This document shows, piece after piece, positions 1 to 64,000 of a stretch of 64,000 nucleotides of DNA. A program made the translations under genes and the position numbers. The notes under the pieces are model-generated. The model saw nothing but the letters and a program-made list of their open reading frames with translations. It ran no database searches and had not been told where the DNA came from. This DNA comes from Chrysomallon squamiferum (lineage: Eukaryota > Animalia > Mollusca), in assembly GCA_012295275.1 (NCBI GenBank), contig CM022679.1, positions 23,126,001 through 23,190,000 of the forward strand. Reading direction: 5' to 3'. Within the stretch, counting starts at the first letter, position 1. Each line of letters begins with the position of its first letter.

Positions 1-88
1 TATATTAAATCATTATCAAATATCCCAGGTTAAAATGTGTTTCACTACGTATTCTCCAACTTTCTCTAGTATCAGAAGTATGTTTAAT

Positions 89-335
89 ATGGAAGTTATT
101 CATAGCAATAAGGGTGGTTACAAAATCTGTTATGAGGGGTTCATGTATACTGCGATAGAATATTTTTCGTGATATCGAGTGAAACATCGACCTAAACCAT
201 CAACATTAAAATCAAAGAAAAAATAACAAAAAATTCTGTTTAATCTATCTTTCTTTACCAGTATATTTCTTTTTTAAAAACTGTGACTTTTCCCTGTTGT
301 TTTTTTCTTTTTTCCTGTGACTTTTTCCTAGATTC
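89..335 (+). mobile_element. Remnant of Mutator-like (MULE) element: FLYWCH-like N-terminal transposase fragment plus terminal repeat-like end
   Basis: ATG at 89 reads MEVIHSNKGGYKICYEGFMYT then stop, resembling the S-x-K-G...G-F/Y-x-Y start of FLYWCH domains. Followed by the GTGACTTTTTCC(TGTGACTTTTTCC)TAGATTC motif at ~283-335, which recurs at ~14430-14501, ~16020-16091 and ~16360-16393. Confidence 0.4.
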
Positions 336-716
336 GTGCTTTTCACGTTTCTGATATTTTTAGTGAAACAGTAAATTTAATGTGTGAATTACAACATATA
401 CTAATAACTGTATCAAAAGTCTGAATGCGTGATAGTGGTATTTTGTTTACTTATCACCAACTTTATAACAGGAAGGTTTTGACTTAATTGTATAAGTACT
501 AGCAATAAAAATATATCATTTTTAAATCAACTGTGTTGTGAATTTCACTTTTATGTACATAGCAATTTACGTATATTTTATGAACTAAGAGAAATTCAAG
601 CTGATCATGCTATAGGATTGGTTAAAAAAAAGAAAAAGAAATACATGAAGAGGTTTTCTTAGAACGATCATAACTGTGTTTACCTAAGATGAATGTTAAC
701 TCAGTGTGATGGTGGT

Positions 717-765
<49 letters not shown>

Positions 766-991
766 TGACTTACACAGCTAATTCAAATCAGCTAACAGCC
801 ACTATGAACTATAATACATAGATTCAAACGAGATAATCTGGACATTAATAGAAGTTAAATTCTTCAGCAATAATACTGATTATATGCAATTACTAATAAA
901 TACTTCAGTGAAATATCCAAAACACTTATTTTTATTTATTTAACATAGCATGTACTATCATTTATGTAATCTAAAATAATCACACACACAC

Positions 992-1024
<33 letters not shown>

Positions 1025-1050
1025 CACACACGAATTAATTAAAAAAATAA

Positions 1051-1081
<31 letters not shown>

Positions 1082-1707
1082 TGAATAAATAAATAAAAAG
1101 GACATTTTAGAAAATCGGTGAGATTTATTTTTAATGTAAATTAAACATGCTTAATAATCAGTTGAAGTATAAAAAGTCATATAAAATAGATAAAATACAC
1201 TTAGAAGTGTTGATTTGTCAAATATCACTATATAGACTATTTTGTATTTTCCAAAAATTTCAATTTCTCTCTTTTTTTTGTTTTGGTTAAATGCTCCATA
1301 TATGTTACATGCATGGTACACGTTCTCATACAGTATAAATAAAGATTTGAACGAAATTAATATTGATTTTTATACCTGCTGAAACAACAGTTTAGATTTT
1401 TGTATCAAAACTTGGTATTGCTGCTATTAGAAAAGTAAGAACAAAGGAAAAAATTTCAAGCTATATACTTAATTAATAAAATTTAGTTAATTAATTATTT
1501 TATTAAATACTTGCGACTAAATATTAAACAATTTATTTTTATTTAATTAATTTTTGTTTCTTATTTTTGTGCTGCTGTTGTCGGTGGTGAAGTTGTTGAT
1601 ACAGTATTGTAGTTGTATAATAAAGTCAGTTAGTTTAAAACGTACCTTTACTAGTATCAGGATATTGTGATATTTATTTATTTAAATTGTTGTTGTTGTT
1701 GTTGTTA

Positions 1708-1755
<48 letters not shown>

Positions 1756-2068
1756 TAGTGTATTATTATTATTATTGTTACTGTTACTGTTATTGCTATT
1801 ATTATTATTATTATTATTATTTTACATTTCTGTATAAGACGTAACTGCCTTCGAGTGAACTGGAGTTGTTTTTCTGTTATCATATTTTATTATTGACTCA
1901 GGACAATCATGTCTACGAATTTTTAATTACACATGTTCATGAGAAACAGAATATATTACAGCATTGTCTAGTAAGACAGTCTCTTGCAAATTTACGGGAA
2001 ACAAAGGTTTACGAGATTTAGATACAGATATACATGCAAGACCTGACAGTACAGAACACACATTACAC

Positions 2069-2390
2069 CAGGGGTTTTCAAACTGTGGTCCGCAAGTACA
2101 AGACAGGGGGTCCGTGGACAGCGAATACTTTTTATGGGCAGTTTGATTTTATATATGTTTTTTAATCGAAATCTTTTTTCTTATATTTGTAAATGTGAGC
2201 GCATGAAATAACAGGTAAATAATTTTGTAATATATCCTAAAAGTACCATCGATTAAAACATTAAATGTAAAAATATATGTTATTTTAAGCAAATATTTAT
2301 TATAAATTTCACAAGCATTTATAAGGGGGTCCCTAAGGTAAAGCCTGAAATATAAAGGGGTCCGCAAGTCAAAAAGTTTGAAAACCCCTG
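2069..2390. mobile_element. hAT-type MITE
   Basis: TIRs CAGGGGTTTTCAAACT ... AGTTTGAAAACCCCTG flanked by a perfect 8-bp TSD CATTACAC (2061-2068 and 2391-2398). Confidence 0.9.
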
Positions 2391-3489
2391 CATTACACTA
2401 TCATGTCAGAATGTTTATCTCTCAAATCACAAGACGTCCACATTAACATAATAGGTAATAAACATATACAGCGGTGTATTCAAAGTAATAACAAAGGTAA
2501 TGGCTGGTGTTCAGTCGAGTGTTTATTCACTGGTAGATAATAAAAACACTCATAAACACACCTGCGAGACAGTTGTTCTTAATTATTGTACACACTGAGA
2601 AAGCTTCAGGAGTCCAGCCACAGGTCAGTTTTGCGTTATTTTTAACATGTCGATATGTCTGAACTGTGTTTTACAGAAATTATGTGATTAGGAATTGAGG
2701 TAAGTTTTTAAACATTATAATAACTGTTTTAATAATCATAAATATTTTGATACTTTTCAAATTTATGAAACTTATTTTAACTTTACTTCCTTGTCTAACT
2801 TTGTATAAGTTTCATAGCAAATGTTGAAGCTTTTCTAGGCGATTTTATTATTCAATACAAACACTTACGTAAAAAGCACATTGGATTTAGTTGAAATAGA
2901 TGAATAACAGGACCAATATTTGAAATAAAAATTACGTTTTAACATACGTAGGAAAATATAGAACTTGACTTTCTTTTTGCATTTGTTACGAGCGACAATG
3001 AAAAGGTCACAAATATTCAGCTCTTGTATCGTCCATTTCTTGAATATCTTTCTCAATAATTGTTAGAAGTGTACAGAGTAAGTTTTAAGTTTTGTTTCCA
3101 ACATTACAACACATTTCTGTGTTTTCCTTCGAGAAACTGAAACCTCAGTTGTTTAAAATAGAAAGGTTACTACGCCTGACTAGATTTAAGTGAAAAATTT
3201 GTAAATATATATAAAATATTTTGACTTGTTTTTATTACATTAAAAAAGTATAGATATCGATTTTCATTTTGTTAAATAATTAATTAATGAATTTATTTAT
3301 TTGTAGTAAATTATATTAATATTACAACTGAATACGTCATTTAAACTTTCTTGTACAGTACTTCCATTTGTGATTTTGTGCTTGAATAAACGAACCCAGA
3401 TTTAAAACAACATTTTCTAAAAGTATCGTCACGGTGAATAGTCTGAGTGGTATTAATACAGTAAGGTTGGCTCGTCCCGTCTAAAGGGC

Positions 3490-3981
3490 AGCAGACTATA
3501 ATAGCGTCACGTGACAAGGTGTTAATTATCTGAGACAGCTTGAACTACTAAATGACTATTCTGCTTCCGCTAGAGAACAATAGCGCAAACAAGAATTGAA
3601 TATGGGTAATTGTTTTATATTTGACATAGATTAACCATCAAAGGTAACATATAATTAATTCGTACGATTCGAGCGATACAATGTAAAAGATTTAAATGAT
3701 ACAATATAAAAGCAAATAGCTTTGAAAGATAGTCTAAACTAATTAAGTCCAGTTGGTTACTTTAACTTTTAGATATTAAAATAAATTGTCTTAGTTTGTT
3801 ACTTAGTTTTCAAACGGTAGTACATCTCACAGAATAGCTCATTAAATTATCCAACAGAAATAGTCTTGGCTATCTTCTATCAGTCAACATGTAAGTTACA
3901 TTAAAAAAACATTTAAACTATAATTACCGTTGCCTGAGTGATCCTTTGTCTTGAGTTCACGTCCCTCAGACAATGTGTCGC
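3490..3981 (+). mobile_element. Dispersed repeat / transposon end, inverted copy of ~6495-6774
   Basis: AGCAGACTATAATAGCGTCACGTGACAAGG... is the reverse complement of 6774 backwards over about 280 aligned bp, with an extra ~190 bp insert in this copy. Confidence 0.65.
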
Positions 3982-4261
3982 TATTTAGATGTGAAATTAC
4001 GGTTCTCTCCCACGTAGCCTAAATACTAAAACATCTGCCTCCCACATGGCCGAAATGATGTTGGGATACCTCGACCAAATGTTTTGATAGTAAATTGGTA
4101 TTAAGGGCTCTGATCCGTGTTTTATATCAATTGAATATAGCTCAATAGATAGCAGTACATATGAGTAAATAGAATATCACAAAATAACTAGATGGCACTG
4201 AGTGAACAGATAGTCATGTACAGTTTAAAAGCCAACCAAGACCGAGCTACATCAGTCATCA

Positions 4262-4860
4262 TTGTTCATTGACAAGAAAGAGACCGCAATCCAAAATGCA
4301 TGCCCTGTACATCTGGCCCCGATTCGTATCTTCTTTGACTTTCAGTCAGCAGCATGGAACGGTGTTTCCAGGTTTCGAAATGAAAGGATGTTTTTTTCAC
4401 TACACCCAGTGTATCATCCGATACTCACGAGAATCATGCAAAGTAGCCATCCATTTTAGGGACAACGCTGATGTCCAGAGGTTTGTGCGACGTGCTGCTG
4501 TTCTCCCACTAGCACCGTTAGATCAACTGGATGACGTGTGGACGCTCTTGATCGTAGGCCATCAGATGTTCCCGACATTGACAAGTTTGCAGACTATGTA
4601 ACTGAACATTGGGCGACTACAGACAGCAGATCATTTTGGAACAACTCCGAAACCACTGGCCCACGTACAACAAACCATGTTGAAGGCTGGCACCAAGAAC
4701 TGAACAATCTAGTGAAGTCGCCACATTCAAACATTAATTAACAAACTGTTCACCACTATAAAGAACCTGCAGGCCAAAAACGAAACAGCAGTTATACAAC
4801 TTGCATCCACTGATCGACGGAAATGTAAGAAAAAGAAGTATCGTGACACTGAAAACAAAC
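4262..4860 (+). pseudogene. Frameshifted MULE (Mutator) transposase fragment
   Basis: Overlapping ORFs give DFQSAA / VFPGFEMKGCFFHYTQCIIR / AVLPLAPLDQLDDVW / FADYVTEHW / RTTNHVEGWHQELN, the typical MULE CxFH and RTNNxxEGWH motifs, split across frames. Confidence 0.85.
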
Positions 4861-5859
4861 TTCAAGTTCACAGTTTTGCAAGTGGGCTCTGTACATTCAA
4901 ATTATTTTACAGAATCAGTTTTTGTTATTGTGCCACTATTTAGATCAGTTTTATTCGTGTCAGAGTTGATTTTATGTATAATATCTAGGAAAACCCAAAT
5001 ATTCCAAATTGACCGCTATTTAATAGTGAGTGTATTCAAATAAAATAATATATAATAACTCTGATATAAATTAATATTAGTGTATTTCTACCATAGTATA
5101 CCAAAATATTACAAATATTTGTATTTGTATATCAGAAAATATTTCTCGATTTTTGAAGAATAAGTAATAAAAATGGAACTAATTTTAAAATAACAACATT
5201 TAGAAATTGTTTATTCAAATTTGAGTTGGTCTTACTAAGGCATAAGACATAGGAAGTTACTATACGAGACTGTTTGCCGTGTAAACAATGTACCTAGTAA
5301 TGCTATAAGAATGCTACAACTACTAATTGTTAGTGTATTTTATTTCTAAATATGAGCAAACTGGTAAATATTCCTAAGTGTCACTTGATATTCATTTATT
5401 GTCAGGATATTCCATCCTTCAGAACACTGTTGATTTATCCTCTAAAGATTAACTAAGAAGGTTTATATTCATGTTGACTTGTAGTTTGGGTACCTTACAA
5501 AATTTCCTTCAGTGGACAACTGGCTAATACAATAAGACTGGTGACTCAGTGTTCGAATGCGTCACCATTCTTTTCTGTTACTTTACCCTTTTTTTCTCGG
5601 TTGAATTGCGCACGAACAAGAAACAAAAAAGCGTGGCTGCAGTATTTTGAATATCTACTTTATCTCTGTATTCAATCTTACCACACGCTGTGGTTTATTT
5701 TGTATCTTACTGCAGAAAGCCTCGCTCGGTTTGTCATTCGAACACTCTTTAACAGACGCCTAAACACGTGTCATGATTCTAGTTGATTAGACTTAAACCT
5801 GATACTCAATATTTTACCTCGAACAAACATAAGAAAAATACAGTGTATTCAATAAAATG

Positions 5860-5926
5860 AATATAATATAATATAATATAATATAATATAATATAATATA
5901 ATATAATATAATATAATATAATATAA
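5860..5926. repeat. (AATAT)n microsatellite
   Basis: Direct inspection. Confidence 0.9.
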
Positions 5927-6168
5927 TAAAACACATCAATAAATAAATGAAAACAAACAAACAAATTAAAATGATTTATACGTATATACCAGAAAAGGCG
6001 AATATTTGGGTACGTTTAAAAGTAGGGCAAATATTATTGTGATGTTGCGGTGTGTGACCGAACCTCATTAGTGCCTCTTTGCCAGACTTGTTTTTGATGA
6101 TAATTGTTAATTCTATGTGGTGAATTATATAATAATCACAAAACACTTATTTTTATATGTCGATGTAA

Positions 6169-6774
6169 AGCAGAATGTCTGCTACATTTCATATTAGTAT
6201 ATTTTTATATTACGGTAATATTTATTTAGCTATCGTATACAATCATGTTTATAAATTCAAATTTTTATAGTTCTTCAATGCTGAGCTCGTTAATGTCAGA
6301 AAATTGCGGTAACTACACAAAAACTAAATAGCAGAGTATGCACACGTCCATGGGCTGTTTAGAAGCTGTTTTTATATAATTAAGGGAAGTTCCGTTATTT
6401 TATAAAGTAAGAATCACTGGGATTAACAAACTCAAAATTAGCATTAAAATTGCAAAGTAAATTGAGAAAGGCTGCCCGCGCGAGCTCCGTAACGTTGCGA
6501 AACTTTGTCTGATGGACGTGAACTCGAGACAAAAGACCACTCAGGCAATAGTAACTATCTATCAACGCTCTTTGCTTTTATATTGTATCGTTCGAATCGT
6601 ACGATTTAATTTTATGTTGCCATTGATTGTTAATTTATGTAAAATATAAAACAGTTACCCATATTTAATTCTTGCTTGCGTTATAATTTTCTAGTGGATA
6701 CAGATTAGTCATTTAGTAGTTAAAGCTGTCTCAGACCTTGAATACCTTGTCACGTGACGCTAATATAGTCTGCT
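6169..6774 (-). mobile_element. Non-autonomous element inserted into a duplicated segment
   Basis: Termini AGCAGAAT...AGTCTGCT. It interrupts ATGTCGAT|ATGT(C/T)TGA(A/G)CTGTG, which is contiguous in the paralogous segment at ~2647-2670. Homologous (inverted) to 3490-3981. Confidence 0.55.
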
Positions 6775-8589
6775 ATGTTTGAGCTGTGCTTTACAGAAAT
6801 AATGTGATTAGGAATTTGATAAACATTTAAAAAAAAGTTTTCTGTATCTAGTAATTTATACCTGTAAATATATATTTTTTAAATGTATGAAACTGATTTT
6901 AACATCACTTCTTTGTTTTCGTTTTCAAAGCTAATAAGGAAGCTTTTTGAACTAGTAATTAGGTTTTAACGTGTTTTACTATCTTCAGATAATAGGTAAA
7001 ACGACTTCTTTTATATTTAAATCAAGCGACAATTTTATATCTCCATACTTCTTCAGTATCGTTTTTAATAATTATTATGAGTAAACATTGCAAGTGTTTA
7101 GACAAATAATTAAAACGATTAGCATTCTTCGACTAATATTATAAAATATTTCCGTGCTCTTTCTTTCTTCTGTGTAACTGAAATTTGTAAGGCCCAAATA
7201 AATAAGCCAGCAAATAAACAAACAAATACAAATTAAAAAGATTTGGCGCTGAGATTATGAGCAATTCAAGGGTTTGCCAAGTTTATTTATATCATTAGTA
7301 CGTAGTGCCAGCAATTTTTTAAGATATGAATAAGTTTGATCTGTGCTTTACAGAAATAACGTGATTAGAAATTTAGGTAAATTGATAAACATTATCGTTT
7401 TTAATAATAATTATGAGTACACATAATAAGTTTTTAGACAAATATTTAAAATTATTAGCTTTCTTCAGCTAACGTTATAAAATATTTTCGTGTCATTCTT
7501 CTTCTTTTTTTTTGAAACCAAAACTTGTATGGACGAAAATATTTCCTGGAACGTTCGAAAACATAATTATTTACTTTTCAGTGTAATGGTAACTTTTATA
7601 ATGCAGCATAATGCTACGTTTCTTGTTTGAAACTGATTAAATCCTATTTACTAAAAAAGAAAGTTTTTGTTGTTGTTGTTGTTGTTGTTGTTTTATATAT
7701 TTATTGATCTTTTGTTATTATTATTTCTTGTTTTGTATGTTGTGGTTGTTTTTCTTTCTCTTTTCTCTGTAGCTGTTGATGAATTTAAAGAATCGAACGG
7801 CAGTATCGGGTTTATTATTATTATTACTATTTTTTATTTTTTTATTTTCATTATCATAGTACATGAGAATAGTTGTTAACATCGAAATAGTTGATAATAT
7901 TAAAATATTATACATCGAGCAAAACAAGGTAAGTTTTTTGATGAGTTATGATTTCCAGTAACTTTAAGGTTCTTGCAAGGTTTCACTTAAGTTTGTTTGT
8001 AGCTTGGTCCACAGTTCAGGGGTGAGCAGTGTGTAAAAATTAATCCACCAAGTTTATTAAGTTAGTGGGGACGAAGAAAGAAAGAAAGAGAGAAGAAAAA
8101 GAGAAAAAGAAAAGAATAAGAAGAAAAAATCCAGTAGATAGAAGAAGGGTGAGAAGAAAGAGAAGCTGAAAAGGGGGAGGGGAATTCAAAGGGGGACGAT
8201 AATGTGAATACAGAAATATTTCGAGAGGGGAGGGGGAGGTAGGCAGTTATCCCAAGAATAGAAGAAACCCAGTGTCTTAACCGCCCAAACACCACTGACC
8301 AAACGTCCTCGTATCTAATGACCGTGTTGTCGGCTGCCAAAGTTTTACAGAACTGAATGTCTACCTTGTAGCTGTACGAATAAATTATTTATTAAAATTC
8401 TCTTTAATTTCCACATCACAACTTCTAGTGTTAGTCGCTCAAGATCAAATCCTCAAAAGTCTTTATACAGTAAATATTACTTTATTTCTTGAGGTTAACA
8501 ATCAATATAGAATCAGTTTCGGTAGAAATTTAACACGTTCCAGTCTTTTATTAATAATTATACTAAAATTAAATTTTTTATTAATTCAG

Positions 8590-9430
8590 AAACAGTTAAA
8601 GTAGATGACAGAGTGAAAGACAGAGTCACAAACAGTGAAGGAATACAGAACCTTCGATCTATTTATAGAACAATCTCGTAAGTAACACGGATTTTTTTCT
8701 GATATTAAGCTGTGTTTCTTATTTATCTGTGTTGAGAAAAGTGTAGGTTTACTGACACATTGAAGGACTACGATGGCATACCTCTCGAATTTCATGGAAG
8801 GTATGTAATTAGAATGTTGTACGTTTACTAACACATCGTATAGCCCACTATCAGAATATCACAAAATAATGCGAACATAAAAGTACTGAAAAAAATACAT
8901 CCAGCAAAATAATATTTTAAATAGATTAACTTTAGCTGAACGGGACTTTGAAATGTTGCTGGATCATATAGAAATTCGGATTAGTCAGAAGAATAAAAAA
9001 AATATAAATATTTTATTTGATTTTATTCGCATAGCTGATGAGTTCCTTGTATCTAAGAAAAAAGAGTCGCGTACTTAGTGAAACAACAAGAAATACAAAA
9101 TTTTCAACTCGAGGTTTATTGTAGTTTTATTTCAGTACAATTTCTTCTTTTTATTATTATTACTGTTATTGTTATTGTTATTATTATTGTTGTCATTATC
9201 ATCATCATCATCATTATTATTGATATTATTATTATTGTTGTCATTATTATCATCATCATTATTATTATTATTGATATTATTATTATTATTATTACTGTTA
9301 TTGTTATTGTTATTGTTGTCATTATCATCATCATCATTATTATTATTATTATTGATATTATTATTATTGTTGTCATTATTATCAGCATCATTATTATTAT
9401 TATTATTGATATTATTATTATTATTATTGA

Positions 9431-9463
<33 letters not shown>

Positions 9464-9606
9464 TGATGTCTGAGGAATTCAGATGATATAAAAATTCAAA
9501 ATATTTTATTTTATTTTGTTCGCACAGTTGATGAATCAGTTGTTTCTGAAGGAAGAAGTGGCGTGCTTAGTGAAAATAATAAGAACCACAGAACTTGCAT
9601 CTGGAG
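8590..9606 (+). other. Candidate upstream (5' UTR or degenerate coding) exons of the IAP gene
   Basis: AG/GT-bounded blocks at 8590-8677, 8747-8800 (FTDTLKDYDGIPLEFHG, paralog of exon 11057-11091), 9035-9113 and 9528-9606 (two homologous 79-nt exons). Confidence 0.4.
9150..9462. repeat. Compound (TAT/TGT/CAT)n trinucleotide microsatellite
   Basis: Direct inspection; explains the poly-I and poly-L ORFs. Confidence 0.95.
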
Positions 9607-10066
9607 GTATATTCTAGTTTTATTCTATTACATTTTTTTTTTTTTATTTTATTTATTAAAGTACTTCCGCATGACAGTAGTTATTAACTACATTTGGTAT
9701 ACACTGCTAATGAATATTTATAATATATTTTTTGTAACAAAGTGATTTTCTCACTTCTTCGTTTCGTACTTCAGTAAAATTTACTTTGTGATAAGCGTAA
9801 AACTGTCGAAGTCCTATTTAGCAACGATTTCTCACTTGAACAGTTTCAATTTTTCTCTGTTGCCTGGGTTTTTTTTTTTTGTTCAGCAGGGCCCTGTTTA
9901 GGTTTAGTTTTTAAAACTGACAGTAAATGATTTATTCAATATTAACCTTTGTCTTTTCTCAATTTCTCATAATTCAGAAGCCGCAATAGCTGATAGAAAT
10001 GAAATAGAATCCTCAATAGTTGATATAAAGCAATCGGAAGCCGCAACTGTTGATATAAACCAGTAA

Positions 10067-10492
10067 ATGAGTCAGAAGCCGCAAATTGAAGGAAATGAAA
10101 CAGATGATGAAATTGTTGATGCAAATGAATCAGATGATGGAATAACCGATGGAAATGAAAGACAAGCCGGAAGTGTTAATGGAGATGAACCAGAAGCTGC
10201 AAGTATTGATGGAAATAATTCACAAGCTGTAGGAATTGCTGCCACTGTCAGATACAGTAGGGAGAAGGACCGATTTAAATTTAACTTAAAATCTGGTCTA
10301 AACCGATCTTGGTCAAGTCGTCTTGCAGCTGCTGGATTCTACTTCACTGGGACTGGTGATCGCGTTGTCTGCTTCAGCTGTGGTAAGAGCCATGATCAGT
10401 GGAGACGTGGAGATGATCCAATGGCAGTTCACAGACAAATCTCACCACGCTGCAGATTTGTCCTGGAAGAGGAAGAAAATGAACCCATGACG
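10067..10492 (+). CDS. IAP-family protein, BIR exon (gene 10067-10492, 11057-11091, 11660-11813; ~204 aa)
   Basis: RLAAAGFYFTGTGDRVVCFSC-x16-H-x6-C is the canonical BIR zinc motif. Acidic 10-aa repeats precede it. Phase-0 donor GTAAGT at 10493. Confidence 0.9.
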
Positions 10493-10876
10493 GTAAGTTA
10501 AAATGCTGAGAAGATAGTACAATAATTTCTGATTAGATGTCAGTTCAGTGTTACCAGTTTTGGAATCTGCTAGTCAGAGTTTTGTGAGCGCTGGTGATGT
10601 TGTATTTAGTGGTTCTGATGAAAGTTCTTCACAGCTTAGTGTCAGTAATTTAACATTTTATATTCTTTTGATAATAAGCCATTTTGATACTCTTTTGAAA
10701 TTATTTGACAATTCACCAGACATGTGAAGGGAGACAATTTTGTCGTTTTGATACAAGCAATGAATAAAAATGAAGATTTTTAGCTCTATCACGAAATTAT
10801 TAACCTTGTAAAAAACCATTAGTTTTATATTTTGTATTGCTAGGTTTTTGTGACATTATTATTATTATTATTATTA

Positions 10877-10914
<38 letters not shown>

Positions 10915-11056
10915 GTTATTATTATTATTGTTGTTGTTGTTGTTTTATAACTACTACTACTACTACTAATAATAGTATTAGAAATAGTAGTAGTGGAATT
11001 ATTGTTGTTATTGTTGTTGTTATTACTTTTCCAAATATATAATTAATATTTTGTAG

Positions 11057-11091
11057 GACTACGATGGCATACAGGCTGATCTGCATGGAAG
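11057..11091 (+). CDS. IAP linker micro-exon (DYDGIQADLHG)
   Basis: TTGTAG acceptor, GTATGT donor; phase 0 to phase 2 joins the BIR exon to the RING exon in frame. Confidence 0.7.
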
Positions 11092-11317
11092 GTATGTTAT
11101 TAGAAAATTGTAAGTTTACTAACACATCGCATGGCCCACTATCAGAATATAACAAAATAATGTGAACATAAAAACAGTGAATAATTTACATCCAGCAAAA
11201 TAATATTTTAAATAGATTAACGTTAGAGGAACGGGATTTTGAAATGTTGCCGGATCATACAGAAATCCGGAATAGTCTCACGATTTTATTCGCATAGTTG
11301 ATGAGTAACGTACATTG

Positions 11318-11357
<40 letters not shown>

Positions 11358-11659
11358 GCTGTTGTTGTTGTTGTTGTTGTTGTTGTTGATATTGTTGTTG
11401 TTATTATTAGATTCATAAAAGGTAGTAAAAGAGTCAAATTACTTTTATGATAGTCTACAAAATATTTGTTTCAATCTTTAGGTGTAGCAAAGTATGCACA
11501 TTATTATTATGTTCTTGTTGTTTTTATGTGTTGTCGTTTTTGTTGTTGTTGTTGTTGTTGTTTTTGTTGTTGTTTTTTTTTGTTTGTTTTCTTTACCTAA
11601 TTGTTTCAAAGTCTGTGCATTATAAGGTATTACAAAACTATTGTTTTATGATTTAACAG

Positions 11660-11813
11660 ATGGAAATGCATTGTATGTAAAGACAAGCGAGTCACAATCG
11701 TTTTCCTGCCCTGTGAACACGTTTGCTGCTGTGACGATTGTGCGTCCAGACAGCGACGTTGCCCAGATTGTGGAAGGATAATCCAGTCAACTCGTCCGAC
11801 TGTCCTCTTTTAA
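11660..11813 (+). CDS. IAP C-terminal RING finger exon
   Basis: TTAACAG acceptor, then WKCIVCKDKRVTIVFLPCEHVCCCDDCASRQRRCPDCGRIIQSTRPTVLF*, an IAP-type C3HC4 RING ending in a hydrophobic tail. Not in the ORF track (<60 aa). Confidence 0.9.
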
Positions 11814-11966
11814 AGATGACGATGTGATGAACTTTGAATCTCATGTAAAAAATGTACCAAAGAATTTGAATCGATTTTTTGAGTTTCACACTAACAATTT
11901 TAAATGCTGAAGTCCAATTTTCTAGTACAGTACTCAATAGTAACCGACTAATACAAAATACTTTTC

Positions 11967-12006
<40 letters not shown>

Positions 12007-14156
12007 TTACTACTATTAGCAGTACCACTAATACAACGACAACTTCTACTACAGCTACAACCAGTTACTTGTATATGGTTTTATGGCAAATTAGTATTTC
12101 CAGGATATTAAGAAGACACGCCTATAATATATGAAAGCTTATATACAGTTTTCTCTTATCAGAGGTTGGTTTTAATAAAATAATCAGTAGTAAATTTATG
12201 ATATACATAATTGTATAGTAGGATATTTATTGGTAATCATGCAGACACAATTTGACAAAAAACAAACTATCAAAGAGTATGTAATAAAAAAATATAATTA
12301 TAGTACGTTAAGTGATGTGTATATTTTGTAACAAACGTAACAAAGAACATTTTAAAACAAATCAAATAACTTGATTACTTTGTTACACATAACCTTTGTA
12401 AACAAATTGTAGGTTTTATCATAAAAGTAACGTGATTCTTCACAAGGTTTTACCATCATACAAAAAGGCTTTCTGTATTTCTTTCCTTGTAAAATATATC
12501 AGATAATAATAATAATAATAATAATAATAATAGTAATTGCAATACCAGTAATGCGAGAGGCAACAAGAACAATGATTAAACAATCAATAATAAATACATT
12601 ATTAAGTGGAGTTAAATTAGCAAATATAGAACTAATATTAAAATAACATCTTGAAATTGTTTAATAAAATTTGGGTAGGTAAATAAATTAATAAATAAAT
12701 AAAATAATGTTTGTTGCCCAGATTAGTGTTCAGTGGATTAAGTCAGTGAGTGAGAAAATAAAAGTGCTAATCAGAGCGAGCTGTTGTGAAATAGATCTGC
12801 GACCGTCACGCTCTCTGACAAAGCCAGGGCGTGTCTGTCGTTGAAAAGAGACGAGGGAGGTAAAAGAAGGGGATCTCCAAACGATCACTCAGTCACTTTA
12901 TTTATTAATTATTAATTAATTGTTTTGTATTTAGTGTATTTGCTTCATGTTTTGTTTGTTTTTTATTTGGTTATTTTAATTTTGATTTTTTTGTTTCGTT
13001 TTTCTTTTTTTTTTACTTGTTTCAATTAAAGTTTGTATTTTGTGTTGGTGATGTCAATTGTTAGTGCAGCGAGGACTAGCTCTCTGTTTTTCGTAGCTGG
13101 TGTGAATTCGATTTTCAGCTCTTAAGATGTGTCATGTTAACCTCTATTCTTCGAATAGCAGACCTACTATGTCTGACAAGATTTAAGTTAAAAATGTAGA
13201 AAATATTAGGTCAGTTTAAATTAAGAAAATATTAAAAAAAAAAAAAATACATCTTTCATTTTCCTTTTTTTAAAATGTTATTTAATTAGTTATTTGATCT
13301 TGTTTGCTTTATTTATTTATATGTATCTTTCTGAATACACTTATTTATTCCAGGAAAAATGCTTATATTGTGTTCAAATTACAAATAAGTACGTCATTTA
13401 CGTTGCAAACGTTGTTATATGTTATTTTTCTGTATGATTGAATGAAACATACCCAGATTTGAATAAACACTTTCCAATTCTTTTATAATAATAGTTTTCA
13501 ACAGGACGATAACAAAAGCTGCTATTAGACACAATATTAAAAGTTCACAGTTTTGCAAGTGGACTTTGTTTATTCAGAATATTATACAGAAGCAGTTTTT
13601 GTTATTATGCCTCTACTTAGATCAGTTTTATTCGTGTCACTGTATCCAAAGTACACAAACAGCAATAGCTCTACTATAAATAAATATCAGTGTATTTTGG
13701 CTGTAATGAAAGTAGTATATATTAACTTTAACATAAGTAATACTTAGCAAATTAATCGATTGACTATAACATACGTGAAAATATTGTAAATTTTATATTT
13801 GTCTATCAGAAAATCTTTCTTGATTTATGAAGAGTGAGTTAAAATAAGAAAAATGTTTATTCAAATTTGTGCTGGTCTTATTGAGACACAGGACGAAGAA
13901 AGTTACTACAGAGAATTCTGCTGTACATAATCAAACGAGTAAAATATTTTACTCTGTGTTTGTAGACATAAAACAAAAGAACTATGAATACATTGCAAAG
14001 TGTTTAGCAGAAACACTGTCTTGCGAACTGTGATAATTTCATTGATAACAGCAATCATGTTGCAGCATCAGACATAGTCACGAGTTCTGATATCTAGCAC
14101 TGAGCTGCATGTGCTCTCGGTGTCTGGAAAACAGTCACAATTCTTATATAACAAAA

Positions 14157-14307
14157 TGCATGGGTTTGTGGAGTACTGAATGTGTCATCTTACTATGCAT
14201 GGGTTTGTGGAGTACTGAATGTGTCATCTTACTATGCATGGGTTTGTGGAGTACTGAATGTGTCATCTTACTATGCATGGGTTTGTGGAGTACTGAATGT
14301 GTCATCT
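14157..14307. repeat. 39-bp minisatellite (~3.9 copies)
   Basis: Unit TGCATGGGTTTGTGGAGTACTGAATGTGTCATCTTACTA, head-to-tail. Confidence 0.95.
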
Positions 14308-14334
14308 GATAGATATTTGATAGAACATGCGGCT

Positions 14335-15226
14335 CAATCACCAACATTAAGATCAAAGAACATTAACAAAAAATTCTGATAAAATGTGTTCAATCTATCT
14401 TTCATTGTCAATATATTTCTTAATTAAAATTTGTGACTTTTTTCCTGTTTATTTTTTAAAGTTTTTTTTTCTTTTTTTGTGTATGACTTTATCTTAGATT
14501 CGTGCTTTCCACGTTTCTGATTTTTTAAGTGAAACAGTAAATTTAATGTGTGAATTACAACATATACTAATAACTGTATCAAAAGTCTGAATGCGTGATA
14601 GTGCTTTTTTGTTTACTCATCACCAACTTTTTAACAGGAAGGTTTTGACTTAATTGTGTAAGTAGTAGCAATAAAAATATATCTTTTTTAAATCAATTGT
14701 GTTGTGAGTTTCACTTTTATGTACATAGCCATTTATGTATATTTTATGAACTAAGAGAATTCAAGCTGATCATGCTATAGAACTGGTTAAAAAAGAAAAA
14801 GAAAAAAGATAAGAAGAAGAGGAAGAAAAACCTAAAGAAGTTTTCTTAGAACGCTCATAAATCTCTTTACCTAAGATGAATGTTCACTCAGTGTGATGGT
14901 GGTGATGATAATAATAATGTGACTTACATAACTAATTGAAATCAGCTAATAATAATAATAGTTTTATTATTAGTACTATCACTAATTACAACGACGACTT
15001 CTACTACTACTATTACTACTAGATACTTGTATATGGTATTATGGCAAAATATAGATTTTAATAAGTAGATTAAAATGAGATAAAGCTGGACATAAATAAA
15101 AGTTAAATTCAACTGTAGTACTGATTATATGCATATACCACTACTAATAAATACTTCAACAAAATATCCAAAACAATTATTTGTATTTATTTAACACCAG
15201 CAGGTACTATATTTTTTCTATAATAA

Positions 15227-15306
<80 letters not shown>

Positions 15307-16424
15307 GCGCACACCCACACACACACACACACACACCTTATGTCATTCTTAATTACAATATATTCATACTATTGCAATAAATAAAAGTGTACGTAAGTCC
15401 TTTCTGCATTTGTTCGTCCCAGTAAAGTCTGAACACCACAACAGTTCTCAAATAACTGCACATTATTATTGACTTAATTCAGAGATCATTCTAGATCCTA
15501 TAACAATTCTTATATAACAAAATGCATGGGTTTGTGGAGTACTGAATGTGTCATCATACTATGCATGGGTTTGTGGAGTACTGAATGTGTCATCATACTA
15601 TGCATGGGTTTGTGGAGTACTGAATGTGTCATCTTACTATGCATGGGGTGATTGTTAAGCTTATTGATTAGTTCAATTAGGCAGGATTAAAAAAAGAGGC
15701 TTCATCTAGCTTAGTGATTAGGATAGACTTAAACTAAGGGCTTCCTTCTGTAAATGATTTATAAAATGTCCCAGGTTAAAATGTGTTTCACTACATATTC
15801 TCCAACTTGCTCTAGTATCAAGTAGTATGTTTAATATGGAAGTTATTCATAGCAATAAGGGTGGTAACAAAATCTGTTATGAGGGTTCATGTATACTGCG
15901 GCAGAATATTTTTCGTGATATCAGGTGAAACATCCGCCTAAACCATCAACATTAACAAAAAATTCTGACAAAAGGTGTTTAATCTATCTTTCTTAACAAT
16001 ATATTTCTTTTTTAAAAATTGTGACTTTTCCCTGTTGTTTTTTTTAGTTGTTTTTTTTTTTTTTTTTTACTGTGACTTTTTCCTAGATTCGTGCTTTTCA
16101 CGTTTCTGATTTTTAAAAGTGAAATAGTAAATTTAATGTGTTAATTACAACATGTACTAATAACTGTATCAAAAGTCTGAATGCGTGATAGTGGTTTTTT
16201 GTTTACTCATCACCAACTTTATAACAGGAAGGTTTTGACTTAATTGTGTAAGTAGTAGCAATAAGAATATATCATTTTTAAATCAATTGTGTTGAGAATT
16301 TCCTTCTATATGTACATAGAAATTTACGCATATTGTTTTTTTTTTTTTTTTTTTTTTGAGTGTAACTTTTTTCCTGTGACTTTTCTTAGATTCATGCTTT
16401 CCACGTTTCTGATTTTAATAATAA

Positions 16425-16479
<55 letters not shown>

Positions 16480-16555
16480 TGACTTACACAACTAATTCAA
16501 ATCAGCTAACAGCCACTGTAGACGTCATTACGTAGATTCAAGATAAGCTGGACAT
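14335..16555 (+). repeat. Two further copies of the segment at ~20-870 (local segmental duplication)
   Basis: 14335-15230 and 15765-16555 align to 20-870 (e.g. GTGAAACAGTAAATTTAATGTGTGAATTACAACATATACTAATAACTGTATCAAAAGTCTGAATGCGTG). Confidence 0.85.
15523..15647. repeat. 39-bp minisatellite, second cluster (~3.2 copies)
   Basis: Same unit, preceded by the same ACAATTCTTATATAACAAAA flank. Confidence 0.95.
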
Positions 16556-17854
16556 AAAAAAGAACAGGAGAAAAACACGTGCAGCCATCTTTAAAGATGA
16601 TCGTCTAAAGAGGACAATTTAACCATCTTGAAATGTCTATCAACTGATGCCGGACATTTCTGTGAACTAAAAAAAAAACTGGATATTTTCATTAAATTGT
16701 TACACAAACTCAAAAGCTTACAGATCTTGCTCATGGACTATATACTGATTTTAATAAATGAAGTTATGAAATATCCAAGTGAAAACAAAATGTTTCATAA
16801 ATTCTCTGAAAATGATAGGGATTTCTGAAAACTCCTTGTGTCAGAATTTTTCAGTACAATATACATGATAAATCAGTTAAGCTTAAGAATAAAATGTAAA
16901 ACAAACCAATAAACAAACAATAACAAAACAAAGTAAAAATATACCTAGAATATGTCAGTTATTTTTTATTCTGTGTAATTTTTTGAGAATACTCATATAT
17001 ATATATATATTTTTTTTTTTCGTCATGGTTTTAAGAAAAGTAAGAAAAAAAGTCGAATTCTAAAACTTCTGTTTTTTTTTTCAAGATATATCTCAAGATG
17101 TTTTCTACTCAGTTTAAAAACATACGCAGACCAGTTTTTATTTCTGAAACATTTTAGAATGATTTTCTATTTTAATCTGAGAAAAATCGTCAGATGCAAT
17201 ATTTCTGGTATTTTATAATTCTAGATTTATATTTTTTATTTAGAGCCTATTTATTTATGAGAAGGAATCAGTGAAAACTTTACACCACTTTTCACAGGGC
17301 GGTAAATAAAAAAAGGCTAAGTTAGACTCAATATGAAAGTTCACAGCCTTGGTAAGTGGACCTGTGTATTCAGAATATTATACGGAAGCAGTTTTATTAT
17401 TGTCCCAATATTTAGACTGGTTTTATTCGTGTCAGAGTTGGTTTTATGGACAATATACAGGGAAAAATCCAAAGATTCCACTTTTAATGCTGTTTTAATA
17501 CCAGAATATTCCAATGAAAATACAACAAGAAGAAATAAAGTTCAATGTCATTTTACTGTAATGAAAGTAATATATTTTAACATTATTATATTTTATGCGT
17601 CAAAGTTAATCGACTGAGTATAAGTTATATGAAAATATTACAAATATTTATATTTGTATCAGAAAATATTTCTAGATTTATGGAGAATGAGTTCAAGTAA
17701 TAAAAATGGAACTAATATTAAATTGACACCATTTAGAAAATGCTTATCAAATCTGAGCTGATTTTATTAAGACATAAGAAGTTACCAGATGGGAAAGTTT
17801 GCCGTAAACAATATATTACTTGTTATATGTACAATATTTAGTCAATTTAACAAA

Positions 17855-18054
17855 NNNNNNNNNNNNNNNNNNNNNNNNNNNNNNNNNNNNNNNNNNNNNN
17901 NNNNNNNNNNNNNNNNNNNNNNNNNNNNNNNNNNNNNNNNNNNNNNNNNNNNNNNNNNNNNNNNNNNNNNNNNNNNNNNNNNNNNNNNNNNNNNNNNNNN
18001 NNNNNNNNNNNNNNNNNNNNNNNNNNNNNNNNNNNNNNNNNNNNNNNNNNNNNN
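17855..18054. other. Assembly gap (200 N)
   Basis: Run of N. Confidence 1.
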
Positions 18055-19166
18055 CTTTATTTATTCATTATTTTATTTTATATTTTTAAATATTTCATTT
18101 GGTGAAAAGTTCATTGGTTCATTGTTCTTGTGTGTACTCTTTTTAACTTTGTTGTGGAGAACAATGGCTAATGAACCTGAAATCTGCAGTAAGTATATCT
18201 GTCTGTCTTTCTGTAGAGAACAAGTCATTATGACAAATGATATAAATATGTTGGTTGATAAGTGTTTGTTGTCATAACAAGTACAAAACATTATTTTGTC
18301 CAATAATCTTGACCTGTGTGTTTCTAAACTGGCTTGCTCTTAAATTTTCTGACATAACTACGGTAAGTTCAGGGCATGAAATTACAGGCAAAAAGTAGCT
18401 ATAGAATATTTCTGTTTATGCTGGAAATGCACGTATATTGATTACTATATTTGTGGTCATAAACTGTTCTTTTATATTTACCCCAAATATTTAGTAAGAA
18501 GCATTTCAGGTTTAAATGCTAAACCATAACAAATTATATAAAAACTAGATGATTCATTTATCTGTTCAGTTTTATTTAAATATGATGCAGTATTAAAACT
18601 ACATGAAATATAATGTCACAATATATTATTGTCTCCATGCATGAATTGAAGTAACTTAGCTACTTGTGTTATGTTTATAGACAAAGCCATCACCAGCAGT
18701 AATCATTTGGGTTTTATCAGAACAATTTTTTTAGGTTGGGCTGTTGCCCATGAATATCATAAAATGCATCAAACATAATCATAAATGCTTCTATGCTACA
18801 AACAAACTCAAAGCAAATACTAAGCTAAGAAAACTTGTACATTTCTGCTTAAAATATGACCCTAACACACCTGCACCTTTAATTGCTCATAGATATATGA
18901 TTATAGAGATATTATTCCCCCTAATATCTTTCTGGAATCGGCTCTGAGGATTAGCCAAGTTTCTGTATTGCAGATGATTATGATTAAACATGAAATGCCT
19001 TTTGTCCTAGGTAACATGTATATTTGACATGAGTCTAGATCAGGGTTAAGCCTCCTTTTTTGAGAGCTAGATAGCTATGCAGTGTTTTGGAGGAGGGCCA
19101 AGACACACACAAGTACGCCCAAGACACACACAAGTACGCCGATCTCTCTCTCTCTCTCTCTCTCTG

Positions 19167-19244
<78 letters not shown>

Positions 19245-20205
19245 TATTCTCTCTTGGATATTGAGCACCAAAAAGGGATTTTAGGAAAGGAAGGCTCCTT
19301 TGGTCTGGAGGTTTAAAGAAAAACAACAAAGTTAATGTAATAATTGGTGTCCATGTGTTCAATTGGCGGGCTGACTAAAATCCCTAGGGTTGCCATCACC
19401 TGGTCTAGATGTTATCAACTACAGTTAGAAAATATTAAGAAAATTTAATGTCTCTGTATTAGTGGTAACAGAGAGGTTTTTAATTTGTTATTCTGATGAA
19501 ATTAATACAAAATTGAAATTGTCACTGTGTAGTAATACCAGGTCACTAATTTATAATACATAAGTGTAAAAAATCAAGTTACTTCTGTAAAGAAAGGTAT
19601 GCTGTGCTATTTAATGTTGTTATATTTATAAAGTACACATTAGTTGACTCTATACTGTTTATAAAAAAAAAAAAAAAAAACATTGCTGTAATTTTCAGAA
19701 AAAAGTTACTCCAGTTATGGCATTTTACTTGACCTTGCCCATATAAGTATATACAAGTACAAATTTGAAAACATATGCATGTACATGCACAAGTACACAC
19801 TCATGCATATTCACACACACACACATAACAATTTCTCACATATCTTTTGATGTGGCACAAATAACCAGTTACTGTTAAATCTGAACAGTTATTAATGTAT
19901 ATTCTCTGTATCTGTATTTGTTGGAACAATTGAAAATGTCTTAAACTTTATTTATTCATTATTTTATTTTATATTTTTAACTATTTCATTTAGGTGAAAA
20001 GTGCATTGGTTCATTGTTGCAGTGTGTACTCTTTTAACTGTTATTGGGAGAACAATGGCTAATGAACCCGATATCTGCAGTAAGTATGTCTGTCTGTCTT
20101 TCTGTAGTGAACAAGTCATTATGACAAATGAAATAAATATGTTGGTTGATAAGTGTTTATTGTCATTAGAAGTACAAAACCTTATTTTGTCTGATAACCT
20201 TGACC
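18055..20205 (+). repeat. Tail of the ~1.8-kb tandem repeat family (partial unit plus one diverged unit)
   Basis: Nearly identical to units at 52378-64000. Micro-exons MANEPEIC (18164-18188) and MANEPDIC (20055-20079). Confidence 0.9.
19041..19402. mobile_element. hAT (Charlie-like) MITE
   Basis: CAGGG...CACCTG termini with perfect 8-bp TSD GTCTAGAT (19033-19040, 19403-19410), matching the NTCTAGAN target preference. Absent from the homologous site near 30205. Confidence 0.75.
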
Positions 20206-21754
20206 TATTGCAGAAACCAGTAATCATTGCATGATATAAGAAAAATTATTGAAAAAAAAAAAGCAGTTAGTGTGTGTGTGTATGAATTAGATATTACAAA
20301 TCTTATTGTCGATTATAAATAAGATTATCAAATGTTAAAGTGAATTTAACTTGACTTACATATCAATTATATAATTGTCATACAGTGTTCACCGTTAAAT
20401 ATTTCCAGTCAAAATAGTATCTAGCTAAATGGCAGTGGCAGTTTTACATTCATTTTTCAGTTGTGAAAAATGACTGGGAAATTATATTTTAAAAGCAGAT
20501 TTTCTTTGTTGAGTGTTACAATAATTTTAGATTCTGTGAGTTATTTTGAGGATTAAAAAAAAACACCAAAAAAACCCACCAACATTATGATGAAAAAAAA
20601 TATGTTTAATAATTGTGGATAAAAACAGTGTTTAGTGATGTAAATATGAAAACAAAAAATATATATATATATATATATTGATTTCTGGTACATAGTTATT
20701 AATTATATCAACAGTATTTGATATAAAAAAATACTTAAAATTGTACAGTATATTAATGTATAATCATTTTCACTTAAGATAAACGTTGATGTGGTGAAGA
20801 TGTGATCCAAATAAACTAGAATAGCATTGCCATGTCGGTGGCAGTCATCACTGGTTCCTGGTAAGCCACTGTCGCACAAGGCACCAAGTTCTAAGGATAA
20901 CTTGAAAGAGTCCATAGCTGGAGATAAAGATGGCCAACTTGACAACAACATAGCCAAGAAGATGAGCATAACAGAAACTAATGAATATTTTAAGGAGGAT
21001 AATAAATTGTGTTCTGCTGGAGGAGGAACAGTTTATAGAGGTTCAGATTTTGATTGCATGTTTAAATTTCATACACATGTAGAAAATCTAGCCACTTGTT
21101 TAAGACATTGCAAAACATGTTTCATGAAGTCTGCCACTTTCATTAATTTTTTCAGTTTTCTCAACCATCAGTAAAATTAAAATGTTGCCTATCTGTTTAA
21201 TTTTCTTTTCTTTTCTTATGCTTTGTTATTCATCAAAAATTATTCCAAAAAATATATATCACAATAACTTTTGCAATGGTAAAGCTTACCACATATTTTA
21301 TTTTTTATTATTATTAATTATTATTTTATTTTATTTTTTTGGATTATTATTATTATTATTTTTTTTTTTTTGGCATACACACATACAAAGCACAGAGCAA
21401 ACACTTTGATGCTGCTGTTGTGAGGCTAGAATGCACATAGTTCATTATCCCATCAAATTTGATAACTAATGTTTTAGACAAGCATGACTAAAATTCTTTT
21501 GAAAAAATAAAATGATTTAGACTGAAAAATCAAAAGCAAAAAAAAAAAAAAAAAAAAAATCTACAAATTAACACATTCTGACATTCTGAGGCCTGTTATT
21601 TTTATTCTATGGTTTTCTTAGGAAAAACTTCGGGATCTGAGGAAGAACAAGTGACAAGCAGGTGCTTTGCACTACTCGGTGGTTCCTTTTGATGAACAGG
21701 GTGTTCACTGGAGACGATCTTTAAACTTTGATGAGCATTTGGTAGCAGAACATG
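20055..21754 (+). pseudogene. Internally deleted paralog of the DED-kinase gene
   Basis: Start exon 20055-20079. Exon 20825-21040 (...KKMSITETNEYFKEDNKLCSAGGGTVYRG) is homologous to 33288-33521. The DED exon and the VxVK exon are deleted with flanking introns retained. Frameshifted exon-like block at 21622-21754. Confidence 0.75.
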
Positions 21755-24700
21755 GTGAGATACAATGGTACCTTGACTTAAGAGTTTAATTTGTTCATTG
21801 ATGAGCTTGTAACTCGAATTTGCTCATATATCAAATCAATTTTCCAAAATGACATTAATTGAAATACCATTAATCTGTTTTATCCTCCAAAACCATCCTT
21901 GTTACGTGCTTTTAAATGAGAAAAATGTATGTCTAGATGATAAATATTGTATAAAAACAAAATAAAAGAGAACGTAAAGAAATAAATTAGTTTTGTAAAG
22001 TCTACAGGGTTAGGACCTCTCCATCTTTTCATGGACAGGGGTCTGCAGCTTAGAAATCTTTTAACTCCTTAAACAAAAACTTATATAAATATAATGATTC
22101 CATCTCTAATTAGGATTCAGTTGACTGATTCTGTATTTTAAATTAGCTTTCATAAAACATTTAAATAATTTTGGTTTTATTTTCTTTTGTATATTTCCAG
22201 ATTAATATACTTAAGCTAATGGAAGATGGTAGTATTATACCATCCCGATAATTGGTTTGAATTTACTAATCCCTGTCATAGTGTTTTAAACAGGTCCTAG
22301 ACGGTGATAACAAAAACAACAACAATAATAGTAATCACAATGAAAACAAAAACTATTATTATCATAAAGTTTACAAATCTTACGGTTTTTTGTTTCGATT
22401 GTGTTGTTTGTGCAACTGACATTTTGTCAGCAGCTGAATTAAAATACAGTAAAACATGTGATTTCACAGGACAACTAAATACTGAGGTACATTTTAATTA
22501 TTTTTTCTTTTATTACCATTTTTTAAATTATGCTAAATTAGGCAATTAAATCAAGTCCTTCCTCTGTACCAAGTATAACATTTGACACACAGCATTTCAA
22601 TATTAATTTAAACAAGATTTATTTATTATGACGAAGTACTTTGTCTCTGTTGGTCACATGTCCTTCTGAGTCATGTGATCAGCTGATTGTTGTCGTTCTG
22701 CTAGGAGAAATAATGTTTTCTGATCAGTATCGGGTACGAACCTGAATTAAATCTATGCGGTGCTTTGCTGTTGTGTAAATATATATATACACACACCTGC
22801 AGTTATTAATTTTTCAAAAGTAATGACTATCAGTATATACCTTTGATAATAATGGCTTGGCCCGATCTGAATAAACATAATTTGTTAACATGTTTCTATT
22901 TTATCTTGTGGAATGTAACATTTTTAAGAAAAGATAAAAATATTGTACATCAACAACATCTGCTAGTAGTACTATTACTACTATTAATACTAAATAAATG
23001 CTACCATCACATCATACTACTACTAATAATAATTGATCTGTTGATTACTTTTGTTATTTTATTTTAAAGTAATTACACATTTCTTTCTTCACTTCACTAA
23101 GCCCACTAAGGGGATTCAAAACGTGACTAAACAGAATAAAGTGTTTCGCCTCGGTAACAAATAGAATGTTAGCTTCTGTTAACTGTATATACCTGACTAA
23201 ATGCCAACCTCATTTTATGTCTAATAGTTATTGTTGTTTTATAGTAAGCCTTTTATCTGAACCAGATCTAGTATCAAGTTTTTTATTCAAATTTTTAAAT
23301 AAATAAATAAATAATCATCATGGAAAACTAATAATAATGCTGATGATAAAAATAAAATGGCAATAATAATAATAATCATGATAAACTAATAAAATTATGA
23401 TGTTATTTATTATTAATGTTATTAGTTGTATTATTATTCCCAAAGCACAGAATATGGACTGTTTAATTAATTAATTTATTTATTTATTTTGTATTGGTTT
23501 TTCAGTGTTTATGGATACAGGTTCTTTTAATGTATGTGTGTGTATGTGTGTGCTTTTTTTTTTGTATAAGTATCTTTATTTTCATAGATCAATACATTTT
23601 CATCCTACTTGTCTTCTTCCTTTTATTGTTATTGTTTTAATATTACACATATGGTTATTTTATGAAGAATATAATAGATATATTGTTTGTTTTTTTATCT
23701 CTGTGTATTTTTTTTTGGGGGGTGAGGATTTCTGTAATGTATCTTTTATAAACACACAAACACACATTAAAAGACATTTGTCTATCTTTCTCTCTTTCTA
23801 TCTGTCTGTGGACTTATGGATAGATACATACATACACAAACATATAGGTAAGTGTATAGATGTATTTGTGATTAAGTATTTTCCCTAAAACCAATCAACA
23901 AATAAATAAGGAAATAAATAAATAAATACACAATATTAATGCTCTCTCTGGCAGAAAATAATAGCTTTTACTTATTGAGATTTGTCTCCCATACTCACAC
24001 AAGAGAGTGAAAGAGAGAGAGAGCTGATTTTGTCTGTACTGTTTATCATATTCTGCCACAGAAACATATATAAATATACTCTAACATTATAAATGATGCT
24101 ACAAAAGTGTCATTAAAACACCGTCCAGAAATGGCTATCGGTGCATTTGCATTCTTCTTTCTTATGAATTTCTGCATTATATTCCCTCCTGTGTGCACTG
24201 AATTAAGTTCATATTACCAAACATTTGAGAATTGCTCACATTTAAACAAATAGAAATATGCATGCTTGGTTTAGTCAAATAATAAAATAGATAATATTAT
24301 AATAACTTGAATTTGGTTGATAATATGATTTATTTATTTATTTATTTATTTACTTATTTTAAATTTAACGAAATAAGCTATATAATACAGAGAATGAATA
24401 TATATTATTATTACATTATTATTATGTATACATGACTAAAATTATATGTGTCCTGTTTTTCATTCGTACAGTTTATTTATATATCTTACGAAAAGACCTG
24501 ATACCACCAGCTCAGTATTCAAGTCTAAACAAGATTTATTTGGCAGCTAAATGTGTTGTCTTTCTAGGACCTAGACATTCTTTATTTGAACTGGTGTCGT
24601 CTGTCAAACTGACTTCTCTGAATTCATAACTGGAACAGAAAACTGAAAATATCACTCAAAACAAAGGTAAGATAATTAATTAATTAATTAATTAATTATT

Positions 24701-25370
24701 ATTATTATATTATTTGTGGTTGCCACTGTGCTAAGATATGTTAAAATAAACGTGAGTAATCAAGGCTTTGTTCTTTATAAAATTTGTGTATGTAATTTAT
24801 TGCTGCAGTTCTCATTGGTTAGAGTGGAGAGCAGAGAAAAGTAGCATCAGTTGTTGGTTTGTCTCATTCATCTTTCTTAAAGTCTGTTCGACAATTCCTT
24901 TATCAAAGGATGTGTTTTGTGATTATCAAGGAAAGGTAGCAGGTGGCATTATGAGAAATGATTTATTTTCTTCCATCGTCTGTAAGTCCTTAAATATTAC
25001 ATATAAAGCTGTGTAACTGCAGATTAAAAATGTGCCAAATTCTCATTCAGTAGCAGAGCCATTCATTTATTATGAGATTTTTGAAACGTGACTTCATAAT
25101 CATTACTTCTCTGAATGTCACTTTTACTGTACACATTTCAGTTAGACTGTCGTGAAAATGTGGGCTGGGTTATGTAGCATGATATGTCTATTACTGAGTA
25201 GAAATTGTTGCAAAGGTAACATTTTTTATTATTATTTTTTCTTTCTTTTCCTTTATTTCTTTTTATTTATTTATTTATTTTTTTGTAACTGACCTTATCT
25301 CACCTCCTATGTGTTTCATACTATATTTTTTCAAACATTATTACAACATCACTAGCAAAAAATTAAAATA

Positions 25371-26061
25371 CAGTATTCCCTCGCTATTCGCGGGGGTTAC
25401 GTTCTTTACCCCCCCGCGAATAGCGAAAAACCGCGAATATTGGATGCAGTTTTAAAACGTCTATTATGAGATTATATACGGTACTAAATGCTTCCCAAAC
25501 ACTTTCTAAAGACACTCTTACTCATTAATACAGTAATAATGCAGTTATGTATTTCACTAATGTAGTAATGATAATGTAAACACATTTTAATTTTGTACTG
25601 AAACAATATTTTAATCAGAAAGAAACGTAAGTACATGAGGACAGTAACACCGCATAGCATAGTTACCCATACAGTATTACTGCACCGTAAAATCATTTTC
25701 TATGCGTACAACATATGTATTAGAATTGACAGAAAGTGGAACAAATTTAAAGGCAAAACAGACAGATAAATACAGTACGCACAGTTCAGGTAATAATATG
25801 CAATTAAAAACATTATTAATACACGGTCACAAAAAATATGCACTGTATATACAGTGTATGCATTTATAAAAAAAATACGTACTGTATTGCAATAATAATT
25901 GAAAAAATTTGATATTGTTTGTGCGGTTTACCGAGCATTTGTTTTTATGACATTATGACGCTAGCCTGGTATACCAGCATACGATGCGATATGGTTAAGA
26001 GCCTAACCCGCGAATATGAGGGGCCGCGAATGGGGAACCGCGAATAGGTGAGGGTATACTG
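25371..26061. mobile_element. Tc1/mariner (Tigger/pogo-like) MITE
   Basis: TA|CAGTATTCCCTCGCTATTCGCGG ... CCGCGAATAGGTGAGGGTATACTG|TA, with subterminal CCGCGAAT repeats. Confidence 0.85.
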
Positions 26062-29000
26062 TATATAAAATTAATTTAAAAAAATACATTATCATAGACA
26101 TTGGCAGATGAATAAAAAGATGACTACTCTCATCAGGTACCTACTCTCATCAGGTACCATTATGTGGACACGTTACTCTGCCAAAACTCCACAGCGGACA
26201 GTACAGAGTACATTGTAAAGCAATACTTGAAACCATTATAATTATTTATTTCCATTTTCAGTTTATTAGAGGTCAGATCAACAGCTAAAAAGCAAATTAT
26301 TCATGTGTTATTGGGATGTATGCCCTGATACGTTCTTTAGTCCTTGATACAGTTTTTGCACAAAAACAGAAAAAATATTTATTTGGATCTTAATTTTTCA
26401 CTTATTCTCGTTAAAACAAAAAGCATGTATGCAAACGAGTTTCCTATTTCAATTCTTTAAAAATCATTGCTCCATGCTATTTGAAGGTCATTCCTTCATT
26501 CAAGTTTCTTTTTTGTCATTATTTTTAAGTATCATGATGTAGTATCCATACAATTATTGAGCTTCATTGTGATATTTGATAACAAAGAATGAATGAACAG
26601 ACAAGTTTACCGTTTCAAAATGATTGTCACCAGGTATGTGCAGATAATCACCATGTGCACATAATCATTTTGCACAAATTGGCTGTTCCATTTAACCATA
26701 TCTCACTTGAGGATACGCACCATTTGCTTGCATTTCATTAGCTTATGTTATGTTATTTCTGGGATATTCCAGCATTAAAACACAGTCAGGAAATCCAAAA
26801 AACATTCTTGATTTTGAATATTTCCATTTGGTTGAGGTTTTCTATATCTGCACTGATTTTCAAAAAGTTACAAATTTTGAACTTGCTAGAATCACTTAAG
26901 TAGAAAACGTGACATGAATGAAAAATAGCTCGACATATTAAATTGTTTTTATCTCTTACTCAAGTTACTGTCTTTGAAATTCTATCAAGCACTGATAAGC
27001 AAGGCAGTTGTTATCTTGACATGTTATTAGAAACATGGTCAGATTGCTAAAGTGTCATGGTGGTCCAAACTTCCTTCTGAATGACTTCAATTGACTTAGT
27101 CTTCTTAAATTACTTACATATTACCTAAGAATGGTGGGAAAAAGATGTCCCTAATACATTGATATTTTTCATTCATAACTGTTTTGAGTCTCAGATGTTA
27201 TGGGATTTTAAAATAAAAATGGCCACCTGATTGCAAATCAAACGAGCACATGCTACTGTATCCTATGTTGGTTCAGTTTTTATGGATCATTCAACCAAAT
27301 TGTACGTTCCTTTTATATTGCTTTTTTCTTTTCTTTTTTTGTTTTAATATAAGAGTTTTCGATCATAAACCTCTGTTGTCTTGAATTGTGTTTAATTGTA
27401 CGAAAATAAGCAACTATTAATTATTAATTGATTTGAAATTACTGTTACTTCCATAATATTCAACATATTCACTTGATTTTCATGCCATTTTAATTTGGTT
27501 TCCAAGCTCTTTCCAGCTATGTTATTTGTTTTCAGATTTCATAATAACAATAATTTTATCATGGTTAAAAATACTAGTTAGTTCTAGAACTCATCAATAC
27601 CAGCAAACTTTATTCAGATAAAAATGTGTCTAAGAGATTTTGATTTTATTTTAAATTGCATTTATATATATATATATGGCTGCTACTAATTACTGACAAC
27701 AAGCATTAATAAAATAAGGAATGTCTCTGTATACTGTAACAAATTTGTTAAAGGGTAAACATAATTAAGACAAAGCTTTCACAAAGTTGTATGTCCTTTG
27801 CTATGCATTTTGAGCAAAGAACAAGAAGAGAAATTAGAAACCAGTTGTTTTGACAGTTGTTAGAGGTTGTTTTCTAAAGCCCACGATAGTCACAAAAGCA
27901 GTTACTCGATCCAGAAGTGCAGAAAATGAACTAATTTAAAAATAGACCACTTTTGAATTATGGGTGCTTTTAGTTTGTGTGACACCAATTTCAATTGATT
28001 GTTACTGTGTGCAGGTGATCTTTTCACAATAATTTATTGTTTGCATTAGTTTCATTTTCATTTATTATCATGTCTAAAACTAGTAAAAGACTAGTAGAAA
28101 TAAAACCTGCTGATGAAAGGTGTATTATGTCTATACAAGTATTTTAAGAACTTTATGTCAAAACAAAAATCAAACTGACGAGCTTTGGAAGTATATTAAT
28201 GTGTATGTGTTAAATACATTTTCATTCCTTATTTTTCATTTTAAGTAAAATTTTAGCCTGTCTCTAGAACCACCTGTGACACCAGGCTTGCTGAATAAAT
28301 GATTCAGAACCAGTATTTATAATGCTGAAGTCACTAAGGAAATAGGTTTTTCTTAGAATGTACTAAAAATCCAGTATTCCTGTGATTGTGAAGTTAGGTA
28401 ACAAGAAAAGCTGGAAATCTAACAAGCAAGCTGATACAGGGGAAAATAAAATATAAATAAAAGGAAATAATTGCTTTCTTTTCTTGAAAAGTTAAGGCAA
28501 TGAAAATTAATTCTGAGAAGAAATAAGTAATTTATATGATAATAATTGTTTATTATTTCTTCTCATTCTTGCAGTTGTTGTTGTTGTTGTGTTAGGCAGA
28601 GTATTATGTTATTTTATTTTTATTATTATCTTTTTTAATCGTTAATAACATTGACATTGATATCAGTGTCAGCGTCCATTTTACTTTTGGAAGAAATTAA
28701 GTGTTGAACACAAGCTGTGATGATAATTTAATTTTGTTTCATTGATTTATTTATTTATATAATTGTTATTATTATTATTTCTTTAAAAATATTACTCTTT
28801 TTGGGGAGGGAACCTTTTATTATTATTATTCTTATTTGTTTTTCTCTCCACAAAGCGGTGAATTTGCTGATATCATTTCAGAATCTTTTATATACTATTT
28901 TCTACTTGTTTCCAGCACTCTGAATGTTTTTATTACTTGTGTGTTCCTAAACAGCCTTGGTCTTCAATGTTTCTGATGTAACTAATGTAAGTACAAGGCT

Positions 29001-30906
29001 TGAAATTAACAGGCACAAGTAGCTCTAGAATGTTTCCGTTTGCACCTGAAATGCATTTGTATTATGTAACATCTTCGTGCTCATAAATAGTTCTTTTTTA
29101 CGTTCATCACAAAAGTTAATAAGAAGCATTTCAGCTTTAAATGTTAAACTAGTAACAAATTACGTAAAAGCTAGATGATTTGTAGGCCTATATCTATTCT
29201 GTTTTATTGAAATATGACGTAATATTAAAACGATATGAAATCTAATTTTGTCACTGTATGTATTATTTTCTCCATAAATAAATGGAAATAACTAATTTAT
29301 ATCAGTTATAGACAAGGCCATCACTAGCAGTAATCGTTTGTATTTTATCAGAACAATTTGTTTTCAGTTTTGGCTCTTACCCATGAATATCACAAAATGC
29401 CTCAAACATATCATAAATGCCTCTCTGCTAGATTCGAGCAATTTCAAAACTTGTATACTATATAAAGATGCAAATCTGCAGTGTCAGCAGATACCAAAAA
29501 CTTCATACTGGGTCTTGTAATCACAATTTCCAATTTTCTTTATGTCTACTTTGAACAGTTCATGGTGAAAATACTGAACAGTCACATATCATTAACAGTT
29601 ACTGAGAAACATGTATACATAATAACCTGAATGCAAACAAAAGCTGATGTATGTAAAGTTAGGATGTAAACAACAGTTGATGTACATAGCCAGTATTGGA
29701 AATTTAGGATGCATTTGTTTGTTAAGAGTAAAACTATAATCATTATTTACAAGTCTGTGAATAAGCATATAGTTAATGAAAATGCCTTTTAATGTCTTTG
29801 TAATTTTTCAATCTTTTTATTCTGACATTCTCAGTAGTGTTCTTGCTTTTCAGTACTGGTAAGAGGCTTTGTAACTGCACCAGCTGTCTAAATCAATTAT
29901 TGTGAACTAACAATGATTTTTGTTTATAATATGTTTATGCTCTGTATCCTTTGAGATAAACACACTCAAAGCAAATACTAAGCTAAGAAAACCCTTTTAT
30001 GTTTCTGCTTAAAATATGACTTACCACACCTGCACCTTTAATTGCCCTTAGTTTCATGATTATAGAGACCTTGTTGCCCCTGATTTGTTACTAATACCTC
30101 TCTGGAATGGACTCTGAGGTTTAGCTGTGTTTTTATATATGACGATTTTAACTTACGATCAATGCTTTTTGTCCTTCTAGGTAACATGTATGTATTTGAT
30201 GCGTGTCTAGTTTGTTGCATCAAATGTTACCAGCTATAATGTTAGAAAATTCAATGTCTGTATATAACTAGTAACACAGAAACAGGTTTTTAATTTGTTA
30301 TTTTGACTAAATCGAAAAAAATAGAAAAGAAAAAGAAAAAATCATAAAAAATGAAATTGTCAGTCATTAGTAATCCCAAATTGTTTACTGATCATAACAT
30401 GTTTCATAATGAAGAGTCATTTAATAAGGACAGACTATCTATTATTAATTTATATTCACATATTTAGAATACTTAAGTCTAAAAGATCAAGTTACATGTG
30501 TAAAAAAAGGCATGCTGTGCTATTTATAAACTTGTCATTAGTTGACTAGTGTTTATTTTAAAAAATTCAGTTTTCATAAAAGTTCTCTTTCAGAATAATA
30601 AAGTAGAGTATGCTAAAATTAGTATAACTTTTTAATTGTTTGATTTATCTTTAAAATGTATGCAGTTCTATAAACATTTTGCTTGATCTTGACGATTTAC
30701 ATATGTGCGTTCACACACACACACACACACAAAGTATATAAAACAAATTCTCGTATCATTTGATAAACAACCAGTCACTGTTCAATGTGTGTTCTCTGAA
30801 TCTGTATTTGGAATAATTTATCAATTTATTAATTTAATTTTTTATTTTCTATTTAAGTGAAAATTTCATTGTTGCTGTGTGTATTTTTTAACTGTTGCTG
30901 AGAACA

Positions 30907-30931
30907 ATGGCTTCTGCAGCTGATTTCAGTG
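30907..30931 (+). CDS. DED-kinase exon 1 (MASAADFS)
   Basis: ACAATGG Kozak-like context; phase-1 GTAAGT donor in frame with the DED exon. Confidence 0.65.
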
Positions 30932-33900
30932 GTAAGTATATCTGTCTGTAGAGAATGAGTCATTATGGCAAATGAAATAAGCATGCTGGTTGATAAGTGT
31001 GTATTGTCATACAAAGTACAAAACATTATTTTGGCTGATAACCATGAGCTGCTGAAGTAGTTTACCATTATCTGAAATAATTCTGATGTCTCAGAATGGT
31101 GACTTGCTTTTTCTATGTTATTTTCTTTTCAAGATGACGAAATGCGAGAAAAGCTTTCATCGATAGCAACAAAACTTGAATCTGAGGAACTAGAAAAATT
31201 AAAATTTATTTTTCGAGATGCTCTCAAGGCAAAGGACAAAATCAAAACAGCACAAGATCTTTTTGATATATTATGTAAACGTAAAATAATAAGTCGAAAA
31301 AAAATGGCATCCCTTGTAAAGGCTTTGGAGTTGATTCAGAGTGAAGATGCCATTGATATGATTGAGACCTTTTACAGAGAAGAGAAAAGGGACATCTTAA
31401 AAAATAAATCATGTGTTTCTGAATTTACTTCTCAACTTTATAAATTTGGTTCTGACATGAATGAAGAAGATGTTGAAAAATTGGCTTTTCGTTATAAAAT
31501 TAAACAATATAACAATCGATGGGAACTGCTGATTCTGTTAAGCAAGAAAGGTGATTTGAAAAATGTGAAAAGTATTGAAAAGGTTAAAAAAAAGCTGGGG
31601 ATTCCTTCAGCCGAGAGACCAGCACATCAGCAGGAACATCATCCAATTGAGCAATCATCAGAAACCGGTAATCATTGAATGAAATAAGAAAACAATAGTA
31701 TCTATGTTGTATATGAATTAGATATTTATATTACAAATATAATTTCCATTATAAACATAATTATAAAAATAAGTGAATTTAACTTCGTTGAATGTCACAA
31801 TAATGCAAGATAGTGTCGTAGGTACTTTGGGTGAAAAAACCCCAAAACATTGTGATCAGTAAATTGTGGTTGATAATTGTGGATAAAAAACAATAGTCAG
31901 TGACGTAAACATAGCACTAAAATAAATACATTGATTTCTGGTGTTTAGTTAATAATAATATCAACAGTATTTAATATGAAAAAAATATATAAAAGTTACT
32001 TGAAATCGTATGATGTATCAACGTAAAATCATTTTCATTTAAGATAAACATCGATGCGGTGAAGATCTAATCAAGATCATTATAATTATTTAGCAGGTCA
32101 AAATGCAGAAGCAGCTCAACGCATGCCTCAGCAGACGGATTATTCGCTGCCATCGTCAGAGGCTATTGATTCAAATTACCTGTGTAGCCAAATGCTACTG
32201 GCTGTGCATATCTATGGACAACATGGCAACATCACAATGTGTAAACATTGTTCACAGTGCAGACAACATTTGCCTGATGGTTAGTTTCATCTTACCTGAG
32301 AACTGTTGACATCACTTTAAACTGCTGTTTTAGCATTGTTAACATATTTACAACAACTGATGTTTTGTTTATATGTTTATTTTAATATGCATGACTTATA
32401 AGTAGTTTTTCTTGGTTCAGTCTCACAACAATTTGAGATCCTGTGAAATCCATTTGGGGTAAAAAAAAAAAAGCTAAAAAAATTTAAACATTGTGATCAG
32501 CAAATCATGATTGATAATTGTGGGTAATAACAGTAGTTAGTGATGTAAATAATATACAAAAATAAATACATCGGTTTCTACATCGGTTTGAAAAATATTT
32601 AATATATAAAAAAAATATATATTACTTAAAATCATGTGATGTATAAATGTAAACTCATTTTCACTTAAGATAAACATCGATGCACGGAAGATATAACCAA
32701 GATAATTATATCAAAAAAAAATGTGGCTGATGATTCGAATTCCCAGTATAGCCAAGAGCCAGTAGCTGTGTGCATCTATGGCCAACATGGCCAGATCACA
32801 GAGTTGAAACATTCACAGTGCAGACAACATTTTCCTGATGGTTAGTTTAATCTTACCTGAGAACTGTTGACATCACTTTAAACTGCTGTTTTAGGATTGT
32901 TAACATATTTACAATAATCGATTTGTTTATATATTTAATTTAATATGCATGACTTATAAGTAGTTTTTCTTGGTTCAGTGTTAACACAATTTGAGATCTT
33001 GTGAAATCGATTATGGGACAAAAAAAATAAAAAGCTAAATATATATATAAACATTGTGATCAGTAAATCATGATTGATAATTGTGGATAAAAACAATTGT
33101 TAGTTATGTAAATAGTGTACTAAAACAAATACATGGATTTCTGGTGCAGAGTTATTAATAATATCAACTATACTTCATAAAGAAAATAATTCTTAAAATT
33201 GTACAATGTATCAATATGAAATCATTTTCATTTAAGATAAACTTCGATGCAGTGAAGATCTAATCCAGATCATTATAATTATTATAGCAAGTCAAAATGC
33301 AGAAGCAGCTCAACACGTGCCTCAGCAGACGTTGGATTATTCACTGCCATCGTCAGAGGCTGATGATTCAAATTACCAGTATAGCCAAAAGACAGTAGCT
33401 GTAGGTTACGATGGCCAACCTGACCACACCACAACCAAGAAGATGAGAATAACAGAAATGAATGAATATTTTGATGAGAGTAATAAGTTAGGAGCCGGTG
33501 GAAATGGAACAGTTTATAAAGGTTCCGATTTTTATTGCATATTTAAATTTCATCCACATGTAGAAAATGTATCCAGTTGCTTAAGAAGTTGCAAAACATG
33601 TTTCATGAAGTCTTCCACTTTTATCTACCATAAGTAAAATTTAAATGTTGCCTACATGTTTAATTTTCTTTCTTTTCTTATACTTTGTTATTAACCAAAA
33701 ATTATTCCAAAATATATATATCAGAATAACTTGGAAATGTACAAAACAAATTCAGTCCTTTTATTGGTAGGATCCTGGATTCATATTAACTGAAACATTT
33801 CATTACTTGAACATACATGGTGCATAATTCACATTTTCTGTTATTTATTACAGGATGTAAGCAGTATAATGACTGTGACGTGATTGTCAAGGTTTTGCAT

Positions 33901-36806
33901 AGTCATAATGATAAAGAAAAGATACTGGAATCTTTCAAAATGGTAAAATTACCGCACATTTTTATCTTTTTATTATTATTGTTATTATAATTTTGTATTT
34001 GTCTGTGTTATCAGAAAGCAAAACAGTTATTTCCACTATAAGAAATCTTTTTCTTTATTTTTTATTATTTTATTATGATGCATACACACGTACAAAGCAC
34101 ATAGCAAAGTCTTTGCTGCTGCTATTGTGAAGCTTGAATATAGTTCAGGAGAGAACGGTAGACGATGGATCCTGTTACCCATTACAAATCACCTTTGCAT
34201 ATCTCTCCATGTTCCATGACATTGTAACTAAATATTTGTGTTGCAGCAAGAGAAAACCACGCTAAATGCAAATTTACAAATTTATGATTTATTTATTTTT
34301 CTGATTATAAAACTTGAGAAATAATTTCAGAAAACAACTGTCAGTGAATGCCCTCATAATGTACGTCAACGTGTTACGTCTGCATGAACATTTTACCAGT
34401 ACATACAGTGTTGTTTGGGTGTGTGGCTGCACAAGGTTCTTGATGTGCCTCAGAAAAATATTTGAATATGAGATATGTCTATTTTTTTCAGGAGATGATC
34501 TCATCTAGAAAAAAGCATCCTTTTTTGCTGCCATTGTTAGCTTATTGTGATGAGAAGCAAGGGATAAACAGGTAATTACAAAGGAAAAACTGGAATAAAA
34601 CTGGGATCAGGCCATTCAATTGGAACTGAGAGTTATTGACTTGTATACTAGTTTATCATTGTACTACCACTTGGCTCACAATTGAAACAGAAGCATAACA
34701 ATAAAATAAAAAGGACTTTTTTATTTTTTATTTATTTTTTATTTTTATATAAAATCGAAATGTTCATTATAATTAATGGAATATATATGGCAAATGTTCA
34801 AATCAAACACCCATTCTTACTTAGTTATGTCGAATATAGTCATTTGCCTTGTTATCACATGGGATTGGAAATGAATACTGACTGCTGAGCCTAGAAAAAA
34901 AAGTTTGGTGTGTATGTGTGTGCATGTCTCTTTGATTGTTAACATGAGTTTGATAATTATCTACAGAAGAGATTCCAGTCATGATTTTATTCAAGCGAAG
35001 GTTTAACAGATGGAACCCATCCACTCCCAAAAATGACACTTTGTCTGCATGAAGAAAATATTTATCTTTAATTTTAAAATATTTCATTCATTTTTAAAAA
35101 GTTTTGTTTTTGATATGTAGAATAAAAAATTAAAATGTTAAATAATCCATTTTTATTTGTTTAAACAGCTAGTACATGTTCTAACAAGACTGTTTGCCGT
35201 GGTTCTTACTATGGATTAAGGTCAAAGAAACAATTCTATGTTTTCAGGCAGTGCATTTTATTGTATCCATATATGAAGAATAAAGATCTTGATACCTGTT
35301 TAAAACAGGTGTGGGAAGGAAAAGCTACATTATTGTTGGAGGATCGTGTTCGCATTATGTACCAGGTGTCTGTAGGGTTAAAGTTCTTGCACACAAATCA
35401 TGGAAATAATGGGTATGCAATTAACATGATTAAGATAAAGAAAACAACTACATTAATTAATACTTCTTCAATTTAGTTAAATCATCTTGCTCTGAGTGTT
35501 TTTGCAGATAGGTAGATAGATGTATATATGTATAATAGCATGGGCATGCATATCTTTGTGTAAACAATCTGTACATGAATATTGCAGGATGGATGATTTT
35601 AGAGTTTGGATCTAAAACTACTATTTGTTCCTTGTTAGATAAAAATATACTAATTTATGTAATATGAAATATGGTTAAGTCAGAACTCATCTTGTATGTC
35701 ACAAATAATCTGTCTGTTGCTTTAGCTGTTGAATTTTAACATAAATATTTCCATGACATTTGTTTTCCCTCTCCCACAGAATACAGATCGTACACAGAGA
35801 TGTGAAAGCAGCAAATATTTTGCTTGATGACATGCTGAATGCTCGACTCAGTGATCCAGGAATAGCAAGAGAGCTTGATAGTCAGACATATGTGACAGTC
35901 ACAACTTCAGTGGGCACCCCAGGATATATTGATCCTGATGTTACAAGTTCAGGAGAGTTTAGACCAATAAACGATGTGTTTAGTCTTGGAGTGGGTGAGT
36001 AACTTGAAAAATTATTAATCAACACACACACACACACACACACAAACATTTCATCACGGAGGCATGCTTGAACACAAATTTACATACATTCAAACACATA
36101 CATACACATTCCTTTACAAAAGTGGCATTCCTGAATACAAATGTGTGTGTGTGTTTGTGTGTGTGTATATATATACATACATACATACATACATACATAA
36201 ACACACATACACACACACACATACCATACACACACACATACCATACACACATGTATACGTACGTGGTCAAAGATATTCGTTCAAGCCTGTATGCTGTAGC
36301 ATTAACATTTTATCGTGTGTTGTTTAGAAACCAACACACGCCACTGATTTATACAAAAACATTCACACTAGTCTACTCACATTACAATGATAATGTATAT
36401 ATGTATGTATATATCTCGCTCAGAAATAATGTTATTTTTAATTTCTTTTGATATTTTTGTATTTTTTCACAATCAGTATTGAGTTCTTTGACTGTTCTAA
36501 TTGTTGAAGTACATAATATGTAATGGTAAATCATTGTTTTCAGTTACTGTGATCATAAAACAATTGTCGTGACTTTGTATTTATGGCTTTGATGTTATTT
36601 TAAATTGGTGAGGAAAGCTTTCATCGCTGGAAGCTAATATTTCATTACAATACAGCCAAGTCTTAAGAAACATACACAGCAACACAGACATTAATAGTCT
36701 CTTGTTACTTTTCAAGCTAACTTGAAAAGCAGATATATTAATAGTCTCTTGTTACTTTACAAGCTAACTTGAAAAGCAGATTTTAAGACAAATCAACATA
36801 TCTAAT

Positions 36807-36845
<39 letters not shown>

Positions 36846-39652
36846 TGTTTATCTATGTTTGTATGTATATCAGTTATGATGACTTGTCTTAAATTATGCT
36901 TTTCTTATTTGTTTATAAATATAAATATCACTTAACTGCAATAACTTTAATAACAACAATCTTCACCATTTCTGTGAGCAACATTGGTTGGATATAAAAT
37001 AGTACATGGAGTACAAATTAAATGAAAATACAAAAACATAATACTTGAGAGTTTTTTTGTTTATTCTAAATTATAAAAATGTGTAACAGTTTAGTCCACT
37101 ATAATTCCAGTCTCTGAACAAATTGAATTGACTTTACGTTCCTGAATGTGTACTGAGTATTTTAGTTTGAGTGTTTTGTGGAACAAAAGTAGCTCTGTTT
37201 TTCAGGAGTTTTTTACTTTAGCTTTTACAGATGTATACCAGTATTTCAAGTCTCTGGACATACCAAATTGATTTATATTCTTGATTTTTATGTTGTTATT
37301 GTTTTATTCATTTTTTTTCTTTTGCTGTTGATATAACAAGAAATTATTTGACCATATTGAGGAAATATCCTGTAATTCATCGGTCCATTATGTTTTCAAT
37401 TTTTATTTAGTTTTTTTATTTTATTTTAGTTTTTTAAAGTCTGTTCACTGTTTTGTGGAATTGTTTATTTATTTGTCAAGTGAATTCACTGTTTTATGAA
37501 ATTATTTGTTATTTGGTGAATGTTCACTGTGTTGTGAAATTGTTAACAATTTAATGATGTATGTCCACATTTGCTATTTAAGTTACTGAGTGGAAACTTT
37601 TAAATATTGTTATGTTATTAATATCTGTGTAATAAATTACTACAATTATTTGTTCTTTTCTGGCATGTTGAATTTTTCACAATTTAATGATGTCTGTTCA
37701 CATTTACAATTTAAGTTACTGAGCAGAAACTTATATATTATGTTATTAATATCTGTGTAATACATTACTACATTTCAGTTATGTTGCAACTGCTTTTAAA
37801 TAAGCCAGCACAGATTGAAGTGGAAGAAAAAGGCAAGACAAAGAAGAAGAATTTATTCCAAATACATAGAAATATACTTGAAAAAGACATTCTGGAAGAT
37901 GTAAGAAAATTGTATTACTTTTCTTTTATTACAAACAAGTTGATTTGTTTCCTTCAGAAATCTAATAAAAAACTTTTTGTATGAGTCATGTCCCGTGAAG
38001 AAAGTTTCAGTTATAATTAAGTCCTGGTTTGTTTCACATTCAGTACAAGGGCTTGACCTTAGAAGTAGCTGGAATTCTAACCCCATAGTTCACTGAAATA
38101 CTACCTTTTTGTTCCGCCTCTTCAGACTTTTCATTCATCCATGTCTGAAATTCCTGCTTTTATGTGTTCTCTCTCTTGGCCCAAGGTGCTATAACTGTGT
38201 TCATTTTTTCTCTTGTCAGAATCACTGGGGGAAGTGAACAATAAAACAGTACATTTGTCACTCTTTTCATTTTTCCAAAATAACATGGAAGAAAAAGTAT
38301 TGTTTATAGACATCAGCTTGTATTTTATTGGGATTAAAATTGCAGACTTATTTCAAAACAATAAGATAGTTGTATTTTACTGGTCTTGGATTCAGGATAA
38401 AAAATATTTCATATTAAGCAAGGGATTTGTCAACCATCTTGCATTGTATGAAATTTATTTTTCAGTTTTTCTGCCTTCTTTTGTTTCATCTTTCAGGATG
38501 TCAAGAGAAAGGAAAATGCTTAGTCTTTTTTGGTTTCACTTAGTTGTGCTACAGTAGCTGAAATCATGCAATCTGGGTTTTTTCTTGGGTAAAATAATAG
38601 TATGAATTGATCAAAAATGCTCTTCACTGTCCGGCATATGTTGTTATTTTAAAAACCTGGTGTGCTGCCAGTGATAAAAGAAAGTTAAAGTCAAGGACTT
38701 AGACCCTTTAGAGTGCCGAAGTCTCAGCCAGAACTAATTTATCAAAAGTTATTATGGTTTCTCTCTGGTCATTGGGAAGATGAATGAAAAAGAATCACTT
38801 GTTATGACCGCTGATATGGTCACAGTTAAAAAACAAAAACAAAAGATGGGGAAGCTGAAAACCTAGCAGTGCTGTAGCAGTCCTTAAAGTTACACAAAAT
38901 ATCAGTAATAAAACTGTCAGATGCCATTCATCAATATTTTCTATGTTTGTATGTTTCACTTTTTCTGTATTTGTTCTTCTTTTCTTTTTTTCAGGCTAAA
39001 AAACAACACAAAGATTGGCCAGAAGAATTATTGAAGAAATTTGTCAACTTAGCTAGGCAGGCAATAGCTGTTGCTGATGATCGAATTACTCTTGATAGTC
39101 TCTCTGAACAGCTGCGTGTGAGTTGGTCTGCAGATATAAGTATCAAATTGAACTGCTTCAAGCAAGTTTGATTTGAGATATGATAACTGAAATTACACTT
39201 ATTTTATTTGCAGTCAGTTAGAAATGTGTTAATCATTTATTCTCCAAACCAGGAATATGGCATTTATTTTTAATTTAAAGACATTTGATTTAAATATAGG
39301 TTACAAGAAAAAAAATTAATTAGAAGTCATGTAATCTTATTCTCATAACCTTTCACTAACAGCAAGAAGCAATCATCTACAAAACTCACTAAAAAAGCTG
39401 GTAATTTCCAGACAATAAATTGATACTGAAATATTAAATGTATGTAGACCTTTCAGCTGATAGATTCTTGGTTACATCAGTTATGGCATTACTAAAAATA
39501 TCACTTTAATTAACCAGTCAGACTGTACGAAATAAAAAGAAAACGTTAAACCAAAAACCTTTTCAAAATTTCTTTTCTGACCTGTATACACTGATTATTA
39601 TTTTTTTTTATTTTAATTTTATTTAATGTTACTTAATTATTTTTATTTTCAT

Positions 39653-39683
<31 letters not shown>

Positions 39684-40995
39684 TTATTATTATTAGTAGT
39701 AGTAGTAGTAGTAGTAGTAGTATTATATGTCAATGAAGGGACATGTTATTACTTGCAAAATATTTGTGTTACTTTCAGTTCAGTGTGTTGTAAAGACGCT
39801 AACATTTCAAAATGTGTTTTCATTCTTTTATTATTTTTGTAACTGGGAGAGAAGGAGTCTATAATAAATCTTATTGCTTGTGAAATATTTATTTTAATTT
39901 TTTAACAGTTTGATTTATTTTTAAACAGGAACTTCTCATTAGTGCCAGAGCTGAATTGTGGAAATGTCCTTCACAGTTGACAAAGTGTGTGTCTTGTTTT
40001 GGCCAGCCAATAGGTTAGTTTTATCTTATCCGAGAATTGTTGATATCACTTTAAACTGCTGTTTTAGGATAGTTAGATGTCTTGTTTATATCTTTTTTTT
40101 TAAATATCTGGTGTTTCTGTGTCTCATTGTTTTCTTAATACTCTTACATACAAGACAGCATTCAAGCTGAAGTCATAAATATATAAATAAAACAGTGTTC
40201 AATGGATTTTTGAACAACGTTTTATACGTTGTAGTTAAGTCCATTCAGTTTTGTTGGGTGATCAAACCATGAAATAATTATTTTAGCAAAAATAAGACAT
40301 TTGAAAACAACAGATTTTAAAAAATATTTTTAAAAAAAGAAGATTTTATACATACATACATACATAAGTATATACAAGGTATCCCATAAAATTCTATACA
40401 TAGGAAAAATAAACAGTTTTATATGAAAAACCATTTTTATTTATCTATTATGCTCTACATGACTGCCATTATGTTGAAAACACATTTCAGTACGTGTCCT
40501 CCACTGCTGAAGAGCACGTTCAAGCACAGCTCTAGTTATGTTTGTAATTGCTTTGGTGATAAGTTGCTTGAGATGAAACCATATGTAGAAAATGTATGGG
40601 ACACCCTGTGTATACACCTGTGTGTGAGTGTATGTGTGTGTGTGTGTGTGTATGTTTTTGTTTGTATGTATCGTTCTAAATTTCAGAGAAGCTTAAACCA
40701 CATTCTCCAAAATGCAATGACAACTGTGCCCGCTTTTGCATGGACTGTCTTTCCAGAAGCAAAGAAAACCCACTCTTCTGTCCACAGCATGGGGAATGTC
40801 AACCATCAAATGGTAAGTACCTTAGCATTTTTTCTGTGTTGTCTTGTCTCTAACTTTGGTAATCTGTTTTATAACTTTAGAAATTATGTTCTCAGTATAT
40901 TTACTTTAAGTATCTTATTATATATATATATATATATAATAAGATACTTAAAATAAATATACTGAGAACATAATTTCCATCAAAGTTCAAGCACG

Positions 40996-41035
<40 letters not shown>

Positions 41036-41919
41036 AACATACATACATACATATATGTATACATACATATACATATACATATACAGTGGACTTCTTGGAA
41101 ACCTACCTTTTCCTAGCCCAGATTTTTGTAAAAACCAGCACCAATTCAAAGTTGTCTACTTCACATTTCTTATGTAAATTCCAGAACAAAACAACAATTT
41201 ATATAATAATTAGCATTGTCAACCATTGTTTCTGGAGTGTCATTTCTTAAACAACGACAGCAATTTTGCACACACAATAAACAATGATGTGATACTTTTT
41301 GTAATCAGTAAGGGCATCTAAATGAACAAGATTATTATTAGTGGGTGTTGATATCTAAGTGAATTCACTCATTTAGATTTAGTGTTAAAAAGCAGCAGTC
41401 TGCATAAATAAGTATGGGGCACATTTTGCATTGTCTTATTGAACACATCGTAATGGCAGAGCGATCTGAAAAACAGCAACATATCGAAATTTCTAAAGCA
41501 AGATTAATAGAAGAGTTTTCATCAAACCCAATTGTAAAGCAGAAATATATAGCTATCCAGGGCTGTGCTAGGCTAGATAAATAGAGGATGAAGTGAGGTT
41601 TTGAAAAGGTGAAATGGCACAATATGATATAACCAAGCTATTGTCACAGAACTAAAATTAAACATATATATTACATGTGTATACTGTTGTTCTGTTTGTA
41701 AAAAAAGAGGTCCTTTAACAAGACATTTTATACAGTCTCATGCTGTAAGTGATTAAAATTATTTAATAAAAGTCAATATATTTTTTCATGCTGAGGTGTC
41801 TTTAAACATTCATTCATTCATTTATTTAATAAAAGTTTTATTCTTACATTTGTTTAGATAGTCATGCAGCTTCTCCTTTCCATATCGGCCCTGAACTGAT
41901 CCAAGGATCCACGGACTGA
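30907..41919 (+). CDS. Tandem-DED / IRAK-Pelle-like protein kinase / Cys-His zinc-finger protein (13 exons, ~681 aa)
   Basis: Exons 30907-30931, 31134-31667, 32094-32279, 33288-33521, 33854-33942, 34492-34571, 35248-35412, 35780-35994, 37779-37900, 38995-39117, 39929-40013, 40687-40812, 41858-41919. All GT-AG, phases match, 2046 nt in total with no internal stop. Confidence 0.82.
31134..31667 (+). CDS. DED-kinase exon 2: tandem death effector domains
   Basis: REKLSSIATKLESEELEKLKFIFRD...AQDLFDILCKRKIIS...LVKALELI and VSEFTSQLYKFGSDMNEEDVEKLAF follow the caspase-8/c-FLIP DED1 and DED2 patterns. Confidence 0.85.
32094..32279 (+). CDS. DED-kinase exon 3 (symmetric phase-1 linker exon, possibly skippable)
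   Basis: Open frame GQNAEAAQRMPQQTDYSLPSSEAIDSNY...CKHCSQCRQHLPD; 186 nt. Confidence 0.55.
32722..32839 (+). pseudogene. Degenerate second copy of the linker exon
   Basis: ADDSNSQYSQEPVAVCIYGQHGQITELKHSQCRQHFPD with donor intact but acceptor and 5' half lost. Confidence 0.6.
33288..33521 (+). CDS. DED-kinase exon 4: linker plus kinase Gly-rich loop
   Basis: ...YFDESNKLGAGGNGTVYKG, typical IRAK/Pelle subdomain I context. Confidence 0.85.
33854..33942 (+). CDS. DED-kinase exon 5: subdomain II
   Basis: CKQYNDCDVIVKVLHSHNDKEKILESFKM (catalytic Lys in VIVK). Confidence 0.8.
34492..34571 (+). CDS. DED-kinase exon 6: subdomains III-IV
   Basis: EMISSRKKHPFLLPLLAYCDE. Confidence 0.8.
35248..35412 (+). 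CDS. DED-kinase exon 7: subdomains V-VIa
   Basis: QCILLYPYMKNKDL...RVRIMYQVSVGLKFLH. Confidence 0.88.
35780..35994 (+). CDS. DED-kinase exon 8: catalytic loop and activation segment
   Basis: IVHRDVKAANILLD...LSDPGIAR...GTPGYIDPD...DVFSLGV. Confidence 0.92.
37779..37900 (+). CDS. DED-kinase exon 9
   Basis: VMLQLLLNKPA..., continuing subdomain IX in phase. Confidence 0.8.
38995..39117 (+). CDS. DED-kinase exon 10: subdomain XI
   Basis: DWPEELLKKFVNLARQAIAVADDRITLDSLSEQL, with the conserved Arg; strong polypyrimidine acceptor. Confidence 0.82.
39929..40013 (+). CDS. DED-kinase exon 11: start of Cys-rich domain
   Basis: ELLISARAELWKCPSQLTKCVSCFGQPI, phase 0 to 1. Confidence 0.7.
40687..40812 (+). 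CDS. DED-kinase exon 12: RING-like Cys/His domain
   Basis: EKLKPHSPKCNDNCARFCMDCLSRSKENPLFCPQHGECQPSN, phase 1-1; a different frame from ORF 40423. Confidence 0.75.
40880..40977. repeat. Near-perfect ~98-bp palindrome centred on (AT)n
   Basis: GAAATTATGTTCTCAGTATATTTACTTTAAGTATCTTATT (AT)n AATAAGATACTTAAAATAAATATACTGAGAACATAATTTC. Confidence 0.9.
41858..41919 (+). CDS. DED-kinase putative terminal exon
   Basis: TTTAG acceptor, DSHAASPFHIGPELIQGSTD*; AATAAA at ~42103. Confidence 0.5.
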
Positions 41920-42609
41920 AACTCTCTGAAATGTACAGTGAAAAATGTTACTGATGAAAAAACGTTGAATATTCTTTAATTTGATTTTTATAGAATAGTT
42001 ACTTATTACCAACTTATTTTATTATTTAACCCGCAATATATATATATATATATTTTTTAATTTTTATCATTTTAGATATATATATATATATATTATTATT
42101 ATAATAAAAAAGTATTGCTAATTTATGTGGAAAAGTTACTGGTTATATGCTATGCTGATCTCTTTTATTTTTCACACTCCACAAATTTACAAATCACTTG
42201 TTTGTTACTGAGTGACCAATAAATTAATTGAAATTTAATGGGTAAATATAAAACAGCACATAATTGTGGTTAAAATTTCTAATCAAAGAATACATTTACA
42301 AACAGTTTATATATATATATATATATATTGGTTTAAAACTATATGAGATATTCGATATTGCCAAATGACTGAAACGATTCATAGTTTCACCATAGATTAT
42401 GATAAAAATATGTTACTTCTTTCATAACAATGCTAAGAGATCTTGGTTTCCTTATTTTTTCTCTTTTTTTAAAACTTTTTTCCTCTTTCTGTTTATGTAG
42501 GATTTTATAGGAAATTTATATTTTTGAAAGTTTTGTCACACAGCTACTGATAGCATTCATCAACAGAATAAGGATTGTGTCTATATGCTGTAAAATTATT
42601 ATTATTATT

Positions 42610-43594
42610 AAAAGGTAAAAAATAATTAAGACAGAGCTTTCAGAAAGTTGTATGCAAATTACTATGCATTTTTAGGAATCATTTAGAGCAAAGAACAAGA
42701 ACAAAAATTAGAAACCCCGTAACTTTGTTGCAGGTAGTTAATAAAGCTCATGACAGTCACAAAAGCAATTACTCGATCCAGAAATCCAGAAAAAGGGCTA
42801 TTTTTAAAATGGACTACTTTTAAATTAGGTGTGTTTTGTTTTAGTTTGTTTGATGCTAATTCAAGAGTGTGTGTTACTGTGTGGAGGTTATGCTCTCACA
42901 ATAAGTTATTGTTTGTTTTAGTTTTTCTTATTTATATTTATTACCATGTCTAAAACTAGTAAAAGACTAGCAGAAATGCAACTTGATAATGAAAAGTGGA
43001 TTCTTTTTATAGAGGTCTTTTAAGAAACTTATATCAATAAATATCAAACAGACCACACTTTACTTGTCATTTTAAGTAAAAATTTAGCCTGTATCTAGAA
43101 ATCTTGACCTCCTGTGATACCAAGCTTGCTGAATAAATGATTCAGAACCAGTACTTAAAGTGCTGAAGTCACTATAGAAATAGTTAGAATTTAGTGAAAA
43201 TTTATTAGCAAACTTTAATATTAAATTTTTGTGCATCAGTTCAGTATTCCTACTGTTGTGAGGTTAGATAATAAGAAACGCACGATATCCAATGATCTAC
43301 CAGGTGAACTAATACATGGGAAAATAAAATACGAATAAAAAAAATAATTGTTTTCTTATCTTGAAAATGAAAGACAATGAAAATCAGTTCTGAGAAGAAA
43401 TATGATAATAATTACTTTAAAAAAAAATTCATTAATGATTTTGTTTTGTCACCACTATTCTCTAAGTTGTGAAAAAAAAAAAAAGTCAAATTCCATTGTT
43501 ACTTTTGTCTCGTGATGTCACTGTCCAGAAATTAAAAGTGTTGAAGACAAGTTTGGATGAATATTTAAATTTGTTTCATTTTTTTGATTTATTG

Positions 43595-43639
<45 letters not shown>

Positions 43640-44260
43640 TCTTTTTAAGTATTACAATTTTTATGTTTTTGGGGGGTTAGTACATAATGGTGAAACTTCT
43701 AATATATTTTCAGAATCTTTTGTATACTATTTTCTTGTTGTTCCCAGCACTATCACAGTTTTCATCATTTGCGTGTACCTAAACTGATTTGTCTTAAATG
43801 TTTCCCACATAACTAATGTAAGTACAGGATTTGAAATTAACAGGCACAATTAGGTAATGAATGTTTCTTTGCACTGGAAATGCACCTGTATTAATTACTA
43901 TCTTTGAGCTCATAAATAGTTCTTCTTTACGTTTACCCAAAAATTAATAAGAAGAATTTTAGCCTTAAATGCTAAACTAGTAACAAATTACGTAAAAACA
44001 AGATGATTTATTTGTCTGTTCAATTTTATTTAAATAAGACCCAATATTAAAACTACACAAAATACATTATAATCACAACTGTCAATATTCTTTACATCTA
44101 CTTTGAACAGCTAATGATGAAAATACTGAACAGTCACATATAATTATTTAAACCTAAATGTAATCAATAGCTGATGTACATAAAGTTGTTATTCTGACAA
44201 AATGTTAATAAAATTGAAACTGTCACTCATTAGTAATCCAAAATCATTTCCTGATCATAA
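42610..44260 (+). repeat. Diverged duplicate of the 5' region (~27750-29640) of the DED-kinase gene
   Basis: Shared blocks such as GTCACAAAAGCA(A/G)TTACTCGATCCAGAA and GCTTGCTGAATAAATGATTCAGAACCAGTA. Confidence 0.8.
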
Positions 44261-46159
44261 TGTGTGATCAATAGCAGCTATTGTAAATGTTATGTAGCTT
44301 CCTGGCACAACGCAGCTGCAATCCATCTATAACTCTGTCTCATCTCAGCTTCTAAACTATTTTTGACACGCATTTTATCATCTGCTTTCAAGAAAATGTC
44401 CCAAAATTCGAAAATAAAGTCTGTTTTATCCCCTTGGTCAAGTTGTTCATTTGTGATATCTGTTTAAGAAAAATCTGTTTTTTTAATGACAACAGAAACA
44501 AATCGTAATTCTGATACTAATGAACTATGCTGAATCTCTTCAAGAGTGACAGCTTGCAGTTCACATGAAAGAGATTGTGCGGAACAAAATGAAATCAAAA
44601 TAATGTAAGAATAATAAGTAAAAAATAATTATAAGCAAACACTCAGATGATAATAAACTATTGAAATATTTTACATCATCTTAATTCTGATTTGGGGAAA
44701 ATTTTGAATGCTGTAATTACCTGTAAAAACACACATCGTTGAGCAAATATCCATATCTAGATAAAACCCACTGTTGGAGCTCAGTTTGATGTTGGAGATT
44801 GTGAATTATTACATACACCAAAACTCAGCACTGGACCAGAAATACTCCACTTCTTGTCGACTTGTCTTAGAGAGTAACAGAAAGTATTTAGAGGTGGTTG
44901 GAATGCCAGTTTACATCATCCCTATTCTGAATTACTTTCTTTTATTTTCAGTGCTTGGAGGTTGATAATAGATCAAGAATTCTATGAAGATGTTGGTGGA
45001 TTAAAATATTTGCCTATCTCTGATTTATAAAGCCTTGATATTTAATACCGGTACATATAAGAAGATAAGACGCTGGTTTCTCTTTGAAGTAAAACTATAT
45101 AAATTGACTTAGAGAAAAACATTAATTCACATTTGTATATACCAGAGGTTTTCAAACTTTTTCTAACTCTGTGTCCCTATGAGAAAATATTTCATGGGTA
45201 AGCTGCTACCGTATGTTCAGTTACTATGTGAGCAAAGTGCCCAGTGCTTTGACTGGATAAAATATAATGAAAAATTATTATTTAAGAAAAAAGAAAATAA
45301 TCATTATAACCACAAGTAATGATAGAACTGGCTAAGGTTTCGTCAACAGAAAGTTTGCACTATAGCTTCAGTTGATAAGCATGTAATCGTGTCGCTGTAA
45401 AGATTATATATAAAACTACAGTAACAGAATGTAATACTGACCCTTATTGGCCACGTATTTCTCCTCATTTTGTGGCATTGGAGCTAACAGAAGACAAGAG
45501 ACACACGCACACACTGGAAGTATATATATATTGCGCTGAATTTACTGTCGAAAAAAACAGGTTTAGTATTGAAGGTTATAAGTTTATAATTTTATTTTAA
45601 TTAATTGATTGTGTTTATTTTAAAGTATGTTAATATTTATTTAGCTGTTTCTATTTTAAGGTGGTATGTTAATGCATATTTTATAACTTTGTTTTACTAT
45701 TCCAGGTATTAGTGTCTTTTTTTCTTCCTGGTTTTGTTTTTCCTTTTTTTGTCTCTTAATACTGTATCTTAAATACTTTGATATTTATGAGTGTAACTAT
45801 TTTAATATAGCACTTTTTATGGTGAAATAAAGTAATTATATAAGAAAATATATTTGTTTTTATGTAAAATGGTCGATGGTATTTACTATATCTTGTGTGT
45901 CCATACCCCACAAAGAATGACTGAATAAAAAGCAGTCGCAAATGGTTCATTGTTAGTATCATATACTGCATCGAAACAATTATAAACTATAATTTAGACA
46001 TTTTGATTAAGTTTCCGCTAAGAATCTGATGCCTCAAAAATTATCACTATATAACGGGATCTGTGGTAAAAAGATTATTTTAAAAACAGTAATATAATTT
46101 TAATTTCTTTTCTTTTCCATTTTATTTTTTATTTATTTTATATTATTTATTGTTATTGA

Positions 46160-46195
<36 letters not shown>

Positions 46196-46659
46196 GCTTT
46201 ATTTATTTATTTTTTGTTCTTAAATACAGGGAAAAAGAAAACAAATCTAGTAGATTGGTTTCTCATAGTTATTTCATTTTTATCAGTAACCAGTTAATAT
46301 ATTGTAGTTGTGTCCCCTGTTAACTTTCAAGATACAGACATTTTACTGGCACGGAAGAGAAGTTTTAGTAAGTCATAGTTTCTTGTTTTAGTTAACAAAT
46401 ATTTACACGACCGGTTGACGGACCTTTAATTTAATTTAGTACTGTCCGCTATGGAGTTTGATGTGGTTTGACGTAAAAGATAAGAAATAAAACATCCCAA
46501 AAAAGGTTTCGTCGTTCTCAGCAATTTCTACTCAATAACAGACATCTATGTATATGAGGCATTGAATATAATTATCTATGACATATTTCCCCAAATTACC
46601 TTAAATAATCCATGTAGAATTGATTTAATTATGAAGGAATAGATGTTTAAAAGTTCGTA

Positions 46660-46781
46660 AACACTGATCGGCGTTCGACGTTGCCATCTCGGATTTCCAT
46701 CGGAAGTTTCCGTGACCGCTCGGAAACTGTGTGATGGGGTTCAACTGTTTTCTGAACTGTTTATGATTTATACTGATAAAG
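46660..46781 (+). promoter_or_regulatory. CpG-rich patch with kappaB/Ets-like sites ending in a splice donor; candidate promoter/first exon of the downstream paralog
   Basis: GGATTTCC (46691), CGGAAGTTTCC (46701), donor AAG|GTAAGG at 46782; downstream DNA is homologous to the 5' region of the DED-kinase gene. Confidence 0.3.
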
Positions 46782-47368
46782 GTAAGGATGGTTGTTCATA
46801 TTACCAAACCATGATGTTCTGCGCCTTTCCTAACTTCTTTTTCAACTTGATCAAACTTTTTAAACTGGATATTTTTGTGCAAATGCGGTCATAATAAACT
46901 AAAATTATGATTTGTTATAAGAGTAATCAATTTAATGTATTAACTTCTGTAGCTGGCAATGTTCCCAGTGTCAGAACCCAACAGAAATGAACGTTGAGGT
47001 GAAGTTTGTACCCATTGAATTGGCGAAATTCTGGAGGACTTTCCTCCATTGATATAATTTGTGTCATTACACGTTATGGACCTGTTGGTCCATGCTAATG
47101 ATTGACCTTTTTAGATTTTTATTTCCTTGAACAAGTTGAAGGGTATTAATATTCGAGTTTTTGTTTCGTTAGTATTTTTATATATTTTCCAAACAGTAAA
47201 TATCATGATACATAAAATTATTCAGCTTCATCTTCCTTTTCATTTCTTGACACGTGAATTGTGATATTCATAAACAACAGAGAATCAACAGGCAAATTTT
47301 GCATTTCAAAATGATCGTAATCAGGTATAAGCAGACAGACACATTTTGCACCAATTGCCTGTTCCACT

Positions 47369-47902
47369 GGGGTACAGAAAAAATGGCACCTTATTTATTT
47401 TTTCTGTAGTTGCTTTGATAAAAAATACTTTTGAAAATACTGATTATTCATGCAATATTGCTACATACATGTATATTAATATATAGCATCACTCAGCCAC
47501 TTGGTTTTATTTAATAAAATATAGTATTATATCAGAGTTTAATATTACACATATACATATACACACACATAATAAATAAGGTGCCATTTTTCCCTGGGTG
47601 CCATTATTACACGCATATACAGATGCTCTAGTACGTTCGAACATACAGATACAGATGTATGTAATTTAAATACACATAGCACAGTTAAATATCCTCCAGA
47701 ATGATATCATTCAGTCAGTTCAAACGTGTGTGTTTGTATATACACACAGACACATGCACACATATCTTTGAACTCACATAATATCATTCTGGAGGATATT
47801 TTAACTATGGTCTGCATATTTACATTAGGTACATGTGTATGAATGTTTATGTATGAACGTACATCTATGTACGCATGCAAACATATATATATGTGTGCGT
47901 GC

Positions 47903-47953
<51 letters not shown>

Positions 47954-48233
47954 CATGTGTGTGTGTATGTGTAATATTAAATTCTGCTATAATATTGTAC
48001 TTTGTTAAGCAAAACCAAGTGACTGAGTGATGCTATATATTAAAATACATGTATGTAACAACATTGCATGAATAAACTTTATTTTCCAAAGTACTTTTAA
48101 GATTTTTTTTAAAGCAACCATACAGAAAAAATAAATAAGGTGCCATTTTTTCTAAATGTGTACAGAGCCATTTCTTCCAGGTGACATTTTTTCCGATTGC
48201 CATTATTTCTGGTGCCATTTTGTTCCTATAACC
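47369..48233. mobile_element. Foldback/MULE-like non-autonomous element
   Basis: ~200-bp inverted arms (47378-47570 vs 47955-48152), an internal inverted pair (47660-47725 vs 47765-47830) and GCCATTTTTTCC subterminal repeats. The empty site is visible in the paralogous sequence at ~26680-26700. Confidence 0.75.
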
Positions 48234-49593
48234 GCTCGCTGAACAATATCTCGCTTGACGATGTGCACCATTTGCTTGCATTTCTCTAGCTTATGTTATG
48301 TTATTTCTGGGATGTTCAGCATAAAAACACAAACAGGAAATCCGAAAGCATTCTTGATTTTGAATATTTTGATTCAGTGGTATATCTCAGTTTCTGAATC
48401 TACACTGATTTTTTTAAAGTTTTTATCTAACCATATCCTAACAGGGCCTTGATCAAGCTGTGGAAAATTTTCTCAGTGATATTTAGATGTACTGTTTTTG
48501 TTTAAGTTAGAAAATTGGTCCTAACTTCCTAATTAAACCATGGGCCACAGTTTAGGTTATACCTACGTATAAATTTGCTGGTAGCTATTTTGTTACTTAT
48601 TATAATATTTTATACTGTTGTGCTATTAAGGTACAGTCTTTGAAAATGTCAGTAACATATTTACTATTTCCCTAAATAGCTTACTTTAATACAGTCTAAC
48701 ATCTTGTAATTAACTTGTATGTATCATTAAAGTAACTAAATATGTTACCCATTCATTTCTACAAATATTCCTAACAGTATGTATTAATTAAATATGTACT
48801 GTTAGTTAACTGGAATCCAATTACTGAAATCACATAGAAATTAACAGTCATTAGCTAGAGACAAAGGGAATTTTTGTCAGTTACGCTCTGCTGACTTCAT
48901 GGAAGTTCGTGACATATTTGTTTAAGTAAAAGGCAGGAGAGACCACGTGACAGACACACCCTCTGGCCTGTCGTAGACGTGCTTCACAGCCATTATTAGG
49001 CAATTTTGTTCGTAACTATATTTTGCGTTATCCTTGTTTAAGTCAGAAGCAGGGACAAATGGTGTCCAGTTTATGTATACTCTGTCTGATTTGTTGATCA
49101 ATTTGATGTAACCTGTATATGCTCCATAGAGAGTTTGATTTTATATATTTCTAACGTAAGCCGTTAGGGAAAATTAAAAGAACTAAGAATTATAGTACTT
49201 CATTCAACGCAACTCCCACTGAATAATAAGTATACATATGTAAAATAAATAATTATCTTTGAAATAGAAATATTGTTCTTTGTTTTGTGTTCGTAGTGGA
49301 TACTTGATATTATATACAGTTTATACCTGTAGTATATGCAAAATATGTATCTGTTATAATCAACCATCACAGTTTCTTAATTACACGGGCAGTGTGTCCA
49401 TCAAAAGGTGCAGTCCCTAGACAAAAAATGAACCATAATTTAATAGGGTCATTAGCCCTTGAAAGCTAACACTCATTAACAATATTGAAATGAAGCTTTT
49501 TATGAGTTCTAAATCTGTACTGTATTTTTAAGCAAGTTGCTAATACTCATGAATTTTAATTAATTAATTAATCGAACTAATTAATTAATTGAA

Positions 49594-49626
<33 letters not shown>

Positions 49627-52377
49627 AAGGATATGCCCAACATTTTTCCAGTGATTGATGACTTTGCTGAGATTTTCAGAAATATGTTTTCATAAAATAT
49701 TGGATAAACTTCCCCTTGGTCAATATTAAAAATCGAAACTGAGATTGTAGAAGATATGTATACATCATCAAACTAAATTTGTTTAGAAAGATTTTTCTAA
49801 AGGACCAACAGTTCACACTTTGCTGATTCTATGCAAGAATCGCACAGAAATCTCACGAGAGTGAAATAGGTTATTTGCACATATCTTCAAGTCAGCCAGT
49901 AGAGGTATTTCACAAACATATTGCGCATGCGCACAAACAGTAATGTTCCTTGACAAAATAGACTGAAAGTAGTCTATTTACAAATTGAGTGGTGTCACAG
50001 ATATGTTGTTATGGGCAATTTGAGTAGCTTTGTAGGAGACTTTAAACTTTGGCAACTAACATGTACATATTTCGAATTAGATGGCATAATGGCCGTAAAA
50101 AACAGTCCACTGAAATTACAGCAGAATGGTTCAAATTAAAAACTTGGACAAAGTCTCTACGACTCGTACACCAGAGCATTTTGTTAATGCCAGATTAACA
50201 GACTATTTTGTAAAAAGTACAAATACATATAATTTGTTTACTGGAAACACATGCTTGCACAAATATTGTAAATACCCCCATGTCAAAATCAGGGCTTATG
50301 TGAGCATCTCAGTATATGTGTGTGTGTGCATTATAATTGAAAACCACCTCTCAAAACAACTCAGTTCCAGATCAAGCTGTCTCAAAACCACCCATTCCCA
50401 AAGACACACTAAACATTGGCAATGACTTGTTTGTTCAGCAAGTCTTTGTAATGGTACCATTTACAGAGTATTTACACCTTTGTTGCAGATACACGTATAG
50501 CTGAACACTGATAATGTGGCCACATGCGATGTTTAACAAACACAACATACAGTAACATGGTTAATTAAATCTTTTGTTTATGAAGAAAATGTAAGCAACT
50601 TATTTCCTTATAGGTTAAAACCAGTTATTTGTTATTTCAGTTATTGTTAGGTGTAATTAGTAAAATATGCACAAGTATATATACTTTATACTTAAAAAAA
50701 ACTATAAATAAACCATTTATTTAGGGGAAACAGATAATTGGTATACTGAAGATTGTAATTGTACCTTTACTCGTATACTCGCACAAACACCTACACACTT
50801 GTACAACCCCTACTAAGTATTTGTGACTCCAAGCAACAAACAGCTCAACTAGTTGAGGTAGACTGAATAATTAAGAAAATAATTGAAACTGTTGTTCTGA
50901 ATAATGTTAAGATTTGTTTTTGTTCTATGTTGTGACAATTTCCCATCTCAAATATATCCACACGTTTCTTGCTCTGGCTTCCCACCTAAAAATCTGAACT
51001 ATGTTTGCATTTAAAATTTTTCATTTCTGTTTTTTCCAGTTGCACTGGCTGGTGTTGGAAGGATAATGACAATTTCCTGAACAATGGTCATGGTGACAAT
51101 TTCCCATTACAGCATGATTGCTTTTGCCCACCAATCTGCAAGTAGGGCTATTTTGGTTATATTTTGGTGATTTGCGTCCTCGAATTACCCAAGCAACAGG
51201 CACATGTTCAGTGGAATGTGAAATACCTCTATTGTTATCTTGACTGTTTGAAAAATTCTCACCAATTTACTGCAGACTAGACCTTCTGCTTAATGATGTA
51301 TGTTGACCTATTCTTCTTTATTTACTTATATCTTACATAAAAATGATGGAAAAAGATGTCTGGTATTTTTCATCATAATTGTCTAGAGTCTTGGATAATT
51401 TGCTATTTCAAAATGATAATGCTGCCTCTTTACAAATCAAACAAGCACATGCTGTTGTATTCTGAGTTGATTTAAGTTTTGCAATTCATTCAACTAAATT
51501 TTGCATTCCTTTTCATATCACTGCTTGTTTCAGGTTTTGCTGGTTTTTGTTTTTTCTTCTTCTTCATTAAATTTTTTGGTTTTGCCCTGAAAAAAGCTTA
51601 AATGTAGCAGTTATCATTCCCAAATCTCTATTGTCTTAAATAATGTTCAACTGTAAATAAGCACCTGTTATGGGATTTGAAATTCCTTTACTTCCTTAAT
51701 ATTCAACATATTCACTTGATGTAATTTTAAAGGGTTTCCAAGATCTTTTCAAATATGTTATTTGTTTTCAGATATCTGGGGTTTGAAATTTTTGTCCACA
51801 TAATCCGGCAGCGGTCTTGTAATTCATTGTGACTAAGCAAAGTTTATTCAAGACTTCAAATCATATATAAATTATAGATTATGTCTTTCTCTCACAGTCT
51901 GTCGAATTCCATACAAATACATCAGACACTAGTACTGAGATACTTGAAGTATGAATATATGTGATGACTTCTATAATGCTTTTGTAATCCTTCCGAAATT
52001 TAACACTTAAAAATATAATTTTTAAATTACATATCCTCAAATATTGCCTACCAATGAAATTTCTAATGTTGCATGATTTTGTCTTGACACCACTATTTTC
52101 CAAGTTGTGAAAATAAAGTTCAAATTCCATTGTTGATTTTGTCACTTGATGTCAGTGTCCATTTTACTTTAGGAAGAAATTCAAACTGTGAACATCAGTT
52201 TTATTTATTTATTTATTTATTTTTAAATATTACTTTTTTATTTTTTTATTCTAAATAATTTATTAATTTTTTTATTTTTTTTTGTTATATACAGAATTGT
52301 GAATTTGCTGATATCTTTGTTGAATCTTTTGTATAATATTTTCTTCTCGATCCCACACTCTTGTAGCTTTCCTCATT

Positions 52378-55300
52378 TGTGTATTTCTAAACTGGCTTGC
52401 TCTTAAATTTTTCTGACATAACTAAGGTAAGTACGGGGCTTGAAATTACAGGCAAAAGTAGCTATAGAATGTTTCTGTTTGTGCTGGAAATGCACATATA
52501 TTAATTACTATATTTGTGCTCATAAACTGTTCTTTTTTATATTTACCTCAAATATTTAGTAAGAAGCATATCAGGTTTAAATGCTAAACCATAATAAATT
52601 ATATAAAAACAAGATGATTCATTTATCTGTTCAGTTTTATTTAAATACGATGCAGTATTAAAACTACATGAAATATAATGTCACAATATATATTATTGTC
52701 TCCATGCATGAATTGAAGTAACTTAGCTACTTGTGTTATGTTTATAGACAAAGCCATCACCAGCAGTAATCATTTGGGTTTTATCAGAACAATTGTTTTA
52801 GGTTGGGCTGTTGCCCATGAATATCATAAAATGCATCAAACATAATTATAAATGCTTCTATGCTAGAAAAAACCTCAAAGCAAATACTAAGCTAAGAGAA
52901 CTTTCATGTTCTGCTTTAAATATGACATTTAACACACCTGCACCTTTAATTGCCCATAGATTTATGATTATAGAGATCTTATTTCCCCTAATATCTTTCT
53001 GAACCAAATTTGTGTATTGCAGATGATTATGATTAGACATTAACTATTTGTTGTCCTAGCTGACATGTACATTTGAAATGAGTTTAGATCAGGGGTCGGC
53101 AACCTTTTGGAGAGAGGTGGCCAATGAGCTATGCAGTGTTCTGGAGGAGGGCCAAGACACACACACCGATTTTCTCTCTCTTTCTCTCTCTGTCAATTCT
53201 ATCTTCAGTGTTGAGCACCAAAAAGGATGTTATGAAAGAAGGCTGCTTTGGTCTGGAGGTTTAAAAAAAAAAAAAAAAGTTAATGTAATAATTGGTGTCC
53301 ATGTGTTCAATTGGCGGGCCTTGGGTTGCAGCATCTGGTCTAGATGTTATCAACTATAGTTAGAAAATATTGAGAAAATTTAATGTGTCTATATTAGTGG
53401 TAACGAAGATGTTTTTAATTTTTTTTTCTGATGAAATTTTAAAAATAAGTGAAATTGTCACTCATTAGTAATCGCAAATCACTAATTTATAATACTTAAG
53501 TGTAAAAAAATCAAGTCACACGTGTAAAGAAAGGTATACTTTGCTATTTAAAGTTGTTACATTTATAAAGTTGCATCAGTTGACTCTATAGTGCTTATAT
53601 AAAAAAAATAAAAAAATAAATGCTTTATTTTTCAGAAAAAAATTACTCGAAATATGGCATTTTGCTTGACCTTGCCCATATAAGTATATGCAAGTACAAA
53701 TTTGAAAACGTGTGAACATGCACACGTGCACACTCGCGCTGACCTCACACATGCATGCACACAACACACACACACACACCAATTTCTCATATATCCTTTG
53801 ATGTGGCATAAATAACCAATTACTATTGTAGCTGAACAGTTATTAATGCATGTTCTCTGTATCTGTATTTGTTGGAACAATTGAAAATGTCTTAAACTTT
53901 ATTTATTCATTATTTTATTTTATATTTTTAAATATTTCATTTAGGTGAAAAGTTCATTGGTTCATTGTTGCGGTGTGTACTTTTAACTGTTGTGGAGAAC
54001 AATGGCTAATGAACCTGAAATCTGCAGTAAGTATATCTGTCTGTCTTTCTGTAGTGAACAAGTCATTATGACAAATGATATAAATATGTTGGTTGATAAG
54101 TGTTTGTTGTCATAACAAGTACAAAACATTATTTTGTCCAATAATCTTGACCTGTGTGTTTCTAAACTGGCTTGCTCTTAAATTTTTCTGACATAACTAC
54201 GGTAAGTTCAGGGCATGAAATTACAGGCAAAAGTAGCTATAGAATATTTCTGTTTATGCTGGAAATGCACGTATATTGATTACTATATTTGTGGTCATAA
54301 ACTGTTCTTTTTTATATTTACCCCAAATATTTAGTAAGAAGCATTTCAGGTTTAAATGCTAAACCATAACAAATTATATAAAAACTAGATGATTCATTTA
54401 TCTGTTCAGTTTTATTTAAATATGATGCAGTATTAAAACTACATGAAATATAATGTCACAATATATATTATTGTCTCCATGCATGAATTGAAGTAACTTA
54501 GCTACTTGTGTTATGTTTATAGACAAAGCCATCACCAGCAGTAATCATTTGGGTTTTATCAGAACAATTGTTTTAGGTTGGGCTGTTGCCCATGAATATC
54601 ATAAAATGCATCAAACATAATTATAAATGCTTCTATGCTAGAAAAAACCTCAAAGCAAATACTAAGCTAAGAGAACTTTCATGTTCTGCTTTAAATATGA
54701 CATTTAACACACCTGCACCTTTAATTGCCCATAGATTTATGATTATAGAGATCTTATTTCCCCTAATATCTTTCTGGAATTGGCTCTGAACCAAATTTGT
54801 GTATTGCAGATGATTATGATTAGACATTAACTATTTGTTGTCCTAGCTGACATGTACATTTGAAATGAGTTTAGATCAGGGGTCGGCAACCTTTTGGAGA
54901 GAGGTGGCCAATGAGCTATGCAGTGTTCTGGAGGAGGGCCAAGACACACACACCGATTTTCTCTCTTTTCTCTCTCTGTCAATTCTATCTTCAGTGTTGA
55001 GCACCAAAAGGGATGTTATGAAAGAAGGCTGCTTTGGTCTGGAGGTTTAAAAAAAAAAAAAAAAAAAAAAGTTAATGTAATAATCGGTGTCCATGTGTTC
55101 AATTGGCGGGCCTTGGGTTGCAGCATCTGGTCTAGATGTTATCAACTATAGTTAGAAAATATTGAGAAAATTTAATGTGTCTACATTAGTGGTAACGAAG
55201 ATGTTTTTTTAATTTTTTTTTTTTTCTGATGAAATTTTAAAAATAAGTGAAATTGTCACTCATTAGTAATCGCAAATCACTAATTTATAATACTTAAGTG

Positions 55301-58300
55301 TGTAAAAATCAAGTCACACGTGTAAAGAAAGGTATACTTTGCTATTTAAAGTTGTTACATTTATAAAGTTGCATCAGTTGACTCTATAGTGCTTATATAA
55401 AAAAAATAAAAAAATAAATGCTTTATTTTTCAGAAAAAATTACTCGAAATATGGCATTTTGCTTGACCTTGCCCATATAAGTATATACAAATACAAATTT
55501 GAAAACGTGTGAACATGCACATGTGCACACTCGCGCTGACCTGCACGCATGCACACAACACACACACACACCAATTTCTCATATATCCTTTGATGTGGCA
55601 TAAATAACCAATTACTATTGTAGCTGAACAGTTATTAATGCATGTTCTCTGTATCTGTATTTGTTGGAACAATTGAAAATGTCTTAAACTTTATTTATTC
55701 ATTATTTTATTTTATATTTTTAAATATTTCATTTAGGTGAAAAGTTCATTGGTTCATTGTTGCGGTGTGTACTCTTTTAACTGTTGTGGAGAACAATGGC
55801 TAATGAACCTGAAATCTGCAGTAAGTATATCTGTCTGTCTTTCTGTAGAGAACAAGTCATTATGACAAATGATATAAATATGTTGGTTGATAAGTGTTTG
55901 TTGTCATAACAAGTACAAAACATTATTTTGTCCAATAATCTTGACCTGTGTGTTTCTAAACTGGCTTGCTCTTAAATTTTTCTGACATAACTACGGTAAG
56001 TTCAGGGCATGAAATTACAGGCAAAAGTAGCTATAGAATATTTCTGTTTATGCTGGAAATGCACGTATATTGATTACTATATTTGTGGTCATAAACTGTT
56101 CTTTTTTATATTTACCCCAAATATTTAGTAAGAAGCATTTCAGGTTTAAATGCTAAACCATAACAAATTATATAAAAACTAGATGATTCATTTATCTGTT
56201 CAGTTTTATTTAAATATGATGCAGTATTAAAACTACATGAAATATAATGTCACAATATATATTATTGTCTCCATGCATGAATTGAAGTAACTTAGCTACT
56301 TGTGTTATGTTTATAGACAAAGCCATCACCAGCAGTAATCATTTGGGTTTTATCAGAACAATTGTTTTAGGTTGGCCATGAATATCATAAAATGCATCAA
56401 ACATAATTATAAATGCTTCTATGCTAGAAAAAACCTCAAAGCAAATACTAAGCTAAGAGAACTTTCATGTTCTGCTTTAAATATGACATTTAACACACCT
56501 GCATCTTTAATTGCCCATAGATTTATGATTATAGAGATCTTATTTCCCCTAATATCTTTCTGGAATTGGCTCTGAACCAAATTTGTGTATTGCAGATGAT
56601 TATGATTAGACATTAACTATTTGTTGTCCTAGCTGACATGTACATTTGAAATGAGTTTAGATCAGGGGTCGGCAACCTTTTGGAGAGAGGTGGCCAATGA
56701 GCTATGCAGTGTTCTGGAGGAGGGCCAAGACACACACACCGATTTTCTCTCTCTTTCTCTCTCTGTCAATTCTATCTTCAGTGTTGAGCACCAAAAAGGG
56801 ATGTTATGAAAGAAGGCTGCTTTGGTCTGGAGGTTTAAAAAAAAAAAAAAAAGTTAATGTAATAATCGGTGTCCATGTGTTCAATTGGCGGGCCTTGGGT
56901 TGCAGCATCTGGTCTAGATGTTATCAACTATAGTTAGAAAATATTGAGAAAATTTAATGTGTCTACATTAGTGGTAACGAAGATGTTTTTAATTTTTTTT
57001 TCTGATGAAATTTTAAAAATAAGTGAAATTGTCACTCATTAGTAATCGCAAATCACTAATTTATAATAATTAAGTGTAAAAAAATCAAGTCACACGTGTA
57101 AAGAAAGGTATACTTTGCTATTTAAAGTTGTTACATTTATAAAGTTGCATCAGTTGACTCTATAGTGCTTATATAAAAAAAATAAAAAAATAAATGCTTT
57201 ATTTTTCAGAAAAAATTACTCGAAATATGGCATTTTGCTTGACCTTGCCCATATAAGTATATACAAATACAAATTTGAAAACGTGTGAACATGCACACGT
57301 GCACACTCGCGCTGACCTGCACGCATGCACACAACACACACACACACCAATTTCTCATATATCCTTTGATGTGGCATAAATAACCAATTACTATTGTAGC
57401 TGAACAGTTATTAATGCATGTTCTCTGTATCTGTATTTGTTGGAACAATTGAAAATGTCTTAAACTTTATTTATTCATTATTTTATTTTATATTTTTAAA
57501 TATTTCATTTAGGTGAAAAGTTCATTGGTTCATTGTTATGTGTGTGTACTCTTTTTTAACTGTTGTGGAGAACAATGGCTAATGAACCTGAAATCTGCAG
57601 TAAGTATATCTGTCTGTCTTTCTGTAGAGAACAAGTCATTATGACAAATGATATAAATATGTTGGTTGATAAGTGTTTGTTGTCATAACAAGTACAAAAC
57701 ATTATTTTGTCCAATAATCTTGACCTGTGTGTTTCTAAACTGGCTTGCTCTTAAATTTTTCTGACATAACTACGGGTAAGTTCAGGGCATGAAATTACAG
57801 GCAAAAGTAGCTATAGAATATTTCTGTTTATGCTGGAAATGCACGTATATTGATTACTATATTTGTGGTCATAAACTGTTCTTTTTTATATTTACCCCAA
57901 ATATTTAGTAAGAAGCATTTCAGGTTTAAATGCTAAACCATAACAAATTATATAAAAACTAGATGATTCATTTATCTGTTCAGTTTTATTTAAATATGAT
58001 GCAGTATTAAAACTACATGAAATATAATGTCACAATATATATTATTGTCTCCATGCATGAATTGAAGTAACTTAGCTACTTGTGTTATGTTTATAGACAA
58101 AGCCATCACCAGCAGTAATCATTTGGGTTTTATCAGAACAATTGTTTTAGGTTGGACTGTTGCCCATGAATATCATAAAATGCATCAAACATAATTATAA
58201 ATGCTTCTATGCTAGAAAAACCTCAAAGCAAATACTAAGCTAAGAGAACTTTCATGTTCTGCTTTAAATATGACATTTAACACACCTGCACCTTTAATTG

Positions 58301-61300
58301 CCCATAGATTTATGATTATAGAGATCTTATTTCCCCTAATATCTTTCTGGAATTGGCTCTGAACCAAATTTGTGTATTGCAGATGATTATGATTAGACAT
58401 TAACTATTTGTTGTCCTAGCTGACATGTACATTTGAAATGAGTTTAGATCAGGGTCGGCAACCTTTTGGAGAGAGGTGGCCAATGAGCTATGCAGTGTTC
58501 TGGAGGAGGGCCAAGACACACACACCGATTTTCTCTCTTTTCTCTCTCTGTCAATTCTATCTTCAGTGTTGAGCACCAAAAAAGGGATGTTATGAAAGAA
58601 GGCTGCTTTGGTCTGGAGGTTTAAAAAAAAAAAAAAAAGTTAATGTAATAATCGGTGTCCATGTGTTCAATTGGCGGGCCTTGGGTTGAAGCATCTGGTC
58701 TAGATGTTATCAACTATAGTTAGAAAATATTGAGAAAATTTAATGTGTCTACATTAGTGGTAACGAAGATGTTTTTAATTTTTTTTTCTGATGAAATTTT
58801 AAAAATAAGTGAAATTGTCACTCATTAGTAATCGCAAATCACTAATTTATAATACTTAAGTGTAAAAAAATCAAGTCACACGTGTAAAGAAAGGTATACT
58901 TTGCTATTTAAAGTTGTTACATTTATAAAGTTGCATCAGTTGACTCTATAGTGCTTATATAAAAAAAATAAAAAAATAAATGCTTTATTTTTCAGAAAAA
59001 ATTACTCGAAATATGGCATTTTGCTTGACCTTGCCCATATAAGTATATACAAATACAAATTTGAAAACGTGTGAACATGCACACGTGCACACACTCGCGC
59101 TGACCTGCACGCATGCACACAACACACACACACACCAATTTCTCATATATCCTTTGATGTGGCATAAATAACCAATTACTATTGTAGCTGAACAGTTATT
59201 AATGCATGTTCTCTGTATCTGTATTTGTTGGAACAATTGAAAATGTCTTAAACTTTATTTATTCATTATTTTATTTTATATTTTTAAATATTTCATTTAG
59301 GTGAAAAGTTCATTGGTTCATTGTTGCGGTGTGTACTCTTTTTAACTGTTGTGGAGAACAATGGCTAATGAACCTGAAATCTGCAGTAAGTATATCTGTC
59401 TGTCTTTCTGTAGTGAACAAGTCATTATGACAAATGATATAAATATGTTGGTTGATAAGTGTTTGTTGTCATAACAAGTACAAAACATTATTTTGTCCAA
59501 TAATCTTGACCTGTGTGTTTCTAAACTGGCTTGCTCTTAAATTTTTCTGACATAACTACGGTAAGTTCAGGGCATGAAATTACAGGCAAAAGTAGCTATA
59601 GAATATTTCTGTTTATGCTGGAAATGCACGTATATTGATTACTATATTTGTGGTCATAAACTGTTCTTTTTTATATTTACCCCAAATATTTAGTAAGAAG
59701 CATTTCAGGTTTAAATGCTAAACCATAACAAATTATATAAAAACTAGATGATTCATTTATCTGTTCAGTTTTATTTAAATATGATGCAGTATTAAAACTA
59801 CATGAAATATAATGTCACAATATATATTATTGTCTCCATGCATGAATTGAAGTAACTTAGCTACTTGTGTTATGTTTATAGACAAAGCCATCACCAGCAG
59901 TAATCATTTGGGTTTTATCAGAACAATTGTTTTAGGTTGGGCTGTTGCCCATGAATATCATAAAATGCATCAAACATAATTATAAATGCTTCTATGCTAG
60001 AAAAACCTCAAAGCAAATACTAAGCTAAGAGAACTTTCATGTTCTGCTTTAAATATGACATTTAACACACCTGCACCTTTAATTGCCCATAGATTTATGA
60101 TTATAGAGATCTTATTTCCCTAATATCTTTCTGGAATTGGCTCTGAACCAAATTTGTGTATTGCAGATGATTATGATTAGACATTAACTATTTGTTGTCC
60201 TAGCTGACATGTACATTTGAAATGAGTTTAGATCAGGGGTCGGCAACCTTTTGGAGAGAGGTGGCAATGAGCTATGCAGTGTTCTGGAGGAGGGCCAAGA
60301 CACACACACCGATTTTCTCTCTCTTTCTCTCTCTGTCAATTCTATCTTCAGTGTTGAGCACCAAAAGGGATGTTATGAAAGAAGGCTGCTTTGGTCTGGA
60401 GGTTTAAAAAAAAAAAAAAAAAAAAATGTAATAATCGGTGTCCATGTGTTCAATTGGCGGGCCTTGGGTTGCAGCATCTGGTCTAGATGTTATCAACTAT
60501 AGTTAGAAAATATTGAGAAAATTTAATGTGTCTACATTAGTGGTAACGAAGATGTTTTTAATTTTTTTTTCTGATGAAATTTTAAAAATAAGTGAAATTG
60601 TCACTCATTAGTAATCGCAAATCACTAATTTATAATACTTAAGTGTAAAAAAATCAAGTCACACGTGTAAAGAAAGGTATACTTTGCTATTTAAAGTTGT
60701 TACATTTATAAAGTTGCATCAGTTGACTCTATAGTGCTTATATAAAAAAAATAAAAAAATAAATGCTTTATTTTTCAGAAAAAATTACTCGAAATATGGC
60801 ATTTTGCTTGACCTTGCCCATATAAGTATATACAAATACAAATTTGAAAACGTGTGAACATGCACACGTGCACACTCGCGCTGACCTGCACGCATGCACA
60901 CAACACACACACACACCAATTTCTCATATATCCTTTGATGTGGCATAAATAACCAATTACTATTGTAGCTGAACAGTTATTAATGCATGTTCTCTGTATC
61001 TGTATTTGTTGGAACAATTGAAAATGTCTTAAACTTTATTTATTCATTATTTTATTTTATATTTTTAAATATTTCATTTAGGTGAAAAGTTCATTGGTTC
61101 ATTGTTGCGGTGTGTACTCTTTTTAACTGTTGTGGAGAACAATGGCTAATGAACCTGAAATCTGCAGTAAGTATATCTGTCTGTCTTTCTGTAGTGAACA
61201 AGTCATTATGACAAATGATATAAATATGTTGGTTGATAAGTGTTTGTTGTCATAACAAGTACAAAACATTATTTTGTCCAATAATCTTGACCTGTGTGTT

Positions 61301-64000
61301 TCTAAACTGGCTTGCTCTTAAATTTTTCTGACATAACTACGGTAAGTTCAGGGCATGAAATTACAGGCAAAAGTAGCTATAGAATATTTCTGTTTATGCT
61401 GGAAATGCACGTATATTGATTACTATATTTGTGGTCATAAACTGTTCTTTTTTATATTTACCCCAAATATTTAGTAAGAAGCATTTCAGGTTTAAATGCT
61501 AAACCATAACAAATTATATAAAAACTAGATGATTCATTTATCTGTTCAGTTTTATTTAAATATGATGCAGTATTAAAACTACATGAAATATAATGTCACA
61601 ATATATATTATTGTCTCCATGCATGAATTGAAGTAACTTAGCTACTTGTGTTATGTTTATAGACAAAGCCATCACCAGCAGTAATCATTTGGGTTTTATC
61701 AGAACAATTGTTTTAGGTTGGACTGTTGCCCATGAATATCATAAAATGCATCAAACATAATTATAAATGCTTCTATGCTAGAAAAAACCTCAAAGCAAAT
61801 ACTAAGCTAAGAGAACTTTCATGTTCTGCTTTAAATATGACATTTAACACACCTGCACCTTTAATTGCCCATAGATTTATGATTATAGAGATCTTATTTC
61901 CCCTAATATCTTTCTGGAATTGGCTCTGAACCAAATTTGTGTATTGCAGATGATTATGATTAGACATTAACTATTTGTTGTCCTAGCTGACATGTACATT
62001 TGAAATGAGTTTAGATCAGGGTCGGCAACCTTTTGGAGAGGTGGCCAATGAGCTATGCAGTGTTCTGGAGGAGGGCCAAGACACACACACCGATTTTCTC
62101 TCTCTTTCTCTCTCTGTCAATTCTATCTTCAGTGTTGAGCACCAAAAAGGGATGTTATGAAAGAAGGCTGCTTTGGTCTGGAGGTTTAAAAAAAAAAAAA
62201 AAAAGTTAATGTAATAATCGGTGTCCATGTGTTCAATTGGCGGGCCTTGGGTTGCAGCATCTGGTCTAGATGTTATCAACTATAGTTAGAAAATATTGAG
62301 AAAATTTAATGTGTCTACATTAGTGGTAACGAAGATGTTTTTAATTTTTTTTTCTGATGAAATTTTAAAAATAAGTGAAATTGTCACTCATTAGTAATCG
62401 CAAATCACTAATTTATAATACTTAAGTGTAAAAAAATCAAGTCACACGTGTAAAGAAAGGTATACTTTGCTATTTAAAGTTGTTACATTTATAAAGTTGC
62501 ATCAGTTGACTCTATAGTGCTTATATAAAAAAAATAAAAAAATAAATGCTTTATTTTTCAGAAAAAATTACTCGAAATATGGCATTTTGCTTGACCTTGC
62601 CCATATAAGTATATACAAATACAAATTTGAAAACGTGTGAACATGCACACGTGCACACTCGCGCTGACCTGCACGCATGCACACAACACACACACACACC
62701 AATTTCTCATATATCCTTTGATGTGGCATAAATAACCAATTACTATTGTAGCTGAACAGTTATTAATGCATGTTCTCTGTATCTGTATTTGTTGGAACAA
62801 TTGAAAATGTCTTAAACTTTATTTATTCATTATTTTATTTTATATTTTTAAATATTTCATTTAGGTGAAAAGTTCATTGGTTCATTGTTGCGGTGTGTAC
62901 TCTTTTAACTGTTGTGGAGAACAATGGCTAATGAACCTGAAATCTGCAGTAAGTATATCTGTCTGTCTTTCTGTAGTGAACAAGTCATTATGACAAATGA
63001 TATAAATATGTTGGTTGATAAGTGTTTGTTGTCATAACAAGTACAAAACATTATTTTGTCCAATAATCTTGACCTGTGTGTTTCTAAACTGGCTTGCTCT
63101 TAAATTTTTCTGACATAACTACGGTAAGTTCAGGGCATGAAATTACAGGCAAAAGTAGCTATAGAATATTTCTGTTTATGCTGGAAATGCACGTATATTG
63201 ATTACTATATTTGTGGTCATAAACTGTTCTTTTTTATATTTACCCCAAATATTTAGTAAGAAGCATTTCAGGTTTAAATGCTAAACCATAACAAATTATA
63301 TAAAAACTAGATGATTCATTTATCTGTTCAGTTTTATTTAAATATGATGCAGTATTAAAACTACATGAAATATAATGTCACAATATATATTATTGTCTCC
63401 ATGCATGAATTGAAGTAACTTAGCTACTTGTGTTATGTTTATAGACAAAGCCATCACCAGCAGTAACCATTTGGGTTTTATCAGAACAATTGTTTTAGGT
63501 TGGACTGTTGCCCATGAATATCATAAAATGCATCAAACATAATTATAAATGCTTCTATGCTAGAAAAAACCTCAAAGCAAATACTAAGCTAAGAGAACTT
63601 TCATGTTCTGCTTTAAATATGACATTTAACACACCTGCACCTTTAATTGCCCATAGATTTATGATTATAGAGATCTTATTTCCCCTAATATCTTTCTGGA
63701 ATTGGCTCTGAACCAAATTTGTGTATTGCAGATGATTATGATTAGACATTAACTATTTGTTGTCCTAGCTGACATGTACATTTGAAATGAGTTTAGATCA
63801 GGGGTCGGCAACCTTTTGGAGAGAGGTGGCCAATGAGCTATGCAGTGTTCTGGAGGAGGGCCAAGACACACACACCGATTTTCTCTCTCTTTCTCTCTCT
63901 GTCAATTCTATCTTCAGTGTTGAGCACCAAAAAGGGATGTTATGAAAGAAGGCTGCTTTGGTCTGGAGGTTTAAAAAAAAAAAAAAAAAAAAAAAGTTAA
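52378..64000 (+). repeat. ~1.78-kb tandem array (>=6.5 near-identical units, runs off the window) derived from the 5' end of a DED-kinase paralog
   Basis: ATG micro-exon at 54002, 55796, 57575, 59361, 61142 and 62924 (periods 1794, 1779, 1786, 1781, 1782). Unit is homologous to ~28935-31050. Confidence 0.97.
53090..53337. mobile_element. hAT MITE carried in every array unit (first copy given)
   Basis: CAGGGGTCGGCAACC ... GGTTGCAGCATCTG with 8-bp TSD GTTTAGAT/GTCTAGAT. Confidence 0.75.

Follow-up and report, generated by a model that had tools for sequence, protein, structure and literature searches.

Within the 64-kb window (the whole stretch of DNA analysed), we found a spliced forward-strand gene that most likely carries tandem DEDs, an RLK/Pelle/IRAK-type kinase and a Cys/His finger in one protein. 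Our main reading, which we give a probability of about one half, is that an older invertebrate gene of the DED-kinase-finger-protease type has probably given rise to this shortened copy, and that the copy's DEDs would likely cluster with those of their own family, switching on or positioning a kinase that has no protease of its own. The first-pass annotation had reported the same combination of domains, an observation confirmed here apart from the exon count, and had not recognised a named gene with this architecture; we likewise found neither the architecture nor the homologue accessions described in the literature, in a coverage that excludes most subscription journals and bioRxiv supplements, and the family accessions are absent from the supplement of one survey (PMC11463336). 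What the first-pass annotation overlooked was the family to which the gene belongs, a DPG motif in the kinase and one extra exon.

The coding span runs on the plus strand from the ATG at 30907 to the last nucleotide of the TGA at 41919, both ends coinciding exactly with those annotated earlier. It comprises 14 exons of compatible phase separated by 13 introns, all GT-AG and none longer than 1.8 kb, and yields a frame of 2217 nt (738 residues) whose sole stop is terminal. An in-frame TAA lies 18 nt upstream of the ATG, and GC content is 38.7% in the exons versus 28.4% in the introns. The in-phase chain proposed earlier stood, but not its count of 13, as the in-frame exon at 32670–32840, which an RNA contig connects to both neighbours, had been omitted. 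The exons, with the evidence for each, are:

30907..30931, + strand: exon 1, coding part (MASAADFS); RNA joint 30930–31133
31134..31667, + strand: exon 2, tandem DEDs (DED1 about residues 13–90, short DED2 about residues 105–163); Pfam, cFLIP alignment, structural model and Foldseek
32094..32279, + strand: exon 3a, linker repeat 1; RNA joint 32278–32669
32670..32840, + strand: exon 3b, second linker repeat, in frame; one RNA contig joins 3a, 3b and 3c
33288..33521, + strand: exon 3c, third linker repeat plus the glycine-rich loop (GAGGNG) of the kinase; RNA joint 33472–33852, with unassigned letters in between
33854..33942, + strand: exon 4, kinase beta-3 lysine K396; sequence, and one RNA contig with an Asn codon
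34492..34571, + strand: exon 5, alpha-C glutamate E414 and KHPFLLPLLAY; RNA joint 34568–35245
35248..35412, + strand: exon 6, hinge LLYPYM with Tyr446 at the gatekeeper position; BAK1 alignment, RNA joint 35409–35779
35780..35994, + strand: exon 7, HRD (D502), N507, DPG (520–522) and GTPGYIDP; Pfam Pkinase, RNA joint 35993–37778 in 3 of 3 runs
37779..37900, + strand: exon 8, kinase C-lobe; RNA joint 37900–38995
38995..39117, + strand: exon 9, kinase C-lobe; RNA joint 39117–39929 in 3 of 3 runs
39929..40013, + strand: exon 10, end of the kinase and finger residues C668 and C671; RNA joint 40011–40685
40687..40812, + strand: exon 11, remainder of the finger (C686, C690, C694, C697, C708, H711); two-homologue profile E = 3e-13, RNA contig
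41858..41919, + strand: exon 12, a putative tail of 20 residues with the stop, the least certain exon; sequence only

RNA contigs from a single study contained 10 of the 13 modelled splice joints. These contigs come from three runs and in part from other gene copies; the runs (X1–X3) matched the index words poorly (X1 0.14; X2 and X3 next to none) and were applied to joints alone, not to expression level or habitat. As to the RNA junction from 31667 to 32094 or 33288 proposed earlier, the exact joint between exons 2 and 3a was not seen, and the DED exon was joined in RNA to linker-type sequence matching 33368 onward. None of the RNA contigs listed reaches from the DEDs to the kinase, and neither the joint of exons 4 and 5 nor exon 12 appears among the RNA joint rows listed; the homologues described below also lack a convincing counterpart of exon 12. 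Exon 2 showed 9 differences from its contig in 535 nt and exon 11 none in 121 nt. Read-through of intron 11 would add only 13 residues. We did not take position 40814, where an X2 contig stops 2 nt beyond exon 11, as a transcript end, since it fits intron retention or a GT-starting exon and contigs cannot show ends; a candidate 5′ UTR exon was also set aside, the loose RNA end before 30856 resembling 30189–30210 without an exact match.

Linker exons 3a and 3c are 63% identical over 52 residues, and the donor of exon 3c is weak (GTTCCG). Exon 3a, at its 3′ end and in the intron after it, resembles exon 10 together with the intron of exon 10. The locus as a whole is unstable, with a broken paralogue at 20055–21170 of the window, the tripled linker exons and eight more copies of exon 1; promoter and exon-1 repeats of another copy begin near 52.4 kb, and the DED-kinase gene has a BIR-domain gene 20 kb upstream of it.

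Database searches placed the gene in a family. In the gastropod Gigantopelta aegis, one predicted protein (XP_041362677) has the order CARD-DED-DED-kinase-finger-caspase-like and is 49% identical to this gene over 403 columns, with 35% identity over 230 columns from the DEDs; in the annelid Owenia fusiformis, CAH1794974 holds a weak TIR (E = 0.057), DED, kinase, finger and protease, and is 35% identical over 386 columns of kinase and finger. On sequence comparison, a common origin of the DEDs can be claimed for the gastropod only, because BLAST found no match between the Owenia DED region and this gene, and the Pfam score of that region fell below the cut-off. In both homologues the finger is followed by G-H-K-N and then by a caspase-like domain whose His and Cys sit in dyad-type motifs, and the end of exon 11 is the exact point at which both enter the protease. 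The first-pass annotation had pictured a caspase-8-like prodomain wired to an IRAK-like output; with a protease directly after the finger in both full-length homologues, the gene looks like a shortened copy of an older one rather than a fresh fusion of a caspase-8 prodomain to an IRAK kinase. A Gigantopelta paralogue, XP_041364588, has DED-DED-protease without kinase and finger (DED region 68% identical; no PDB sequence match), so the family already exists in split forms sharing one DED type. Kinase-bearing members found number three (this gene, XP_041362677 and CAH1794974), and cephalopod proteins were not among the matches in protein searches with this gene. XP_041362677, XP_041364588 and CAH1794974 are all uncharacterised database proteins.

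In the window itself, a three-sequence profile of the 300-residue caspase-like domain gave a best E of 0.81 among 2898 open frames, a search of limited sensitivity for short diverged exons, in which exon 9 itself scored no better than E = 0.71. A CARD exon was not found within the window either.

The first-pass annotation had assigned two DED-like domains to exon 2, and both were recovered. DED1 matches Pfam PF01335 at E = 1.5e-13 (51.2 bits, cut-off 35.9); DED2, which has no Pfam match of its own, is supported by a cFLIP alignment extending into it (E = 1.4e-4). An AlphaFold model of the pair reached a pLDDT of 87, and its Foldseek matches were the tandem DEDs of caspase-8 and cFLIP over about 165 columns; the input alignment included other tandem-DED proteins, which favours this fold. 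No match to the death domain PF00531 was found in Pfam at E up to 1. DED2 is short, with four helices in the model, and its exposed Phe-Leu patch reads Phe-Arg, and the RxDL motif is not conserved. Because it is short and reads Phe-Arg in the patch, DED2 may be unable to polymerise. An exhaustive protein search with the DED exon gave 17 matches, and a word-index search of longer proteins none among 2809 candidates; the two Gigantopelta proteins scored 90.7 and 77.5 bits, and every other DED protein at most 46.2.

By sequence similarity the kinase belongs to the RLK/Pelle/IRAK group, in agreement with its earlier description as IRAK/Pelle-type. Exon 7 matches Pfam Pkinase at E = 4e-15 and is 69% identical to Gigantopelta, and the best solved relatives of the kinase family are plant RLKs, IRAK4 and IRAK1. 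Plant RLKs and IRAK4 scored about 99–126 bits and RIPK4 75.5; with RIPK4 ranking lower and the domain internal, this is not a RIPK-type N-terminal kinase. In a tree of 26 rows, which holds no animal IRAK sequence, this kinase and those of Gigantopelta and Owenia form one branch (SH-aLRT 98). The claim of a complete kinase held for the catalytic residues, with K396, E414, D502, N507 and the Mg-binding D520 all retained, and the equivalent Lys, alpha-C Glu, HRD Asp, Asn and Mg-binding Asp are shared by all three members, which span molluscs and annelids; it had missed the change at the DFG site, which reads DPG here and in Gigantopelta and DPS in Owenia, removing the regulatory-spine Phe. All three family members have D-P at this site, against none of 202 other stored motifs. 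Y446 of LLYPYM aligns with the Tyr of BAK1 LVYPYM, at what we take to be the gatekeeper position. A Tyr gatekeeper is named for IRAK3/4 in PMC7955167.

The Cys/His-rich tail noted earlier proved to be conserved in both homologues, with all 8 Cys7His ligands, ending C-x2-C-x10-C-x2-H, retained in 3 of 3 members. Pfam gave no match for the finger, RING included, in this gene or the two homologues; HHalign against two RINGs gave 0.9%, and the finger alone had no usable match in the ESM Atlas. A model of the Owenia finger (pLDDT 58.8) weakly resembles a RING: its top structural rows were mostly RING or RING-like, the best at Z 3.7 (rmsd 5.4, 69 aligned), and Foldseek returned no match at E up to 0.001.

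We consider it unlikely that the DED pair instead docks on FADD/caspase-8 filaments, bringing an active kinase and an E3 finger to a death-inducing complex as RIPK1 would. The fold matches to caspase-8 and cFLIP, the RING-like rows of the homologue's finger and the upstream BIR-domain gene are consistent with such docking, as is the presence of FADD and DED caspases in molluscs, reported in PMC11463336. However, the nearest DED relatives are proteins of the same family rather than caspase-8, the Phe-Leu patch of DED2 and the RxDL motif are not conserved, the finger matches reach only Z 3.7 on a model of pLDDT 59, and the kinase scores higher with plant RLKs and IRAK4 than with RIPK4. Less likely still is a pseudokinase or very weak kinase, the protein then serving as a DED scaffold or decoy only. 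The Pro in place of the regulatory-spine Phe in 3 of 3 members points this way, and the IRAK2 pseudokinase also has Pro there, reading HP (PMC7955167); the Gigantopelta glycine loop lacks its first Gly, and one RNA contig carries K396N. Against it, all three members keep the five catalytic residues, unlike IRAK2 and IRAK3 as described in the same source.

The contigs also bear on whether the gene is a young duplicate, partly decayed and subject to relaxed selection, transcribed without its function being maintained, which we regard as improbable. Among 40 of 107 difference rows, 31 of 35 classifiable changed codons were non-synonymous, against a neutral expectation of about 75–79% (P 0.04–0.10); purifying selection is thus not evident, and this share, together with the lost catalytic lysine in one contig, counts against stable function. 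The unstable locus and the apparent loss of the protease fit decay as well. Yet neither a stop nor a frameshift interrupts the 2217-nt frame, the catalytic residues and all finger ligands have been retained while overall identity to the gastropod is about 50%, and the excess of amino-acid changes would equally fit diversifying selection on an immune gene. Least probable, in our judgement, is an incomplete 3′ model in which exon 11 is followed in the transcript by caspase-like exons, either too diverged to be detected or located outside the window. Exon 11 does end exactly where the homologues enter the protease, exon 12 is absent from the RNA rows listed and the search was insensitive to short diverged exons; however, the domain profile gave nothing better than E = 0.81 although the window extends 23 kb beyond exon 11, the introns of this gene are short, and the repeats of another copy already start near 52.4 kb.

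If the gene is, as we prefer, a shortened copy of the family's older form, its DED pair would oligomerise, the most likely partners being DED pairs of the same family carried by an upstream adaptor, and clustering would allow trans-autophosphorylation of the kinase, by analogy with IRAK4 in the Myddosome. In full-length members, this would license the attached caspase-like protease; the protease-less copy, also without an N-terminal CARD or TIR, would provide nothing beyond a kinase or scaffold output, and could dilute or cap protease-bearing copies much as short cFLIP does for caspase-8. A broader and distinctly tentative proposal is that the family could form a so far undescribed spiralian single-chain death/immune switch, with a swappable CARD/TIR input, a private tandem-DED polymer, a D-P IRAK-like kinase, a RING-like finger and a bacterial-type caspase-like protease, tuned by split paralogues that are protease-only (Gigantopelta) or kinase-only (here, as the pathway's own cFLIP).

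Molluscs and annelids are without several textbook death-receptor links, TRADD, PIDD and PYCARD not being found in lophotrochozoans according to PMC11463336, and a family of DEDs with an IRAK-type kinase, plus a protease in the full-length form, is a candidate for a missing branch. The caspase-like protease of full-length members is unlike animal caspases, and the conserved D-P change would offer a direct test of kinase function without the DFG phenylalanine. The surprise is limited by how common domain shuffling is in invertebrate immunity and by there being three kinase-bearing members found.

Among known systems, IRAK1–4, Pelle and Tube are similar in having a death-fold adaptor, a low-complexity linker, an RLK/Pelle-type kinase and Tyr at the gatekeeper position (architecture from PMC7955167). 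They have one death domain, whereas this gene has two DEDs, DPG for DFG and a C-terminal Cys7His finger. A TRAF6-type motif, which we take to be PxExx(aromatic/acidic), is absent from the gene model. With the caspase-8/-10/cFLIP prodomain the gene shares the tandem DED fold (TM-score 0.64–0.70 over 163–170 columns in the top three rows) at only 20–23% identity and with the short, Phe-Arg-bearing DED2; its DEDs precede a kinase and not a caspase, and a C-terminal caspase or pseudo-caspase was not found in the window. Macrostomum and an earthworm have caspases with a kinase prodomain (PMC11463336), uniting kinase and caspase-fold protease in one chain as the full-length homologues do; that survey reports no DED in them and places them in caspase trees, whereas the protease of this family has its highest score, still under the cut-off, on a bacterial EACC1-type caspase model. 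An ESM Atlas cluster of 92 kinase and Peptidase_C14 proteins, commonest in arthropods and with no DED reported, matched at 0.93 with 202 shared features, which we treat as a lead only. Both RIPK1 and amphioxus RIP1b, the latter reported to carry a DED, combine a kinase with a death-fold domain near DED complexes; in these the kinase comes first and the death fold last, whereas here the kinase is internal and of a different kinase family. Within its own family, the window copy is without the N-terminal addition (CARD in XP_041362677, weak TIR in CAH1794974) and the caspase-like domain that both full-length homologues carry, but it shares with them the same D-P kinase, the same finger and DEDs placed before the kinase, and with XP_041362677 and XP_041364588 the same DED pair.

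The gene at 30907–41919 on the forward strand is real. Exons joined by coordinates at hand-read splice sites yielded 14 exons with GT-AG at every intron, encoding 738 residues with a single stop, in an AT-rich window of eukaryotic DNA (24–35% GC per 2 kb), and a TAA lies in frame 18 nt upstream of the ATG. The first-pass annotation had proposed a phase-compatible chain of 13 exons; the in-frame joining holds, while the count becomes 14 with exon 3b (32670–32840), which had been missed. The frame stays open with 3b skipped, and likewise with 3a and 3b skipped.

We aligned RNA contigs from three runs of one study on 30500–42100 and found ten of the 13 modelled joints (1-2, 3a-3b, 3b-3c, 3c-4, 5-6, 6-7, 7-8, 8-9, 9-10 and 10-11); joints 4-5 and 11-12 were not among the joint rows listed, beyond which there are 17 further rows. 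A 721-nt contig comprises exon 1 and the whole of exon 2, followed by sequence matching 33368 onward, indicating that splicing connects the death effector domain (DED) exon to an exon of linker type. The exact joint to 3a was not seen, and none of the listed contigs spans DED to kinase. Some contigs are identical to the window and others about 90% so, showing that more than one copy is present.

The predicted domains were largely upheld. Of the two DED-like domains, DED1 scores above the Pfam cut-off, the best PDB sequence match is cFLIP, with an alignment extending into DED2, and an AlphaFold model of the pair (pLDDT 87, 9-row alignment as input) retrieved caspase-8/cFLIP tandem DEDs in Foldseek; DED2 has four helices in this model, with F127-R128 at the position of the cFLIP Phe-Leu. 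The kinase, annotated as complete and IRAK/Pelle-type, retains K396, E414, D502, N507 and D520, with DPG at the DFG site and Tyr446 at the hinge, as in BAK1; among solved relatives of the family kinase, plant RLKs come first, followed by IRAK4 and, below it, RIPK4 and IRAK1. Seven Cys and one His make up the finger, the Cys/His-rich tail of the first-pass annotation, and all eight ligands are conserved in 3/3 family members. The finger has no Pfam RING match, and HHalign against two RINGs gave 0.9%. Because the window finger is split over two exons, the Owenia finger was modelled as a stand-in (pLDDT 58.8), and the top structural rows for this model were mostly RING domains, at Z 3.7 at most; a RING-like nature is plausible, and E3 activity putative.

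Searching with exon 7 returned Gigantopelta aegis XP_041362677 as the top of 51 matches (69% identity). Its order is CARD, DED pair, long linker, kinase, finger and Peptidase_C14 (32.8 bits against a cut-off of 21.4), and its identity to the gene model is 49% across the kinase-finger part and 35% in the match from the DEDs. It and its paralogue XP_041364588, which has DEDs and protease without a kinase, were the best two of 17 matches in an exhaustive exon 2 search. A profile search, whose best 120 of 3043 matches were nearly all plant kinases, found Owenia fusiformis CAH1794974 covering 98% of the query, with a weak TIR, a DED below cut-off and a DPS kinase, plus the finger and a caspase-like domain. 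Asp-Pro at the DFG site occurs in the three family kinases (window, Gigantopelta, Owenia) versus 0/202 other stored motifs, mostly from plant kinases, and in a quick tree of 26 rows, picked from our own matches and including no animal IRAK, they group on a single branch (SH-aLRT 98). One gastropod and one annelid, if orthologues, imply an old family; that so few species yielded members may be due to loss or to the limits of the searches. Judged by its nearest relative alone, the window is probably molluscan.

In both homologues the finger passes through G-H-K-N into the protease, and exon 11 ends at exactly this point. Neither protease nor CARD exon was found within the window by tblastn and two profile searches (best E=0.81); by comparison, the finger control scored E=3e-13 and exon 8 E=0.008, with exon 9 reaching only E=0.71. 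QACxG, the motif of animal caspases, is absent from the protease domain of all three database proteins (two from Gigantopelta, one from Owenia), a caspase-fold domain that carries SGH/VGH and D/N-T/C-C and scores, below cut-off, on a bacterial EACC1-type caspase model. A 92-member kinase and Peptidase_C14 cluster in the ESM Atlas (score 0.93), commonest in arthropods, is a possible lead to further kin.

The locus is unstable: a broken paralogue lies upstream, the linker exons are tripled, and there are eight additional exon-1 copies:

18055–21270, degenerate paralogue: exon-1 copies at 18164 and 20055, exon-3c-like piece at about 20780–21042, 5′ frame broken
32238–32390 and 32755–32935 versus 39941–40108, intragenic likeness: 3′ ends of 3a and 3b with the next introns, similar to the terminal part of exon 10 plus its intron
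52378–64000, tandem units: about 6.5 head-to-tail, 1.78–1.79 kb each, 98% identical
54002, 55796, 57575, 59361, 61142 and 62924, intact first exons in these units: six, 25 nt, phase-1, MANEPEIC

No DED or later kinase exons were found in the degenerate paralogue, directly before which lies a 200-base assembly gap (17855–18054). Each tandem unit resembles the gene's upstream region plus exon 1, and none contains a DED exon; the units are possibly alternative promoters of a paralogue past the window end, or an assembly artefact. The likeness of 3a/3b to exon 10 (about 89–90% over 63 nt) suggests duplication or conversion inside the gene. Non-coding blocks flanking the gene (26566–29432 and 42545–52867) share 67–82% identity, consistent with an older tandem duplication. 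Elsewhere, the window holds two arrays of a 39-nt unit (14156–14307 and 15522–15647, 98–100% matches) and a BIR (inhibitor of apoptosis) domain exon at 10067–10498 (Pfam E=1e-18).

Differences between the window and the RNA contigs, in the 40 of 107 rows listed, alter 35 codons, 31 of them non-synonymously; with a neutral synonymous expectation of 21.5–24.9%, P for four or fewer synonymous changes is 0.10 or 0.04, and 0.19–0.31 for the DED and kinase exons alone. One contig carries K396N. The differing contigs may come from paralogues, and the changes are unpolarised; their pattern fits relaxed and diversifying selection alike, and counts against a stable function.

We consider it about an even bet (roughly 0.5) that the DEDs would drive clustering, that the kinase would be switched on by proximity, as in IRAK4, and that the protease-less window copy would have a cFLIP-like or kinase-only role. 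Same-family DEDs are the probable partners, since they are 35–68% alike, in contrast to 20–23% for human caspase-8/cFLIP; the same comparison weighs against the recruitment to FADD/caspase-8 proposed earlier, for which the tandem-DED fold would speak and which we regard as improbable. Slightly behind it is a pure pseudokinase scaffold, for which the DPG site would speak and the retained catalytic residues would not. A decaying duplicate, for which the codon changes and broken neighbour would speak and the open 14-exon frame would not, seems quite unlikely, and an incomplete 3′ model, for which the exon 11 boundary would speak and the protease searches would not, less likely still.

The full-length family to which this gene points is the more interesting object. 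The architecture is apparently not previously described: as the first-pass annotation had recognised no named gene of this kind, so our literature search found no description of a DED-kinase-finger protein. A DED occurs in amphioxus RIP1b. The gene is a member of the family by structure and domains. In the passages and supplement searched, PMC11463336 describes caspases with a kinase prodomain from Macrostomum and from an earthworm, and includes none of XP_041362677, XP_041364588 and CAH1794974. The parts consulted of PMC7955167 describe how IRAKs are built and, for IRAK2, its HP motif, those of PMC6321704 placozoan and cnidarian IRAK-like kinases that lack a death domain, and those of PMC2575513, PMC8195603 and PMC11507063 frequent death-fold shuffling, the present architecture not being found in these last three. 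By their defining features the gene falls outside IRAK, caspase-8 and RIPK alike, and it is best filed among the death-fold kinases, as a variant of them.
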